Source: an uncultured Dictyoglomota bacterium
GTDB taxonomy: Bacteria; Dictyoglomota; Dictyoglomia; Dictyoglomales; Dictyoglomaceae
DNA: 64,000 bases
Assembly: GCA_964654465.1 (NCBI GenBank)
Contig: CAZZIO010000065.1
Coordinates: 32,001 to 96,000 of the forward strand
Direction: 5' to 3'
The position numbers were made by a program, and so were the translations under genes. A model generated the notes under the pieces. It searched no databases and was not told the DNA's origin. It saw only the letters and a program-made list of their open reading frames with translations. Position 1 is the first letter of the stretch. Every line of letters starts with the position of its first letter. Of this stretch, positions 1 to 64,000 are shown in pieces.

Positions 1-4258
<4,258 letters not shown>

Positions 4259-4265
4259 AAAATTT

Positions 4266-4631
4266 CTATGCCCCTAAAAGTAGTTCTACCTTAGAAATCA
4301 AATCCGCAAGACCAAAAGGTTTAGTCATATACTCATCTGCCCCCATACTATAACCTACTTTTTTATCTAATTCGCTGGACCTTGCTGTAAGCATAAGTAC
4401 CATGGTATTCATAGAAGGATCACCTTTTATTTGTTCGCATATACTATAACCATCAATATCAGGAAGCATTATATCAAGAATTACTAAATCGGGTTGTACT
4501 TCTCTTATTTTCTCTAATGCTTCCCTCCCTGTCCCAGCTTCGTGTATCTCATATTTTTTTAAAAAATCCAAGGTTTCTCTGATAAGGCTTCTAACATTTT
4601 CTTCATCTTCCACTATTAGAATCTTCTTCAT
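4266..4631 (-). CDS. Single-domain response regulator (receiver only)
   Basis: ILIVEDE, LDIMLP, MLTA, KPF motifs; 121 aa; directly upstream of the kinase. Confidence 0.95.
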   Translation of the reverse strand: MKKILIVEDEENVRSLIRETLDFLKKYEIHEAGTGREALEKIREVQPDLVILDIMLPDIDGYSICEQIKGDPSMNTMVLMLTARSSELDKKVGYSMGADEYMTKPFGLADLISKVELLLGA

Positions 4632-4730
4632 AATACCTCCTATAAATCTTTAATTTAATTAACTTAATTTTAATTTTACCTTATTATACCAAGTATATTA
4701 TAATAAAAAAAATATTACGAGGTGAAAGGT

Positions 4731-5015
4731 ATGAATTTAAAAGAGCAAATAGAAAACAGACTTAGAGAAATTATAGATCCCGAGGTAGGTATGGATTTAG
4801 TAACACTTAATACCATCGATAAACTGGAAGTAGACAATGATGGAAATGTGAAAGTTGTATTTAGACCCACAACTCCTTTTTGCCCTTTGGGTATTCAACT
4901 TGCTCTATCCATCAAAAAAGTCATTAAAGAAATAGAAGGTGTAAAAAATGTAGATGTAGAGGTGGTAGATTTTATATTTGCAGAACAAGCAAATGAAATT
5001 TTAAAAAATCGATAA
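4731..5015 (+). CDS. Metal-sulfur cluster assembly factor (DUF59/SufT/PaaD-like)
   Basis: DPE...TTPFCP motif; GAGGTG RBS before ATG 4731. Confidence 0.9.
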   Translation: MNLKEQIENRLREIIDPEVGMDLVTLNTIDKLEVDNDGNVKVVFRPTTPFCPLGIQLALSIKKVIKEIEGVKNVDVEVVDFIFAEQANEILKNR

Positions 5016-5022
5016 AAGTTAA

Positions 5023-6984
5023 TCATTCTTTCTTAACAACCCACTCTTCGAAGAGCTCCTCTTTAGGGAGCTCTTCGATAAATATGGAAGGCTTATTAAA
5101 TATATTCATATCCTTTAATCTTTTCATTATGTGAGTAATAACAAAAAGTTCTCTTTTGGCTCTTGTTACTGCCACATAAAAAAGTCTCCTTTCTTCTTCT
5201 AAATTATCCATACTTTTATAAGAAGGAAATTCTCCTTGTACTAAACGGAGAATAAAAACCACATCCCATTCTAAACCCTTTGCCTGATGAATAGTAGATA
5301 AAACCACATAGTCCTTTTCTTCTCCCTCTTCTTCTATTAATTTTTCTCCTGCATAGGTATATAAGGTAAGTTCGCTTAAAAAATCGCCTAAATTCTTATA
5401 TTTTTGAGAAAAATTAATAAGTTGAACAATATCCTTTTCTCTATCTTTAAAATCAGGATATTTAGTTTCCAAATAATTTCTGTACTCTTCGTTATAAAAA
5501 ACAAATAGAATATCTGAAAATCTATCTAAAGGGATATTCTTAATCTTATCCCATAAATCTCTTATCCTTCTTAAACCATCTAAAGTTCTACCACTTACTG
5601 AGATCTGAAATATCCTTTCAAAATCTCTTGTTTCTCTCAAAATAGAAGCAAATTTTTTTGCATAAGCTCTACCAATTCCTGGAAACAATTTAAAAAATCT
5701 CTGGGCAGAAAGTTCATCTTGGGGATTATATAGAATTTTTAATATGGAAAGCATATCTTTTATATGAGCTTGTTCAAAAAATCTTAAACCTCCTCTTACC
5801 TCATATGGGATACCTTGAGTAGTAAGCTCCATTTGTAAAATCATAGAATGATAGTTAGACCTAAAAAGTACTCCCATATTCTTATATTTAATACCTTCCT
5901 GATGCATATTTTTAATGATCTCTGCCACAAATTGAGCTTCTTCTTCATCATCTCTTACCCATACTAATTTGGGTTTAGATCCACTTTTTAATACGGGTCT
6001 TATAGTCTTAGGATACTGATTTACATTTCTCTTAATAATCTCATTAGCCAAAGCTATTATCTCGGGTGTACTTCTATAGTTATATTCTAAATAAAAAATC
6101 TTCGTTCCTAAAAATATATTAGGAAAATTCAATATATTATCAATAGTGGCCCCTCTAAAGGAATATATACTTTGAGCATCATCTCCAACTACCAATACAT
6201 TTTTATTTTCTTCTCTCATAAGTCTTACAATTTCTCCTTGAAGCCAATTTGTATCCTGATATTCATCTACTAAAAGCCAGATAAATTTATCATTTAAGAT
6301 TTTTTTTACCTTCTCTTTTTCCATAAGAAGCTTATACCAAAACATAAGTAGATCATCATAATCTACAAGATTTAGCTCTTTTTTCCTCTCTTCATATCTT
6401 TTAAAAACCCTCTCAATTAAATCTACCTTTTCTATAATATGAGGAGCCTTTATTTTCAAAACCTCATCCCAATTTTTCCCAGTGTTCACCTTATAACTAA
6501 ATATTTCCAAAACTAAATTTTTACCTAATTCTTCCTCCCTCCGCTCCTCTAAACATTCATCAATAAGATCTGCTGAATCCTCTCTATCCAATATGTTATA
6601 ATCTACCCTCATTCCAATTTCCTTTCCAAATATTCTTAAAATTCTATTTCCCACATGATGAAATGTACCTCCCCATATATCTTCAGCCTTTTCTCCTATT
6701 AAAGCAGAAGCCCTGTTTATCATGTTTTTAGCGGCATGGTTGGTGAAAGTTAAAAGCATAATATTCTTAGGAGAATAACCTAAAGCAATAAGATATCCTA
6801 CTCTATAGATAACTGTACGAGTCTTTCCTGATCCAGGTCCAGCAATAACCAAGGAAGGACCATCTGCTTCTAAAACTACTTTTTTCTGTTCATCATTTAG
6901 GTCCTTCTCTATACGTTTAAGAAATTCTTGCTTCTTTTTAGAAGGGAGAATATAAATTTTCTTATCACTAAATTGGTTATCCAT
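5023..6984 (-). CDS. pcrA: ATP-dependent SF1 DNA helicase, UvrD/PcrA family
   Basis: AGPGSGKT, VDEYQDTN, GDDAQSIYSFRGA, NYRST, STIHQAKGLEW, EERRLFYVAVTRA. Confidence 0.9.
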   Translation of the reverse strand: MDNQFSDKKIYILPSKKKQEFLKRIEKDLNDEQKKVVLEADGPSLVIAGPGSGKTRTVIYRVGYLIALGYSPKNIMLLTFTNHAAKNMINRASALIGEKAEDIWGGTFHHVGNRILRIFGKEIGMRVDYNILDREDSADLIDECLEERREEELGKNLVLEIFSYKVNTGKNWDEVLKIKAPHIIEKVDLIERVFKRYEERKKELNLVDYDDLLMFWYKLLMEKEKVKKILNDKFIWLLVDEYQDTNWLQGEIVRLMREENKNVLVVGDDAQSIYSFRGATIDNILNFPNIFLGTKIFYLEYNYRSTPEIIALANEIIKRNVNQYPKTIRPVLKSGSKPKLVWVRDDEEEAQFVAEIIKNMHQEGIKYKNMGVLFRSNYHSMILQMELTTQGIPYEVRGGLRFFEQAHIKDMLSILKILYNPQDELSAQRFFKLFPGIGRAYAKKFASILRETRDFERIFQISVSGRTLDGLRRIRDLWDKIKNIPLDRFSDILFVFYNEEYRNYLETKYPDFKDREKDIVQLINFSQKYKNLGDFLSELTLYTYAGEKLIEEEGEEKDYVVLSTIHQAKGLEWDVVFILRLVQGEFPSYKSMDNLEEERRLFYVAVTRAKRELFVITHIMKRLKDMNIFNKPSIFIEELPKEELFEEWVVKKE

Positions 6985-7038
6985 AAGAATTATTATATAA
7001 TAAGAGAAAATAAAATCCTTTAAGGAGGAAATAATAAA

Positions 7039-7614
7039 ATGAAAAAAATTATAACTTTGATTCTTATTGTAATTTTAATCATAAATTTAAGCTTTGCCCA
7101 AAATACTCAAACCCCCACTCAAAAAAATATTGTGAAAAAACCAGTTACTATATTTACCCTTCATGTATTAACATTTAACAATCTTGTAAAATCCAATTTA
7201 GAAAAAGATTTAAAAGGGCTTGATGATTCTTTTAAAATGAGTATTCCCATATATCATCCTGCGATTGGTTTAAACCTATCTTTTTATACAAAACTTTCCC
7301 AAAAAGGTAATCCTTATCCTTCCATGATAAATAGAATTCTTAAAAATTTGGTCTTTGCTTTAAATAGTTCAGAGCTTCCTGATAAAACAAATATCAACAT
7401 AATCCTATATACAGAAGATGAGAAAAATATATATGATTCTAAAACCCTTTTTATCACATTTACTCTATCTTCTCTAAAAGAGTTTGCAAAAGCCAAGGAT
7501 ATAAATAAGTTTGGTAGCCAAATGTTAGTCTTTTTAGAAACCGAGAAACTTGAATATAAAAATGGAGTATTTTCATCTAAAAATTACGATTTTGAATGGA
7601 TATTAAAAATATAA
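7039..7614 (+). CDS. Hypothetical exported protein
   Basis: Signal-peptide-like N-terminus MKKIITLILIVILIINLSFA; AGGAGG RBS. Confidence 0.75.
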   Translation: MKKIITLILIVILIINLSFAQNTQTPTQKNIVKKPVTIFTLHVLTFNNLVKSNLEKDLKGLDDSFKMSIPIYHPAIGLNLSFYTKLSQKGNPYPSMINRILKNLVFALNSSELPDKTNINIILYTEDEKNIYDSKTLFITFTLSSLKEFAKAKDINKFGSQMLVFLETEKLEYKNGVFSSKNYDFEWILKI

Positions 7615-7615
7615 G

Positions 7616-8191
7616 ATGAGGAGTGATATTGTGTATAAAGAAATAAGAAATACCTTTACCTATCTATTACATCCCCTGCCTGCTCTTCTTATCACAAGTA
7701 TTAGCAAAAATCAAAAGCCTAATGTTATGACTATTTCTTGGATCATACCAGTAAGTATAAACCCACCTCTTATTGCTGTAAGTCTTAGACCAGAGAGATA
7801 TACCTATGCCCTTATTAAAGAAACAAAAAACTTTGCAATAAACATTCCTGATTATTCTTTAAGAAAATCAGTTTTTATATGTGGAAGATTTAGTGGTAGA
7901 AATACAGATAAATTTAAAAAGGCTAACCTTACTCCCATACCTGCCCATAAAATAACTGCTCCCCTAATCAAGGAATGTACCGCACATATAGAATGTTCTT
8001 TAGAAGATATTGTAGAACTTAAGGCTGATCATCACATAGTAATAGGTAAAGTAATTTACTCTGAAGCCTTAGAAGAATATTTTGAAACCATTTATGATCC
8101 TTCAAAGTACAAAGCCCTTCTCTATTTTGGAAAAGATGTTTATACTACAACAGGTGAATATGAAACCATCAAATTATCAGAAGAAAATTAA
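7616..8191 (+). CDS. Flavin reductase family protein
   Basis: NVMTISW...PP...SLRPERYT, CGRFSGRNTDKF, IEC...DH motifs. Confidence 0.9.
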   Translation: MRSDIVYKEIRNTFTYLLHPLPALLITSISKNQKPNVMTISWIIPVSINPPLIAVSLRPERYTYALIKETKNFAINIPDYSLRKSVFICGRFSGRNTDKFKKANLTPIPAHKITAPLIKECTAHIECSLEDIVELKADHHIVIGKVIYSEALEEYFETIYDPSKYKALLYFGKDVYTTTGEYETIKLSEEN

Positions 8192-8840
8192 ACATCATTT
8201 TATATTAGTTTTATTATTTATTTTACTAAGCATATCCTTATCCTTAGGTATATCTATTGAAGAAGTAATAAGAAAAACCCAAGAAGCTAATAATAAAGTA
8301 TCCACTCTTTATAGTATTCTTGAAGTTTATAATAGACTAGGGAATAACGAAGAATATATTACATATAAATTTTATTACCAGAAACCAGATAAAATAAGGT
8401 TGGAAGTACTAGAGGGAAAAGATAAGAGTACAATAATGGTATATCAAACAGGTAAAGTAAGATATAAAAAGGGCGGATTATTAAGCTTTATTCCCTTATC
8501 TTTAAACGTAGATGATCCCTTGGTAGTATCCATTAGAAAAGGGCAAATACCTGACCTCACTTTTGATTATATTATAGACTTATTAACTACCAATAACCCA
8601 ACTGGAATAAAGGAAACTGTTTTTTTAAACTATAATTGTTACATAATAGAAATAGGAAGTAGTAGAGATAAATTATATAATTATTCTTTCCAAAGGATAT
8701 ATATAGAAAAAAATTTATTTTTACCTGTTTCCTTAGAACAATATGAAGATATTAAGGGAGAAAGAACATTAGTACATAGGAGAGTATATAAAAACCTTCA
8801 GATAAACATAAAAATTGATCCACAAACCTTTGAAATATAA
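8160..8840 (+). CDS. LolA-like / outer-membrane lipoprotein-sorting protein
   Basis: Signal peptide then YQKPDKIRLE and IYIEKNLFLPVSLEQY; AGGTG RBS before ATG 8160 (track start 8082). Confidence 0.7.
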   Translation: MKPSNYQKKIKHHFILVLLFILLSISLSLGISIEEVIRKTQEANNKVSTLYSILEVYNRLGNNEEYITYKFYYQKPDKIRLEVLEGKDKSTIMVYQTGKVRYKKGGLLSFIPLSLNVDDPLVVSIRKGQIPDLTFDYIIDLLTTNNPTGIKETVFLNYNCYIIEIGSSRDKLYNYSFQRIYIEKNLFLPVSLEQYEDIKGERTLVHRRVYKNLQINIKIDPQTFEI

Positions 8841-8842
8841 AT

Positions 8843-9931
8843 ATGGGAATAAAAATAACTCTTGAAAATATATATAAAACTTATAAAGAGGAAGGCTTAT
8901 TAAAAGAGAAAAAATTTACAAATGCCTTAGAGAATATTAATTTAGAAATTCCTGAAGGGAAAACCTTAGCTGTAGTAGGACCATCTGGATGTGGTAAAAC
9001 TACTTTATTAAAAGTAATAGCAGGTTTAGAAAACCCAGATAGTGGAGATATTTATTTTAATCAACAAAAAGTCAATGATCTCTCACCCGCTGAAAGAAAA
9101 ATTGGAATGGTTTTCCAAAACTATGCCCTTTATCCTCACTACGAAGCAAGAGGTAATTTAGCATTTCCATTTTGGATTAAAAAAACCCCCGAAAAAGTAA
9201 TTGATGAAAAAATTAAAGAAACAGCAGATATATTAGGAGTTGATTTTCAATACTTACTAAATAAAAAACCAAAACAACTTTCAGGAGGAGAAAAACAAAG
9301 AGTAGCAATAGGAAGATGTATAATTAGAAATCCTTCAGTTATGTTATTTGACGAACCCTTATCTAATTTAGATGCAAGATTAAGGGCTATAACAAGAGTA
9401 CAAATAAAAAAGCTCCTTTTAAGATTTCAAGTTACATCAGTATATGTCACCCACGATCAAATAGAAGCAACAAGTATGGGAGATATAATAGCAGTAATGA
9501 ATGAAGGGAAAATATTACAGGTTGGTACTTATGATAAATTAATAGAAGATCCTAAAAATTCTTTTGTGGCTTCTTTTGTAGGGAAACCTCCAATGAATCT
9601 TATAGAAGCAAAGATTATAAATTCTCACATTATCATAGGTTCAAAAAATATTCCTATCAGATATACTATAAGAGACGGAGAATACCTTATAGGTTTTCAT
9701 GCAAGGGATATAAAAATTACTTCCGAAGGAATTTTTAGAGGAGAAATCTTTTTTATTGATGGAACTCCCTCAGATAATTTAAGAATCCTAAATGTTGAAA
9801 CCGAAGAAAAGAAGATCATAAAAATAGAAATAAAGGAAAGTACAAGATTTCATGTAGGAGAAACTATATCATTTTCCCTTCCAAATAGAATTTATGTGTT
9901 TGATAAGATTTCAGGGAAAAGAGTTATCTAA
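8843..9931 (+). CDS. Carbohydrate ABC transporter ATP-binding subunit (MalK/MsmX family)
   Basis: GPSGCGKT, VFQNYALYPH, LSGGEKQRVA, DEPLSNLDA, YVTHDQIEA, C-terminal TOBE-like region. Confidence 0.92.
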   Translation: MGIKITLENIYKTYKEEGLLKEKKFTNALENINLEIPEGKTLAVVGPSGCGKTTLLKVIAGLENPDSGDIYFNQQKVNDLSPAERKIGMVFQNYALYPHYEARGNLAFPFWIKKTPEKVIDEKIKETADILGVDFQYLLNKKPKQLSGGEKQRVAIGRCIIRNPSVMLFDEPLSNLDARLRAITRVQIKKLLLRFQVTSVYVTHDQIEATSMGDIIAVMNEGKILQVGTYDKLIEDPKNSFVASFVGKPPMNLIEAKIINSHIIIGSKNIPIRYTIRDGEYLIGFHARDIKITSEGIFRGEIFFIDGTPSDNLRILNVETEEKKIIKIEIKESTRFHVGETISFSLPNRIYVFDKISGKRVI

Positions 9932-9953
9932 AATAAAAGGAGGATAATCCAAC

Positions 9954-10907
9954 ATGTGGAAAAAAGTAACTTTAAGCATTTTCTTAATAATACTTTTTCT
10001 CTCCCCAGCTCTTTCTTGGTCTGCCCATAGAGAAATGACAGAAATCATACTGAAAGATTTAGATTGGCTAAAAAAATATAGGGACATAACCGTAACAGCT
10101 TATACCTATCATGATACATCCCCATACAATCCATCATATATTATTCCCTATCGTGGAGAAAAAATAGGTGATAAGATAGATGCCATAACAATAATCACAA
10201 GATATGTAACTGAACCAGATATGGGAATGGATGAAAACATAAATCTTAACTCTATGCAAAAACTTACGGGAGGAAGCTCAGGTTGGAGACATCAATATTA
10301 TATACTTTTTGGTGGAACCCTTAAATTAGGCGAAGCCCCCAAAAGAATAATCCATTTTTGGAACTTAGCCAAAGAGGCCTTCCAAAAGAATGATTATTAT
10401 TGGGGTTTCCGTTTCTTTGCTTATAGCCTCCACTACCTTCAGGACCTTACACAGCCTTTTCACGCCTATCCCATGCCTCTGGGAAATGCTATTGTTAATA
10501 TTTTTAATCTTGAAAAACTCATTGCCCAGGGAGAAAATCATCATTATACTTTAGAAGATTACCAAGAATGGCAAATAATAAATAAAAATCCTATATATAT
10601 TCAAACCATTAAAAAGGCACAACCTCACAAGGTAGATAATCCTGAAGAAGCAGGAATTAAAGCAGCATGGGAAGCAAGAAAAGATGCAGGAAAATTATGG
10701 GAGATTCAATCTAAATATTTTCCTAGAATAAATGACAATAAAAATTATAAAGCCCCAAAAGAATTATTTAGTAAACCTTCTCAATTAAGAGAAGAGTATG
10801 ATAAAATTATCCTTCATAATTTAGAAAATTTTGCAGGATGGACAAAAGGTTATTTGGAGTTCTTAAAAATTACTCTTGACAAATTAAACGAGGTATCAGG
10901 CAAATGA
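9954..10907 (+). CDS. Secreted zinc-dependent phospholipase C / S1-P1 nuclease-fold protein
   Basis: Signal peptide ending ALS then W-S-A-H; EPD; RH; HYLQDLTQPFH; HHYTLE Zn-ligand pattern. Confidence 0.8.
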   Translation: MWKKVTLSIFLIILFLSPALSWSAHREMTEIILKDLDWLKKYRDITVTAYTYHDTSPYNPSYIIPYRGEKIGDKIDAITIITRYVTEPDMGMDENINLNSMQKLTGGSSGWRHQYYILFGGTLKLGEAPKRIIHFWNLAKEAFQKNDYYWGFRFFAYSLHYLQDLTQPFHAYPMPLGNAIVNIFNLEKLIAQGENHHYTLEDYQEWQIINKNPIYIQTIKKAQPHKVDNPEEAGIKAAWEARKDAGKLWEIQSKYFPRINDNKNYKAPKELFSKPSQLREEYDKIILHNLENFAGWTKGYLEFLKITLDKLNEVSGK

Positions 10908-11998
10908 GAAAAGTATATATAACTATATTACTATTAGGAATCGCTATAGCTCTTTTTGCATATTTTCAAATAACTAATAGACCTGTAGATGTAGAAGTAT
11001 TAAGGCTCTCAAGAAGAGATTTACCCTTATCTATAAGCGTAAGTGGTATTTTAGTTTTTTCAAGAAAAATAGACATATATCCTAAAATATCCGGAGTAGT
11101 AAAAGAAGTTAGAGTAAAACCAGGAAACAAAGTTAAGAAAGGAGATATACTAGCTACAATAGATGCTCAAGAATTAAAAAAACAGATGGACCAAATAAAA
11201 AATATGATCGATCTTTTGAAAATAAACAACGCATTAAGAGGCATAGGATTTCAACAAAGTAATACTCCTTATTTCTCACAAGATCAATTAAAGACCTTAG
11301 AAAACTATTATGATTCTTTAAAAAACCTTTATGAAGAACGAATAGTAAAAGCCCCAATATCTGGTATTATCGCCAAAGTAAATATTACTCCTGGAGAAAC
11401 CATAAAATCTCAAGAACAAGTCCCTGCTACAAATTTCTTAGGAAATCTCTCCAGTCTATTATCCTTATTCAACCTTAATATTTCAAATAGTAACTCCATA
11501 ATTACTATAATTGATCCTACTTCTTTGGTTGGTTTACTAAAAGTAGATGAAAACAATATTTTAAAAATAAAAGAAGGTCAAGATGTAGAAATATATGTAG
11601 ACGCTTTGGAAGAAAACCCATGGAGAGGAAAAATAACATCCATAAACATGATTCCTTCGTTAAATAAAGATGGTTCTTACTCTTATGATGTTTCTGTGAA
11701 TATTCCCCAACTTGGAAATAAAGTAGTAGAAGGTATGAGTATTTCTGCTACCATAAATATAGGAGTAAAGAAAAATGTTATTGTTATACCTTTAAGTACT
11801 ATCTCCTTTAAAGAAGGCAAAACCTATGTCTACACTGTAGAAAATGGAAGAGCAAAAAGAAAAGAAGTTGTAATAGGAGATATGAATACTGATTATGTGG
11901 AAATAAAAGGAGGACTAAAAGAAGGAGATTTAGTAATCTTATCTCCTCTTGATAAAATCTCTGATAACTCCAAAATAAAAATATATAAAGAAAACTAA
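10904..11998 (+). CDS. Efflux periplasmic adaptor (MacA/HlyD family)
   Basis: N-terminal TM; ISGVVKEVRVKPGNKVKKGD; APISG lipoyl halves; GLKEGD. Confidence 0.9.
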   Translation: MRKVYITILLLGIAIALFAYFQITNRPVDVEVLRLSRRDLPLSISVSGILVFSRKIDIYPKISGVVKEVRVKPGNKVKKGDILATIDAQELKKQMDQIKNMIDLLKINNALRGIGFQQSNTPYFSQDQLKTLENYYDSLKNLYEERIVKAPISGIIAKVNITPGETIKSQEQVPATNFLGNLSSLLSLFNLNISNSNSIITIIDPTSLVGLLKVDENNILKIKEGQDVEIYVDALEENPWRGKITSINMIPSLNKDGSYSYDVSVNIPQLGNKVVEGMSISATINIGVKKNVIVIPLSTISFKEGKTYVYTVENGRAKRKEVVIGDMNTDYVEIKGGLKEGDLVILSPLDKISDNSKIKIYKEN

Positions 11999-11999
11999 A

Positions 12000-13235
12000 A
12001 TGAACACAAAATTTTATGAAAACCTAAAGATAGCTATTTTTACTCTTAAAAGTAATAAGTTAAGATCTTTTTTAACCATCTTAGGGATTATTATTGGTGT
12101 ATTTTCTGTAGTTCTCCTTATTTCTATAGGAGAAGGTGCTAAAAACCAGACTCTTCAAATAATTGAAAATTTAGGTGGAAATACCCTATTAATCTTTCCT
12201 ACATCGGTAGAAACAGAAGGAACATTTAATTCCATCAGAAATCAGAATTTTAGAAATCAAAGAGGAGTTATTCCTCAGCTCTTTAAGTATAATGACTTAC
12301 TATCTCTAAGAAGAGTATTTAAAGATGAAATTATATTCTCATCTATGGTGACCTCTTACTTAGAAGTGAAATACAAAATTTTTCCTATTAATGCTACTAT
12401 TTATGGTACTGATAGCAATGGATTAATCATCAATAAAGATGGAATTACCTATGGAAGATTCTTTTCAGAGTATGAAATATCTTCAAAGGAGAAAGTATGT
12501 ATCATAGGACCTAAGATTGCCCAAAATATTGCATCTCAACTTCAAGAATCACTGAACAAAATAATTAAAATAGGTAGTTATAATTTTAGAGTTATAGGGG
12601 TTCTCAAAGAAAGGGGATACAGTCAAAATTTAGGTGATTTAGATTCCAGAATCATAATACCTATTACTACCGCCTTTATCTTAAAAGGAGATCAAAATCT
12701 TAATATTATTATTGCTCAAGTAAAAGATTCAAAAAATATTGATATTTATAAACAAAAGCTCATATTTATACTAAAGCAAATCAGAGGAAAATTAAATTTC
12801 ATTGTTGCAAAACAAGAAGATCTTTTATCTGCTATGAATGAAATATTAAATATATTGACTTTAACATTAGCAGGAATAGCAAGTATATCACTTATTGTAG
12901 GAGGTATTGGAATAATGAATATAATGCTGGTCTCTGTTACAGAAAGGTATAAAGAGATTGGTATAAGAAAAGCCATAGGAGCCAGAAGAAAAGATATTTT
13001 AATTCAATTTCTTACTGAATCATCTTTTTTAGGAATAATAGGTGGATTTTTAGGAATCATTTTATCCATAATCACTGGAGAAATATTGAAAAATTTCGAA
13101 ATACCATATTCTTTTAATATAACCACAGTACTACTTGGTTTCTTTTTCTCTCTTTTTATAGGACTTATATTTGGAGTGTTACCTGCTATGCGTGCTGCCA
13201 ATTTGGATCCAATACAAGCATTACGCTCAGAGTAA
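12000..13235 (+). CDS. MacB/FtsX-family ABC transporter permease
   Basis: RSFLTILGIIIGV; VGGIGIMNIMLVSVTERYKEIGIRKAIGA; PAMRAANLDPIQALR. Confidence 0.93.
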   Translation: MNTKFYENLKIAIFTLKSNKLRSFLTILGIIIGVFSVVLLISIGEGAKNQTLQIIENLGGNTLLIFPTSVETEGTFNSIRNQNFRNQRGVIPQLFKYNDLLSLRRVFKDEIIFSSMVTSYLEVKYKIFPINATIYGTDSNGLIINKDGITYGRFFSEYEISSKEKVCIIGPKIAQNIASQLQESLNKIIKIGSYNFRVIGVLKERGYSQNLGDLDSRIIIPITTAFILKGDQNLNIIIAQVKDSKNIDIYKQKLIFILKQIRGKLNFIVAKQEDLLSAMNEILNILTLTLAGIASISLIVGGIGIMNIMLVSVTERYKEIGIRKAIGARRKDILIQFLTESSFLGIIGGFLGIILSIITGEILKNFEIPYSFNITTVLLGFFFSLFIGLIFGVLPAMRAANLDPIQALRSE

Positions 13236-13276
13236 ACTTTTTACCATAGTAAAAATCCTTTATTCAAAATGTTGAT

Positions 13277-13299
13277 TTTTATAATTGAAAATTATAAAA
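13277..13299. promoter_or_regulatory. Perfect 10-bp inverted repeat TTTTATAATT-GAA-AATTATAAAA, candidate operator upstream of the DUF2089 gene
   Basis: Dyad read directly from the sequence; AT-rich, so a chance occurrence is possible. Confidence 0.4.
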
Positions 13300-13329
13300 T
13301 TTATTTGTAAATTTTTAAAGGAGGAAAGG

Positions 13330-13701
13330 ATGTCTCACAATTTACCAAAATGTCCTATATGTGGTAAAGAAATGATTATCAGGAAACTTGAATGTCCTGA
13401 TTGTAAGATAACTATTGAGGGAGAATTTTGGGTTAGCAGATTAGCAAGTCTAAGCAAAGAAGAAATGGAATTCTTAGAGCTCTTTCTAAAAACAAGAGGA
13501 AATGTAAGAGAAATGGAAAGAATTCTTAAAATTTCTTACCCTACGGTGAGAAGTAAATTGGATAATATTTTAAAAAATTTAGGACTTTTATCTGAGGAAG
13601 AGCCAAAAGATAAAATAAGATGGATCATTGATAAATTAGAAAAAGGAGAAATTACAGTTCAAGAGGCTTTAAAGGCTTTAGAGGAGGATAAAGATGTTTA
13701 A
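13330..13701 (+). CDS. DUF2089 family protein (Zn ribbon + HTH)
   Basis: CPICG...CPDC; GNVREMERILKISYPTVRSKLD; AGGAGG RBS before ATG 13330. Confidence 0.88.
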   Translation: MSHNLPKCPICGKEMIIRKLECPDCKITIEGEFWVSRLASLSKEEMEFLELFLKTRGNVREMERILKISYPTVRSKLDNILKNLGLLSEEEPKDKIRWIIDKLEKGEITVQEALKALEEDKDV

Positions 13702-14224
13702 TAAATATTTTTTGGGGATAGCTTTTCTAATTATTGGTATCTCTCTTATTGCCCAAAATTTTCAAATACCTTTGCTTAAGGATCTATGGAAATTTTGGCC
13801 TCTTATTTTCATATACTTTGGAATAAAGATTATCTACAATTCTAAAAGATATGATCATAAAAGGAGGATAAAAATGAGAGAAGAAAGATATAAAATTTTG
13901 AAATTAGTTCAAGAAGGCAGAATTACAGCAGAAGAAGCAGAAGAACTCTTAAAAAAATTAGAAGAGAATCAAAATAGAGGCAAAAGGTTACTTCTATTAA
14001 AGGTAATAGAAAATGGAAATAATATAGTAAACATAAGTATCCCACTATCCTTAGCAAAATGGGGCCTAAAATTTGCTAATTCATATGCAGAAAAATACGG
14101 AGAAAAAATAGATTTCTCTCCAGAAGAATGGGAAGAACTAATAAGCAATCCAGATTTAAAAGGGAAAATTGTGGATATAAATGTACCAGAAAAAAACACA
14201 CAAGTAACTGTGGAAATAGTTTAG
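13694..14224 (+). CDS. LiaF/DUF5668-like TM hairpin fused to a SHOCT-like domain protein
   Basis: Two TM segments with LWKFWPLIFI; MREERYKILKLVQEGRITAEEAEELL. Confidence 0.7.
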   Translation: MFNKYFLGIAFLIIGISLIAQNFQIPLLKDLWKFWPLIFIYFGIKIIYNSKRYDHKRRIKMREERYKILKLVQEGRITAEEAEELLKKLEENQNRGKRLLLLKVIENGNNIVNISIPLSLAKWGLKFANSYAEKYGEKIDFSPEEWEELISNPDLKGKIVDINVPEKNTQVTVEIV

Positions 14225-14227
14225 ATA

Positions 14228-14956
14228 TTAAACATCTATCAATTCATATTTGCCCCAAACTCCTAAATGCTCTCCTATAATAATTATTACTTGATGAACT
14301 TCTGGAAATTTTTTAGCAAATTCTAATCCTATATTTATATCTTCAGGCTTTTGAATAAGATTTCCCACTGCTGTAGCCATAGCATCTGCAAAAATAACAG
14401 AATGTGATATTATAACAACAGCATCAGCTTTGCCAAAACTAAGAGAAGGTCCCACTGTTCCAGAAGATGTACAAATACCCAATACCGAATTTTTAGGAAT
14501 AAGTATCCCTATTTTATTACTCCAGGGAGATTCTCCTGCAAAGATTAACACTTTTCTTTCTTTTTTTGTAGAAATGAAAATATCTCCACCATTTTCAATG
14601 ATTATTTGAGAAGAATAATTTAAAAGATCTTTTCCAACAAACTCGGATATAGCTCCTGCTACAGAAGCCATTGGCCCAACTCCTGCCTTTCCTGTCCAGT
14701 ATGACATCTGTTTAACTATTAAAGGTGCATCCTCTTCCACAGTGTAAGGAGTTAAGGATACCCTAAATAAAGGATCTCTTGATATATAATCTTCTAATTG
14801 TTGTCTATAGAAAGATAAAATTTTTAATGTTTCTTCTTCAAGGTTTTTCTCAGCTAAAACAAATAGGTCACTTTCCCGAATTTTTACAGGAAAACCAACA
14901 AGATCCTCTGTTTTCACTAACCTTCTATATTTTCTTTCTATATATTCTTTTGTCAT
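14228..14956 (-). CDS. UPF0280 family protein (ApbE superfamily, COG2122)
   Basis: VGPMASVAGAI, ENGGDI, GICTSSGTVGPSLSFGKADA, ADAMATAVGN. Confidence 0.93.
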   Translation of the reverse strand: MTKEYIERKYRRLVKTEDLVGFPVKIRESDLFVLAEKNLEEETLKILSFYRQQLEDYISRDPLFRVSLTPYTVEEDAPLIVKQMSYWTGKAGVGPMASVAGAISEFVGKDLLNYSSQIIIENGGDIFISTKKERKVLIFAGESPWSNKIGILIPKNSVLGICTSSGTVGPSLSFGKADAVVIISHSVIFADAMATAVGNLIQKPEDINIGLEFAKKFPEVHQVIIIIGEHLGVWGKYELIDV

Positions 14957-14971
14957 AAAAATCCATAAAAT

Positions 14972-15000
14972 ATGGGGAGAGAAATATATCCTCTCCCCAT
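14972..15000 (-). terminator. Hairpin (terminator or stabilising stem) between the NIL-ferredoxin and UPF0280 genes
   Basis: ATGGGGAGAG / CTCTCCCCAT 10-bp stem with a short T tract on the minus strand. Confidence 0.6.
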
Positions 15001-15010
15001 TTAAATATAT

Positions 15011-15418
15011 CTAAACAAAGAGTTTCATCTCCATAGCATTATATGGACATAGTTCTACACAAATTCCACAAGCTGTACATTTTTGAGAATCAAACTTGAC
15101 AAAATAACCTTCTCTATAAAGAGCTTTTGTTGGACAATAACTTACACAATATCCACAATGTACACATTTATCCTCTAACCATACTACATCTTGAGAAAGA
15201 GGCTGAATCTCAACACCTAAATCTTTCAAATATTCAATTCCTTTTATAAAATTATCATCTTCTCCCGAAAGCTCTAAAACCATTAATCCCTCTTCGTCTG
15301 GAGTGATCGTAGCCTTAAGTATATTAAAATCCAAATTAAATTTTTTCACCAAATTTACCACTACAGGCTTATCAGCAAGTTCCTTTGGAAAATGTAATAC
15401 TATCCTCTCTGTTCTCAC
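15011..15418 (-). CDS. NIL domain-2x[4Fe-4S] ferredoxin (MA1822-type partner of DUF39)
   Basis: NIL domain (FNILKA); CVHCGYCVSYCP and CTACGICVELCP. Confidence 0.93.
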   Translation of the reverse strand: MRTERIVLHFPKELADKPVVVNLVKKFNLDFNILKATITPDEEGLMVLELSGEDDNFIKGIEYLKDLGVEIQPLSQDVVWLEDKCVHCGYCVSYCPTKALYREGYFVKFDSQKCTACGICVELCPYNAMEMKLFV

Positions 15419-16635
15419 TTCTGCTCCACCTCCCCTAAAATCTCTTTTCCACTAAATTGTTTAAATTTTATACCTGACTCTACTCCAGGAAGTGGGGCAG
15501 AAGGAGAAGTTAAAAAGAATTTTCCTTCTTTTATCCATGATTTAAGTATTTCAGCTATCTCTTTAGCTTTAGGATAACTTGATAACGGGCTTGTAGGTAT
15601 CTTCTTTCCAAAAAGCTCTATATAACCACTTTTAAGTTCCTTATAACTTACATAAGTGATAACATCAGATTCTCTATTAGGATAAGCTGTAGCATAATCT
15701 ACTACTGGCGCCAGTATATCCTCATCACTAACAGAGGTATAAAAAGCCATCTCTTCATCTAAAATAGGAATTGGTACACCTATGCCTACTGCCAGTGAGA
15801 CCCCATATCCTTTCATGCTTACCCCACGAAGCCATTTTGCGTTCATCTGTTTAAGATCACCAATAACTGCTAATGTACCTGCTCCACCTTTTGGTATACC
15901 CCTTTCTGTCCTCTCTACAGAAGGATTATGTTGAGTTCCATGCCAAATCACATATCCTATACCACCACCCAAAAATATACGAGTTCCGATTCCTATAGTC
16001 TTATAATAAGGATCATTTAAAAGAGGTGATAATTGCCCTGCACTGGAATAATTTGCATTACCAAACTTAGGTTTTAACATACCTAAGTATGTATACAACA
16101 CTCTGTTTGAAGAGTTTACAGCCACATTATAATTTTGATACGCATTTCTTATATTAAAAAGTACAGCTTCATTAAGGTCATTTATTGTAATATAAGCATC
16201 CAAAAATCTTCTTGGGTAACAATCTGTACCATATGCTTGAGCAGTTATTCTAATTTCTTTACCTGAAACTAAATCCTCTATTACGTGTCCTCCACCATAT
16301 GGGAAATCTCCGGGATAATACTTATTTCTTGGATCATCATCAGGCAAGGCATTTGCACCTAAGAATAAGTCTACTGCTGCGTAAGCAGCATAAGCAGGAA
16401 CACCGTTAAGATATACTTTTCCTCCCCCGAGCTTAATTCTTGGTTTTGTATGGCCAATGTTAAAATATATACCAGAAGAACACATAATTCCAAAAGTCCC
16501 AGTTGTTACAACATCTACTTCTTTAGCTGCTCTCTCTACACCCTTTTCTTTCACGATACCAATCATTTCCTCAGCAGTAACAACCACTGCCTTACCCTGG
16601 CGGATCTTCTCATTAATTTCTTCAATTGTCTTCAT
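15415..16635 (-). CDS. DUF39 homocysteine biosynthesis protein (L-aspartate semialdehyde sulfurtransferase, MA1821-type, no CBS domains)
   Basis: KTIEEINEKI, VDVVTTGTFGIMCSSG, RNAYQNY, SPLLNDP, IGIGTRIFLGG. Confidence 0.92.
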   Translation of the reverse strand: MKTIEEINEKIRQGKAVVVTAEEMIGIVKEKGVERAAKEVDVVTTGTFGIMCSSGIYFNIGHTKPRIKLGGGKVYLNGVPAYAAYAAVDLFLGANALPDDDPRNKYYPGDFPYGGGHVIEDLVSGKEIRITAQAYGTDCYPRRFLDAYITINDLNEAVLFNIRNAYQNYNVAVNSSNRVLYTYLGMLKPKFGNANYSSAGQLSPLLNDPYYKTIGIGTRIFLGGGIGYVIWHGTQHNPSVERTERGIPKGGAGTLAVIGDLKQMNAKWLRGVSMKGYGVSLAVGIGVPIPILDEEMAFYTSVSDEDILAPVVDYATAYPNRESDVITYVSYKELKSGYIELFGKKIPTSPLSSYPKAKEIAEILKSWIKEGKFFLTSPSAPLPGVESGIKFKQFSGKEILGEVEQK

Positions 16636-16718
16636 CCTTTTACCTCCTTTTTCTCAATATCTATTATAACTTCTCCTATATTAACCGCCCTTTTCGGGCA
16701 AGGCATGATCCATAACAA
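16632..16718 (-). CDS. Putative 28-aa leader/small protein MLWIMPCPKRAVNIGEVIIDIEKKEVKG
   Basis: Strong AAGGAGGTG RBS 6 nt before TTG 16718; its TGA stop overlaps the DUF39 ATG (ATGA). Confidence 0.45.
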   Translation of the reverse strand: MLWIMPCPKRAVNIGEVIIDIEKKEVKG

Positions 16719-16758
16719 TTTCACCACCTCCTTAAATAAGGGGTAAAATTTTCCATAT

Positions 16759-16787
16759 ATAATACCAAAAACGTCGGAGTTTTGCAA
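16759..16787 (-). promoter_or_regulatory. Sigma70-type promoter for the DUF39 operon
   Basis: TTGCAA-17 bp-TATTAT on the minus strand. Confidence 0.65.
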
Positions 16788-16802
16788 GATTATAAATTGA
16801 TT

Positions 16803-17765
16803 TTATCTATATTTCTTAGCAGTCTCCATAAAAACCTTTATATTTTCCAAAGGTGTACCTACAGGTATATCACAACCAGAACTTAAAATAAAATTTTTAA
16901 CATCTCTCATTTTATTTAGAAGCTCAATAGTCTTCTTCTCTATATCTTCTTTTTTCCCTTGTAAAAAAACTTTGACAGGATCCAGATTACCTATAATATA
17001 CATATGAGATGGGATTTTTTCAGCAACCCATTTTAAATCTACCAAACTATCAAGACTTAACCCATAAGCATCGCTTTTCCCCATATCTTCTATAAGATGA
17101 GATGTATTACCACAAATATGATATATGAGAGGTCTTTTAAGTTCAGATACAAGATACTTGAAATAGGGTAAAGAAAATTCCCTAAAATAAGCTGGAGAAA
17201 GTATAACTGCAGTTGGTTCCAATACCGCTACCACATCAACTCCTGCATCGAAAAAAGCTTTTGCATACTCTTTGATAACATTCACAGAAAACTCTAGCAA
17301 TTCCTTTACAAAATCAGGATCATCTATTACATTAATACCTAAATCATTTACACCCATAAGTTCACCTGTTAAAGTAAAAGGACCTATAACATAACCTCCT
17401 TTTATTACCTTGAAATTCTGAGCCATTTTTTCAGCCACTCTAATAAATGTTATCATACGTCCAGAAATACCCTTCCATCTTCTTTTTATATCTTGAAGAA
17501 CTTCTCTATCCTTAACCGGATGATCTAAAACAGAAGGATTTTCATTCTCAGGGAAATTAATCTTTAGACCTAAAGCTTCTACTTCTACAGTCAAATCCAT
17601 AAAAGTAAATATACCATCAGGTTGAAACTCTGAAAGAATCATATCCAAAGTTTTAAACTGTATTTCTGGATTTATTAAATTTTCTTTTAAAGTAGTATTA
17701 GTCAATTTTATTCCTGGAGCACCAAGTAAAGGAATTATTAGTCTTTCTCCTCTCTTATCAAGCAT
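16803..17765 (-). CDS. UroD/MtaA-CmuA family methyl-corrinoid:thiol methyltransferase-like protein
   Basis: DLTVEVEALG, GPFTL, HICG (HxC Zn motif), GNLDPV, FILSSGCDIP. Confidence 0.88.
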   Translation of the reverse strand: MLDKRGERLIIPLLGAPGIKLTNTTLKENLINPEIQFKTLDMILSEFQPDGIFTFMDLTVEVEALGLKINFPENENPSVLDHPVKDREVLQDIKRRWKGISGRMITFIRVAEKMAQNFKVIKGGYVIGPFTLTGELMGVNDLGINVIDDPDFVKELLEFSVNVIKEYAKAFFDAGVDVVAVLEPTAVILSPAYFREFSLPYFKYLVSELKRPLIYHICGNTSHLIEDMGKSDAYGLSLDSLVDLKWVAEKIPSHMYIIGNLDPVKVFLQGKKEDIEKKTIELLNKMRDVKNFILSSGCDIPVGTPLENIKVFMETAKKYR

Positions 17766-19444
17766 TGATCTTCCTCCTCAAAATACATAAACTTTATAAA
17801 ATACTCTTGAAATTTTTTATCAGAAGAAAGCTCTACATAATTGACTTTTTCTTTTATCTTTTCTACATCTTCCATAAGAAATCTATTTAGAAGTACAATC
17901 TTAGCTCCTCCAATAGCCGAATTCCCAACCAATATAATTTTTTCCAAAGGTATATGAGGTAAAAGTCCTGTTTTAATAGCATTTTTTCTATTCAAATAAC
18001 TACCAAAAGAACCAGCAATATAAATTTTATCTATTTCTTTATAGATTATACCTGCTTTATTAAGTAAAACCTCTATACCAGCTCTTAAGGCAGATTTTAC
18101 CAGTTGAAACTCCCTAACATCTTTCTGAGTTATCTTAACTTTACCTATATAAAATTCCCCGCCCTTCATAAATTTCCCAGTATGATCTATTATCTTTAGA
18201 TCCAACATTACTGATATAGCATCTAAAAGGCCAGAACCACATATTCCTTTCTCTTCCATATCTCCAATAACCTCAAACTTAACTGTTTCTTCTAACCATA
18301 CATGAGAAATAGCACCTTTCTTTGCAATCATGCCATGTGAAATATTACTTCCTTCAAAGGCAGGTCCTGCAGCCGTAGCACACGCAAAAAGAGTATCCTC
18401 TGACTTTAACACTATCTCACCATTGGTTCCTATATCAATAAGCATAACATTTCCTTTTTCATTCAATAAATTAGTAGCTATAATTCCTGCTACTACATCT
18501 CCCCCCACATAACCTGAGATTAAAGGAAAGACATAAAGTTTTGCATTAAATATATTTCCAAAAATATCTTTTGAATTAAAAATCATTCCATTTCTAAAAG
18601 CAGGAACAAAAGGAGAAAAAGCTATATTTTCCGGAGTTACACCAAGAAAAATGTGAGTCATAACGGAATTACCAGCTATGGAGATAGCATAAATATCATT
18701 TAAACTTATATTATTCTTTATACACAAATCTTGAATTATCTCTGTAATAGCTTTTATTAACTTATCTCTTAGAATCTGCAAACCCTCAGGATTATGAATA
18801 ATAAAATTAATTCTTGAAATTATATCAGCCCCATAAGTTAACTGAGGATTTTCAGTAGAATAGCTATCTATATCGCTTCCATTTGTAAGATCCAATATAT
18901 GTCCTACTAAAGTTGTTGTCCCTATATCCAAAGCAATACCATATACACTTTTTAGTTCTTCTTCCCTTATATCAATTATTTCTTCCTTAAAAAGTACAAG
19001 ATTCCCTTTATAATTATTTCTTCTTAAAAAAGTTGGTAATCTTCTTAAAACAGAAATATCTTGTAAATATATATTTTCTTTTACAGATAAAATTCTTTCT
19101 AAATCGGATCTCAAATCGCTAAGAGAAGGAATTTGCAGAGAAAAAGCTTGTAATGTAATGACGGGAGAAAGGATAAAATTGTTATCTTCTAAAAATTCCT
19201 TTTGTATGTTTATGTCAGTACTTTCTTCTTTTAACAATTCAACCGTTAAATCCTCTTCCGCATATGTCTGACAAGCAAGGCTTATACCCTTATCTAATAT
19301 TTTTACCTTACACTTTTTACACCATCCAGCCCCACCACAATAAGAAGGAATTTTTATATTATTTTCTATCAATATATCTAATAATCTATCCCCTTGAGTT
19401 ACCTTAATTATTTTGTTTTCAGGTAAAACTCTTATATATGGCAT
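17738..19444 (-). CDS. ASKHA-domain reductive activator of corrinoid proteins (RACo/RamA-like) with N-terminal [2Fe-2S]
   Basis: CGGAGWCKKC...LACQ; DIGTTT; GADIISRI; DIGTNGE; AGPAFEG; GICGSG; AGSFG. Confidence 0.93.
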   Translation of the reverse strand: MPYIRVLPENKIIKVTQGDRLLDILIENNIKIPSYCGGAGWCKKCKVKILDKGISLACQTYAEEDLTVELLKEESTDINIQKEFLEDNNFILSPVITLQAFSLQIPSLSDLRSDLERILSVKENIYLQDISVLRRLPTFLRRNNYKGNLVLFKEEIIDIREEELKSVYGIALDIGTTTLVGHILDLTNGSDIDSYSTENPQLTYGADIISRINFIIHNPEGLQILRDKLIKAITEIIQDLCIKNNISLNDIYAISIAGNSVMTHIFLGVTPENIAFSPFVPAFRNGMIFNSKDIFGNIFNAKLYVFPLISGYVGGDVVAGIIATNLLNEKGNVMLIDIGTNGEIVLKSEDTLFACATAAGPAFEGSNISHGMIAKKGAISHVWLEETVKFEVIGDMEEKGICGSGLLDAISVMLDLKIIDHTGKFMKGGEFYIGKVKITQKDVREFQLVKSALRAGIEVLLNKAGIIYKEIDKIYIAGSFGSYLNRKNAIKTGLLPHIPLEKIILVGNSAIGGAKIVLLNRFLMEDVEKIKEKVNYVELSSDKKFQEYFIKFMYFEEEDQCLIREEKD

Positions 19445-20083
19445 TTATGATACTTTGAGTAATCTATTGACCAACTCCACAGAGGAATAAGCATCCTCTG
19501 CATAACCATCTGCGCCAATCTCCTTCGCAAATTCTTCTGTAACAGGAGCACCTCCAACAATAATCTTAACCTTATCTCTTAATCCTTCCTTTTCAATAAC
19601 ATCTATAGTAACCTTCATTTGAGACATTGTAGTGGTAAGAAGAGCTGACATCCCCACCACATCAGGTTTATTTTCTTTTATTGCTTGCACAAACTTCTCA
19701 GGTGGCACATCTATACCAAGATCAATTATTTGATAACCAGCTCCCTCTAACATCATAGCGACTAAATTTTTCCCAATATCATGCAAATCTCCCTTAACAG
19801 TACCTATTACAATCTTTCCTTTAATAACATTTGAGGATTTTGCAATAAGAGGTTTTAAAATTTCCATACCTTTTTGCATTGCTCTTGCAGAAACAAGAAC
19901 CTCGGGAACAAAGATTTCATTTTTCTTAAATCTTTCTCCTATAACACTCATACCTGAAAGAAGTCCTTTGTCTATTATATCTTCTGGGGTAATCCCTTCT
20001 TTTAATGCCTTCTCCACTAATTCTTGAACCTTTTTTCTATCACCTGAAATTACAGCATTTGCAATTTCTTTTAATATTTCCAT
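19445..20083 (-). CDS. Methyltransferase cognate corrinoid (B12-binding) protein
   Basis: FVPEVL cap domain; GDLHDIGKNLV (DxHxxG); SALLTTT; GGAP. Confidence 0.96.
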   Translation of the reverse strand: MEILKEIANAVISGDRKKVQELVEKALKEGITPEDIIDKGLLSGMSVIGERFKKNEIFVPEVLVSARAMQKGMEILKPLIAKSSNVIKGKIVIGTVKGDLHDIGKNLVAMMLEGAGYQIIDLGIDVPPEKFVQAIKENKPDVVGMSALLTTTMSQMKVTIDVIEKEGLRDKVKIIVGGAPVTEEFAKEIGADGYAEDAYSSVELVNRLLKVS

Positions 20084-20097
20084 ATTATAAACCTCCC

Positions 20098-20109
20098 GAA
20101 AACGTTTTT
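20098..20109. promoter_or_regulatory. Candidate LacI-family operator GAAAACGTTTTT upstream of the corrinoid gene
   Basis: CG-centred palindrome AAAACGTTTT beside the RBS; shares ACGTTTTTCTT with the site upstream of the LacI gene. Confidence 0.55.
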
Positions 20110-20155
20110 CTTTTATGAATTATATCATATTTACCTCAATTTTTACCCAAATTTT

Positions 20156-21169
20156 CTATTTTCTTGGAGCAGTACTCTCCCTTATCACCAACTTTGTAGG
20201 AAGTTTAATATGTTGAATAGGAAGATCTGGATTTTTTAATCTTTCTATTAAAACTTCCGCTGCTTTAACTCCCATCTCATAGAATGGCTGAGAAACAGTG
20301 GTTAGTTCGGGTATAGTAAGATTGGCAAGAGTGTCATCAAACCCCACTATAGACATATCCTGAGGTATACGAATTCCTCTTTTGACAAGTATCTTCATAA
20401 TCTGAATAGCCATAAAATCACTAAAAGCAAAAACGGCAGTAGGCGGAATAGGAAGAGAAAGTAACTCATTAATTGCTATTTCTTCATTAACCTGATCATA
20501 AAATATCTTCAGGAGATTTTCATCAAAAGGAATTTTAGCATCCTCCAACGCTTTTTTATAACCTTCAATTCTTTCCCTTACAATAATACTTTCTGGATTT
20601 ATAGTAATATGAGCTATTCTTGTATGACCTAACTCAATTAAATACTTAACTGCCTCATAACTTCCCTGAATATTATCAGCATATACCACATCATGTTCGG
20701 AAAATCTTGGATGCTCCAATATAACCAAAGGCATATTTTTCTTACGAGCAAGCCTACTTACTTCTTCATTTGACAGTGCTCCAACGATCACACCATCAAC
20801 CCTTCTTTCCAACATAAGATTCATATATCTTAGTTCTCTCAATGATTTTCCATCTGTATTACAAAGAAGAACGGTATATCCATTATGTCTTGCCACATCC
20901 TCTATTCCCCTTGCCATATTAGGAAAGACAGGATTAGCTATATCTAATACAAAAAATGCAATAGCTTCAGTTTTTTGCTTTGCTAAACTTCTTGCAATTG
21001 CATTTGGTTTATAATCCAGTATTTTCACAGCCTCAAGTACTCTTCTTCTAGTTTCTTCACTTATTTTTATTCCAGGAGTATTATTAAGAACAAAAGAAAC
21101 AGTTGAACGAGAAACTCCAGCAAGTCTTGCTACATCCCAACTCGTAGGCGCTTTCTTTTTCTTTGTCAT
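20156..21169 (-). CDS. LacI family transcriptional regulator
   Basis: TSWDVARLAGVSRSTVSFVLN HTH; YKPNAIARSL; LTTVSQP; LVIREST. Confidence 0.96.
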   Translation of the reverse strand: MTKKKKAPTSWDVARLAGVSRSTVSFVLNNTPGIKISEETRRRVLEAVKILDYKPNAIARSLAKQKTEAIAFFVLDIANPVFPNMARGIEDVARHNGYTVLLCNTDGKSLRELRYMNLMLERRVDGVIVGALSNEEVSRLARKKNMPLVILEHPRFSEHDVVYADNIQGSYEAVKYLIELGHTRIAHITINPESIIVRERIEGYKKALEDAKIPFDENLLKIFYDQVNEEIAINELLSLPIPPTAVFAFSDFMAIQIMKILVKRGIRIPQDMSIVGFDDTLANLTIPELTTVSQPFYEMGVKAAEVLIERLKNPDLPIQHIKLPTKLVIRESTAPRK

Positions 21170-21186
21170 TTTTCCACCCCTTTTAT

Positions 21187-21198
21187 TAACACGTTTTT
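21187..21198. promoter_or_regulatory. Candidate LacI autoregulatory operator TAACACGTTTTT
   Basis: CG-centred pseudo-palindrome just upstream of the LacI RBS. Confidence 0.5.
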
Positions 21199-21253
21199 CT
21201 TAGTATATTAGCACAAAATTTATATTCTTTGATATAATAATTCTCAAAACATT

Positions 21254-24200
21254 ATGAAAAGAAAAAATATATTTCTTTTATTTCTCCTTATTATACTTAT
21301 ATTTCAAGTCTCTGCTCAACAAAAAGCAGATCCTAAAATATTATGGAGCGCCATCTTAGATGAAAATTTTAACTATGTAAAAAACTTAGAGACTGATGAT
21401 TTTAATACAAACATAGCAAAAGCTTTAATTTTTTTATTAGAAGATAACTTTACAGAATCCTGGAATTACTGGAAAAAAGCACTTCAAATAAATTCTTCCT
21501 CTTATTGGCATGACATCATAGGACTTCTTGGAGAAGGTGCTTGGGAGAATTTAGGGATATTTAAAGAAATTCCCATTATCTTAAAAGATAAAAAAAACCT
21601 TTCTCCTTTCATGGAAAATTTATATTGGAAATCTTTGCTTTCTCAACAAAAGATAAAAGAAATCTATAATTATGCAAGAAGTAAAGGCTTTATTACTGAT
21701 TTTCTTTTCATCGGCCCTTTTGAAAATGTAGGAAATTCTGGATTATATAAAGAATTTCCACCTGAAAAAGAGATTTTGCTAAATCAAAAGTATAAAGGAA
21801 AAAATGGCATAGAAATTAATTGGTTTAAGCCTATGGAAAAAAGTATAAATGGTTATATCAACCTTTATAATTTGTTCTATCCTAATAAATGGAGTACTGC
21901 TTATGCTCTTTGTTATATTTTTATGCCCAAAAGCCAAGAAGTATTAATTAAAATAGGTTCGCCAAATTCCTATAAATTATTTATAGATGACTCTTTTATC
22001 TATAGCATAGAAACAGAAAGACGAAACTTGTTTGACCAAGAGATTATAAAAATTTACTTACCTTTAGGTTGGCATAAATTATTAATTAAAATTTCTAATA
22101 CTATGGGTCCTTTTGGATTTTATTTAGGGATCACCAATGAAAAGAATGAACCTATATCTGGAATAAAGATATCTGAGAATATTCAGAATTATATAAAAAG
22201 GAATTTGTCCTGGGTAAAAATAATCCCACAAAAAGACTTTATCAGAGAATCATCATTATCTGAGATATTTTATTCTTTTTACGGATTTCTTTTAGGTACC
22301 TATTATGGATATAGTGATGCTGGAGAAGAATTTTTAGAAAGAGCAGAAAAAATAAAACCTAAATCCTCATTAATAAAGTTTTTAAAAGGCAAGCTTGAAT
22401 ATGAACTTGGAAACTTAGAAACTGCTAAAAAATATATGGACATTGCCTATAAGGGTAACAGAGACATAAAACTCTCTGCATATTACTTATCTCTCTACAA
22501 CTTAAATTATGGAAGATATGAGGATGCCATAAAGATAATTAAAGAAAATATACACGATAATTCATTCCTTTTAAGATCTCTACTCTCAAGAATCTTCATA
22601 TCACTATCGTGGGAAAAAGAAGTAAATTCAAACGTTAATACATTATCATCTAAATATCCAAACTCTATAGAAACATTATTTTTAATTGGAAAATATTATG
22701 AGATAAAGGAAATTAAAGATAAGGCTATAGATTATTATCAAAAAGCATTATCTATAGACACTGAAAATTGGGAGATGTTTTTAACATTATATAACTTAGC
22801 CGATGAACTAAATCGAATTGATATCTTAGAAAATTTATTAGATATAGCCTTAGAAAAAGATCCAACAAGCACTTGGGCGTACTTAGAAAAGATAAGATTA
22901 TACATGATTAGGGGAGACAAAGAGAAAGCATTTTCCATATTAGAAAGAGTTGAAAAAATCTCCTATCAATATCCTGAAACCTATCTATACAAAGGAAAAC
23001 TTTATTTAGAAGATAATGACGAAAAAGCCATAGAACTTTTCGAAAGAACCCTTCAATTAAATCCATATTTTACAAATTTAAGAATCTATATAAACCATCT
23101 GAAAAGAGAAGAATATAATCTCCCTGATGTTTCTTCTTATTTAGAATCAAAAATTCCAGAAGAATATTTAGAATATCCAGCTGTAATCTTATTAGATCAA
23201 AAAGAAAGAACTTTTTTTAATGATGGAACTTCAAGGATGATTTATCATAAATTAATTAAAATTCTTAAAAACTCAGCAAAAGACAAATATGGCGAAATTC
23301 AAATAGACTACGATTCAAGCTTTGAGAGAGTAAGAATATTAAGGGCAAGAACAATAAAACCAAACGGTGATGAAATTGAAGTCTCAACAATACAGGATTT
23401 TCCAATACTTAGTGATTACCCTCTTTATACTGATGAAAGAAAAATTGTTCTCTCATATCCAGGAATTGAAAAAGGAGCTATCTTAGAGTGTCTATACATG
23501 GTAGAAGAATACACTGGTGGGATATATGGTAAAAACTTTCAAGATATCTTTTTCTTTCAAAACGAGATACCTTCATTATACAGTAGATTCATATTAAAGA
23601 TTCCAAAGGATTTAGAGATAAAATATACCTTTTATAATGGTAACAAAGAACCTAACATAGAAGAAGATAAGAAATGGAAAACATACAAATGGGAAATGGA
23701 AAAACTTCCTGCTATAATAGAAGAACCACTTATGCCTAAAGTAATAGATCTAATACCTCAAGTATGGATAACCACATTCAAAGATTGGGAACAATTAGCA
23801 GATCTTTATTATTCCTTAGCTTACCCTCAAATTAGAGCTGATAAGGCAATTAAAGAAAAGGTTAAAGAATTAATATTAGGTTTGAAAAAAGAAGAAGACA
23901 AAATAAAAGCTATATACTATTATGTAACGTCAGAAATAAGATATGTTGGATTAGAATTTGGTATTGGAGGAATTATGCCTCATAGTGCTCCCAGCATATT
24001 TAGAGAAAAATATGGTGATTGTAAAGATAAGGCAATACTGCTCATTACTATGCTTCAAGAAGCAGGAATAGAAGCGTATTATACTCTCGTAAACACCAGA
24101 TATTCCATATCTTTTAAGAAAGAAATACCTGCTTTTCAGTTTGATCATGCTATAGTAGCTGTACCTCTAAATAATAATTTTATTTTCCTTGATGGAACAG

Positions 24201-24940
24201 CTGAAAATACACCTTTTGGAGAAGTACCATACATGGATCAAGGAGCAGATGTTATGATTATAAAAGACGAAAAACCAGTATTTACAAAAATTCCCATGAG
24301 CAAACCTGAAGAAAACGCAAAAGATTTTAAGACAGAAATTATTTTTGAAAATGGCAAGGCTTTAATGAAAACTACATTATCTTTTAAAGGCTATTTTGCA
24401 ACTTATTTTCGTTGGTTATTAGATAGTCTATCTTATGAGGAAAAGGAAAATCTTATATCCTACTTAATAAACAATACTTATCCCGGCTCTTATCTTACTT
24501 CTTGGAATATTGAAAATCTATATAATTTAGAAGCCCCTCTAAGGATAAATGTCCAATATTATAATAGCCAGCTTCTAAAAAATAATAAATATACATATAT
24601 ATATTCCCCATTCATTACAAAAATAGAGAAGGCTGAAGAAATATTTAAAGAAGAAAGAATATACCCCATCCAATACTACCTTCCATACGAGGAAAAAGAA
24701 TTAATAACCATTAATTTGTCCTCTATTAATAAAATCCCTGAAAATATATTGGAAAATGTAAATATAGAGAATCCTTGGATAACCTACACGAGAAAATGTT
24801 ACTGGGAAGGAAAGAATATTCTAATTGAAAGAAACTTCAAACTAAAAGAGATATTTATCCCCACTGAGAATTATAAAGAATACAAGAAAACAATCGAGGA
24901 AATTATAGACAGAGATAACGAAATACTAATATTAAGATAA
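21254..24940 (+). CDS. Large exported TPR + DUF3857 + transglutaminase-like domain protein
   Basis: Signal peptide; TPR repeats; RILRARTIKPNG (DUF3857-like); GDCKDKA / FDHAI / FLDGT catalytic triad. Confidence 0.88.
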   Translation: MKRKNIFLLFLLIILIFQVSAQQKADPKILWSAILDENFNYVKNLETDDFNTNIAKALIFLLEDNFTESWNYWKKALQINSSSYWHDIIGLLGEGAWENLGIFKEIPIILKDKKNLSPFMENLYWKSLLSQQKIKEIYNYARSKGFITDFLFIGPFENVGNSGLYKEFPPEKEILLNQKYKGKNGIEINWFKPMEKSINGYINLYNLFYPNKWSTAYALCYIFMPKSQEVLIKIGSPNSYKLFIDDSFIYSIETERRNLFDQEIIKIYLPLGWHKLLIKISNTMGPFGFYLGITNEKNEPISGIKISENIQNYIKRNLSWVKIIPQKDFIRESSLSEIFYSFYGFLLGTYYGYSDAGEEFLERAEKIKPKSSLIKFLKGKLEYELGNLETAKKYMDIAYKGNRDIKLSAYYLSLYNLNYGRYEDAIKIIKENIHDNSFLLRSLLSRIFISLSWEKEVNSNVNTLSSKYPNSIETLFLIGKYYEIKEIKDKAIDYYQKALSIDTENWEMFLTLYNLADELNRIDILENLLDIALEKDPTSTWAYLEKIRLYMIRGDKEKAFSILERVEKISYQYPETYLYKGKLYLEDNDEKAIELFERTLQLNPYFTNLRIYINHLKREEYNLPDVSSYLESKIPEEYLEYPAVILLDQKERTFFNDGTSRMIYHKLIKILKNSAKDKYGEIQIDYDSSFERVRILRARTIKPNGDEIEVSTIQDFPILSDYPLYTDERKIVLSYPGIEKGAILECLYMVEEYTGGIYGKNFQDIFFFQNEIPSLYSRFILKIPKDLEIKYTFYNGNKEPNIEEDKKWKTYKWEMEKLPAIIEEPLMPKVIDLIPQVWITTFKDWEQLADLYYSLAYPQIRADKAIKEKVKELILGLKKEEDKIKAIYYYVTSEIRYVGLEFGIGGIMPHSAPSIFREKYGDCKDKAILLITMLQEAGIEAYYTLVNTRYSISFKKEIPAFQFDHAIVAVPLNNNFIFLDGTAENTPFGEVPYMDQGADVMIIKDEKPVFTKIPMSKPEENAKDFKTEIIFENGKALMKTTLSFKGYFATYFRWLLDSLSYEEKENLISYLINNTYPGSYLTSWNIENLYNLEAPLRINVQYYNSQLLKNNKYTYIYSPFITKIEKAEEIFKEERIYPIQYYLPYEEKELITINLSSINKIPENILENVNIENPWITYTRKCYWEGKNILIERNFKLKEIFIPTENYKEYKKTIEEIIDRDNEILILR

Positions 24941-24945
24941 AAATT

Positions 24946-25575
24946 TCATTTTACAAATCTAACCTCTATGTTTCTTACCTCTGGTATCTTTCTTAGATTT
25001 TCCTCTATTTCTTGTTTTATATGACTCTTGAAAGAATCATCATCAGATAGTAAAAGTTCTATAATTATATCTCCTTCCTCAGTAATTTTTAAATAATTGA
25101 GCAACTTTAGACTAATAATATCCATGGAAATACTCGGATAAACAATCTTAGAAAGAACCTCTATAATCTCTTTTTCATTTAAAACTGAAGAAGTATTTTT
25201 TTCTCCCAAATAATTTTTTATTGCCGACTTTAATCCATCGACAGCTAAAACAGAACAATGCATTTTTACCGGAGGCAATCCTCCAAGAGCCTCTGCCACA
25301 TCTTTCCAGGTAATTTTTAAGGCTTCTTCTATAGTCTTTCCTTTTACCATCTCTGTCATCATAGAGCCTGTTGCAATATTGGAAGCACAACCGAAAGATT
25401 GAAACCTTATGTCTGTAATTATATTTGTATTTTTATCTACCTTAATATAAACAGCAATCTGATCACCACAAGCAGGACTTCCCTCTATAGCAAACCCATC
25501 AGGATTTTCTATAATCCCTACATTTCTTGGATTTCTAAAATGCTCTAAAACAATATCAGAATATTTTAAATTCAA
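24946..25575 (-). CDS. iscU: IscU/NifU Fe-S scaffold with a C-terminal DUF59-like extension
   Basis: YSDIVLEHFRNPRNVG; PACGD, FGCAS, KMHCS cysteines; extra ~80 aa tail. Confidence 0.9.
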   Translation of the reverse strand: MNLKYSDIVLEHFRNPRNVGIIENPDGFAIEGSPACGDQIAVYIKVDKNTNIITDIRFQSFGCASNIATGSMMTEMVKGKTIEEALKITWKDVAEALGGLPPVKMHCSVLAVDGLKSAIKNYLGEKNTSSVLNEKEIIEVLSKIVYPSISMDIISLKLLNYLKITEEGDIIIELLLSDDDSFKSHIKQEIEENLRKIPEVRNIEVRFVK

Positions 25576-25647
25576 CTTAATTTATTTCCTCCTTTTCCTA
25601 CTTTTTTAGTATATTTTCAAAATATATTTTATAACATAAAAATACTT

Positions 25648-25687
25648 TTGACAACAATTATCATATAATTTATACTATTTTAGTATA
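25648..25687 (+). promoter_or_regulatory. iscS promoter TTGACA-17-TATACT with an overlapping dyad TATACTA-TTT-TAGTATA
   Basis: Read directly; a second degenerate copy of the dyad lies at 25597-25613 next to iscU. Confidence 0.65.
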
Positions 25688-25706
25688 TTTTAGGAGGTAA
25701 ATTTAC

Positions 25707-26882
25707 ATGAAAAGAGAAGTATATTTAGATTATGCAGCTACCACTCCTATAAGACCTGAAGTCTTTCAGGCTATGAAACCATATCTAACAAAAGAATTTG
25801 GAAATCCATCCAGTATCCATCATTTCGGAAGACAAGCAAGAATTGCTATAGAGGAAGCGAGAGAAAAAATTGCTAAGGCTTTAGGAGCAAAAAATGAGGA
25901 GATTATATTTACCAGTGGGGGAACAGAATCCAATAATATGGCTCTAAAAGGAGTAGCATATGCCCTCTCTCATAAAGGAAAACATGTAATTACATCCTCG
26001 ATAGAACATCATGCCATATTAGAACCATGTCATTTCTTAGAGAAACTTGGATTTGAGATAACCTATTTGCCAGTTGATAAAGAAGGATTTATTGATCCAG
26101 ATTCATTAAAAAAGGCAATAAGAAAAGATACTATCCTAATTTCCATAATGCATGCCAATAACGAAATCGGCACAATTGAACCAATAGAGGAACTTACAAA
26201 AATTGCTAAAGAATATGAAATATATTTTCATACTGATGCAGTGCAAACAGTTGGCCATATACCTGTAAATGTAGATAAATTAGGAGTTGATCTATTATCC
26301 ATCTCTGCCCATAAATTTTATGGCCCAAAAGGAATTGGAGCACTATATATAAGAAAAGGGACAAAAATACACCCTTTTATTCATGGTGGAGAGCAAGAAC
26401 AAAGAAAAAGAGCAGGTACCGAAAATGTAGCAGGTATTGTAGGAATGGGTAAAGCTATTGAAATCTCAATTTTAGAGCTTGATAAAGAGAGAGAAAGATT
26501 AATCAATCTTAGAGACTATTTTATAAAAGAAATAGAAAAACGAATAGAGGATGTATATCTTAATGGACCAAGAGAGAAAAGACTACCTAATAATATAAAT
26601 TTTAGTTTCGCCTATATAGAAGGTGAATCCATACTTCTTAATTTAGATTTAGAAGGGATAGCTGTATCTACAGGTTCAGCTTGCAGTTCTGCTTCCCTTG
26701 AACCATCCCATGTCCTTTCAGCTATAGGACTTCCGATAGAACTTGCTCATAGTGCAGTAAGGTTTACCTTAGGATACTATACTACAAAGGAAGATTTAGA
26801 CTATACTTTAGAAGTATTAGAAAAAACTGTAAAAAGATTGAGGGATATATCACCATATAAACAAGGATGGAAAATAAAATAG
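25707..26882 (+). CDS. iscS: Cysteine desulfurase (IscS/NifS group I)
   Basis: YLDYAATTP, GNPSS, SGGTESNN, SAHKFYGPKG, STGSACSS. Confidence 0.96.
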   Translation: MKREVYLDYAATTPIRPEVFQAMKPYLTKEFGNPSSIHHFGRQARIAIEEAREKIAKALGAKNEEIIFTSGGTESNNMALKGVAYALSHKGKHVITSSIEHHAILEPCHFLEKLGFEITYLPVDKEGFIDPDSLKKAIRKDTILISIMHANNEIGTIEPIEELTKIAKEYEIYFHTDAVQTVGHIPVNVDKLGVDLLSISAHKFYGPKGIGALYIRKGTKIHPFIHGGEQEQRKRAGTENVAGIVGMGKAIEISILELDKERERLINLRDYFIKEIEKRIEDVYLNGPREKRLPNNINFSFAYIEGESILLNLDLEGIAVSTGSACSSASLEPSHVLSAIGLPIELAHSAVRFTLGYYTTKEDLDYTLEVLEKTVKRLRDISPYKQGWKIK

Positions 26883-26937
26883 TAATTTATTTTTATGATA
26901 AAATAATAAAGAATTTTCAAGCTTATAAGGAGAAACA

Positions 26938-28008
26938 ATGGAAAATAGAATAAAAGCTCGATTAAGAAAACATGATTTTGTCATTAAAATGATAGAAGAA
27001 TTTCTTATAGAAGATATTAAAAAACTTGCTGAAATAATTGTAGATGGATATAAAAAAGGCAACAAAGTTATATTATTTGGAAATGGTGGCAGTGCCGCTG
27101 ATGCCCAACATATTACCGCAGAACTTGTAGGAAGATTTCTAAAAGAGAGACGTGGTATTCCAGCTATTTCATTAACCACAAATACTTCTAATCTTACATC
27201 TATATCTAATGATTATGGCTTTGAAGAGGTATATGCAAGACAAATAGAAGCTATAATGAATAAAGGAGATATTGTTATAGGAATAACAACATCTGGAGAC
27301 TCACCTAATATTATAAAAGGATTAGAAAAGGCAAGAGAACTTGGAGGATATACAGTTGCTTTAACAGGAAAGAACGGAGGAAAAGTTATAAATTTTGCCC
27401 ACTTTTCCATAATTGTACCTTTTCATATGACTCCTCATATTCAAGAAGCCCATATAACTATTGGTCATATTCTATGTGACCTGATAGAAGAAGCATTATT
27501 TCCATCAAAAAAGGTTGCTTGTTTCTTAGATAGAGATGGAACAATTAATATAGACAAGGGTTATGTCCATAAGATAGAAGATTTGGAACTTATTCCTGGA
27601 GTTATAGAAGCTTTAAAACTTTTACAAAAAAAGTTCCTTCTGATAATTGTTACCAATCAATCAGGAGTTGAAAGAGGCTACTATACGAAAGAAGATGTAG
27701 AAAGGTTTCATAGATATCTATATTACATCCTTTCTAAGGAAGGAGTATATATAGATGATTTTTATTATTGTCCCTATCTGGAAGGAGAATGTAGAAAACC
27801 AAATCCAGGTATGCTGTTAGAAGCAGCAAAAGATTGGAATATAGATCTCAAAAATTCTTATATGATTGGGGATAAAACAAGTGATATTGAAGCTGGTAAA
27901 AATGCAGGCTGTAAAGCCATAATTATAGGAAAAGAGGATGTAACTGCTGATTACTCTGCTAAAAACTTGATGGAGGCTGCAAAATGGATCTTAAATCAAG
28001 ACTCATAG
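26938..28008 (+). CDS. gmhA: Fused phosphoheptose isomerase (GmhA) / heptose-1,7-bisphosphate phosphatase (GmhB)
   Basis: GNGGSAADAQH...IQEAH SIS domain followed in frame by FLDRDGT, TNQSG, CRKPNPG, MIGDKTSD HAD domain. Confidence 0.93.
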   Translation: MENRIKARLRKHDFVIKMIEEFLIEDIKKLAEIIVDGYKKGNKVILFGNGGSAADAQHITAELVGRFLKERRGIPAISLTTNTSNLTSISNDYGFEEVYARQIEAIMNKGDIVIGITTSGDSPNIIKGLEKARELGGYTVALTGKNGGKVINFAHFSIIVPFHMTPHIQEAHITIGHILCDLIEEALFPSKKVACFLDRDGTINIDKGYVHKIEDLELIPGVIEALKLLQKKFLLIIVTNQSGVERGYYTKEDVERFHRYLYYILSKEGVYIDDFYYCPYLEGECRKPNPGMLLEAAKDWNIDLKNSYMIGDKTSDIEAGKNAGCKAIIIGKEDVTADYSAKNLMEAAKWILNQDS

Positions 28009-28985
28009 AAATTATTAAATCATGGAAAGGGAAAAAAATAGCAGTCATTGGGGATGTAATGTTAGATGAATACATAATAGGAAAAATTGAGAGAATTTCA
28101 CCAGAAGCTCCCGTTCCCATATTAGAAGTTGAAGAAGAAAGACATGTATTAGGAGGAGCAGCAAATGTGGCAAACAATATTAAAGCTTTAAGTGGGGAAC
28201 CTATTCTTTTTGGGGTTATTGGAGAAGATCACGGAGGAGAAAAAATTATAAATCTTCTTTCTAATAAAAATATAAAACATATATTAATTACAGATAAAGG
28301 AAGACCTACTACATTAAAAACAAGACTTATAGCTTTAAATCAACAAATAGTAAGAATGGACCGAGAGAAAAAATACCCAATAAATAATTATATACAGGAA
28401 AAACTCATATCAAAGTTTAAAAAACATATAAATGAAATAGATCTTATAATCCTATCCGATTATGCAAAGGGGGTCTTAACCCCAGAGACAACCCAAAAAA
28501 TAATAAATATAGCCAAATCTAATAATAAAGAGGTAATTGTAGACCCTAAAGGAAAAGATTTTTCCAAATATGAAAATGCCACCCTTATCACTCCAAATGA
28601 GAAAGAAGCAAAAATCGCTACAAATATGGAGGAAGAATGGGATTTAATTAAAGGTGCCCAAAAACTCATGGAGATAATTAAAGGAAAAGGAATAGTTATA
28701 ACAAGAGGAGAAAGAGGAATCTTTCTTTTAGAGAATGATAAATTTTTTGAAATTCCTGCCTTAAAATCTGAAGTAAGAGATGTAACAGGGGCTGGAGACA
28801 CTGTTATATCCGCTCTATCATTAAGTTTATCCGCAGGTACAGATATCCTTTCTGCATGTATAATTGCTAATTTTGCCGCAGGCTGTGTAGTGAGAAAATT
28901 TGGTACAAGCACCTTATCAACTGATGAACTAATCGCAATAATACCTGAAAAAATTGAAATTAAGAATAACCATGTTATCTTCTGA
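27984..28985 (+). CDS. rfaE1: D-glycero-beta-D-manno-heptose-7-phosphate kinase (HldE domain I)
   Basis: GDVMLD, RISPEAPVP, GGAANVA, SDYAKG, DVTGAGDT. Confidence 0.95.
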   Translation: MDLKSRLIEIIKSWKGKKIAVIGDVMLDEYIIGKIERISPEAPVPILEVEEERHVLGGAANVANNIKALSGEPILFGVIGEDHGGEKIINLLSNKNIKHILITDKGRPTTLKTRLIALNQQIVRMDREKKYPINNYIQEKLISKFKKHINEIDLIILSDYAKGVLTPETTQKIINIAKSNNKEVIVDPKGKDFSKYENATLITPNEKEAKIATNMEEEWDLIKGAQKLMEIIKGKGIVITRGERGIFLLENDKFFEIPALKSEVRDVTGAGDTVISALSLSLSAGTDILSACIIANFAAGCVVRKFGTSTLSTDELIAIIPEKIEIKNNHVIF

Positions 28986-29466
28986 TAGAAAAATTAAAAA
29001 AATTGAAGAACTAAAAGATGTCATCGACATTCACAAAAATCAAGGGAAAATAATAGTCTTTACTAATGGTTGTTTTGAAATTTTACATCCTGGTCACATA
29101 AAACTTTTAGAAGAGGCCAAAAATTATGGTGACATTCTCGTAGTGGGTATAAATAGTGATGAGTCTGTTAAAAGAATAAAAGGAGAAAAGAAATTAATAT
29201 TTGATGAAAAAAGTAGATTAAAAATCATCTCAGCATTAGAATGTGTTGATTATGTTACTCTTTTCAATGAAAATACACCAGAAAATTTAATAGAAATTAT
29301 AAAGCCTCATATACATGTAAAAGGAGGAGACTATAAAGAAGAAGAATTACCTGAAGCAAAAATTGTTAAAGAATATGGAGGAAAAATAATAATTCTACCT
29401 ATATTAGAAGATTTCTCTACTACCCAAATAATCCAAAAAATTCTAACTCTCTATAAGAATCATTAA
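28972..29466 (+). CDS. rfaE2: Heptose 1-phosphate adenylyltransferase (HldE domain II)
   Basis: FTNGCFEILHPGH, GINSDESVKRIKG, VKGGDY, STT; track start 28954, ATG at 28972 preferred. Confidence 0.93.
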   Translation: MLSSDRKIKKIEELKDVIDIHKNQGKIIVFTNGCFEILHPGHIKLLEEAKNYGDILVVGINSDESVKRIKGEKKLIFDEKSRLKIISALECVDYVTLFNENTPENLIEIIKPHIHVKGGDYKEEELPEAKIVKEYGGKIIILPILEDFSTTQIIQKILTLYKNH

Positions 29467-31794
29467 TTTTTCCCATACTAAATCAACTGTAATATCCATA
29501 CAAGATAAGTCATCACAAACTTTATTTCTCTTATCCCATAGACATGGCTCACAAGGAAGGTCTATTTTAGCTATTTGAAATTTAGGATCATCTGGAACAA
29601 TCTCTTTAGGATTAGTAGGTCCAAATAGGGCGACTAAAGGTTTCTTCAATGCTACACCTAAGTGTAGAGGAGCCGAATCCAAACATATCATAGCCTTACT
29701 AAAATATATCCACCCTATAAATTCATCCAAACCATCAGGTAATATAAACAATCCATCTTTTATTAATTTTTTTAACTCTTCTATCGTTTCTTCTTCATCT
29801 GGACCATAAACAATTACATACGGAAGTTCTTTTTGATTTAATTTTTCAATCAATTCTTTCCATTTTTCAGGAGCCCACCTTCTATCTATACCTCTTCTAA
29901 TACTCATCTTACTAATTCCAGGATGTATTAATATATAAGAGAAAGGTTCTAAAGAGTACTTTATGAGTTTATTTTTTACTCTATCTTTTATACTCTCTGG
30001 TATATCTATCTCAGGCAACGAGAATTCTAAATTCTCATCTAATACTTTTAAAAGCCTAAAATGAACCTTCCCCATATACTCATTTCTTGTAGAAGAAGCC
30101 TTATGGGTATATAAAAAGCTCAAAGGATTTTCCATATAACCTACCCTAATAGGAGCTCCTACAAAATACATAAAGATAGGGATAAAAGGAGATTTTCCTG
30201 TAGATATACTCAAATCATAAGATTCTCTTCTTAATTTTGCCATAAGATATAATGTTTTAGAAAAAGAAAGTTTTTCCTTTGGATTGAATTCCTCTACATC
30301 CATTCCAAGAATATCAAATATTTTTCTTCCTCTTCTCTCAGTTATAATCTTCAACCTTTGAGGATTACATCTCTGAATAACCCCTTTAACCACTGGAAGG
30401 AATAAAATTTGATCTCCTAAACCTCCTAAATTAAATAAAAGCACCTTTTTTATTTTTCCATCATATTCAAAAAGATTTAAGAGAATAGCTACAGAAAACC
30501 AAAACATTATTTGAGGGTAAGGCCTATACCATATAGTATCTACAATTCCATGAAAAAGAGGAGCAGTAATAGATGAAATAGCTGATATACCCAATATTTT
30601 ATGTTTCAGATCCCATGTAGAGTATTTTATGAAAAATCTCCTATAAAGATAATAGATCATAAGAAGAAAAACAATAAGGGCTAATATACCACCTTCTATT
30701 CCAATTTCTAAAAATAAGTTATAAGAAGCAAGGGCAGTAAATTTAGGCTCCATATAGAAAGCATACACTCTTCTAAAAACGTCATTACCTAAACCTATAC
30801 CAGTCCAAAAGAAATCCTTAAAAATCTTAAAAGAACGTTCCCAAATTACAATTCTGGTCGCATTAGAAGAGTGTCCCCAAAGGGTAAAAGCAGAGAGAAT
30901 CCTTTTTTGAAAATAAGAGGACTGGGAGAAAATTCCTACACTAGCCAGTATTACAACAAACAAAAACATCAATAAAATTTTCCTTATATTTCTATTTGCT
31001 ACCATATAAATTATCTTTAATATCATTATAAAATATAAAGCCATAGATACCAAAAAACCCAAGTATGCTCCTCTTGAATATGTCCAAATAATAGAAAGAA
31101 AAGTTAAAATAGCAGTAATTACAGAAATACTCTTTAAGCTAAATATATAAATTGTAGATAATATAAAAGGCATAACTCCTATTAAATAACCACCTAAGAG
31201 ATTAGGGTTTAGGAGAGTACCATAAACTCTTGTCACTTTCTCTCCCACAAACTCCACATCTTCCCATCCAGCTAATGGTGGGACTTTAATTATCCACTGA
31301 TAAAGACAATATAAAGAAAGGAAGAACGTAGAAAGAAGAATAGAAAAGAAAGCTCTCTTTATTTTCTCATCATCTTTAAAAACATCTTTAAAGACTAAGA
31401 ATATGGCAAAATAAACTAAAAACTTTAAATACCCATTAATGGCTGGTATAAGATAAGGAGAAAAGAAAGTTGCAACAAGATTTATAAGAAGAAAAATCAC
31501 ATATATAATAACAAAGGAATTTAAACTTTCAAAAAATTTTTTATCCTTTGAAAGAAAAGTATCAAGAAACCATAAGAAGAAAGCAATAAATATTCCTATA
31601 GCAATTTTTCCAGATGATAAAAAAGGAATAAGAAAGAGAAAAAGATATAGATAATATTCAAGAACAAAAGAGATAAGGGGGAAAGAAAAAGATTCAGAGA
31701 TAACTTTATCAGTTATATCCTTTATAAATAATTCTGCTTTGTTTAATATATAAAAAAGAAAACTTTTTCTCCAAATATCTAAAAGCCTCTCCAT
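29443..31794 (-). CDS. Fusion of IctB/O-antigen ligase (Wzy_C) membrane domain and GT9 heptosyltransferase-like domain
   Basis: RVYGTLLNPNLLGGYL, TYSRGAY, SSNATRIVIW, GIGLGN...ALASYN, HGIVDTIWYRP; then GGLGDQILF, HPG, DSAPLHL, ALFGPT, CEPC. Confidence 0.9.
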   Translation of the reverse strand: MERLLDIWRKSFLFYILNKAELFIKDITDKVISESFSFPLISFVLEYYLYLFLFLIPFLSSGKIAIGIFIAFFLWFLDTFLSKDKKFFESLNSFVIIYVIFLLINLVATFFSPYLIPAINGYLKFLVYFAIFLVFKDVFKDDEKIKRAFFSILLSTFFLSLYCLYQWIIKVPPLAGWEDVEFVGEKVTRVYGTLLNPNLLGGYLIGVMPFILSTIYIFSLKSISVITAILTFLSIIWTYSRGAYLGFLVSMALYFIMILKIIYMVANRNIRKILLMFLFVVILASVGIFSQSSYFQKRILSAFTLWGHSSNATRIVIWERSFKIFKDFFWTGIGLGNDVFRRVYAFYMEPKFTALASYNLFLEIGIEGGILALIVFLLMIYYLYRRFFIKYSTWDLKHKILGISAISSITAPLFHGIVDTIWYRPYPQIMFWFSVAILLNLFEYDGKIKKVLLFNLGGLGDQILFLPVVKGVIQRCNPQRLKIITERRGRKIFDILGMDVEEFNPKEKLSFSKTLYLMAKLRRESYDLSISTGKSPFIPIFMYFVGAPIRVGYMENPLSFLYTHKASSTRNEYMGKVHFRLLKVLDENLEFSLPEIDIPESIKDRVKNKLIKYSLEPFSYILIHPGISKMSIRRGIDRRWAPEKWKELIEKLNQKELPYVIVYGPDEEETIEELKKLIKDGLFILPDGLDEFIGWIYFSKAMICLDSAPLHLGVALKKPLVALFGPTNPKEIVPDDPKFQIAKIDLPCEPCLWDKRNKVCDDLSCMDITVDLVWEKLMILIES

Positions 31795-31795
31795 A

Positions 31796-32269
31796 TTAAT
31801 ACCTTATTGCCGATACAACTCCCGAAATATCAGCCTTAAAACTCTCCACATTTATACTCATACCAACCTTTACTTTAACCCCAAGAATAACACTATCTTC
31901 TGTTACATAACCTTTAGTAGTAAAAGTAATAAGCATATCCACATTAAATGGATTATTCACATCATCTATAAAAGTATATGTGTCATTAAAATTAGGTACC
32001 AACATTTTTTTCTCATATATTTTTACATCTTTAACTGTTACCCATGCAAATGGTTGATTCTTTATTCTTATAAAGGCTTTCTCACCTGGTTTAATTACAG
32101 ATTTATCATTAAGAGGTAAATTTCTAACAATCATGTCAATTTCTATATCCTTTTCCTCCCCCTTCACTCTTGCAAGAGGAGTCCTACCTTCTTTCACTAA
32201 AAAAAAGCCTAATATGGCTAAAAATATGACCAAAACCACAAAAAGATCAAAAATATTTATTCTCTTCAT
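31796..32269 (-). CDS. DUF4330-like membrane-anchored protein
   Basis: RINIFDLFVVLV N-terminus; IKNQP; VKVGMSINVE. Confidence 0.7.
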   Translation of the reverse strand: MKRINIFDLFVVLVIFLAILGFFLVKEGRTPLARVKGEEKDIEIDMIVRNLPLNDKSVIKPGEKAFIRIKNQPFAWVTVKDVKIYEKKMLVPNFNDTYTFIDDVNNPFNVDMLITFTTKGYVTEDSVILGVKVKVGMSINVESFKADISGVVSAIRY

Positions 32270-32356
32270 AATTTCTACCTCTCCATCTACATAAGTTTAT
32301 AACTAAAAGATTATACATCACAAATAAAAAAAAGAAAAAGATCTTTAAAAAATTCT

Positions 32357-32389
32357 TAACACATGCTATAATTTCACTAACACGAGTTA
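32357..32389 (+). promoter_or_regulatory. Tandem LacI-type operators TAACACATGCTA and TAACACGAGTTA flanking the TATAAT -10 box of malE
   Basis: Two near-palindromes (ideal TAACACGTGTTA) starting 21 bp apart; TATAAT at 32367-32372. Confidence 0.6.
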
Positions 32390-32472
32390 AGTAGGGAGGT
32401 GAAAGACTTTAAAAGACAAACCTTCTATAATTTATGGATTTTAAAAAACATATTTTAAGGGGGTATTAAAAA

Positions 32473-33666
32473 ATGAAGAAGCTTCTAATTTTAAGCTTGA
32501 TTCTTTTATTAGTTTTCACCTTATCTAAAGGAGCAGTTCCTGGCAAAATAACTATCTGGACGTCAGAAGCACAAGTTAAAGGATTAAGAGAAGCTGTTAA
32601 ACCTTTTGTACAAAAATATGGTATCCAGGTAGAAGTAAATGAGGTAAGTTTTGGAGATATTAAACCCAAATTCATAACTGCTGCACCTACAGGAGAGGGT
32701 CCAGACATCATTGTTGGGGCTCATGATTGGGTTGGAGAATTAGTAGTAAATGGCCTTCTTCTTCCAATAGATTTCTTACCACAAAAAGTACTCGATGAAT
32801 TTACACCTGTCACTTTAAAAGCCATGTCCTATAGGGGAAAATTATATGGAATCCCCTACTCCATGGAAGCAGTAGCCTTAATTTATAATAAAGATTTAGT
32901 TCCAAATCCTCCAACTACCTATGAATCCTTAGTTAGGGTGTCTAAAAGTTTAACAAAAGGTGGAATTTATGGATTCCTATATGACTATAATAACTTCTAT
33001 TTTAGTTTTCCTTTCTTCTCAGCTCTTGGAGGATATGTCTTTAAAGAAACTCCAAATGGATTAGATCCATTGGACATAGGACTTGCAAATGAAGGAGCAA
33101 TTAAAGGAATCGAAAAATTAGTCAATCTCTTTAAAGAGGGCATCTTAAAACAAGGAGTAGATTACCAAACAACTACCAGTTTATTCTCAGAAGGTAAATT
33201 AGGAATGATGATAAATGGTCCATGGGAAATAGATAATATCAAAAAAGCAAAAATAAACTATGGGGTAGCCAAATTACCTAAGATTGATGGAAAACCAATG
33301 AGGCCTTTTGTAGGAGTTCAAGGCTTTATGTTAAATTCCAGATCACCCAATCTAGCTATATTAAAAACCTTTGCAATTGAAGTATTAGCCTCTAAAGAAT
33401 TAGAATTAAAACTCTTTGAGACAGATCCCAGAATATTGGCAAGGAAAGACGCTTATAGAGTAGTATCATCAAATCCAGACATAAAAGCCTTTGGAGCAAG
33501 TGCTGCTGATGGAATTCCTATGCCTAATATACCAGAAATGGGGCCTGTATGGAGCTACATGGGTGACGCCCTCACTTTGATAACCTCAGGCAAAAAAGCT
33601 CCTGATGTTGCCTTAAAAGAGGCAGTTGCACAGATAAAAGATGCCATACAAAAAGCAAGAAAGTAA
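32473..33666 (+). CDS. malE: Maltose/maltodextrin-type ABC substrate-binding protein
   Basis: GEGPDIIVGAHDWVG, LIYNKDL, INGPW, PFVGV, PMPNIPEMGPVW. Confidence 0.9.
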   Translation: MKKLLILSLILLLVFTLSKGAVPGKITIWTSEAQVKGLREAVKPFVQKYGIQVEVNEVSFGDIKPKFITAAPTGEGPDIIVGAHDWVGELVVNGLLLPIDFLPQKVLDEFTPVTLKAMSYRGKLYGIPYSMEAVALIYNKDLVPNPPTTYESLVRVSKSLTKGGIYGFLYDYNNFYFSFPFFSALGGYVFKETPNGLDPLDIGLANEGAIKGIEKLVNLFKEGILKQGVDYQTTTSLFSEGKLGMMINGPWEIDNIKKAKINYGVAKLPKIDGKPMRPFVGVQGFMLNSRSPNLAILKTFAIEVLASKELELKLFETDPRILARKDAYRVVSSNPDIKAFGASAADGIPMPNIPEMGPVWSYMGDALTLITSGKKAPDVALKEAVAQIKDAIQKARK

Positions 33667-33676
33667 TAATACACCA

Positions 33677-33705
33677 AAGGAGGGAGAAATATTTTCTCCC
33701 TCCTT
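33677..33705 (+). terminator. Intercistronic hairpin after malE
   Basis: AAGGAGGGAGAAA-TAT-TTTCTCCCTCCTT 13-bp stem. Confidence 0.7.
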
Positions 33706-33726
33706 CTTTACAGGAGGTAACTCGAA

Positions 33727-35241
33727 ATGAATCTTTATAAGACAATCTTTCATATTTTATACTCTATAGTAATAGCTGTAATAGGGATATTTTTTAGTTA
33801 TATTATAGGAAATGTAGCAGGACTTATATGGGGTTTAATCTTTTTCATGGTTACTTTCTTCTTTTCTTTATTTGTTTTACATCCTAAAACCTATCCATGG
33901 AGATATATAGTACCTGCCTTTCTTTTAATGTTCATATTTATGATTTATCCAATTATTTATACCATCCAAATAGCTTTTACAAATTATGGTACTGGACACA
34001 TACTCACTAAATCTCAAGTGATTGAACAATTAGAAAAGGAAACTTATTTACCTGAAAATACTCAAAAATATGAATACGCTGTTTATGAAAGTGATAACAA
34101 GATTAAAATCTTATTGAAAGATTCCATGGGTAATATATATAAAATTGAAAACAAAAAATTGATATTGATTTCAAAAGATAACTTTCCTTCTGAATATGAA
34201 GAATATAAATTAATCTCCCAAGAGAAAAAATTCTCTAAAATTCCCTTACTACAAAATCTTAAATTTGAACTGGAAGATGACTCCTTTCTTCAACTTTCAG
34301 ACCTTAATCATTTCTCGTTATATAAACAAAGATATGTTTATATTCCAGAGGAAGATGTAATAATAGATAAACTCACTAATGAAAAATTATTTCCAAAGGA
34401 TGGATTCTTTACAAGACCAAATGGTGAAAAGATAATTCCTGGATTTGTTGAGTTTGTAGGTACAGAAAATTTTGTAAGATTAATAAAGGATGATAGAGTA
34501 TCTAAGCCCTTCCTTAGAGTGTTTCTATGGACCATTTTTTGGGCAGCAGGAACAACTCTCTTAAACTTTACAGTAGGATTATTTTTAGCATTACTTATGA
34601 ATGATAAAAATTTAAAATTTAAAGGTATTTATAGAACACTACTTATAGTCCCTTGGGCTATCCCTGCATTTATATCTCTACTTATATGGGTAGGATTACT
34701 TAATACAGAAGTAGGAGTAGTGAATAGAATCTTGTTTTCCCTTTTTGGAGTTAAGATACCATGGTTCTTAGAAACTACATGGGCAAGAGTAGCATTGTTT
34801 GTGGTAAATTTATGGCTTGGATATCCATATGCTATGACAGTTTGCTTAGGTGCTTTACAAAGTATCCCAGAGGAGCTCTATGAAGCAGCAAAAGTTGATG
34901 GAGCAAGCTATTTTCAACAATTAAGAAGTATAACATTACCTCTTCTCCTAACAGCTATTGGTCCTCTTTTAGTTGGAACTTTTGCTTTTAATTTTAACAA
35001 TTTTAACGTAATATATTTACTTACATCAGGTAAACCTCCTATGTCTGATATCTCCACAGTAGCTGGTACCACTGACATCCTAATTTCTTATACATATAAA
35101 CTTGCCTTTGAAGGTGGTAGAGGTCAAGACTATGGTTTAGCAGCCACTATATCAATTATCGTATTTATCATAATAGCTTTAATAAGTATATTTAACTTTT
35201 GGATTTCTGGTATGTTTAAACGTGAGGTGAGATACGAATGA
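33727..35241 (+). CDS. malF: Maltose-type ABC permease with large periplasmic P2 loop
   Basis: IAFTNY, PWAIPAFIS, LYEAAKVDGA EAA motif, FAFNFNNF, TDILISYTY. Confidence 0.92.
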   Translation: MNLYKTIFHILYSIVIAVIGIFFSYIIGNVAGLIWGLIFFMVTFFFSLFVLHPKTYPWRYIVPAFLLMFIFMIYPIIYTIQIAFTNYGTGHILTKSQVIEQLEKETYLPENTQKYEYAVYESDNKIKILLKDSMGNIYKIENKKLILISKDNFPSEYEEYKLISQEKKFSKIPLLQNLKFELEDDSFLQLSDLNHFSLYKQRYVYIPEEDVIIDKLTNEKLFPKDGFFTRPNGEKIIPGFVEFVGTENFVRLIKDDRVSKPFLRVFLWTIFWAAGTTLLNFTVGLFLALLMNDKNLKFKGIYRTLLIVPWAIPAFISLLIWVGLLNTEVGVVNRILFSLFGVKIPWFLETTWARVALFVVNLWLGYPYAMTVCLGALQSIPEELYEAAKVDGASYFQQLRSITLPLLLTAIGPLLVGTFAFNFNNFNVIYLLTSGKPPMSDISTVAGTTDILISYTYKLAFEGGRGQDYGLAATISIIVFIIIALISIFNFWISGMFKREVRYE

Positions 35242-36083
35242 GAAAAAACAAAATCATACTCCAAATTCCCAAGCATATAATCATTTGGATATTTTTAGTA
35301 TTCACTTTCTTTCCAGTAGCTTGGACTATCTCTGCATCCATTAGGGCTGGAGGTAGCTTGGTAGGGCAAAAACTTATCCCCGATAATATTACTATAGAAC
35401 ATTATTCCAACCTAAAAGATATTGGCTTTTTTAATTGGATAAAAAATTCCCTTATAGTATCTATAACTACAGCTATACTTACAGTATTTTTTGTTTCCCT
35501 TGCTGCCTATGCTTTTTCAAAATTTGAGTTTTGGGGTAAAAAATATTCTCTTCTCACCTTATTAATACTTCAAATGTTTCCTGCTATTATGGGAATGGTT
35601 GCTGTCTACTTGCTACTTTATCATTTAGGGAAATATCTACCATTTTTAGGTCTTAATACTCTCTCTGGATTGATAATGATATATTTAGGTGGAGGAATAC
35701 CATATAATATATGGCTTATGAAAGGATTTTTTGATAGTATTCCAGATTCTCTTGAAGAATCTGCATTAATAGATGGTGCCACAAGATTTCAAGCCTATTA
35801 CAAGATAATTTTACCTCTTTCTACACCTATTTTGTCAGTTGTAGCTATAACCTCCTTTATTGGAACATATTCTGATTTCCTTTTAGCAAGTATTGTATTA
35901 AAGGATCCATCCAAATATACTTTTGCTGTTGGCTTAAGAAATTTTATATCAGGAATGTATGATGTAAGATGGGGGGATTTTGCTGCAGCATCGATAGTTG
36001 GAGCATTACCTATTGTCATTATGTTTTTAGCTCTTCAAAACTTGATTGTATCTGGTTTAACTCGTGGGGCTGTTAAGGAGTAA
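35238..36083 (+). CDS. malG: Maltose-type ABC permease
   Basis: LQMFP, WLMKGFFDSIP, LEESALIDGA, SGLTRGAVK. Confidence 0.92.
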   Translation: MRKNKIILQIPKHIIIWIFLVFTFFPVAWTISASIRAGGSLVGQKLIPDNITIEHYSNLKDIGFFNWIKNSLIVSITTAILTVFFVSLAAYAFSKFEFWGKKYSLLTLLILQMFPAIMGMVAVYLLLYHLGKYLPFLGLNTLSGLIMIYLGGGIPYNIWLMKGFFDSIPDSLEESALIDGATRFQAYYKIILPLSTPILSVVAITSFIGTYSDFLLASIVLKDPSKYTFAVGLRNFISGMYDVRWGDFAAASIVGALPIVIMFLALQNLIVSGLTRGAVKE

Positions 36084-36105
36084 GGTAGGTTTACCTACCT
36101 TACTC
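36078..36105 (+). terminator. Hairpin at the end of malG
   Basis: GAGTAAGGTAGG-TTTA-CCTACCTTACTC 12-bp stem. Confidence 0.65.
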
Positions 36106-36154
36106 TCCCAAGTAATGATATAATAAACAGAAAACAAATTTCTTGGGGGTGTAT

Positions 36155-36652
36155 ATGAAAAAAGCTATAATAATTTTAGTCTTATTTATTATCCCTCTTT
36201 TCTCAATAATAATAGCTGAAGATATATCCTTAACCATACAAGGAAAAGAAGTAAAAGGAGAAAATATAGATGGATTAATCTTTTATATATCCAAAATTGA
36301 CAAATTAGAAGCTTTACCTTTTGATTCTTCTAATATAAAGCCAGAGAAAAACCATGTCTTTTATATCTTTGAAATATATGTGCTAAACAAAACAAATAAA
36401 GAATTATTAATAAAACACGATAATTTTCGTCTTATAAATGATGATGGAATTAAAATTCCTATTAGTACATTAGGAGCTATTTATTATGGTTTAAGGGGGC
36501 AAGAAGTATTTTTCATGAGGTATATAAAACCTAACGAGATGAAATCTGGTCTCCTCATATTTGAATTAAATAAAAACAATACACCTTATAAGTTAAAAAT
36601 CTTAGACATTCCTAATAAGGGAAAAAACTATACTATCTCCTTGAAGATTTAG
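36155..36652 (+). CDS. Exported DUF4352-like protein
   Basis: Signal peptide; FRLINDDG; IKPNEMKSGLLIFE. Confidence 0.65.
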   Translation: MKKAIIILVLFIIPLFSIIIAEDISLTIQGKEVKGENIDGLIFYISKIDKLEALPFDSSNIKPEKNHVFYIFEIYVLNKTNKELLIKHDNFRLINDDGIKIPISTLGAIYYGLRGQEVFFMRYIKPNEMKSGLLIFELNKNNTPYKLKILDIPNKGKNYTISLKI

Positions 36653-37864
36653 CTCTATATAAGTCAGGTACGAACTTTTAGTATCTATTAAAATCTTTCC
36701 CATATCTCTAAAGGGAAGAAGATCTTGGAGGCTACCTTCAGGCAATATAAAATCAAAGCCATCCAATATATCTTTATGCTTAAAAATATCTAAAATCATA
36801 TTTATAATCCTTTTATCTTCTACCTTTATAACTCCATATTTATACTTTAAGGCAAACTGCAAATCTTTCATTTCTTTTCCACAGTATATGCATTTAAACT
36901 TATAGTTATCTAAAATTACTTGATATGAAGCCTTTCCACAGAAAAAACATATAACTCTACCCTCTTCGTCTATCATATTTATAAAAGATGGTTTCTCTTT
37001 AATTTTCTTTTCACCAAATGACCTTCTCAAAAACCAGAAATCTTGTTTTTTATACTGCAAAAACCTATCTCTTACATAAATATCAGACAAATTTCCTTTT
37101 ATAACTTCTTCTTCAAGTTTATATACTTCTGAGATCTTCTTCAAAAATTTTTCTCTATATGCTTTGGCAATTAAGGAAGCTACTCTCACTTCTATAAACT
37201 TATTTTCTGAATCAGAAATAGTAATAACTTCAGCCCCCTTTTCTTTAACATGCTGTAAATATTTATTAAGAATATTACCTATACCATAATCATCAATTAC
37301 AATCCTTAAGTCTTCAAAAGGTACATTATAAATAAGATTTTTCAATAGTTTCTCATATCCCAGATCCATCAACATATTTATATTAAATCTATCTATTTCC
37401 CTTGGCATTATAAGATCAATCTTATATTTTAGATCTTCTATTGAATTCAGAGAAAAAAGCAATTTTTCCCAATATTCATAATTATGTTTTTTCTTGGTAT
37501 CAGAAGTACTAAATTCTAAAGAAATATTTTTCAGAATTTCCTTAGGTACCATTACTCCTGCAAGTACAAGTGGCCCAAAAGGCTCCCCTTTTCCCGTCTC
37601 ATCAAATCCCAACAAATAATTCTTTAAATTATCACTTTCACTCTTTATTATGGAATCTATTAATTCCCAAATTCTCCATATCTCATTAGAAGGAGTGCTG
37701 TAAAGCTTATTAGATGAATAGTATATAAATATACTATTTCCTAATCTTATCCTCCAAATCTCATAAATACTTTTAGGATTTTCCTCTATTCCCCCTCTTT
37801 TTATGAGCTCTTCCTTTATTTTTTCTGCCTTTTCTCTGGTTACAACCCATGTACTTCCATACAC
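36602..37864 (-). CDS. rnhC: Ribonuclease HIII-like protein with a C-terminal Zn-ribbon extension
   Basis: N-terminal TBP-like domain; GFDETGKGEPFGPL; DTKK; IDD; SENKFIEVRVASLIAK (DEDE-type); CFFC...CIYC. Confidence 0.7.
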   Translation of the reverse strand: MYGSTWVVTREKAEKIKEELIKRGGIEENPKSIYEIWRIRLGNSIFIYYSSNKLYSTPSNEIWRIWELIDSIIKSESDNLKNYLLGFDETGKGEPFGPLVLAGVMVPKEILKNISLEFSTSDTKKKHNYEYWEKLLFSLNSIEDLKYKIDLIMPREIDRFNINMLMDLGYEKLLKNLIYNVPFEDLRIVIDDYGIGNILNKYLQHVKEKGAEVITISDSENKFIEVRVASLIAKAYREKFLKKISEVYKLEEEVIKGNLSDIYVRDRFLQYKKQDFWFLRRSFGEKKIKEKPSFINMIDEEGRVICFFCGKASYQVILDNYKFKCIYCGKEMKDLQFALKYKYGVIKVEDKRIINMILDIFKHKDILDGFDFILPEGSLQDLLPFRDMGKILIDTKSSYLTYIELNLQGDSIVFSLIRNV

Positions 37865-37866
37865 CT

Positions 37867-38412
37867 TTAATCTTCCTCTATTACAGGAATTCTCTTTATA
37901 TTAGGATCTGTAAATATATCATATTCATCAGAATTTCTTGTAGAAAATTCTGAAACAATAGCTCCTTCATCTCCTGCCTGAAACCAATGAGGGGTATTAG
38001 GATATAAAGTATATTGTTCACCAGGATTTAACTCAATCTCATGCCAAACTGTAAAATATCTTCTCTTATCTTCTGGAATAATAGCCTTTGGATTTCTTGT
38101 TGGTTCTCCAGGAACATAAAGATAAACCTTTCCCCATCTACATCTAAAAGTCTCTTCTTTACCTAAATCTCCATTAAATGGGGGATGTCTATGTTCGGGA
38201 CATGTTTGGCGAGGAAACAAAATAAGTTCTTTTGCACAAACCCTCTCAGTACTCACATATGTAAGTATTTGAAGTCCAAAAACAGACAACATTCCTAAAC
38301 CAAAATCAGCCACTTCAATCTTTCTCTTTTCTTCCTCCGTAATTACTATATGGGCTTTTTCCAAAAAAGAAATGGCTTTCTCTCTTGCCTTATCATATTC
38401 ACTTCTTTTCAT
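37867..38412 (-). CDS. D-lyxose/D-mannose isomerase (cupin, YdaE-like)
   Basis: CAKEL...QTCPEHRHP, KEETFRCRWG, HWFQAG, SEFST; AGGAGG RBS favours ATG 38412. Confidence 0.92.
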   Translation of the reverse strand: MKRSEYDKAREKAISFLEKAHIVITEEEKRKIEVADFGLGMLSVFGLQILTYVSTERVCAKELILFPRQTCPEHRHPPFNGDLGKEETFRCRWGKVYLYVPGEPTRNPKAIIPEDKRRYFTVWHEIELNPGEQYTLYPNTPHWFQAGDEGAIVSEFSTRNSDEYDIFTDPNIKRIPVIEED

Positions 38413-38428
38413 AATCAACCTCCTGAAT

Positions 38429-39685
38429 CTATTTATTTAAACTCTTATAAAGTTTCTTAAACTCCTTAATAAGCTCAGATGTTATTCTGCCAAACCCATA
38501 TCTTACTTCAATATAAATATTTCTCATTCTTTTCAATGAATTATCATTAAAAAGATCAGAGGTCTTCTTATAGACATCGTAAGTAGTATCAGAATATCTA
38601 ATATCAGCCCCCATTTCTCTACTATCTAAAAGGTATTTCCTGTAGTATTCTCTAATAGGATTAAGATTATCCCTACCAAAAAGATTTTGAAGCATCTTTA
38701 TTGGATTCAAAGAGGGGAATATAAATTCTTTTTCTTCTATATAGTTTTCTTCTTTTTTATACGTTCTATAAAATCTCTTCATTACCCAATATATAATTAA
38801 AATTAGTGTTACCGTTACAAAGATATAAAATGACACAATTATAATCTTATCTAATAAATCGGAAGTTATATGTCTCCTCTCCCAAAGGAATTTGAGGAAT
38901 TTATTTATCTCGGGATTCATATTCATAATTTCTCTTGAAGATCTTCCAATTAATCCTCTGTTAGCCATAAAGGAGATAATAAAGTAAATTATTTTACCTA
39001 TCACATATCCGATAATAATAAAGATAACTGAAATTAAAGTTATAAAAATGAAATAAATAAAAGAGAAAACATAACTTGCTACCCAAAACAATTTATCTCT
39101 CACAAAAGGTATACTCAAAAGCATAGAGAAAACAAGAATAGCCAAGGCATATCTAATATTTAAGGACATAAGATTTTTATCTTCCGGTTTATGCTCTAAA
39201 TATCTTAAAGTTCTTAGCAGAATTATGCTTGATATAAAATACATCAACAAGGATGATGATACTACACTTTCTAAAATAATAAACTTAATAGTACTTATAT
39301 ATCTCATAGCGAAAGTTGTAAGAAATAATAATAAAGCTAAGGGATAGGTTTTATTAAAATGCTCTAAAACTGAGCCATACGTAACATCCCTTTGGGTATA
39401 AAGAAGAAATAAAGTTAATCCTCCTAAAATTAACAAAAACAATTTCTCATATATGAAAATTGGGACAAACAAAAGCAGTAGGAAAGGGAGAAAGATAAGT
39501 TTTTTAAATCTCCTCTTAATAATAACTCCACAAAGTAAAACAAAAACTAAGGAAAGATATGAAATATAATATATCTTAAGGTTGTAAAGCAGAATAATAG
39601 CTGTACCTATCAAAGAAAAAAGAAAAGAAATTCTTGCTAATAAATCAAGAAATATAAGCCACATTTTTATCCTTTTTAACCTCAT
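38429..39685 (-). CDS. Multi-pass membrane protein, DUF4129-like C-terminus (MoxR operon member)
   Basis: Many TM helices; IREYY...YIEVRYG tail; start uncertain. Confidence 0.7.
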   Translation of the reverse strand: MRLKRIKMWLIFLDLLARISFLFSLIGTAIILLYNLKIYYISYLSLVFVLLCGVIIKRRFKKLIFLPFLLLLFVPIFIYEKLFLLILGGLTLFLLYTQRDVTYGSVLEHFNKTYPLALLLFLTTFAMRYISTIKFIILESVVSSSLLMYFISSIILLRTLRYLEHKPEDKNLMSLNIRYALAILVFSMLLSIPFVRDKLFWVASYVFSFIYFIFITLISVIFIIIGYVIGKIIYFIISFMANRGLIGRSSREIMNMNPEINKFLKFLWERRHITSDLLDKIIIVSFYIFVTVTLILIIYWVMKRFYRTYKKEENYIEEKEFIFPSLNPIKMLQNLFGRDNLNPIREYYRKYLLDSREMGADIRYSDTTYDVYKKTSDLFNDNSLKRMRNIYIEVRYGFGRITSELIKEFKKLYKSLNK

Positions 39686-40784
39686 ATTTCAATATTCTTT
39701 CTGAAAGATAAGGAAAATTATCACTATTTATGGATATGACAATCACTTTTGTGAATTCTGTATCTAAAGAATTTATAATAGGAATATACTCTTTCAACAC
39801 ATAAGGAGTAATTATAACAAATGTAGAAATAAGTAAATTTCCTGTTCTAAAAAATCTCTTTATGGTCTCTTCAAAAGGTAAATTAACATTATAAGAAACC
39901 CTTCCTAAATACTCTAACAGCAAATATAGATGAGCCTCTCCTATCCCAGGATATATAGTGTTTTCATCCCTTGAAAGTCCATAAATCAAGGAATTAGTAG
40001 AAAAGCCAAAAGGAATCTTCTTCTCGTTAAAAGCTTCAGCTACTCCTCTCGCTATAGATATACATTTCTCAATACCTTCTTCATCCATATTAAACCAATA
40101 GGGCTTTGAGCATTCTACATTAAGAAGAATCATAACATTGTTTTCAAAGGTAAAATCAAAATTTTTAACCAATAATTCTCCATGTTTTAAGGACAAAGGC
40201 CAATGAATTGTTTTAGAAGGTTCTCTACCAGTATATTCCTTTACTCCTATTATCATGGTTGGATCTTCAATAATCCATCTCTTAACCGATATATCTCCAT
40301 GATAATCTCCATAAGGTATTAAACCCTCTTCCATATCCATCTTCTTAGGTAACACAACAATATCTTGCATATAATTTAAAGATTTAGTCTTAACCTTAAG
40401 CCCAAAAAAATCTCCCCCTAAAATCTCCACATTACCAAAAATATATCTTCCTCTTTTATAACATGTAGCCAAATACTTTCTTCTTATCCTTTGAAAAGGT
40501 AGTATAAAAAAAGTCATAGTATGATATAGAAAATTCTTCGTTCTTATCTTATCAACTTTAAACTTATAATCTAATGTTCCTGGAAGTTCCTCCACTACTT
40601 GCAAGAAAGTAACCGGTATAATTTTTTTGTTTTCTATTACAATTTCAATGAAAAACTCTTCTCCTGGTTCTATTAATTTTTTTGAAAAATATCTATGAAA
40701 GCTGAGACCTTCTAAAACATAATATTTAGAAAGCTCATTTATTATTAACCCTATAAGAATGACAAAAAATAAAATATAAATCAA
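39645..40784 (-). CDS. DUF58 family protein
   Basis: KRGRYIF, DFFG, GVKEYT...IHW...LLVK; follows MoxR. Confidence 0.9.
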   Translation of the reverse strand: MIYILFFVILIGLIINELSKYYVLEGLSFHRYFSKKLIEPGEEFFIEIVIENKKIIPVTFLQVVEELPGTLDYKFKVDKIRTKNFLYHTMTFFILPFQRIRRKYLATCYKRGRYIFGNVEILGGDFFGLKVKTKSLNYMQDIVVLPKKMDMEEGLIPYGDYHGDISVKRWIIEDPTMIIGVKEYTGREPSKTIHWPLSLKHGELLVKNFDFTFENNVMILLNVECSKPYWFNMDEEGIEKCISIARGVAEAFNEKKIPFGFSTNSLIYGLSRDENTIYPGIGEAHLYLLLEYLGRVSYNVNLPFEETIKRFFRTGNLLISTFVIITPYVLKEYIPIINSLDTEFTKVIVISINSDNFPYLSERILKYEVKKDKNVAYIS

Positions 40785-40786
40785 GG

Positions 40787-41731
40787 TTAAATCTCCTCTA
40801 CAGGTACTTTTATAGTTTCTAATAAGTTATTTATTACCTCATATATGTCTTTACTCTTCGAAGCCCCAATAGTGATTATACGGTGATTGAGAATGAAAGG
40901 AGCCAAATATTTTATATCCTCAGGAATAATATAATCCCTTCCATTAAATAATGCAAAAACCTGACTTGCTTTAAACAAAGCTACGCTTCCTCTTGGACTT
41001 ACTCCAAGAAGTATAGATTCTGATTTTCTTGTTGAATCTATAATATCTAAGAGATAATCCATAACTTCTTTTGAAACCCTAACATTAATAAAATTCTCTC
41101 TTAAATAATTTATCTCATCAGTATCTACCACAGTTTCTATATCCTCAAGCATATCCCTTTTCTTGTTTCTATTTATTATCTCTATTTCTTCTTCTCTATT
41201 GGGATATCCTATCTTTATTCTCATAAAAAATCTATCTAATTCAGCTTCTGGTAGAGGGAAAGTACCATAAGTTTCAACTGGATTTTGGGTTGCAAGAACC
41301 ATAAAAGGATCAGGAAGTCTTCTTGTGACACCATCAACCGTTACTTGTTTTTCCTCCATAGCTTCTAATAAGCTTGATTGAGTCCTTGGAGTTGCCCTAT
41401 TAATCTCATCAGCTAAGATTATATTGGCAAATAATGGACCCGGTCTAAATTCAAATTCTCCCTTTTTTTGATTATAAAAATTTATACCTGTAAGATCTGA
41501 CGGTAAAAGATCAGGAGTAAATTGTATTCTTTTAAAGCTTCCTCCTATTGTCTTCGCAAAAGCTTTAACCATTAGAGTTTTACCAAGGCCGGGAACATCT
41601 TCTATCAACACATGTCCCCCACAAATAAATGCAACCGCTATTAGCTCTATTATTTTCTCTTTGCCAACAATAACCCTTGAAACGTTTTTCACCACTTTTT
41701 CTTTAAAATCTATGTATTTTTTTATATCCAT
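40787..41731 (-). CDS. moxR: MoxR family AAA+ ATPase
   Basis: EDVPGLGKT, RIQFTPDLLPSD, DEINRATPRTQSSLLEAM, ATQNP. Confidence 0.95.
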   Translation of the reverse strand: MDIKKYIDFKEKVVKNVSRVIVGKEKIIELIAVAFICGGHVLIEDVPGLGKTLMVKAFAKTIGGSFKRIQFTPDLLPSDLTGINFYNQKKGEFEFRPGPLFANIILADEINRATPRTQSSLLEAMEEKQVTVDGVTRRLPDPFMVLATQNPVETYGTFPLPEAELDRFFMRIKIGYPNREEEIEIINRNKKRDMLEDIETVVDTDEINYLRENFINVRVSKEVMDYLLDIIDSTRKSESILLGVSPRGSVALFKASQVFALFNGRDYIIPEDIKYLAPFILNHRIITIGASKSKDIYEVINNLLETIKVPVEEI

Positions 41732-41815
41732 TGAAATTATCCTCCCATTATTTAGGTTCTTTTACTTTTTATTTTATCACTCTTTTAATATTAGGAGAAT
41801 AAATTTTTTGAAGAA

Positions 41816-43162
41816 TTAATCTTTTTCTAATAACACAATGTTTTCTACATGAAATGTATGAGGAAACATATCTACAGGTTGAACTTCTTTAACCCTATAT
41901 CCAGAATTTACAAGAACATTTATATCGCGAGCCAAGGTTGAGGGATAACAGGATATGTAAATGATTTGCTTAACATTACTATTTATAATCGCATCCAAAA
42001 GAATCTTATCACATCCTTTTCTTGGTGGATCTAAAACCACTGCATCAGGAATTTTACCTTCAGAGATTAACCTGGGAATAACCTCTTCTGATCTACCCCA
42101 AATAAATTCTACATTTTTAACCTTGTTTATTCTGGTGTTTTTCCACGCATCTTCTATGGCTGATCTTTCTATCTCAATTCCATACACTTTTTTGGCCTTT
42201 TTAGATAAAAATAAAGATATAGTACCAATTCCACAATAAGCATCAAAAACTAAATTGCTATCTTCTGATAAATATTCTACAGCTTTACTATATAGTTTTT
42301 CTGTTTGTATCGAATTTACCTGAAAGAAAGAAACGGGAGAAATTTCAAAAATAAAACCCCCTATTTTGTCCTTTATGACCTCTTCTCCCCATATGAGTCT
42401 TGATTCCTCTCCAAATATCTCATTTGTACGCTTTGGATTAATATTAATATAAAATGATCTTAAATTTGGATGTTTGAATTTAAAATATCTTGCAATTTTC
42501 TTAGCATTATTAAGCATCTTCTTTGAAACTAAAATAACCATTAATTCATCAAAGGCAAAGGATCTGCGAGCTACCATAAATCTAATTTCTCCTTTGTGTT
42601 CTAATTCATTGTATATTTCTATCCTAAATTTCTTTATTGCCTCTTTAACTGTTTCAATAAGTCCGTCAGTATCCTCATGTTGAACTATGCACTTTTTAAT
42701 ATCCACAATATGATGAGTATTAGTTTTATAAAAACCAACTACTATTTTGCCATTTCTTCGCCCAACAGGAATCTTTGCCTTATTTCTATATCTATAAGGG
42801 TAATCCATACCAATAACAGGTTTAATATATACATTAACTTTACCAATTCTCTTAAATGTATCCTCAACTATCCTTCTTTTTAAATCCAATTGATATTCAT
42901 AACTAACATGCATTAAATGGCAACCACCACATCTATAAAAAACATCGCATAGAGGATCAACCCTATGGGTATCTTTTTCAACAAAATCTACAATTTTACC
43001 TATAGCATAATCTTTTTTAGCTGTATGAATTCTGATCTTTACTATTTCACTAGGAAGGCCGTAATCAACAAATACCACAAATCCCTCAATATGGGCTATT
43101 CCTTGTCCTTGAGAATTAATCCCATCAATTTTTACTATGTATTCTTCCCCTACTTTTACCAC
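41816..43162 (-). CDS. rlmD: 23S rRNA (uracil-1939-C5)-methyltransferase
   Basis: TRAM domain; C-x5-CGGC Fe-S motif; SFFQVN; DAYCGIG; DPPRKG; YISC; VDMFPHT. Confidence 0.93.
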   Translation of the reverse strand: MVKVGEEYIVKIDGINSQGQGIAHIEGFVVFVDYGLPSEIVKIRIHTAKKDYAIGKIVDFVEKDTHRVDPLCDVFYRCGGCHLMHVSYEYQLDLKRRIVEDTFKRIGKVNVYIKPVIGMDYPYRYRNKAKIPVGRRNGKIVVGFYKTNTHHIVDIKKCIVQHEDTDGLIETVKEAIKKFRIEIYNELEHKGEIRFMVARRSFAFDELMVILVSKKMLNNAKKIARYFKFKHPNLRSFYININPKRTNEIFGEESRLIWGEEVIKDKIGGFIFEISPVSFFQVNSIQTEKLYSKAVEYLSEDSNLVFDAYCGIGTISLFLSKKAKKVYGIEIERSAIEDAWKNTRINKVKNVEFIWGRSEEVIPRLISEGKIPDAVVLDPPRKGCDKILLDAIINSNVKQIIYISCYPSTLARDINVLVNSGYRVKEVQPVDMFPHTFHVENIVLLEKD

Positions 43163-43163
43163 T

Positions 43164-43547
43164 TTACTTAATCTCTAAATCCTCCTTTATCTTTCTATAA
43201 GCTAATTTGGCAAGTCCTCCCGCAACATGAGTCTTAAGCTCCTTTTTCTTAAACTCATCCTCAAGAATATCCAATACTATATCTGGATCTGCCTTTAATA
43301 TATTTCTAACAGTCTGCTTAGTCAGCCCTAAAAATTCTGCAATCTCAGTCTCCGTTTTCATATATCTGTCCCTTAGTACTACTGCATAACATGCTTCAAT
43401 TAAACTTGGTACCCAAGTAAGATTTCTAAAAAGAATCAATTTCCTTGGTCCCCCCAAAATCTCCAATGTTTTCAAAAAAGTTTTCATAGCAATATTATCA
43501 AGCTCATCCTCTTGTAAAGGAATATCTTCACCACTAAGAATTGGCAT
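43164..43547 (-). CDS. KaiC-associated regulatory HTH protein (TIGR03879-like)
   Basis: LGGPRKL, NLTWVPSL, EIAEFLGLTKQTVRNIL, HVAGGLAKLAY. Confidence 0.85.
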   Translation of the reverse strand: MPILSGEDIPLQEDELDNIAMKTFLKTLEILGGPRKLILFRNLTWVPSLIEACYAVVLRDRYMKTETEIAEFLGLTKQTVRNILKADPDIVLDILEDEFKKKELKTHVAGGLAKLAYRKIKEDLEIK

Positions 43548-44442
43548 CTAATTTCACCCCCTTAGAAAGTCCTTTTAAAGATGGTCCTATTCTTACTAAA
43601 CCATTCCTATCAATTTCAAGAAGAAAAGTATCTGTACTATGTCCACACATTCTACAACCATCTATCCTAAAAAGTCTAACCAGTTCTCCTAAAGGACGCT
43701 TATATATTCTTTCCATATATTGGCTACTTATAAGCACCTTTGAAAGTACCATGGTACCATCTACTATATGGGAAATAGCAAAGCCTCCAGCTGCTTCAGC
43801 TGAGAACTCTTCTTGGCTTGATCTCTTTTGAGATATAAATATGGCTGTTTGGTACCACTTTTTCATAAAGTTGAAAAGTTGTCTCACTATTACTCTTGCC
43901 ATCATCTCTTTTGCTTCATATAAACCAGTTATTGAATCAATAACAGTAAATTTTATTTTATATTTTTTAATAGCATGTGCAAGAGTTGCAAGAAGTGTAG
44001 GAACATCCTCTCTTAATTTAGAATAAGAAGCTGCATCAATAAAAACTATATTATCGTCTATAACATTTTCCTCTACTCCCATAGCTACAGCTCTTGATTT
44101 CATAGATGTAGCCACAAAATGTGCCGGAGACTCTACTGTAATAAAGGCAACTGAATAGCCAAGAGAAGCCTGCTTTATTGCAAATTGTTCCCCCATTAAA
44201 CTCTTTCCAGTATCTGATATACCAGTCAAATTAAAAACACTATATTGAGGAATACCTCCTAAAGATACAACTTTTGTTTTTCCCTTTTCTATTTTTGTGG
44301 TAAAAAATAAATTATCTAATCCCTCAATTCCTGTAGGTACTCCTCTTATCTCTACTGCTCTATCACCTATATCTCTTAAAGATAATATTGCATCTTCTAC
44401 AACTTCATATTGAGACTGATACACCTTCTCTTCTTTCTCCAT
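43534..44442 (-). CDS. Single-domain KaiC/RecA-superfamily ATPase (AF_0795/TIGR03878-like)
   Basis: PTGIEGLD, GISDTGKS Walker A, VIDSITG Walker B, SQKRS, SHIVDG, RIDGCRMCGH. Confidence 0.88.
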   Translation of the reverse strand: MEKEEKVYQSQYEVVEDAILSLRDIGDRAVEIRGVPTGIEGLDNLFFTTKIEKGKTKVVSLGGIPQYSVFNLTGISDTGKSLMGEQFAIKQASLGYSVAFITVESPAHFVATSMKSRAVAMGVEENVIDDNIVFIDAASYSKLREDVPTLLATLAHAIKKYKIKFTVIDSITGLYEAKEMMARVIVRQLFNFMKKWYQTAIFISQKRSSQEEFSAEAAGGFAISHIVDGTMVLSKVLISSQYMERIYKRPLGELVRLFRIDGCRMCGHSTDTFLLEIDRNGLVRIGPSLKGLSKGVKLDANS

Positions 44443-44501
44443 AATAATTCCCCCTTAAAAAAATTATTTTTAATTCAAGTCTCAAAAGTAGTATATCATA
44501 G

Positions 44502-44533
44502 AAAAATCCCCTGGGAGGGGAGACCCAGGGGAT
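44502..44533 (-). terminator. Rho-independent terminator downstream of ldh
   Basis: ATCCCCTGGG / CCCAGGGGAT stem followed by a T run on the minus strand. Confidence 0.75.
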
Positions 44534-44577
44534 AGGGTGTTAAAGAGGTTAAAAGGGTTTAAAGTTGAATTAATAGA

Positions 44578-45540
44578 TCAACTAAAAATTGGTTCTTTAT
44601 CAAAATCTAAGGAATCTATCATTTGTTTAATTATTTTTGCAGAATTCAATAATTCCTCTACTTCCTTTTCAGAAAGTTTTATATTTAATACCTTTTCAAT
44701 CCCATTTCTATTTATTATAGAAGGCAAACTTAATGGAATATCGTTTATACCTAATATATCTTTATGTACTGAAGATACAGGCAAAATTCTATTTTCATCC
44801 CTCAAAATAGCTTCAACAATATTTACTAAAGCTAAGCCTATAGCATAATATGTTGCTCCTTTAAGTTCAATCACCTTATAAGCAGATTCTCTTACTTCTT
44901 TCAAAATATTCTCCATAATTTCTTGAGTAAAGCAATTTTTACCACATACAGGACAAAAATCAGATATGTGAATTCCACCAATATGGGTTAAACTCCAAGC
45001 TGCAACAGCAGAATCGCCATGTTCACCTATTATATAGGCATTAACTGATCTTGGGTCTACATTACAATGTTGAGAAAGAAGATATGCAAATCTTGAACTA
45101 TCAAGTACAGTTCCAGAACCTATTACTCTTTGTCTTGGGAAACCAGAAAGCTTATAAGTAACATAAGTAAGTACATCTACTGGATTTGTCACCACCAAGA
45201 AAATCCCATTAAATCCAGATTCTAATATTTTTGGAATTAAATCTTTAAATATTTGTAGATTTCTATCAATAAGTTGTAATCTTGTTTCACCAGGTCTTTG
45301 CTTTGCTCCTGCAGTAATAACTACTAAATCTGAATCTTTTGCTTCTCTTAATTCTCCAGCCTTTATTATTGTAGGTTTAGTAAAAGATACCCCATGAGAA
45401 AGATCCATGGCTTCTCCTAAAGCCCTATTCTTATCTATATCAAACAAAACAATTTCCCTAGCTATACCTCTCTGCATTAAGCTATAAGCAAAAGAAGATC
45501 CTACAAAACCCGCCCCTACTATAAATACCTTGTTTCTCAT
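44578..45540 (-). CDS. ldh: L-lactate dehydrogenase
   Basis: GAGFVG; AGAKQRPGETRLQL (Gln specificity residue); NPVD; LDSSR; GEHGDS; KGATYY. Confidence 0.95.
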   Translation of the reverse strand: MRNKVFIVGAGFVGSSFAYSLMQRGIAREIVLFDIDKNRALGEAMDLSHGVSFTKPTIIKAGELREAKDSDLVVITAGAKQRPGETRLQLIDRNLQIFKDLIPKILESGFNGIFLVVTNPVDVLTYVTYKLSGFPRQRVIGSGTVLDSSRFAYLLSQHCNVDPRSVNAYIIGEHGDSAVAAWSLTHIGGIHISDFCPVCGKNCFTQEIMENILKEVRESAYKVIELKGATYYAIGLALVNIVEAILRDENRILPVSSVHKDILGINDIPLSLPSIINRNGIEKVLNIKLSEKEVEELLNSAKIIKQMIDSLDFDKEPIFS

Positions 45541-45658
45541 ATAATCACCTACCTTTTTAGTCCAAATTCCATATAATAATAACTTAAAAACAATGCAAAG
45601 TCAACAATTTTTGTGTTAAAATTATCTAAAAAACAATTAGAAAGGATGGGAGTACAAA

Positions 45659-46858
45659 ATGGACTTATTTGATAAATTTAGAAATATAGGACCTGATCAT
45701 TTCTTAAATGAAGCAAGAGTAGCTATAGATCAAGGCATTTATCCATTCTTTCTTCCGTTAGAAGAGACAGAAGGTACAGAAGTAGTTATTAATGGTAGAA
45801 GATTAATAATGCTTGGTTCTAACAACTATCTTGGTCTAACTACCCATCCCAAAGTAAAAGAAGCAGCTATAAAAGCCATTAAAGAATATGGTACAAGTTG
45901 TACTGGATCACGTTTTATGAATGGAACTTTAAAACTTCATAAAGAATTAGAAGAGAAACTTGCAGAATTTCTCCATAAAGAGGCAGCTTTAGTATTTTCT
46001 ACAGGTTATCAAACCAATTTAGGAACAATATCTGCTTTAATAGGTAAAGGAGATATTGCAATTACAGATAAGGAAGATCATGCTTCTATTATTGATGGAT
46101 GTAGACTATCTCAGGGAGAAATGAAAAGGTTTAAACATAATGATATGGAGGATTTAGAAAAAGTGCTTGCTTCTTGTCCTGACAATGCAGGAAAATTGAT
46201 AATAGTAGATGGTATATTTTCAATGGCAGGAGATATTGCACCACTCCCCGAAATTATCAAACTCTGTGAAAAATATAATGCCAGGTTGATGGTAGATGAT
46301 GCCCATTCTATAGGAGTATTGGGTGATCACGGTAGAGGTACTGCTAATTATTTTGGAGTAGAAGATAAAGTAGATATTATAATGGGTACTTTTAGTAAAT
46401 CTTTTGCCAGTCTTGGAGGTTTTATAGCAGGAGATGAAGACACCATTTTTTATGTACAACATACAGCACGGTCCTTTATATTCTCTGCTAGCATGTCTCC
46501 TGCCAATACTGCAGCTGCTTTAGCAGCATTAGAGGTTATGCAAGAAGAACCTGAAAGAATAGAGCATCTATGGAAAATTAGCAATAGAATGAGAGAGGGA
46601 TTAAAATCTTTAGGTTTTGATATTGGAAATAGCTGTACCCCTATTATACCCATATATATAAGGGATCGATGGAAAACCATATATATGTGGAAAGAGCTTT
46701 TTGACTTAGGAGTTTATTGTAACCCTGTACTTCCACCTGGTGTTCCACCTAATCAATCTCTTCTAAGAACAAGTTATATGGCAACTCATACTGAAGATCA
46801 AATTGATAGGGCCTTAGAAATTTTTGAAAAGGCAGGGAAAAAACTTGGAATCATCTAA
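45659..46858 (+). CDS. PLP-dependent alpha-oxoamine synthase, serine-palmitoyltransferase-like
   Basis: [44 protein letters not shown]. Confidence 0.85.
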
Positions 46859-47498
46859 AAACATAAAATTTATAAACTATGCAATAAAAGAATTTATAGA
46901 TCTACTTGCCTCAAAGGAACCTGCACCTGGAGGAGGAGCTGCAGCAGCCTTAGTTGGAAGTATTGGGGTTGCATTATCATCTATGGTTGCAAATTTAACC
47001 ATAGGAAAAGAAAAATTTAAAGATAAAGAGGAATTAATGGAAGAAATTGTAGAAAAAAATGAAAAACTACAGAAAGAATTATTAGATCTTATAGAAAAAG
47101 ATGCTGAAGCCTTTAATAAAGTAGCAGAAGCCTTAAAACTTCCTAAAAATAATCCTGAAGAAAAGGAAAAAAGGAAAGAAATATTAGAAAATACATTAAA
47201 AGAAGCATCATTAGTACCCCTTGAAGTCATGAAAAAGAGTTTAGAAGCCCTAAAAATTCTTGAAAATACCTTAGGAAACTCCAACCCTAATGCGGTAAGT
47301 GATATTGGTGTAAGCGCCTTATGTCTTAAATCTGCTATTCAGTCCGCTTGGCTTAATGTTAAGATAAATCTTGTTAGTATAAGGGATAAAAATTTTGTTA
47401 ATGAAATTCAAAGGCAAGCTGAATCTTTATTAGAAGAGGGGATTCAGCTTGCCGACAGAATATACGAAGAGGTAGAAAGTGTTCTTCAAATATCTTAA
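46824..47498 (+). CDS. fchA: Formiminotransferase-cyclodeaminase / methenyl-THF cyclohydrolase family (FchA-like)
   Basis: [35 protein letters not shown]; start uncertain. Confidence 0.85.
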
Positions 47499-48721
47499 AA
47501 TACAAAAGCTGTCTTTACTAATCCATACTTTCCCCTAAGAAAGTTCATCTGTATTGCTTTTTTATACTCATCCAACTTAAAGGTAAGGGTAAGTAGAGGT
47601 GATAGATCCAAACCTTCCTTCATTAAAGTAAGAGCTATCTCATAACCTCTTTTTCTCTCTCCTCTAAATATCTCACCACTACTACTATTTGTCCCTGCAA
47701 CCTTTAATTCTTTAAACCAGACAAAGGTCCAATCCACTTTTTTGGTAATTCCCACCAAACCTACAAATACTGTTTTTCCTCCTTGTTTAGTAAGTCTCAA
47801 TGCATCATCAATAGAATCATCGCTTCCCACACATTCGAATACTATATCTGCACCTCCAACCACAACAGGCTTTCCTAAAACGGGTTTTAATACTTCACCT
47901 CCAGTCATCTCTACAATCTTTTTATATAATTTAGACTTTTCTAATCCTTTAGTATATATAACCTCATCTGCCCCATAATGTTTTGCAAAATCTCCTTGAA
48001 ATTTATATCTCGCAAGAACTATGATTCTCGCCTTACTTCCTAAAGCTCGCAATGAACTTACAACATTTATTCCTATACTTCCTGCCCCGACCACTAAAAC
48101 TGTATCTGTATCCTTGGGAAAATTTCTCATAACAGGATGTAATGCAGAACAAAATGCATCTACTAAAATGGCATTCTCATTTGTAATTTTATCTGGCACT
48201 TTAAATAATTGAAACTCATGGGCCACATAATATTCTCCCCAGCTTCCTCCTGTATCCCTACATGCTCCAATCATTAGTGCAGGTGATACACTTCCCTTAT
48301 TAAAATTAAAACATTGAGAAAACTCCCAATTTTGACACTTCTCACAAGGTGGATCTATATCCCTTGCCCTACAAGAGAGAGTTGGATCAGCAATCACTCT
48401 ATCTCCTACCTCAAAACCCTCCACTTCTTCACCTTTCTCTACAATTACTCCTAAATTTTCATGCCCTATAACAAAAGGAAAAGACGCAAAGGGAGAAGTT
48501 GCAGGACTATCATGAAGTTTTATAAGACCAATATCACTCCCACAAATTCCCCCCATAAGAGTTTTTATCTTTACCCACTTAGGTCCTGGAAGTTTTGGCT
48601 CTGGAAAATCTCCATATCTTATACATGAAAATACATTATAATAAAAAGAATGGTGAATATTTCCTAAGGTTTTACTTAGCAAATATCGAGGGATACTCTC
48701 TTCAAACCATATTGCTTTCAT
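47495..48721 (-). CDS. Zinc-binding MDR alcohol/polyol dehydrogenase
   Basis: GICGSD, GHE, GAGSIG, FECVG. Confidence 0.88.
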   Translation of the reverse strand: MKAIWFEESIPRYLLSKTLGNIHHSFYYNVFSCIRYGDFPEPKLPGPKWVKIKTLMGGICGSDIGLIKLHDSPATSPFASFPFVIGHENLGVIVEKGEEVEGFEVGDRVIADPTLSCRARDIDPPCEKCQNWEFSQCFNFNKGSVSPALMIGACRDTGGSWGEYYVAHEFQLFKVPDKITNENAILVDAFCSALHPVMRNFPKDTDTVLVVGAGSIGINVVSSLRALGSKARIIVLARYKFQGDFAKHYGADEVIYTKGLEKSKLYKKIVEMTGGEVLKPVLGKPVVVGGADIVFECVGSDDSIDDALRLTKQGGKTVFVGLVGITKKVDWTFVWFKELKVAGTNSSSGEIFRGERKRGYEIALTLMKEGLDLSPLLTLTFKLDEYKKAIQMNFLRGKYGLVKTAFVF

Positions 48722-48762
48722 AACAATCCCTCCTAAGTATTTTTTATTGCCTATTATACTAC

Positions 48763-49524
48763 TTATAATGTGGCCTCATATAATTCATCAAAATAATTTT
48801 GAAGATCTTGTCCCTCTAATAACTTCCTTCCAAAAGCACTTCCCACTATCACACCATCTACTAAACCATATAAATTTTCAATTTGATTTCTATTCCTTAT
48901 ACCAAACCCCCAAATCAAAGGTTTATCTGTTTCCAATCTTACTTCTCTTGCAAAATTAATTCCCTCTTGAGGAAGTTCATCTCGTTCACCTGTAACACCC
49001 TTAACCGATATAAAATAAAGAAAGCTTGGAGCTATTTTTATAATCTTTTCTCTTCTTTCCTTCCTTGTGGTAGGTGATATAAAAAGCACTAAATCTAAAC
49101 CATATTTATTGAAAATGGGTAAAAGATCTTCACTCTCCTCAAGAGGAAGATCTGGTATGACAAGACCTTTTATTCCAATATCCTTAATTTTTTGAAGTCT
49201 TTCTTCTAATCTATCATACAGAAGATTAAAGTATAAAAGAAAAACTACATCTACCACTTTTGGTATCTCTGTATCTTTCAACCAACTTAATGTATTTTCC
49301 AAACTTACTCCACTTAGAATAGCTCTATAATTAATTTCTTGAAGTACAGGGCCATCTGCTACAGGATCAGAGAAGGGAATACCAAGTTCCAATATATCAA
49401 TCTTATCTTTATTTTTAATAATAAAATTCTCTAAAAACTTAAAATCAGGAAAGCCAGCTACAAAAAAAGGGACAAAAACTAATTTCTTTTTTCTGTTTAT
49501 TATTTTATATTGAAGGTTACTCAT
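48763..49524 (-). CDS. trpA: Tryptophan synthase alpha
   Basis: [36 protein letters not shown] 49524 follows a GGGAGG RBS. Confidence 0.95.
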
Positions 49525-50716
49525 TTTTCCCCTCCCATAGAGCATAAATTATTCCAAGATCTTTATCTCCTCTCCCTGATAAATTAACAATTATAAGAGG
49601 TTCTTTTTCAGGAAAATCATCTCTATGCTCTATCAGATATCCTATAGCATGAGCACTCTCTAAAGCTGGAACTATACCTTCTAATTCTGAAAGGGCATAA
49701 AATCCTTTTATTGCTATATCATCAGTAGCAATATCATACTTCACCCTTCCTATTTTAGCTAAGTAACTATGTTCGGGACCAACCCCTGGATAATCAAGAC
49801 CAGCAGAAACAGAGTGAGTAGGAGAAACATTACCATTTTCATCTTGGATAAGATACATTTTAGCACCATGAAGTATTCCAACTTTGCCAAAGTTTATACT
49901 TGCTGAATGTAGACCTGATTCTATACCCTTTCCTCCTCCCTCTACTCCTATAATCTTTACATTATCCTCTAAAAAGGGATAGAAAAGCCCTATAGAGTTA
50001 CTACCACCGCCTACTGATGCAATAAGATAATCAGGTAATCTATCTTCAATTTCTAAAATCTGCTTTCTTGCCTCATCTCCTATTACCCTTTGGAAATCTC
50101 TTACAATCATAGGATAAGGATGAGGACCAACCACAGATCCTAAAAGATAATAACTATCTTCTGGATGAGCGACCCAATCTCTTAAAGCCTCATTTATTGC
50201 CTCTTTTAATGTCCTTGATCCTACCTTTACAGGAACAACTTCAGCTCCTAACAACTTCATTCTCAACACATTCATCTCTTGTCTTTTACAATCTTCTTCT
50301 CCCATATATACAGTACACTTAAAACCAAATAGTGCAGCTACAGTAGCAGTAGCAACACCATGCTGACCAGCCCCTGTTTCTGCTATTAATCTTTTTTTAT
50401 TCATGTATTTAGCAAGTAATGCTTGTCCTACTGCATTATTGATTTTATGAGCTCCTGTATGACAAAGATCTTCTCTTTTTAAATATATCCTTGCTTTTAG
50501 CTTCTCAGAAAGTTTTGAGGCATAATATAGAGGAGTAGGTCTACCCACAAAATTTCTTAAATAATATTCATATTCCTTTTTAAAATTTTCATCTTGTTTT
50601 AGCTTATAGTATGCTAATTCCAGCTGTAATAAAGGTTCCATCAAAGTTTCAGGAACAAATCTTCCCCCAAACTCACCAAAATAGCCCCTTTCATCAGGAA
50701 GCTTTTCCGTCCTCAT
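49517..50716 (-). CDS. trpB: Tryptophan synthase beta
   Basis: [47 protein letters not shown]. Confidence 0.98.
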
Positions 50717-51323
50717 AACTGTAATCCCTCACCTTTCTCATAAATTTTGATATTTTTAAAAGGTCCTTCTTACCTATTTCAAATTCCACACCACTCGAAA
50801 GATCTATACCAAATGGTTTTAACCTAAGAACATCATAAACATTATCTTCTCTAATTCCACCTGCTATAATCGTTTTTGAGTTTATAATCCTTTTAGCCCT
50901 GCTTAGAAACTCCTCAAAAGATAAAGCAGAATTTTTACTCCTATCTAAAAGAACATAGGAAAACTGAGAAAAATAACTAACTCTTTCAGCCCAGTCTTCA
51001 TACTGATCTGTGTTTATTGCCTTTATAAGAAAATACTCTCTAAACTTTTTCATAAACTCTAAATTCTCATCTCCATGAAACTGAATACCATCTAAAGAAA
51101 CAATATCGAGAATTTTTTTAATTTCTTCTTCGCTCTGATTCATAAAAACTCCAATCTTCATAATTTTTAATCTATTAAGATGGGGACCAAGCTTTTCAAG
51201 CTTTTCAAAAGATATAAATCTTGGTGACCATGGTACAAAAACCAAACCAATAGCTGAAACTCCTTCTATCTCACAATGTAATGCAGTAATAATATCAGTT
51301 ATTCCACAGATTTTAATCCACAT
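50694..51323 (-). CDS. trpF: Phosphoribosylanthranilate isomerase
   Basis: [24 protein letters not shown]. Confidence 0.93.
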
Positions 51324-52075
51324 CCTTCATATAGCTCCTTTATCTTTTCCTTGGGATTTTCTGAAGTTACAATACTTTCCCCTACAAGCACACCTCTAAC
51401 TCCATACCTGTATAAAATTTTAATATCTTCTTTATCTTTGATACCACTTGCACTAATTACAAAAATATCCTTAGGAATGTATGATAAAAGTCTTATAGTA
51501 TTTTTAATGTCAACTCTAAAACTACTAAGATCTCTATTATTTATCATTACTATTCGAGGATTTAGTTTTAAAACCTTCTTCAAATCCCTTTCATCATAGA
51601 TTTCTATGATAGGTTCCATATCAAGTTTCATAATAAGCCTATATAAAGACTCCAGATCTTCCACTGGTAATATTCTTGCAATAAGCAAGATAGCATCAGC
51701 TCCTAATAATCTACCTTCATATATCTGCTCTGGAATAAGAATAAAATCTTTTTGAAGAAGGGGTTTTTTAGTAATATTCCTTGCTAGTTGAAGATTAGCA
51801 AGAGTAGCAGAGAAACTTTCTGCAGTAAGAATAGATATTGCAGAAATTTCATCTGCCATATCATAAATTCTTAAGATTTCAGAAATACTTAGAGACATGA
51901 GACTACCTTTTACAGGAGAAGATGGTTTTACTTCAGCTATTATATTAAATCTATTTTTTACGAGAGTATTGAAAAAATAGTCCTTTTCTTTATATGGAAA
52001 AGATGTTTGTATTTTATATATTCTGTTATATATTATTTTTCTTTTCTCCTCCACAAGTTTATCTAATATGTTCAT
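51299..52075 (-). CDS. trpC: Indole-3-glycerol phosphate synthase
   Basis: IIAEVKPSSP, KDFI, GADAILLI, NNRDL, LVGES. Confidence 0.94.
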   Translation of the reverse strand: MNILDKLVEEKRKIIYNRIYKIQTSFPYKEKDYFFNTLVKNRFNIIAEVKPSSPVKGSLMSLSISEILRIYDMADEISAISILTAESFSATLANLQLARNITKKPLLQKDFILIPEQIYEGRLLGADAILLIARILPVEDLESLYRLIMKLDMEPIIEIYDERDLKKVLKLNPRIVMINNRDLSSFRVDIKNTIRLLSYIPKDIFVISASGIKDKEDIKILYRYGVRGVLVGESIVTSENPKEKIKELYEGCGLKSVE

Positions 52076-53082
52076 TTATTACCCCTCCTCAGTCTCTCTA
52101 AATATTCATAGGTTTTACCAGAAAGAATATGGTTCTTTACATTATCAAATCCTTCTTTGACACTATTGACCTTCCCTAAAACCCAAAGAGCAAAAGAAGC
52201 ATTTAAAGCAACAATATCAGTTTGGGCATCAGTTCCTTCCCCCTTAAAAATACTTTCCAAAATCTTAGCATTTTCTTCTGCAGTACCACCTAAGAAATCC
52301 TCAAATTTATACCTTTTTAAACCAATATCCTCAGGGGTAAAGTCAAAATAATCTATTTTATTACCTTTTACATAAGCCATAATTGTAGTACCACAAAGAG
52401 AAATCTCATCTATCCCATCGTCCTTTCCATGATAGAATAAAATATTCTCTCTTCCCAAAATAGAAGCTGCCTCTGCCATTTTCTTCATTAAATTTTCAGA
52501 ATATACTCCTATTATCTGGCCTTGCAATTTTGCTGGATTAAGCATAGGTCCTGCCATATTAAAAATTGTTCCAACTCCTAACTCTCTCCTTACTTTTACT
52601 GCCTTTCCTACAACAGGATGGAAATAAGGAGCAAAAATTATACCAAGATTATTAGTCTCAATATTTTTAGCAATCTCCTCAGGATTATCACTACACTTAA
52701 AGCCTAAAACCTCAATAACATCAACACTTCCTGACTTACTGGACATGGCCCTATTACCATGCTTTGCTACTTTTATTCCCATACTTGCTAAAACAAATGC
52801 TACTGCAGTAGAGATATTAAAAGTATTAGATTTATCCCCTCCTGTACCACACACATCAATTGCAGGAGATACGTTTGGGATTTTTTTAGCTTTCTCAAAC
52901 AGCCCAGAGACAAAACCTGCAAGCTCTTCTGGAACTTCTCCTTTAACCCTTAATCCCAGTAAAAATGCCCCCAATTGTGCTTCTGTAATCTCTTCCATAT
53001 CCAAAATTTCAACCACATTCTTTGCTTCCTCAAATTTCAAATTTTTACCCTCAGATATCTTTTTAATATATTCTTTAATCAT
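52072..53082 (-). CDS. trpD: Anthranilate phosphoribosyltransferase
   Basis: DVCGTGGD, FNIST, KHGNRAMSSKSGS, DEIS. Confidence 0.96.
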   Translation of the reverse strand: MIKEYIKKISEGKNLKFEEAKNVVEILDMEEITEAQLGAFLLGLRVKGEVPEELAGFVSGLFEKAKKIPNVSPAIDVCGTGGDKSNTFNISTAVAFVLASMGIKVAKHGNRAMSSKSGSVDVIEVLGFKCSDNPEEIAKNIETNNLGIIFAPYFHPVVGKAVKVRRELGVGTIFNMAGPMLNPAKLQGQIIGVYSENLMKKMAEAASILGRENILFYHGKDDGIDEISLCGTTIMAYVKGNKIDYFDFTPEDIGLKRYKFEDFLGGTAEENAKILESIFKGEGTDAQTDIVALNASFALWVLGKVNSVKEGFDNVKNHILSGKTYEYLERLRRGNK

Positions 53083-53654
53083 TACAAAACACCCCCTATT
53101 TTAAGGAAATTTTTAATTATATCCTTTCCAGATGGAGTAAATATGGACTCTGGATGAAATTGAAGACCATAAACTGGATTATCTTTATATTGAATTCCCA
53201 TAATTAATTTATCTAAAGTCCAAGAAATTACTTTTAAATCAGGATGTAAGGTCTCCATATCCACTACTAACGAGTGATACCTGGTAGCTTGGAAGGGATT
53301 CTCTATGCCATTAAAGATAGGATTTCCATCATGATAAATAAGAGAAACCTTGCCATGCATAGGAATAGGTGCTCTTATAACTTTTGTGCCAAAAGCTGAT
53401 GCTATAGCCTGATGTCCCAAACATATACCAAGAATGGGTAATTTATCCTTAAATTCTTTAACCACAGGAATACTTATACCTGCATTTTCAGGTATAGATG
53501 GACCTGGTGATATAACTATTGCCTTAGGTTTTAATCTATATATATCATCCAAAGATATATGATCATTTCTATATACTAAAACATCTGTATACTCTGCTAA
53601 ATATTGATAAAGATTATAAGTAAATGAATCATAATTATCTATTAACAAAATCAT
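53082..53654 (-). CDS. trpG: Anthranilate synthase component II
   Basis: [33 protein letters not shown]. Confidence 0.96.
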   Translation of the reverse strand: MILLIDNYDSFTYNLYQYLAEYTDVLVYRNDHISLDDIYRLKPKAIVISPGPSIPENAGISIPVVKEFKDKLPILGICLGHQAIASAFGTKVIRAPIPMHGKVSLIYHDGNPIFNGIENPFQATRYHSLVVDMETLHPDLKVISWTLDKLIMGIQYKDNPVYGLQFHPESIFTPSGKDIIKNFLKIGGVL

Positions 53655-55050
53655 AATCCATCTCCCCCGCCGTCTTTATAGCTTCAAATAATGCTTTCGC
53701 CTTATTTATACATTCCTCATATTCTCGTTTCTTTATAGAGTCATAAACAATACCAGCACCAGTTTGTAAATAAAGGTTTTTCCCATCTAAAAAGAATGTT
53801 CTTATGGAAATACATGTATCCAAATTTCCGTTTAACGATAAGTAACCAACACCTCCTGCGTAAGGTCCTCTTCTATATTTTTCAAGTTCTTCTATAATTT
53901 CCATTGCTCTAACCTTGGGTGCTCCAGAAACTGTCCCTGCAGGGAAGGAAGCTCTTAATACTTCAAGAGGATGAATTCCCTCTTTTATTCTACATGATAC
54001 CGTACTAACAAGATGCATAACATGAGAGTATTTCTCTATTTTCATTACATTTTCTGCCCTCACTGTTCCTATTTCAGCTACTCTCCCAAGATCATTTCTT
54101 GCTAAATCAAGAAGCATGGTATGTTCTGCTCTTTCTTTTTCATCCTTTAATAGCTCCTCTTCCAAGTTTCTATCCTCTTCTTCCGTTTCTCCCCTTCTAC
54201 GAGTTCCAGCAATAGGTCTTATCTCAGCCCTGTCACCTTCTACTTTTACCAAAGCCTCTGGAGAAGAACCAATAAGATACCTATTTTTAAATTTCAGATA
54301 AAACATATAAGGAGAAGGATTTATCAACCTTAAGGCTCTATATAAGAGATAGGGATCTCCTTCATATTCGGTATAGAATCTCTGAGAATAAACAACTTGA
54401 AAAATTTCTCCAGCCTTAATATATTCAATTGCCTTCTCCACGTTATTTTCATATTCTTCTTGAGAAGTTAGAGCTTCAATAGAAAACTCCTTTTTATAAG
54501 CTGGTACTCTTTGGGACTCTTTTTTAAATAGTTCCTTTATTTGAGCTAATCTTTCATTAATTCTCTCTTTTAATATTGGGTTTTCAATTTCTTCTTCTGG
54601 AACAACAAAAATCACACTTATTTTTCTTTTTAAATGATCAAAAACAACAAGAAAATCTACTAACTGGAACTCAGCCATAGGAAAGTTTAAATTATCTAAG
54701 GTTAATTCAGGAATTTTTTCCCACTGTCTCACAATATCGTAACTAAAATAACCCACAATACCCCCAATAAATCTTGGAAGTTCCTTCTTATTCCTTACAT
54801 TTAAAACAGGATACTTTTGGGCAAGATAATTAATAATGTCATAATTTACATTCTTATCAAAACTCAAAATTTCCTTAGGTCCCCAGCTTATAAACGAATA
54901 CCTACCAATCCTTTCTCCTCCTTCAGCACTCTCAAGAAGAAAAAGATATTCTTCTTCTCTTATCTTAGAGAGAAGACTGGTAGGAGTCTCATAATCTCCA
55001 GGAAAATCAAAAACCAAAGGAACATAGGTCTCTGTCATAATTTTCTCCAT
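53635..55050 (-). CDS. trpE: Anthranilate synthase component I
   Basis: [43 protein letters not shown]. Confidence 0.97.
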
Positions 55051-55087
55051 AAACTTTCACCTCCTTTTTACGAAGCTCAAAAGCCTA

Positions 55088-55385
55088 TAAATAAAAAACC
55101 CTCTCACCCTTTAAAGGGCGAGAGGGTTTACTCTCGCGGTGCCACCTTTCTTGAGCATCATTGCCCATCTCTTTTTCGGGTACAGGAGAACACCATCGAC
55201 TCCGATACCCTTTGCCCTGATAACGGTGGCAACTCCGGCATAGCTTACTCGGGAAGACTAATTTCTTCCCTTTCAGTATGCAGCTCCCAGGCCCATTCAC
55301 TCCCCGCGCTGATAGCCGGCTTCCACCTTACCCGGCCTCTCTGGATCCCGCTTGGGAGCTACTCCTCCTGTTCACAGCCTTTATA
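55088..55385 (-). promoter_or_regulatory. Trp T-box riboswitch leader with terminator
   Basis: GC-rich leader; AGAGA and GGTGGAA stem I motifs; GAA-TGG specifier (TGG at 55293-55295); T-box AAGGTGGCACCGCG at 55135-55148; terminator AAACCCTCTCGCCCTTTAAAGGGTGAGAGGGTTTTTT. Confidence 0.95.
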
Positions 55386-55442
55386 GGGCAACTCTATTTA
55401 ACTTTGGATGAAATTATACAACAAAAAGAAAAATTTTTCAAA

Positions 55443-56549
55443 TTAACTGGAAAATTTAATTTTTCCTAATTTTTTTTCTCTCTCTATTACTCCTCCACAT
55501 AATACAAAATCATCTTTATAACAAACCAATATCTGCCCAGGAGTAACAGCCCATTGAGGTTCATCAAAAACTACAAAAACTTCCTTTTCTGATAAGATAT
55601 GAAGAGTAGCTGGCGACGGTTTCATATTATATCTTATCATAGCATTTACTCTTAGCTCTTTCTCCTCAGGAATATATGACGGATAATTTACATTTACAGC
55701 ATAAACCTCTCTTCTAAAAATTTTCTCTTTTTCTGCCACAAACACATTACCACTTTTTGTATCTATATCTTTTACATATACAGGCTTACCTAATGCTACC
55801 TTTAAACCTCTCCTTTGACCTATAGTAAAGGAAAAAATACCATCATGATATCCCACTATTTTCCCATCTTCCGTAACAATTTTCCCTGATTTCTCATTCA
55901 CATATTGCTTTAAAAATTTTCTATAATCCTTGTCAGGTAAAAAACAAATTTCTTGACTCTCTCCTTTTTCTGCTACTATTAATCCATTATCACGAGCAAT
56001 TCTACGTACTTCCTCTTTCGTTAAATTTCCCAAAGGAAAAAGAGCTTTGGATATCTGATCTTGGGTTAAAAAACTTAAAAAATAAGACTGATCTTTTTTC
56101 TGATCTTTTGCCCTTTTTAATAAAAAAACATTTTTTAATGGATCCCATACTTTCCTTACATAATGACCTGTCGCTAAATATTCAGCACCTAACTCTTGAG
56201 CCTTTCTTAGTAAAAGATCAAACTTTATCAACCTATTACAAAACACACATGGATTTGGAGTATACCCATTTATATAAGAATCAATAAAATATTTAATTAT
56301 CCTCTCTTCAAACTCTTTTTTAAGATTTACCACAAAATGAGGTATACCAAGACTATGTGCAACCCTCATAGCATCATTAATAGAACTCCATGAACAACAA
56401 GCCTCATATCTTTCCTGAGGTGTCAACGCTATATTCATAGTTAAACCAATAACTTCAAAACCCTCTTTCTTCAATAAGAGAGCAGTAACCGAACTATCAA
56501 CTCCTCCACTCATGCCTACTGCAACCTTGATTTTTTCACGCATAAACAA
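55443..56549 (-). CDS. mnmA: tRNA 2-thiouridine(34) synthase
   Basis: MSGGVDSS, TPNPCVFCN, ATGHY, KDQSYFL, ESQEICF, TIGQRRGL, TPGQ. Confidence 0.97.
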   Translation of the reverse strand: MFMREKIKVAVGMSGGVDSSVTALLLKKEGFEVIGLTMNIALTPQERYEACCSWSSINDAMRVAHSLGIPHFVVNLKKEFEERIIKYFIDSYINGYTPNPCVFCNRLIKFDLLLRKAQELGAEYLATGHYVRKVWDPLKNVFLLKRAKDQKKDQSYFLSFLTQDQISKALFPLGNLTKEEVRRIARDNGLIVAEKGESQEICFLPDKDYRKFLKQYVNEKSGKIVTEDGKIVGYHDGIFSFTIGQRRGLKVALGKPVYVKDIDTKSGNVFVAEKEKIFRREVYAVNVNYPSYIPEEKELRVNAMIRYNMKPSPATLHILSEKEVFVVFDEPQWAVTPGQILVCYKDDFVLCGGVIEREKKLGKIKFSS

Positions 56550-56668
56550 CCCTTAACAAATGAATATTAAATATTCTCATCATTTTTTAAAATATTTATT
56601 TTTTTCTTGACAAATTTCACAATCCATTATATTTTATAAAAAATTTTTGATTTTTGAAGAGACAAAAA

Positions 56669-57832
56669 ATGAAAATTGGAAGACCACAATTAATAGATGA
56701 GGTTAATAAAGGACAAATTTTAAAACTCTTAAGAGAAGAGGGTCCGATTTCTCGTGCAGAAATAGCTCGTAGACTTGGTCTCAGTCGACCTACTGTTTCT
56801 ACTCACATAAGAGAGCTCATAAAAGAAGGATTAGTATATGAAGTAGGTAAAGGAAAAAGTAGTAAAGGTAGAAAAGGTATTTTATTAAAATATAATGCTA
56901 AATATGGATATTTCTTAGCAGGAGACATTGAAGGATCTATAATGAGATTTGCAATATCAGATCTTTGTGGAGAAATTCTTTATGAAAAAGTATTATCCTT
57001 AAATGAACTTAGAGAAAAAAATATGATGCAACCCGAAAAACTTGTAGAGATAATGAAGACCTTTGTTTACGAAAATAAAATAAACTCTGAACACATAAAA
57101 GTCATTTCCATAGGAATAGCAGGTATAATTGAGGAAGGAAAACTCATTTTTGCCCCAAACCTTCCAGAATGGAATCATACACCTCTAAAATCTCTCATAG
57201 AAACAGGATTTCCTAATACCTTTATAATACTGGAAAACGATGTAAATATGGCTGTAATGGGAGAATTTTGGAAGGGAGCAGGAAAAGGCCACAAAAATAT
57301 TGTATATATGAATTTAAGTACAGGAATTGGTGCAGGTATCATGATAGATGAAAAATTATATGAAGGAGCAAATAAATTTGCAGGAGAAATTGCATATATG
57401 GTTTTAGGCAACCGACATGATGAATATCCAGGATTAGAATATACACCTTTGGGAGCCTTAGAATGGGTAGTTTCAGGAATAAGAATAATAGAAAAGGCAA
57501 AATCTATAGATCCTAAATATAACCTAATAGAAAAAATATTTGAAGATTATAATAAGGTATATGAAATTACTGAGCTTATTAACAAGGTAAGCGAATACTT
57601 AGCAAAAGCGGTGGTAAACATTGTAAGTATATTAGATCCAGAAGTTATAATTGTAGGCGGAATTGTAGGAAAATTTTTAAACATATTACTTTCCAAAATG
57701 CAACCTGTAATAGAATATTACTTACCAATTCCAGTAAAAATTATACCTTCTGCTCTATATCCAAAAACAGTAATCTATGGAGCTATATATAAGGCTATAA
57801 ATCATTACCACACAAAACCCGTTATTGTATAG
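56669..57832 (+). CDS. ROK family transcriptional regulator
   Basis: ISRAEIARRLGLSRPTVS HTH; ENDVN; TGIGAG; AGEI; track start 56654. Confidence 0.93.
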   Translation: MKIGRPQLIDEVNKGQILKLLREEGPISRAEIARRLGLSRPTVSTHIRELIKEGLVYEVGKGKSSKGRKGILLKYNAKYGYFLAGDIEGSIMRFAISDLCGEILYEKVLSLNELREKNMMQPEKLVEIMKTFVYENKINSEHIKVISIGIAGIIEEGKLIFAPNLPEWNHTPLKSLIETGFPNTFIILENDVNMAVMGEFWKGAGKGHKNIVYMNLSTGIGAGIMIDEKLYEGANKFAGEIAYMVLGNRHDEYPGLEYTPLGALEWVVSGIRIIEKAKSIDPKYNLIEKIFEDYNKVYEITELINKVSEYLAKAVVNIVSILDPEVIIVGGIVGKFLNILLSKMQPVIEYYLPIPVKIIPSALYPKTVIYGAIYKAINHYHTKPVIV

Positions 57833-58672
57833 TCAAATCTCAATTAGCTTTTTAGCTTTATCAAGTCGATCTTTTAAATTTCTTAAAGAGTCTAAGTATC
57901 CAAAAGTTGGCTTTTCAATCTTAATATTATATATGGTTAAAGATTGCGGGTTATGCTCATGTCCACATATTACAAAATCAGCCTTATTTTTTAAAATAAC
58001 TTCCCCCAATTTTTCACTTCCTAAATAAGCAGAAAAGAAATTTTTTATCATTACTAATTCCTTAAAAGGAAGCATATGAGTTATAACTATCTTATTAAAA
58101 TTTTCAACCTTATAAAAATCTTTTTCTAACTCCTCAATAAATAGCTTACAAATCTCTATATTACTCAGACAATTTCCATTGATATTAGTAAAATTTATTA
58201 ATTTCCAAAACGTTTCCCTCCATTTTAAACCCCTAAATACTCCTTTATCATAATCTTCCTTTGGATAGTCACTATTACCCAAAGTGTAATCATACCAACC
58301 TAAGGTACCCAAAAATGCCCATTTACCAGTAATAAAAGGATTTCTGGGAAGAAAATGAATCCCAAAATCCTCACAAATATTAGGCAGTATGTAGTAATAT
58401 TTATCGGTACTGGTTATTTTCCCTTCTTTCCATACATCATGATTTCCAGGAACAAAAACAATATTAATGTTAGTATAAGAAAATTCTTCAAAAAATAGCT
58501 CCACTTCCCATATCTTAGAAGATATATCTCCTCCAATAATCAAAATATTTGGATTATCAGTTAATAGATAATCCCTAATTTTTCTTAAAATTTCTCTCTC
58601 TTCCTGTAGATTTAAGCCATTTCTAAGTCTAATATAATCTAAATGAAGATCTGAGATAGCAAGGATTCTCAT
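57833..58672 (-). CDS. Calcineurin-like metallophosphoesterase
   Basis: SDLH, GGD, PGNHD, THM, GHEH. Confidence 0.9.
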   Translation of the reverse strand: MRILAISDLHLDYIRLRNGLNLQEEREILRKIRDYLLTDNPNILIIGGDISSKIWEVELFFEEFSYTNINIVFVPGNHDVWKEGKITSTDKYYYILPNICEDFGIHFLPRNPFITGKWAFLGTLGWYDYTLGNSDYPKEDYDKGVFRGLKWRETFWKLINFTNINGNCLSNIEICKLFIEELEKDFYKVENFNKIVITHMLPFKELVMIKNFFSAYLGSEKLGEVILKNKADFVICGHEHNPQSLTIYNIKIEKPTFGYLDSLRNLKDRLDKAKKLIEI

Positions 58673-59094
58673 TTAACAATCTTGAGAAATTTAAAGAAAT
58701 GGAATAAATTTAAGATAAATTTAACTACAGGATCAAGAAAAGAATAAACAAGAGAATCCTTCAGAATAAGAATTTTGTAATCATTTGGCAAAAAATTTAT
58801 TAACAATGCATAAACAATAATTATAATTCCGCCGCCTAACACAACCCTTAAAAGGAAATTGGGTAACACTAAAAGAAAATAACTGAATACAAAGGTCAAA
58901 ATAAAACTTACAATGTTAGCAGGAAGATGAATAGGGATTTTAATATATTTCATATAAAGAGGAGTAAGAAAAGAGGAAAAATAAAATGCTATAACCAAAG
59001 AAATTAAAAGCACTATTTTATTAGAAAATATATCTTTTAAGCCCTTAATAGCCAAGCCCAAAATTGTAATAGCACATATTAAATCAAAGATCAT
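58669..59094 (-). CDS. CvpA-like membrane protein
   Basis: Short hydrophobic multi-TM protein; D...KG N-terminus. Confidence 0.55.
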   Translation of the reverse strand: MIFDLICAITILGLAIKGLKDIFSNKIVLLISLVIAFYFSSFLTPLYMKYIKIPIHLPANIVSFILTFVFSYFLLVLPNFLLRVVLGGGIIIIVYALLINFLPNDYKILILKDSLVYSFLDPVVKFILNLFHFFKFLKIVK

Positions 59095-59099
59095 GATCC

Positions 59100-60113
59100 C
59101 TACTCCTCATAAGTTATCATTACTCTTAAACTTTTACCACTCAATCCTACTTCTATTGCTTTATGAATTTCAGATAAAGGAAACTTATGAGAAACTACTT
59201 TTGAAACATTTATTCTTCCATCTTCTATTAAGCGTAATGCCCTACTATTTGTAAAAGGATTAACAAAAGATCCCATAATAGTCAACTCTCGATAATAAAC
59301 GTCAAAAGGAGAAATACTTATCAAATCTTCCTTTGGAGAAACACCAAAAATGAGTACTTTTCCACCTCTTCTTACATTATTAATTGTCAACGATACAGTT
59401 TCTTTCTTTCCCACAGCTTCAATACCCACATCCACTCCTCTACCATTCGTTAACTCTTTAATAAAAGAAGAAACTTCATCAGATGGACTTAAAACATAAG
59501 ACGCTCCAAGTTCCTTAGCTATTTTTCTTTTCCCTTCGTCTATCTCAACTACAATAACCGAACTTGCACCATAAAAATATGATAACTGAAGAAGTATCAA
59601 ACCCAAAGCTCCTGCTCCAACTATAAGAACTGTATCTCCCAAATGAATACCTATTCTTTCAATTCCATGTAAAGCACATGCAACTGGTTCCATCATAGCT
59701 CCTTCTATAGGAGAAACCTTTTCTGAGAAAGAATATGCCTGTTTAAATGGAACCTTACAATACTCAGCAAACCCCCCATCCATATCAACTCCTATAGCCC
59801 TCAAATTTTCACATAGATGTATTTCTCCTCTTCTGCAGAAATAACAATGCCCACAAGCAATATTAGGATCAACAGCCACCAAATCACCCTCTTTTATGCC
59901 TAACACATTTCTCCCTACTTTAACTACTCTTCCAGCAAATTCATGTCCTCTTACAATATCGTCCTTCGCATAGCCTTTACCAGCAAAAATATGTAAATCA
60001 GTACCACATATTCCTGATGCAAGCACCTTAATTAATATCTCATCATCATTAACTAAAGGTTCTGGTTTATCTATTAAATTGATTTTCCCCTTTTTCCAAA
60101 CAGCAGCAAGCAT
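59100..60113 (-). CDS. Zinc-dependent alcohol/polyol dehydrogenase (sorbitol/threonine DH-like)
   Basis: GICGTDLH, GHE, CGHCYFC...C, GAGALG. Confidence 0.92.
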   Translation of the reverse strand: MLAAVWKKGKINLIDKPEPLVNDDEILIKVLASGICGTDLHIFAGKGYAKDDIVRGHEFAGRVVKVGRNVLGIKEGDLVAVDPNIACGHCYFCRRGEIHLCENLRAIGVDMDGGFAEYCKVPFKQAYSFSEKVSPIEGAMMEPVACALHGIERIGIHLGDTVLIVGAGALGLILLQLSYFYGASSVIVVEIDEGKRKIAKELGASYVLSPSDEVSSFIKELTNGRGVDVGIEAVGKKETVSLTINNVRRGGKVLIFGVSPKEDLISISPFDVYYRELTIMGSFVNPFTNSRALRLIEDGRINVSKVVSHKFPLSEIHKAIEVGLSGKSLRVMITYEE

Positions 60114-60258
60114 ATTAAAACCTCCCGAAAATAGACAATTTAATTTTTATTTTACAATATAAAATCTATGTGGTAAAATTTTTAAAAAGTAAATTAATTT
60201 TATTTTTTCTTCCCCCTTAAAACTAATAAAAAAATCCATAATTAAAGGAGGGTAAAAG

Positions 60259-61392
60259 ATGAGGTACAGAAAGATGAATAAAATTGATGTAACTGTTTCC
60301 TCATTAGGCTTTGGCGCTATGAGACTTCCCACTTTAGGTAGTGATTCTCAAATAGACGAGCCAAAAGCTATAGAATTGATTAGATATGCCATAGATCATG
60401 GGGTAAATTATGTGGATACCGCATATGGTTATCATGGTGGACAGAGCGAGATATTAGTTGGAAAAGCCTTAAAAGACGGTTATAGAGATAAAACATATCT
60501 TGCCACAAAACTACCTGTTTGGTTTGTTAACAAAAAAGAAGATATGGATCGACTCCTTAATGAACAACTGAAAAAATTAGACACAGATCATATAGATTTT
60601 TACTTGCTACATGCACTAAATAGAGAAAGCTGGCAAAAAGTGTACAACCTTGGTGTTCTTGAATGGGGAGAAAGGATGAAAGAAAAAAATCTAATAAGAT
60701 TTTTTGGCTTTTCTTTCCATGATGACTTAGACACATTTAAAAAGATTATTGATGCTTACGATTGGGATTTTTGCCAAATTCAATATAACTATATGGATGT
60801 AGATTATCAAGCAGGAAGAGAAGGACTTTTATATGCCTATAATAAAGGGATAAATGTGGTCGTAATGGAACCTCTAAGAGGAGGCAGATTAGCAAGACCT
60901 CCTAAGGACGTCATGGATTTAATCAATAGCTACAAAATTAAAAGAAGCCCTGTGGAATGGGCTCTCCTATGGCTATGGAATCATAAAGAAATATCTACTG
61001 TACTTTCTGGTATGAGCACCTTAGAGCAAGTTAAAGAGAATATTGAAATTGCAGATAAGGCTGAAGTTGGTATTCTATCCCAAGAAGAGTTAGAATTTGT
61101 AGAAAAACTAAGACTTGCATTTCTTGGGAGGAAAGCTATTGATTGTACTCAATGTGGTTACTGTATGCCATGTCCATATGGGGTAAATATTCCAAGAAAC
61201 TTTTTCCTATATAATGAAGGTATCAGATATGATGATTGGGGTGCTCCCCGTTGGGAATATAATTATTCCATGAGAGAAGAAGAAAGAGCAAGCAATTGTC
61301 AAGAATGCGGTGTATGTGAAACAAAATGTCCTCAACAATTACCCATAAGAGAACTCCTTAAGAAAGTACATGAGGCGTTAGCCCAAAAATAA
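60259..61392 (+). CDS. Aldo/keto reductase with C-terminal Fe-S dicluster
   Basis: LGFGAMRLP, DTAYGY, ATKLP; CTQCGYCMPCP; CQECGVCETKCPQ. Confidence 0.93.
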   Translation: MRYRKMNKIDVTVSSLGFGAMRLPTLGSDSQIDEPKAIELIRYAIDHGVNYVDTAYGYHGGQSEILVGKALKDGYRDKTYLATKLPVWFVNKKEDMDRLLNEQLKKLDTDHIDFYLLHALNRESWQKVYNLGVLEWGERMKEKNLIRFFGFSFHDDLDTFKKIIDAYDWDFCQIQYNYMDVDYQAGREGLLYAYNKGINVVVMEPLRGGRLARPPKDVMDLINSYKIKRSPVEWALLWLWNHKEISTVLSGMSTLEQVKENIEIADKAEVGILSQEELEFVEKLRLAFLGRKAIDCTQCGYCMPCPYGVNIPRNFFLYNEGIRYDDWGAPRWEYNYSMREEERASNCQECGVCETKCPQQLPIRELLKKVHEALAQK

Positions 61393-61422
61393 TAAGGGGA
61401 AGGGATTAACCCTTCCCCTTAT
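61392..61422. terminator. Bidirectional terminator between the convergent AKR and nth genes
   Basis: ATAAGGGGAAGGG-ATTAA-CCCTTCCCCTTAT 13-bp stem. Confidence 0.75.
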
Positions 61423-62054
61423 ATTTCTTTAAATGCTGAAGGACATATATCTTTTAAGATACATTCTTCACATTTTGGAGTTTTAGCTTTACATATGTTT
61501 CTTCCATGATGTATTAAAAGATAAGAAAAATTAGCCCATTCATCTCTTGGTACAATCTTCATCAAGTCTTGTTCCATTTTATCTCTATTTTTCTCTTTAC
61601 TAAGATCTAATCTTTTAGAAAGTCTTGCCACATGTGTATCTATCACAATTCCTTCATTTTTGCCATAACCTGCTGAAAGAACCACATTAGCAGTTTTTCT
61701 CGCCACACCAGGGAGCTTTAATAATTCCTCCATAGTATCGGGAACTTTTCCACCATATTCCTCTACTATAATTTGGGCACAACTTTTTATAAATTTAGCC
61801 TTGTTTCTATAGTAATTTATGGATTTTATATCTTGTTCCAACTCCTCTTGAGGTACTTTTAAATAATCTTCAGGAGATTTATATTTTTTAAATAAATTTT
61901 CGGTAACCATATTAACTCTCTCATCAGTTGTTTGGGCCGAAAGAATTGTTGCAACTAAAAGTTCCCATGGATTAGAAAATTTTAGAGCTATTTTAGGCTC
62001 ATAAACTCCTTTAAGTCTATTAATCAATTCCTTTACTCTTTCTTTCTTGTCCAT
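61419..62054 (-). CDS. nth: Endonuclease III
   Basis: LSAQTTD, LPGVARKTAN HhH, IDTH, C-x6-C-x2-C-x5-C Fe-S motif. Confidence 0.96.
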   Translation of the reverse strand: MDKKERVKELINRLKGVYEPKIALKFSNPWELLVATILSAQTTDERVNMVTENLFKKYKSPEDYLKVPQEELEQDIKSINYYRNKAKFIKSCAQIIVEEYGGKVPDTMEELLKLPGVARKTANVVLSAGYGKNEGIVIDTHVARLSKRLDLSKEKNRDKMEQDLMKIVPRDEWANFSYLLIHHGRNICKAKTPKCEECILKDICPSAFKEI

Positions 62055-62151
62055 AGTATAAAACCACCCCCAAAAATAAATAGCTATTAAAGTTTATCAT
62101 AAACTTGTATAATCAATTAGTGAACTATAAAAAGTGAAAGGAGGCTTAAGA

Positions 62152-63159
62152 GTGGATATAAAAACTATACTAAAGAACCTATCAAATCTGGATGGTCCTT
62201 CAGGTTATGAATATAAAGTAATAGAGTATATAAAAACCGAAGCAGAAAAAATCCCAAATACTACCAACTATGTTGATAATCAGGGAAATCTTATCGTAAA
62301 AAGGGAAGGAAAAGGCAAAAAAATAGCCCTTTTTGCTCACACCGATGAAATAGGTTTTGTAATTACTAAGAAAGAATTAGGTAATTATTTCAGATTTCAC
62401 ACCTTTGGTGGAGTAGATCCTAAGATTGTAATTTCTCAAAGGCTGAGAATACATACAAAAAAAGGTATAGCTTATGGTGTGGTAGGAATGTTAGAACCTC
62501 ATTTACAAACGGAAGAGATGAGACAAAGAGTTTTAACTTTTGATGACTTATTCATGGATGTGGTAGAAAATTCAGAATATGTATCTATAGGAGATTTAGC
62601 TACTTTTTCATCAGAGGCTTTTGAATTAAATGAAAAGTATGTAACGGGAAAAGCCTTAGACAATAGAGCAAGTTGTACTACTTTACTTTATACTTTATAT
62701 CTTTTAAATCAATATGTAGTAGAAAATGAGGTATATTTTGTCTTTTCTGTAAGAGAAGAAGATGGAACTTCAGGAGCTTCTACTTCTGCATATCACATAA
62801 ATCCTGATCTTGCTATAGTATTAGATGTAACTCATGGGGATATATATAGACCAGGTTATCCCAAAATTGAAACAGGTAAAGGTCCAGTATTAGATATTGG
62901 AACCATGGTTGATTATAAATATTTTGAAAAAATCAAAAATATCGCTGAAAAAATATCAGTAAACTACCAAATAGAACCAAATGGAGAACACAGTCATACT
63001 GATACAGACAGAATCCAAATAACAAGGGAAGGTATTCCAACTCTACTAATCTCTATACCCTTAAGATACATGCATACACCATATGAAGTAGTAAATATAA
63101 AAGATATAGAAGAAACGGCAAGACTTCTAAGTTATTTCATAGCTACTGGAGGTGAATAA
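62152..63159 (+). CDS. M42 family aminopeptidase (TET/FrvX-like)
   Basis: AHTDEIG, GKALDNR, REE, DVT, RYMHT; AGGAGG RBS before GTG 62152. Confidence 0.92.
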   Translation: MDIKTILKNLSNLDGPSGYEYKVIEYIKTEAEKIPNTTNYVDNQGNLIVKREGKGKKIALFAHTDEIGFVITKKELGNYFRFHTFGGVDPKIVISQRLRIHTKKGIAYGVVGMLEPHLQTEEMRQRVLTFDDLFMDVVENSEYVSIGDLATFSSEAFELNEKYVTGKALDNRASCTTLLYTLYLLNQYVVENEVYFVFSVREEDGTSGASTSAYHINPDLAIVLDVTHGDIYRPGYPKIETGKGPVLDIGTMVDYKYFEKIKNIAEKISVNYQIEPNGEHSHTDTDRIQITREGIPTLLISIPLRYMHTPYEVVNIKDIEETARLLSYFIATGGE

Positions 63160-63161
63160 CT

Positions 63162-64000
63162 ATGCTTTTAAAAGAACTCTCCAACCTTTGCGGGGTTTCT
63201 GGTTTTGAACAAGAGATAAGAAATTTTATAAAGGAAAAAATAAAAGATAAAGTAGATGATATAAAAGAGGATAAATTAGGAAACTTAATAGCATTCAAAG
63301 AGGGGAAAAATAATAAAAAGCTAATGTTAACAGCTCATATGGATGAGGTAGGATTTATCGTAAGTAATATAGAGGAAGACGGAAAAATTAGTATTATTCC
63401 CCTTGGATCCATAGATCCGAGAGTGGTTCTTGGTAAAAAAGTGGTAATTGGAGAGAAAAAAGTACCTGGAATTATTGGTTCAAAACCGGTCCATCTAATG
63501 ACAGGTTATGAAGGCATTTCCTCTTTTGAAAATATAAAAGTTGATATTGGAGTTTCCAAAAAACAAGAGGCAGAAAACAAAGTAAAAATTGGTGATTTCG
63601 TTAGTTTTGCCCCCAATGCTATGCTACATAAAGATTGGATATCTGGAAAAGCATTGGATGATAGAGGAGGATGTTCCATACTTATAGATCTCATAGAGGC
63701 CAATATAGAACCCTTTTATAATACATATTTCACCTTTGTTATTCAAGAAGAGACAGGATTAAGAGGATCAGGGGTAGCTGCAAATCAGATAGACCCAGAT
63801 TATGCCATAGTTATCGAAACTACTACATCAGGTGATAATCCAGAATTTCCTGAGGCAAGAAGATCAAGCGAACTTGGCAAAGGACCCGTGATTACACCAG
63901 CACATAGAGGATATGTAAATGATGAAAAACTTTTTAATTTTGCCATTAAAGTAGCTCAAGAAAATAATATTCCTTATCAAATAAAAAGAAGAACCGCAGG
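63162..64000 (+). CDS. Second M42 family aminopeptidase, truncated by the window end
   Basis: Manual translation: MLLKELSNLCGVSGFE...AHMDEVGF...GKALDDRGG...QEETGLRG; GGAGG RBS. Confidence 0.9.
   Translation, partial: MLLKELSNLCGVSGFEQEIRNFIKEKIKDKVDDIKEDKLGNLIAFKEGKNNKKLMLTAHMDEVGFIVSNIEEDGKISIIPLGSIDPRVVLGKKVVIGEKKVPGIIGSKPVHLMTGYEGISSFENIKVDIGVSKKQEAENKVKIGDFVSFAPNAMLHKDWISGKALDDRGGCSILIDLIEANIEPFYNTYFTFVIQEETGLRGSGVAANQIDPDYAIVIETTTSGDNPEFPEARRSSELGKGPVITPAHRGYVNDEKLFNFAIKVAQENNIPYQIKRRTA

Follow-up and report, generated by a model that had tools for sequence, protein, structure and literature searches.

The seven co-oriented genes at positions 14228-21169 of the analysed window, a 64,000 nt stretch of DNA from an uncultured member of the Dictyoglomaceae, are best read as a lineage-specific juxtaposition of independent units. 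The first would comprise a sugar-responsive repressor (LacI), a B12 carrier (CorP), an ATP-dependent reductive activase (RACo) and a zinc (His-Cys-Cys) methyltransferase (MtaA-like). The second would comprise DUF39 and a NIL-ferredoxin (NIL-Fd), with UPF0280 loosely attached, and its own promoter and leader would drive transcription. Judged from the sequences, there is about an even chance that the corrinoid genes serve the demethylation of xylan-derived 4-O-methylglucuronate beside an independent homocysteine unit. The new methionine route proposed in the initial annotation is possible but unproven.

Gene order and the DUF39 unit

As annotated initially, there are seven co-oriented genes; they are minus-strand ORFs and span exactly 14228-21169. 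Gene identities, zinc ligands, synteny, phyletic pattern and the conservation of operator and leader were observed or computed here. The features are:

20156..21169, minus strand: LacI-family repressor gene, first of the corrinoid unit (LacI HTH plus Peripla_BP_3/1)
20099..20108, no strand: 10-bp palindrome AAAACGTTTT, candidate LacI-type operator in the interval from the -10 box to the corrinoid gene's SD
19445..20083, minus strand: CorP, corrinoid (B12) carrier of the MtaC/MtgC/MetH-cap type (B12-binding_2 cap plus B12-binding)
17738..19444, minus strand: ATP-dependent activase of the RACo/RamA type, for reductive activation of the corrinoid protein (Fer2, RACo_linker, Raco_middle, RACo_C_ter)
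16803..17765, minus strand: MtaA-like UroD-family zinc methyltransferase (URO-D 211 bits; His216-x-Cys218...Cys298)
16759..16787, minus strand: promoter-like site for the DUF39 unit (TTGCAA and TATTAT 17 nt apart, the latter with an upstream TG)
16683..16712, minus strand: core of the DUF39 5' leader, a 31-nt block with one variable position across 10/10 family genomes
15415..16635, minus strand: DUF39/HcyBio homocysteine-synthesis enzyme (PF01837, 515.6 bits)
15011..15418, minus strand: NIL domain plus 2x[4Fe-4S] ferredoxin, the DUF39 partner (NIL 66.3 bits, Fer4 62.5 bits)
14972..15000, minus strand: terminator-like hairpin between NIL-Fd and UPF0280 (12-pair stem, then a T-rich tail)
14228..14956, minus strand: UPF0280/COG2122 (ApbE-like), linked to the DUF39 pathway (NF003323, 271.8 versus a cut-off of 271)

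The CorP stop and the RACo start are 1 nt apart and RACo overlaps the MtaA-like gene by 28 nt; 167 nt follow before DUF39, which overlaps NIL-Fd by 4 nt. The promoter already ascribed to DUF39 was conserved in 10/10 Dictyoglomaceae genomes (-35 TTG and a TGGTAT(T/A)AT box), whatever was upstream; in genus g3 of the family both promoter and leader were kept behind unrelated genes. The leader core is single-copy in the genome that carries the window (G000), had no Rfam match at E ≤ 5 and showed covariation in 0 of 21 predicted pairs. DUF39 was present in all 11 family genomes, with NIL-Fd directly 3' of it in the 10 of 10 family loci examined. UPF0280 followed NIL-Fd in G000, G001, G003 and G004, was about 2.2 kb away in G005 and was not found within about 1.1 kb in the five g3 loci. 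DUF39/NIL-Fd is a unit separate from the corrinoid genes.

DUF39 and NIL-ferredoxin form a known route from aspartate semialdehyde and sulfide to homocysteine. Since true Cys_Met_Meta_PP enzymes were not found in G000 (best match 27.6 bits), this pathway is probably its sole homocysteine route. All three families of the DUF39/NIL-ferredoxin/COG2122 pathway of methanogens and Desulfovibrio, as described in an excerpt of PMC5764234, were found here with strong scores, and the only unusual features relative to that description are the conservation of the leader and the presence of a corrinoid unit alongside.

The linkage of the MtaA-like gene to DUF39, which had suggested the methionine route, was confirmed for genera g1 and g2 (G000-G005) and failed beyond them. 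CorP, activase and MtaA-like adjoin DUF39 only in these two genera of the family; the linkage was missing in g3, and of 77 loci with an MtaA-like orthologue in other phyla, 48 of them with at least 3 kb downstream, 0 had DUF39, NIL-Fd or UPF0280 within reach.

The corrinoid genes and the GH67 locus

CorP scored 221.1 against 215.3 for TIGR02370, and its D99-x-H101-x-x-G104 motif was invariant in 11 of 11 aligned relatives. It was the strongest of five matches in a search of G000 with the B12-binding family alone; frame lengths and partial matches suggest that the other four are not CorP-type carriers. The activase is AcsV-like (405 bits, under the cut-off of 800). The HxC...C zinc motif claimed for the MtaA-like enzyme was borne out: H216-x-C218 and C298 were invariant in 15/15 relatives, match the same residues when aligned to the MtaA structure 4AY7 and form a His-Cys-Cys site of the thiol type, by the criterion given in an excerpt of PMC10418091. 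The protein stayed below all MtaA/MtbA equivalog and subfamily cut-offs (150.4 versus 400; 180.8 versus 235.4) and had 1091 related proteins at E ≤ 1e-20.

The LacI-family protein was 84-97% identical in g1/g2 relatives and below every NCBIfam equivalog cut-off (best RbsR-like, 256.7 versus 382). The LacI control suggested earlier is supported by the operator candidate at the corrinoid gene, kept as (G/T)AAAAACG(T/A)TTT(C/T) at the same place in 6/6 g1/g2 genomes. The exact 10-mer occurs three times in G000, each time promoter-proximal, ahead of CorP, ahead of xylB (xylulokinase; TIGR01312, 620.7 versus 380.25) and ahead of an SBP_bac_5/GH5 operon. An exact copy is also found about 60 nt ahead of the MtaA-like-RACo pair in G006, and the GH67 locus of G000 and G001 has a copy that differs at one position in its divergent ABC/LacI promoter. 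Because the GH5 locus has its own LacI, the operator may serve several LacI paralogues.

In agreement with the initial annotation, no MT1 or MeTr gene was found in the window, whose 51 remaining ORFs of 100 aa or more were all scanned. A candidate methyl donor enzyme that it did not contain, UroD2, lies on contig C22 directly downstream of a GH67 alpha-glucuronidase gene and is the only other UroD-family gene in G000.

GH67 was immediately 5' of UroD2 in 9 of the 9 family genomes with both on one contig. Where the MtaA-like enzyme has its two Cys residues, UroD2 carries H-N-D and Gly (H-N-D...SAGGG, invariant in 15/15 family members), a pattern that the excerpt of PMC10418091 assigns to O-methyltransferases. 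Three g3 genomes (G007, G009, G010) carry orthologous CorP (74-75% identical) and RACo (51-52%) in a tight, co-oriented operon of SBP_bac_5, two permeases, two ATPases, CorP, RACo, an MtaB-like gene (478.4 bits) in place of MtaA-like, GH67 and UroD2. In G006, CorP abuts GH67-UroD2. GH67 and CorP were each found in 10 of 11 family genomes and were missing together only from G008 (99% complete), in which no UroD2 or MtaA-like match was found either; as the family genomes are kin, this co-loss counts as a single event. The GH67 of D. turgidum is active on xylan and xylo-oligosaccharides (PMC5167688, in excerpt).

Among 80 metagenome loci of the UroD2 family, GH67 was adjacent in 7, of which 4 were Dictyoglomaceae-like and 3 had only 42-43% identity. 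A scan of 127 neighbouring ORFs at 40 loci (at most two neighbours per side, a few very long ORFs left out) revealed UxaC (2 loci), UxuA (1), UxaE (1), KDPG aldolase (2), TRAP transporter genes (5), CE15 glucuronoyl esterase (1) and a GH67 fragment (1). The gene order UroD, UroD2, CorP, Pterin_bind, RACo at locus L263 reads as the canonical layout of MT1, carrier, MT2 and activase, with UroD2 predicted on the donor side. A pterin-type methyl-corrinoid:THF methyltransferase was not found in G000; an excerpt of PMC13222342 groups the known bacterial MT2s with AcsE and MetH.

From this we infer substrate, direction of each transfer and acceptor as follows. GH67 would free 4-O-methyl-D-glucuronate from imported xylo-oligosaccharides, UroD2 as methyltransferase I (MT1) would transfer the O-methyl group to Co(I)-CorP, and the MtaA-like enzyme as methyltransferase II (MT2) would deliver it to a thiol, with methyl-Co(III)-CorP as the donor, while RACo would re-reduce oxidised CorP. 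The roles of UroD2 and MtaA-like were assigned by zinc-ligand logic and context only. It counts against demethylation that UxaC and UxuA were not found in G000, so that the gain from freed glucuronate is not evident; a KDPG aldolase homologue is present. GH67 and close UroD2 were absent from five genomes of other phyla with MtaA-like orthologues, so the link of the MtaA-like family to 4-O-methylglucuronate is not an exclusive one. If the MtaB-like enzyme of g3 worked in its canonical direction, from methanol to cobalt, the g3 operon would encode two enzymes on the donor side and none on the acceptor side, which would suggest an unlinked MT2, possibly the S-methyl_trans protein considered below. 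A literature search found no paper on corrinoid-dependent sugar demethylation.

The methyl acceptor and rival explanations

Sulfide or another small thiol, used for methyl disposal, is a reasonable candidate acceptor, if somewhat short of an even chance. Homocysteine, yielding methionine, is a somewhat less probable, tentative choice, and the remaining probability goes to acceptors that are neither.

We consider it rather unlikely that MtaA-like is a methyl-corrinoid:homocysteine methyltransferase, with UroD2, CorP, RACo and MtaA-like acting as a folate-independent, B12-dependent methionine synthase fed by sugar methyl ethers and the DUF39 adjacency being functional. The thiol-type zinc site, the LacI operator and the adjacency in G000-G005, across two genera, fit this proposal. 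So does the gene content of G000: there was no MetH pterin module (the only Pterin_bind gene is FolP beside folK) and the coenzyme M synthesis gene comA was not found. With UxaC/UxuA missing, the methyl group itself may be what the cell gains. It counts against the proposal that G000 retains MetE in split form, the catalytic half of which passes the NCBIfam 'methionine synthase' model NF003317 (464.4 versus 406), and an MTHFR-FolD-Fhs operon. Further points against the proposal are the separate DUF39 unit, the 0 of 77 orthologous loci, the finding of DUF39 in 0 of 5 other genomes with an MtaA-like orthologue, and the MtaB-like swap in g3, which sits poorly with a homocysteine methylase role. 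At loci L060 and L122 the orthologue's cluster contains an S-methyl_trans gene (homocysteine-methyltransferase domain, PF02574), which would make a second homocysteine methylase redundant. In favour of the proposal, S-methyl_trans was found among 81 Thermotogota genomes in 0 of 4 MtaA-like carriers versus 58 of the 77 others; however, the carriers are kin, G104 and G105 lack both genes, and genome completeness was not given. MetE was not found in two carriers, G041 and G043, which have Cys_Met_Meta_PP enzymes; the MetE check covered these two of the four, the others being G101 and G102. Excerpts of two papers offer precedents: a corrinoid protein common to catabolic demethylation and methionine synthesis (PMC12478193) and a split MetH activated by a RamA-like protein (PMC5764234).

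It is improbable that the methyl group reaches homocysteine via the MetE core or an S-methyl_trans protein encoded elsewhere, unlinked, on contig C64, with MtaA-like (MtaB-like in g3) as a second donor enzyme that loads CorP from methylthio compounds (or methanol). A lone S-methyl_trans gene is present in 11/11 family genomes, the MetH model gives its product 169.5 bits and the bifunctional Hcy-methyltransferase/MTHFR model 294.8, and the clusters at L060 and L122 contain S-methyl_trans together with CorP and UroD paralogues. The usual reaction of MtaB-type enzymes is the transfer of methyl from methanol to cobalt. UroD-family S-methyltransferases can also work as demethylases (PMC10418091, in excerpt). 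However, G008 lost CorP and keeps S-methyl_trans, which is thus not CorP-dependent; the gene is apart from every corrinoid gene in G000.

An mlp-type salvage of methyl-sulfur or methyl-selenium unrelated to xylan, with incidental adjacency of GH67 (g3) and DUF39 (g1/g2), is very improbable: Kountz and Balskus, in the excerpt of PMC10418091, tie MtaA-like clusters with a corrinoid protein and Ram/RACE to such metabolism and demonstrated selenide and sulfide methylation by one Mlp, but a type 1 cluster by definition has both Mlp2 and Mlp3, and the locus here has a single MtaA-like gene under a LacI regulator with a sugar-type operator candidate, CorP and RACo of g3 are inside the GH67 operon, and CorP and GH67 were lost together.

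Comparison with known systems

The corrinoid O-demethylases known from anaerobes (Odm/Vdm of Acetobacterium dehalogenans, Mtv of Moorella, Mto of Methermicoccus), three-component systems as far as described in excerpts, likewise combine a UroD-family MT1 and a further methyltransferase with a small corrinoid protein of cap-plus-Rossmann build and an ATP-dependent activase of the RACo/RamA type, and share with UroD2 the replacement of Cys in the zinc site of the donor enzyme (PMC10418091, PMC13222342). Their substrates are aryl methyl ethers, whereas the context here points to a carbohydrate (alkyl) methyl ether. Their MT2 is pterin-binding and methylates tetrahydrofolate, while here it would be a UroD-family His-Cys-Cys protein (MtaB-like in g3), and donor and acceptor genes are on different contigs. 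MtaABC, the methanol:coenzyme M methyltransferase of Methanosarcina, resembles the present set in the fold and H-x-C...C ligands of MtaA (4AY7), in the likeness of CorP to MtaC and in the MtaB homologue of g3, but the host here is a fermentative bacterium with no comA found, and regulator and context are sugar-related. Type 1 mlp clusters have at least Mlp2 and Mlp3 with accessory genes of sulfur/selenium, in contrast to one MtaA-like gene, a LacI regulator and a GH67/xylan link here; the words 'sugar', 'carbohydrate' and 'Dictyoglom' are absent from PMC10418091.

The split B12-dependent methionine synthases of Phaeobacter and Desulfovibrio, reactivated by a RamA-like protein (PMC5764234, in excerpt), have, as here, a separate corrinoid protein and a DUF4445/RACo-type activase, and the dual-use MtgBCD of Ruegeria employs one corrinoid carrier for catabolic demethylation and methionine synthesis (excerpt of PMC12478193). 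Both use a PF02574 homocysteine domain with a pterin-binding or MtgD module, whereas the clustered methyltransferase here is of the UroD family and the PF02574 protein is unlinked and outlasts CorP loss in G008. The cytochrome P450 6-O-methyl-D-galactose demethylase of marine bacteria (PMC6292453, in excerpt) also strips a methyl ether off a polysaccharide-derived sugar for further processing; it is an oxygen-dependent monooxygenase that releases formaldehyde, whereas the process proposed here would be an anaerobic methyl transfer via cobalt.

Gene content of the seven-gene array

The initial annotation had described seven co-oriented genes, and all seven were recovered on the minus strand at exactly the positions reported. 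The array is made up of separate units, with a conserved leader between the MtaA-like and DUF39 genes.

Features of the array (window coordinates)
20156-21169, minus strand: LacI-family regulator
19445-20083, minus strand: corrinoid protein CorP (PF02607 cap, 94 bits; PF02310 B12-binding domain, 114.2 bits)
17738-19444, minus strand: RACo/RamA-type activase (Fer2, RACo_linker, Raco_middle, RACo_C_ter)
16803-17765, minus strand: MtaA-like UroD-family protein (URO-D, 211 bits)
16636-16760, minus strand: conserved DUF39 5' leader, present in 10/10 Dictyoglomaceae genomes
15415-16635, minus strand: DUF39/HcyBio (515.6 bits)
15011-15418, minus strand: NIL domain plus 2x[4Fe-4S] ferredoxin, NIL-Fd (NIL 66.3 bits, Fer4 62.5 bits)
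14228-14956, minus strand: UPF0280/COG2122 (NF003323, 271.8 bits against a cut-off of 271)

The analysis confirmed the corrinoid unit, which has no folate partner. CorP contained the cap, the Rossmann B12 domain and the DxHxxG motif of a corrinoid carrier, and D99, H101 and G104 were invariant in 11/11 aligned relatives. It was by far the strongest of five B12-binding matches in the source genome (1.91 Mb in 72 contigs, 99.97% complete); judging from frame lengths and partial matches, the other four are probably not carriers of the CorP type. The domain content of RACo was that of an ATP-dependent reductive activase of the RACo/RamA type.

The MtaA-like protein was the only UroD-family protein of the corrinoid cluster and the only methyltransferase encoded in the window. 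The HxC...C zinc motif proposed for it was borne out: H216-x-C218 and C298 were invariant in 15/15 relatives, and an alignment paired them with the same amino acids in the solved MtaA structure 4AY7, where these three residues are the zinc ligands (PMC10418091). The protein scored below every MtaA/MtbA cut-off (MtaA_Meth, 150.4 vs 400; MtbA, 128.5 vs 600; TIGR01463, 180.8 vs 235.4; PRK06252, 175.3 vs 244), and its ESM Atlas clusters carried URO-D only. Its family comprised 1091 proteins at E<=1e-20.

The DUF39, NIL-ferredoxin and COG2122/UPF0280 trio for homocysteine synthesis was complete. Genes for a NifU-like scaffold and a NifS cysteine desulfurase were located at 24946-26882 of the window, about 4 kb from the cluster and divergent from it, and may have a bearing on the Fe-S and persulfide chemistry behind DUF39-based homocysteine synthesis.

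Association of the corrinoid unit with GH67 and UroD2

The genome encoded only two UroD-family proteins, the second being UroD2 (349 aa, 24-26% identical to the MtaA-like protein). Its gene was located on contig C22 directly downstream of a GH67 alpha-glucuronidase gene, in a locus that also contained a LacI gene and Opp-type ABC genes. Genes for CDF-family cation (zinc-type) efflux and a radical SAM protein followed UroD2 on the same strand (L132:5908-6831 and 4671-5654). GH67 enzymes free 4-O-methylglucuronate, a decoration of hardwood and grass xylans, from xylo-oligosaccharides. Activity on xylan and xylo-oligosaccharides was reported for the orthologue from D. turgidum (PMC5167688); the words "uroporphyrinogen", "cobalamin" and "methionine" do not occur in that paper.

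A closer physical association was seen in genus g3 of the same family. Three of its genomes (G007, G009, G010) carried CorP (74-75% identical) and RACo (51-52%, not below the identity seen inside genus g1) in a single compact operon with the order SBP_bac_5, two permeases, two ATPases, CorP, RACo, MtaB-like, GH67, UroD2. Of the donor-side and acceptor-side methyltransferases that a three-component corrinoid system encodes with its carrier, the window contains one; UroD2, the candidate second, shares an operon with CorP in g3 but is on contig C22 in the source genome. The MtaB-like protein scored 478.4 bits to MtaB_Meth (cut-off 720), and its gene was absent from the source genome by tblastn. 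It lay between RACo and GH67 of a xylan-utilisation operon (L168:8567-10021 in G010, also L166 and L167), and the host of this methanol:corrinoid methyltransferase homologue is a non-methylotrophic fermenter; a 44% relative was found in L094 beside UroD, CorP and MtaA-like genes. In G006, a fourth g3 genome, UroD2 was adjacent to the CorP locus, with CorP abutting the GH67-UroD2 pair; RACo was encoded elsewhere, as was an MtaA-like protein (36% identical) with the His-Cys-Cys site.

Among the 11 family genomes, GH67 was present in 10 and CorP in 10. Both were absent only from G008 (99% complete), which also had no UroD2 or MtaA-like match and retained S-methyl_trans (PF02574, homocysteine methyltransferase); DUF39 and S-methyl_trans were each found in 11/11. 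Since the co-loss of GH67 and CorP is a single event among kin, it is suggestive rather than statistical. The standing of CorP as the one strong carrier of the source genome also connects it with the GH67 locus.

The zinc site of UroD2 differed from that of the MtaA-like protein: H-N-D replaces H-x-C, and the second Cys is a Gly. The pattern H-N-D...SAGGG was invariant in 15/15 members of the UroD2 family, and H-N-D/Gly was also present in eight Dictyoglomaceae orthologues returned by a motif search. In this superfamily, His-Cys-Cys marks S- or Se-methyltransferases, whereas in O-methyltransferases one or both Cys are replaced (PMC10418091). UroD2 thus has the signature of a UroD-family O-demethylase, its Cys ligands being replaced by a carboxylate or a non-ligand. 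In a tree, the UroD2 family (3144 proteins at E<=1e-30) and the MtaA-like family, to which the G006 copy belongs, formed distinct groups (support 95/94 and 93/95, respectively), apart from a third set of UroD paralogues.

UroD2 was accompanied by a corrinoid protein and an activase in the three g3 operons and at loci L189, L223, L253, L261 and L263, not in the source genome. GH67 lay beside UroD2 in 7/80 metagenome loci, of which four were Dictyoglomaceae-like and three only 42-43% identical with a divergent GH67. A scan of 127 neighbouring ORFs (at most two on each side at 40 loci, a few very long ORFs left out) revealed glucuronate isomerase UxaC (L197, L259), UxuA (L204), UxaE (L259), KDPG aldolase (L220, L237), CE15 glucuronoyl esterase (L250), a GH67 fragment (L249), GH28 (L248), TRAP transporter genes (5 loci) and GFO/IDH/MocA oxidoreductases (8 loci); many loci had no such neighbours. 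The gene order at L263 (UroD, UroD2, CorP, Pterin_bind, RACo) corresponds to the canonical layout of donor enzyme, carrier, THF-methylase and activase. This puts UroD2 on the donor side, and we read it as a putative methyltransferase I acting on methylated uronate. The second methyltransferase would then differ between organisms: L263 has a pterin-type enzyme, three g3 genomes have an MtaB-like one, and genera g1 and g2 and G006 have the MtaA-like one. The reading with the most support is that the corrinoid unit acts with UroD2 and GH67 to demethylate, anaerobically, a methylated uronate released from xylan.

A possible operator was also considered. The palindrome AAAACGTTTT was located between the -10 box and the SD sequence of CorP in 6/6 genomes of g1 and g2. 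Its exact 10-mer occurred three times in the source genome, in all cases just upstream of genes: CorP, the xylulokinase gene xylB (TIGR01312, 620.7 vs 380.25) and an SBP_bac_5/GH5 operon. In the source genome and G001, the GH67 locus had a copy with one mismatch in its divergent ABC/LacI promoter, and G006 had an exact copy about 60 nt before its MtaA-like-RACo pair. We rejected a LacI regulon defined by this 10-mer, as it is too short and paralogous LacI genes adjoin two of the copies. Since paralogous LacI proteins may share the site, it counts as weak support for the tie between CorP and GH67.

In the open-access papers searched, no corrinoid-dependent demethylation of 4-O-methylglucuronate or of any methylated sugar was found; the sole carbohydrate demethylase among the results was an oxygen-dependent P450 (PMC6292453). 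The nearest known systems are the O-demethylases of aryl ethers, MtgBCD with its dual use (PMC12478193), a split MetH activated by a RamA-like protein and the DUF39/NIL-Fd/COG2122 pathway (both PMC5764234), and the mlp clusters, whose description makes no mention of sugars (PMC10418091). A type 1 mlp cluster needs at least Mlp2 and Mlp3 with a corrinoid protein and Ram/RACE (PMC10418091), in contrast to the single UroD-family gene present here. B12-dependent methyl transfer wired to GH67 would fill a gap, the anaerobic removal of the methyl ether of 4-O-methylglucuronate, and would extend the corrinoid O-demethylases from lignin aromatics to carbohydrates. A function would follow for the very large unannotated UroD-like families of UroD2 and the MtaA-like protein.

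The DUF39 unit and the extent of its linkage

The assumption that DUF39 has its own promoter agreed with a promoter-like site in the 167-nt gap after the MtaA-like gene. In the alignment, a -35 TTG, a TGGTAT(T/A)AT box and an SD-like GGAGG were kept upstream of DUF39 in 10/10 family genomes. The leader also contained a 31-nt block with a single variable position across the 10/10 genomes, and it was conserved although the DNA further upstream was unrelated in the five g3 genomes. The block was present in a single copy in the source genome and matched no Rfam family. The leader may sense methionine, SAM or homocysteine, or it may encode a leader peptide. Two short frames cross it (…WIMPCPKRAV… and MDHALPEKGG…), both with unconserved tails, and its predicted hairpins showed no covariation because nothing varies. 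A known riboswitch between the MtaA-like gene and DUF39 was rejected, as no Rfam family reached its gathering score and none was found at E<=5 in 14000-21400. The 167-nt spacer folded no better than shuffled sequences (z = -1.46).

NIL-Fd adjoined DUF39 in 10/10 family loci. UPF0280 followed NIL-Fd directly only in the source genome, G001, G003 and G004; it was about 2.2 kb off in G005 and not within about 1.1 kb in the g3 loci. A terminator-like hairpin preceded UPF0280. A single metatranscriptome run alone contained 5% of the sampled words, with contigs derived from a relative. These covered 14228-15940, 16010-16724 and 18847-21148, none spanned 16725-16803, and transcript starts and a ranking of the genes cannot be read from them.

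Synteny of the seven genes was observed in G001, G003, G004 and G005, while the contig of G002 ends within DUF39; the genomes with the array represent two genera within a single family. CorP and DUF39 were on separate contigs in genus g3. We also compared 80 loci with MtaA-like relatives from species genomes, 3 from Dictyoglomaceae and 77 from many other phyla (37-60% identical). DUF39, NIL-Fd or UPF0280 was within reach at 0/77 of the latter, 48 of which had at least 3 kb downstream, and DUF39 was present in 0/5 whole genomes outside the family that carried an MtaA-like orthologue. The linkage of the MtaA-like gene to DUF39, to which the initial annotation had given weight, therefore held within two genera but not in g3 or at the 77 other loci. 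Where the corrinoid unit and the homocysteine operon touch, in these two genera of the family, the arrangement is a local one.

The companions at the 77 loci were CorP (29), a second UroD paralogue (9), RACo (8) and LacI (5). Clustering of the 668 surrounding ORFs gave shared clusters of UroD paralogues, CorP, RACo and a Met_synt_B12-like protein, and no other cluster was common to more than 5 loci. A link to FGGY kinases was dismissed: the kinases at L047 and L052 are pentulose/ribulokinase-like, only 33% identical to xylB of the source genome and not its orthologues.

The methyl acceptor and the methionine genes

Sulfide or another small thiol is our tentative choice of acceptor for the MtaA-like protein. 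The initial annotation had suggested homocysteine, an interpretation with partial support, which we regard as a rather unlikely acceptor; a sugar-fed methionine synthase is a live minority reading. The zinc site of the MtaA-like protein is of the thiol type, and the adjacency to DUF39 in two genera is consistent with homocysteine. Compared with MetH, whole or split, CorP provides the cap and B12 domain and RACo stands in for the activation domain (PMC5764234); CorP aligned to positions 648-859 of the MetH model (172.3 bits). Searches of the source genome revealed no UxaC and no UxuA, and what the cell gains may therefore not be the sugar skeleton; a KDPG aldolase homologue was present. The MetH pterin module was absent, because the only PF00809 match was a 398-aa FolP encoded beside folK, and the presumed lack of coenzyme M was in line with the absence of comA (PF02679). 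No genuine Cys_Met_Meta_PP enzyme was found (best match 27.6 bits), which leaves DUF39 as the probable sole source of homocysteine in this genome.

The search for metH, metE and coenzyme M genes did, however, reveal a two-gene MetE on contig C67, the catalytic half of which passed the NCBIfam methionine synthase model NF003317 (464.4 vs 406). With MetE and MTHFR, the latter in an operon with DUF5981, FolD and Fhs, a further methionine synthase is less expected. The single S-methyl_trans gene, on contig C64, was not linked to the corrinoid unit. The swap of MtaA-like and MtaB-like genes inside one genus fits methyl removal better than methionine synthesis, and by a rough estimate the side chains of xylan would deliver methyl groups at a rate well above the demand for methionine.

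Data from other phyla pointed in both directions. Among 81 Thermotogota genomes, S-methyl_trans was present in 0/4 carriers of the MtaA-like gene (G041, G043, G101, G102) vs 58/77 non-carriers, but the carriers are kin, G104 and G105 lacked both genes, and genome completeness was not given. In G041 and G043, the two carriers checked for MetE, none was found, yet Cys_Met_Meta_PP enzymes were present. These carriers may have a methionine-synthase gap, or the pattern may reflect a lineage effect, auxotrophy or incompleteness. Against homocysteine, an S-methyl_trans gene was part of the cluster of the MtaA-like orthologue at L060 and L122. These clusters (L060:9175-14745 and L122:3557-6921, from Bacteroidota and Ignavibacteria MAGs) contained a corrinoid protein, UroD paralogues, a lone S-methyl_trans and an AraC regulator, along with a Met_synt_B12-like protein or CobW, and look like MetH with the pterin module replaced by UroD-type methyltransferases.

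We consider the full biosynthetic chain improbable, in which Dictyoglomus would use the 4-O-methyl group of xylan glucuronate, UroD2 loading it onto the B12 protein and the MtaA-like protein passing it to DUF39-made homocysteine, as a folate-independent methionine synthase supplied by a sugar of the plant cell wall. In that case, the MtaA-like family would also account for the methionine synthase missing from those Mesotoga/Kosmotoga-type Thermotogota without the MetH homocysteine domain. Acceptors other than homocysteine or a small thiol account for the remaining probability. The reverse MtaB-type reaction releasing methanol was reportedly judged thermodynamically plausible at low methanol by Sauer and Thauer in 1997. 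Methyl transfer to THF by a UroD-type second methyltransferase was dropped, since MtqA, considered as a UroD-family precedent, is grouped with AcsE and MetH (PMC13222342). Homocysteine as the acceptor would mean a new type of methionine synthase; were it sulfide or water, thermophiles that degrade xylan would produce methanethiol or methanol in a way so far overlooked.

Further genes of amino acid metabolism were noted. The split MetE (L135:5424-7426) has an archaeal-style arrangement: its two adjacent genes, for proteins of 325 and 342 aa, overlap by 4 nt and are flanked by ilvD and a GH38 alpha-mannosidase gene. An archaeal-type S-adenosylmethionine synthetase (PF01941) was encoded 146 nt downstream of xylB on contig C18, together with a class I lysyl-tRNA synthetase (L180:4287-7252). 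A T-box leader (111.5 bits; window 55111-55384, minus strand) was located upstream of a complete trp operon with the order trpE, G, D, C, F, B, A at 48763-55050 of the window.
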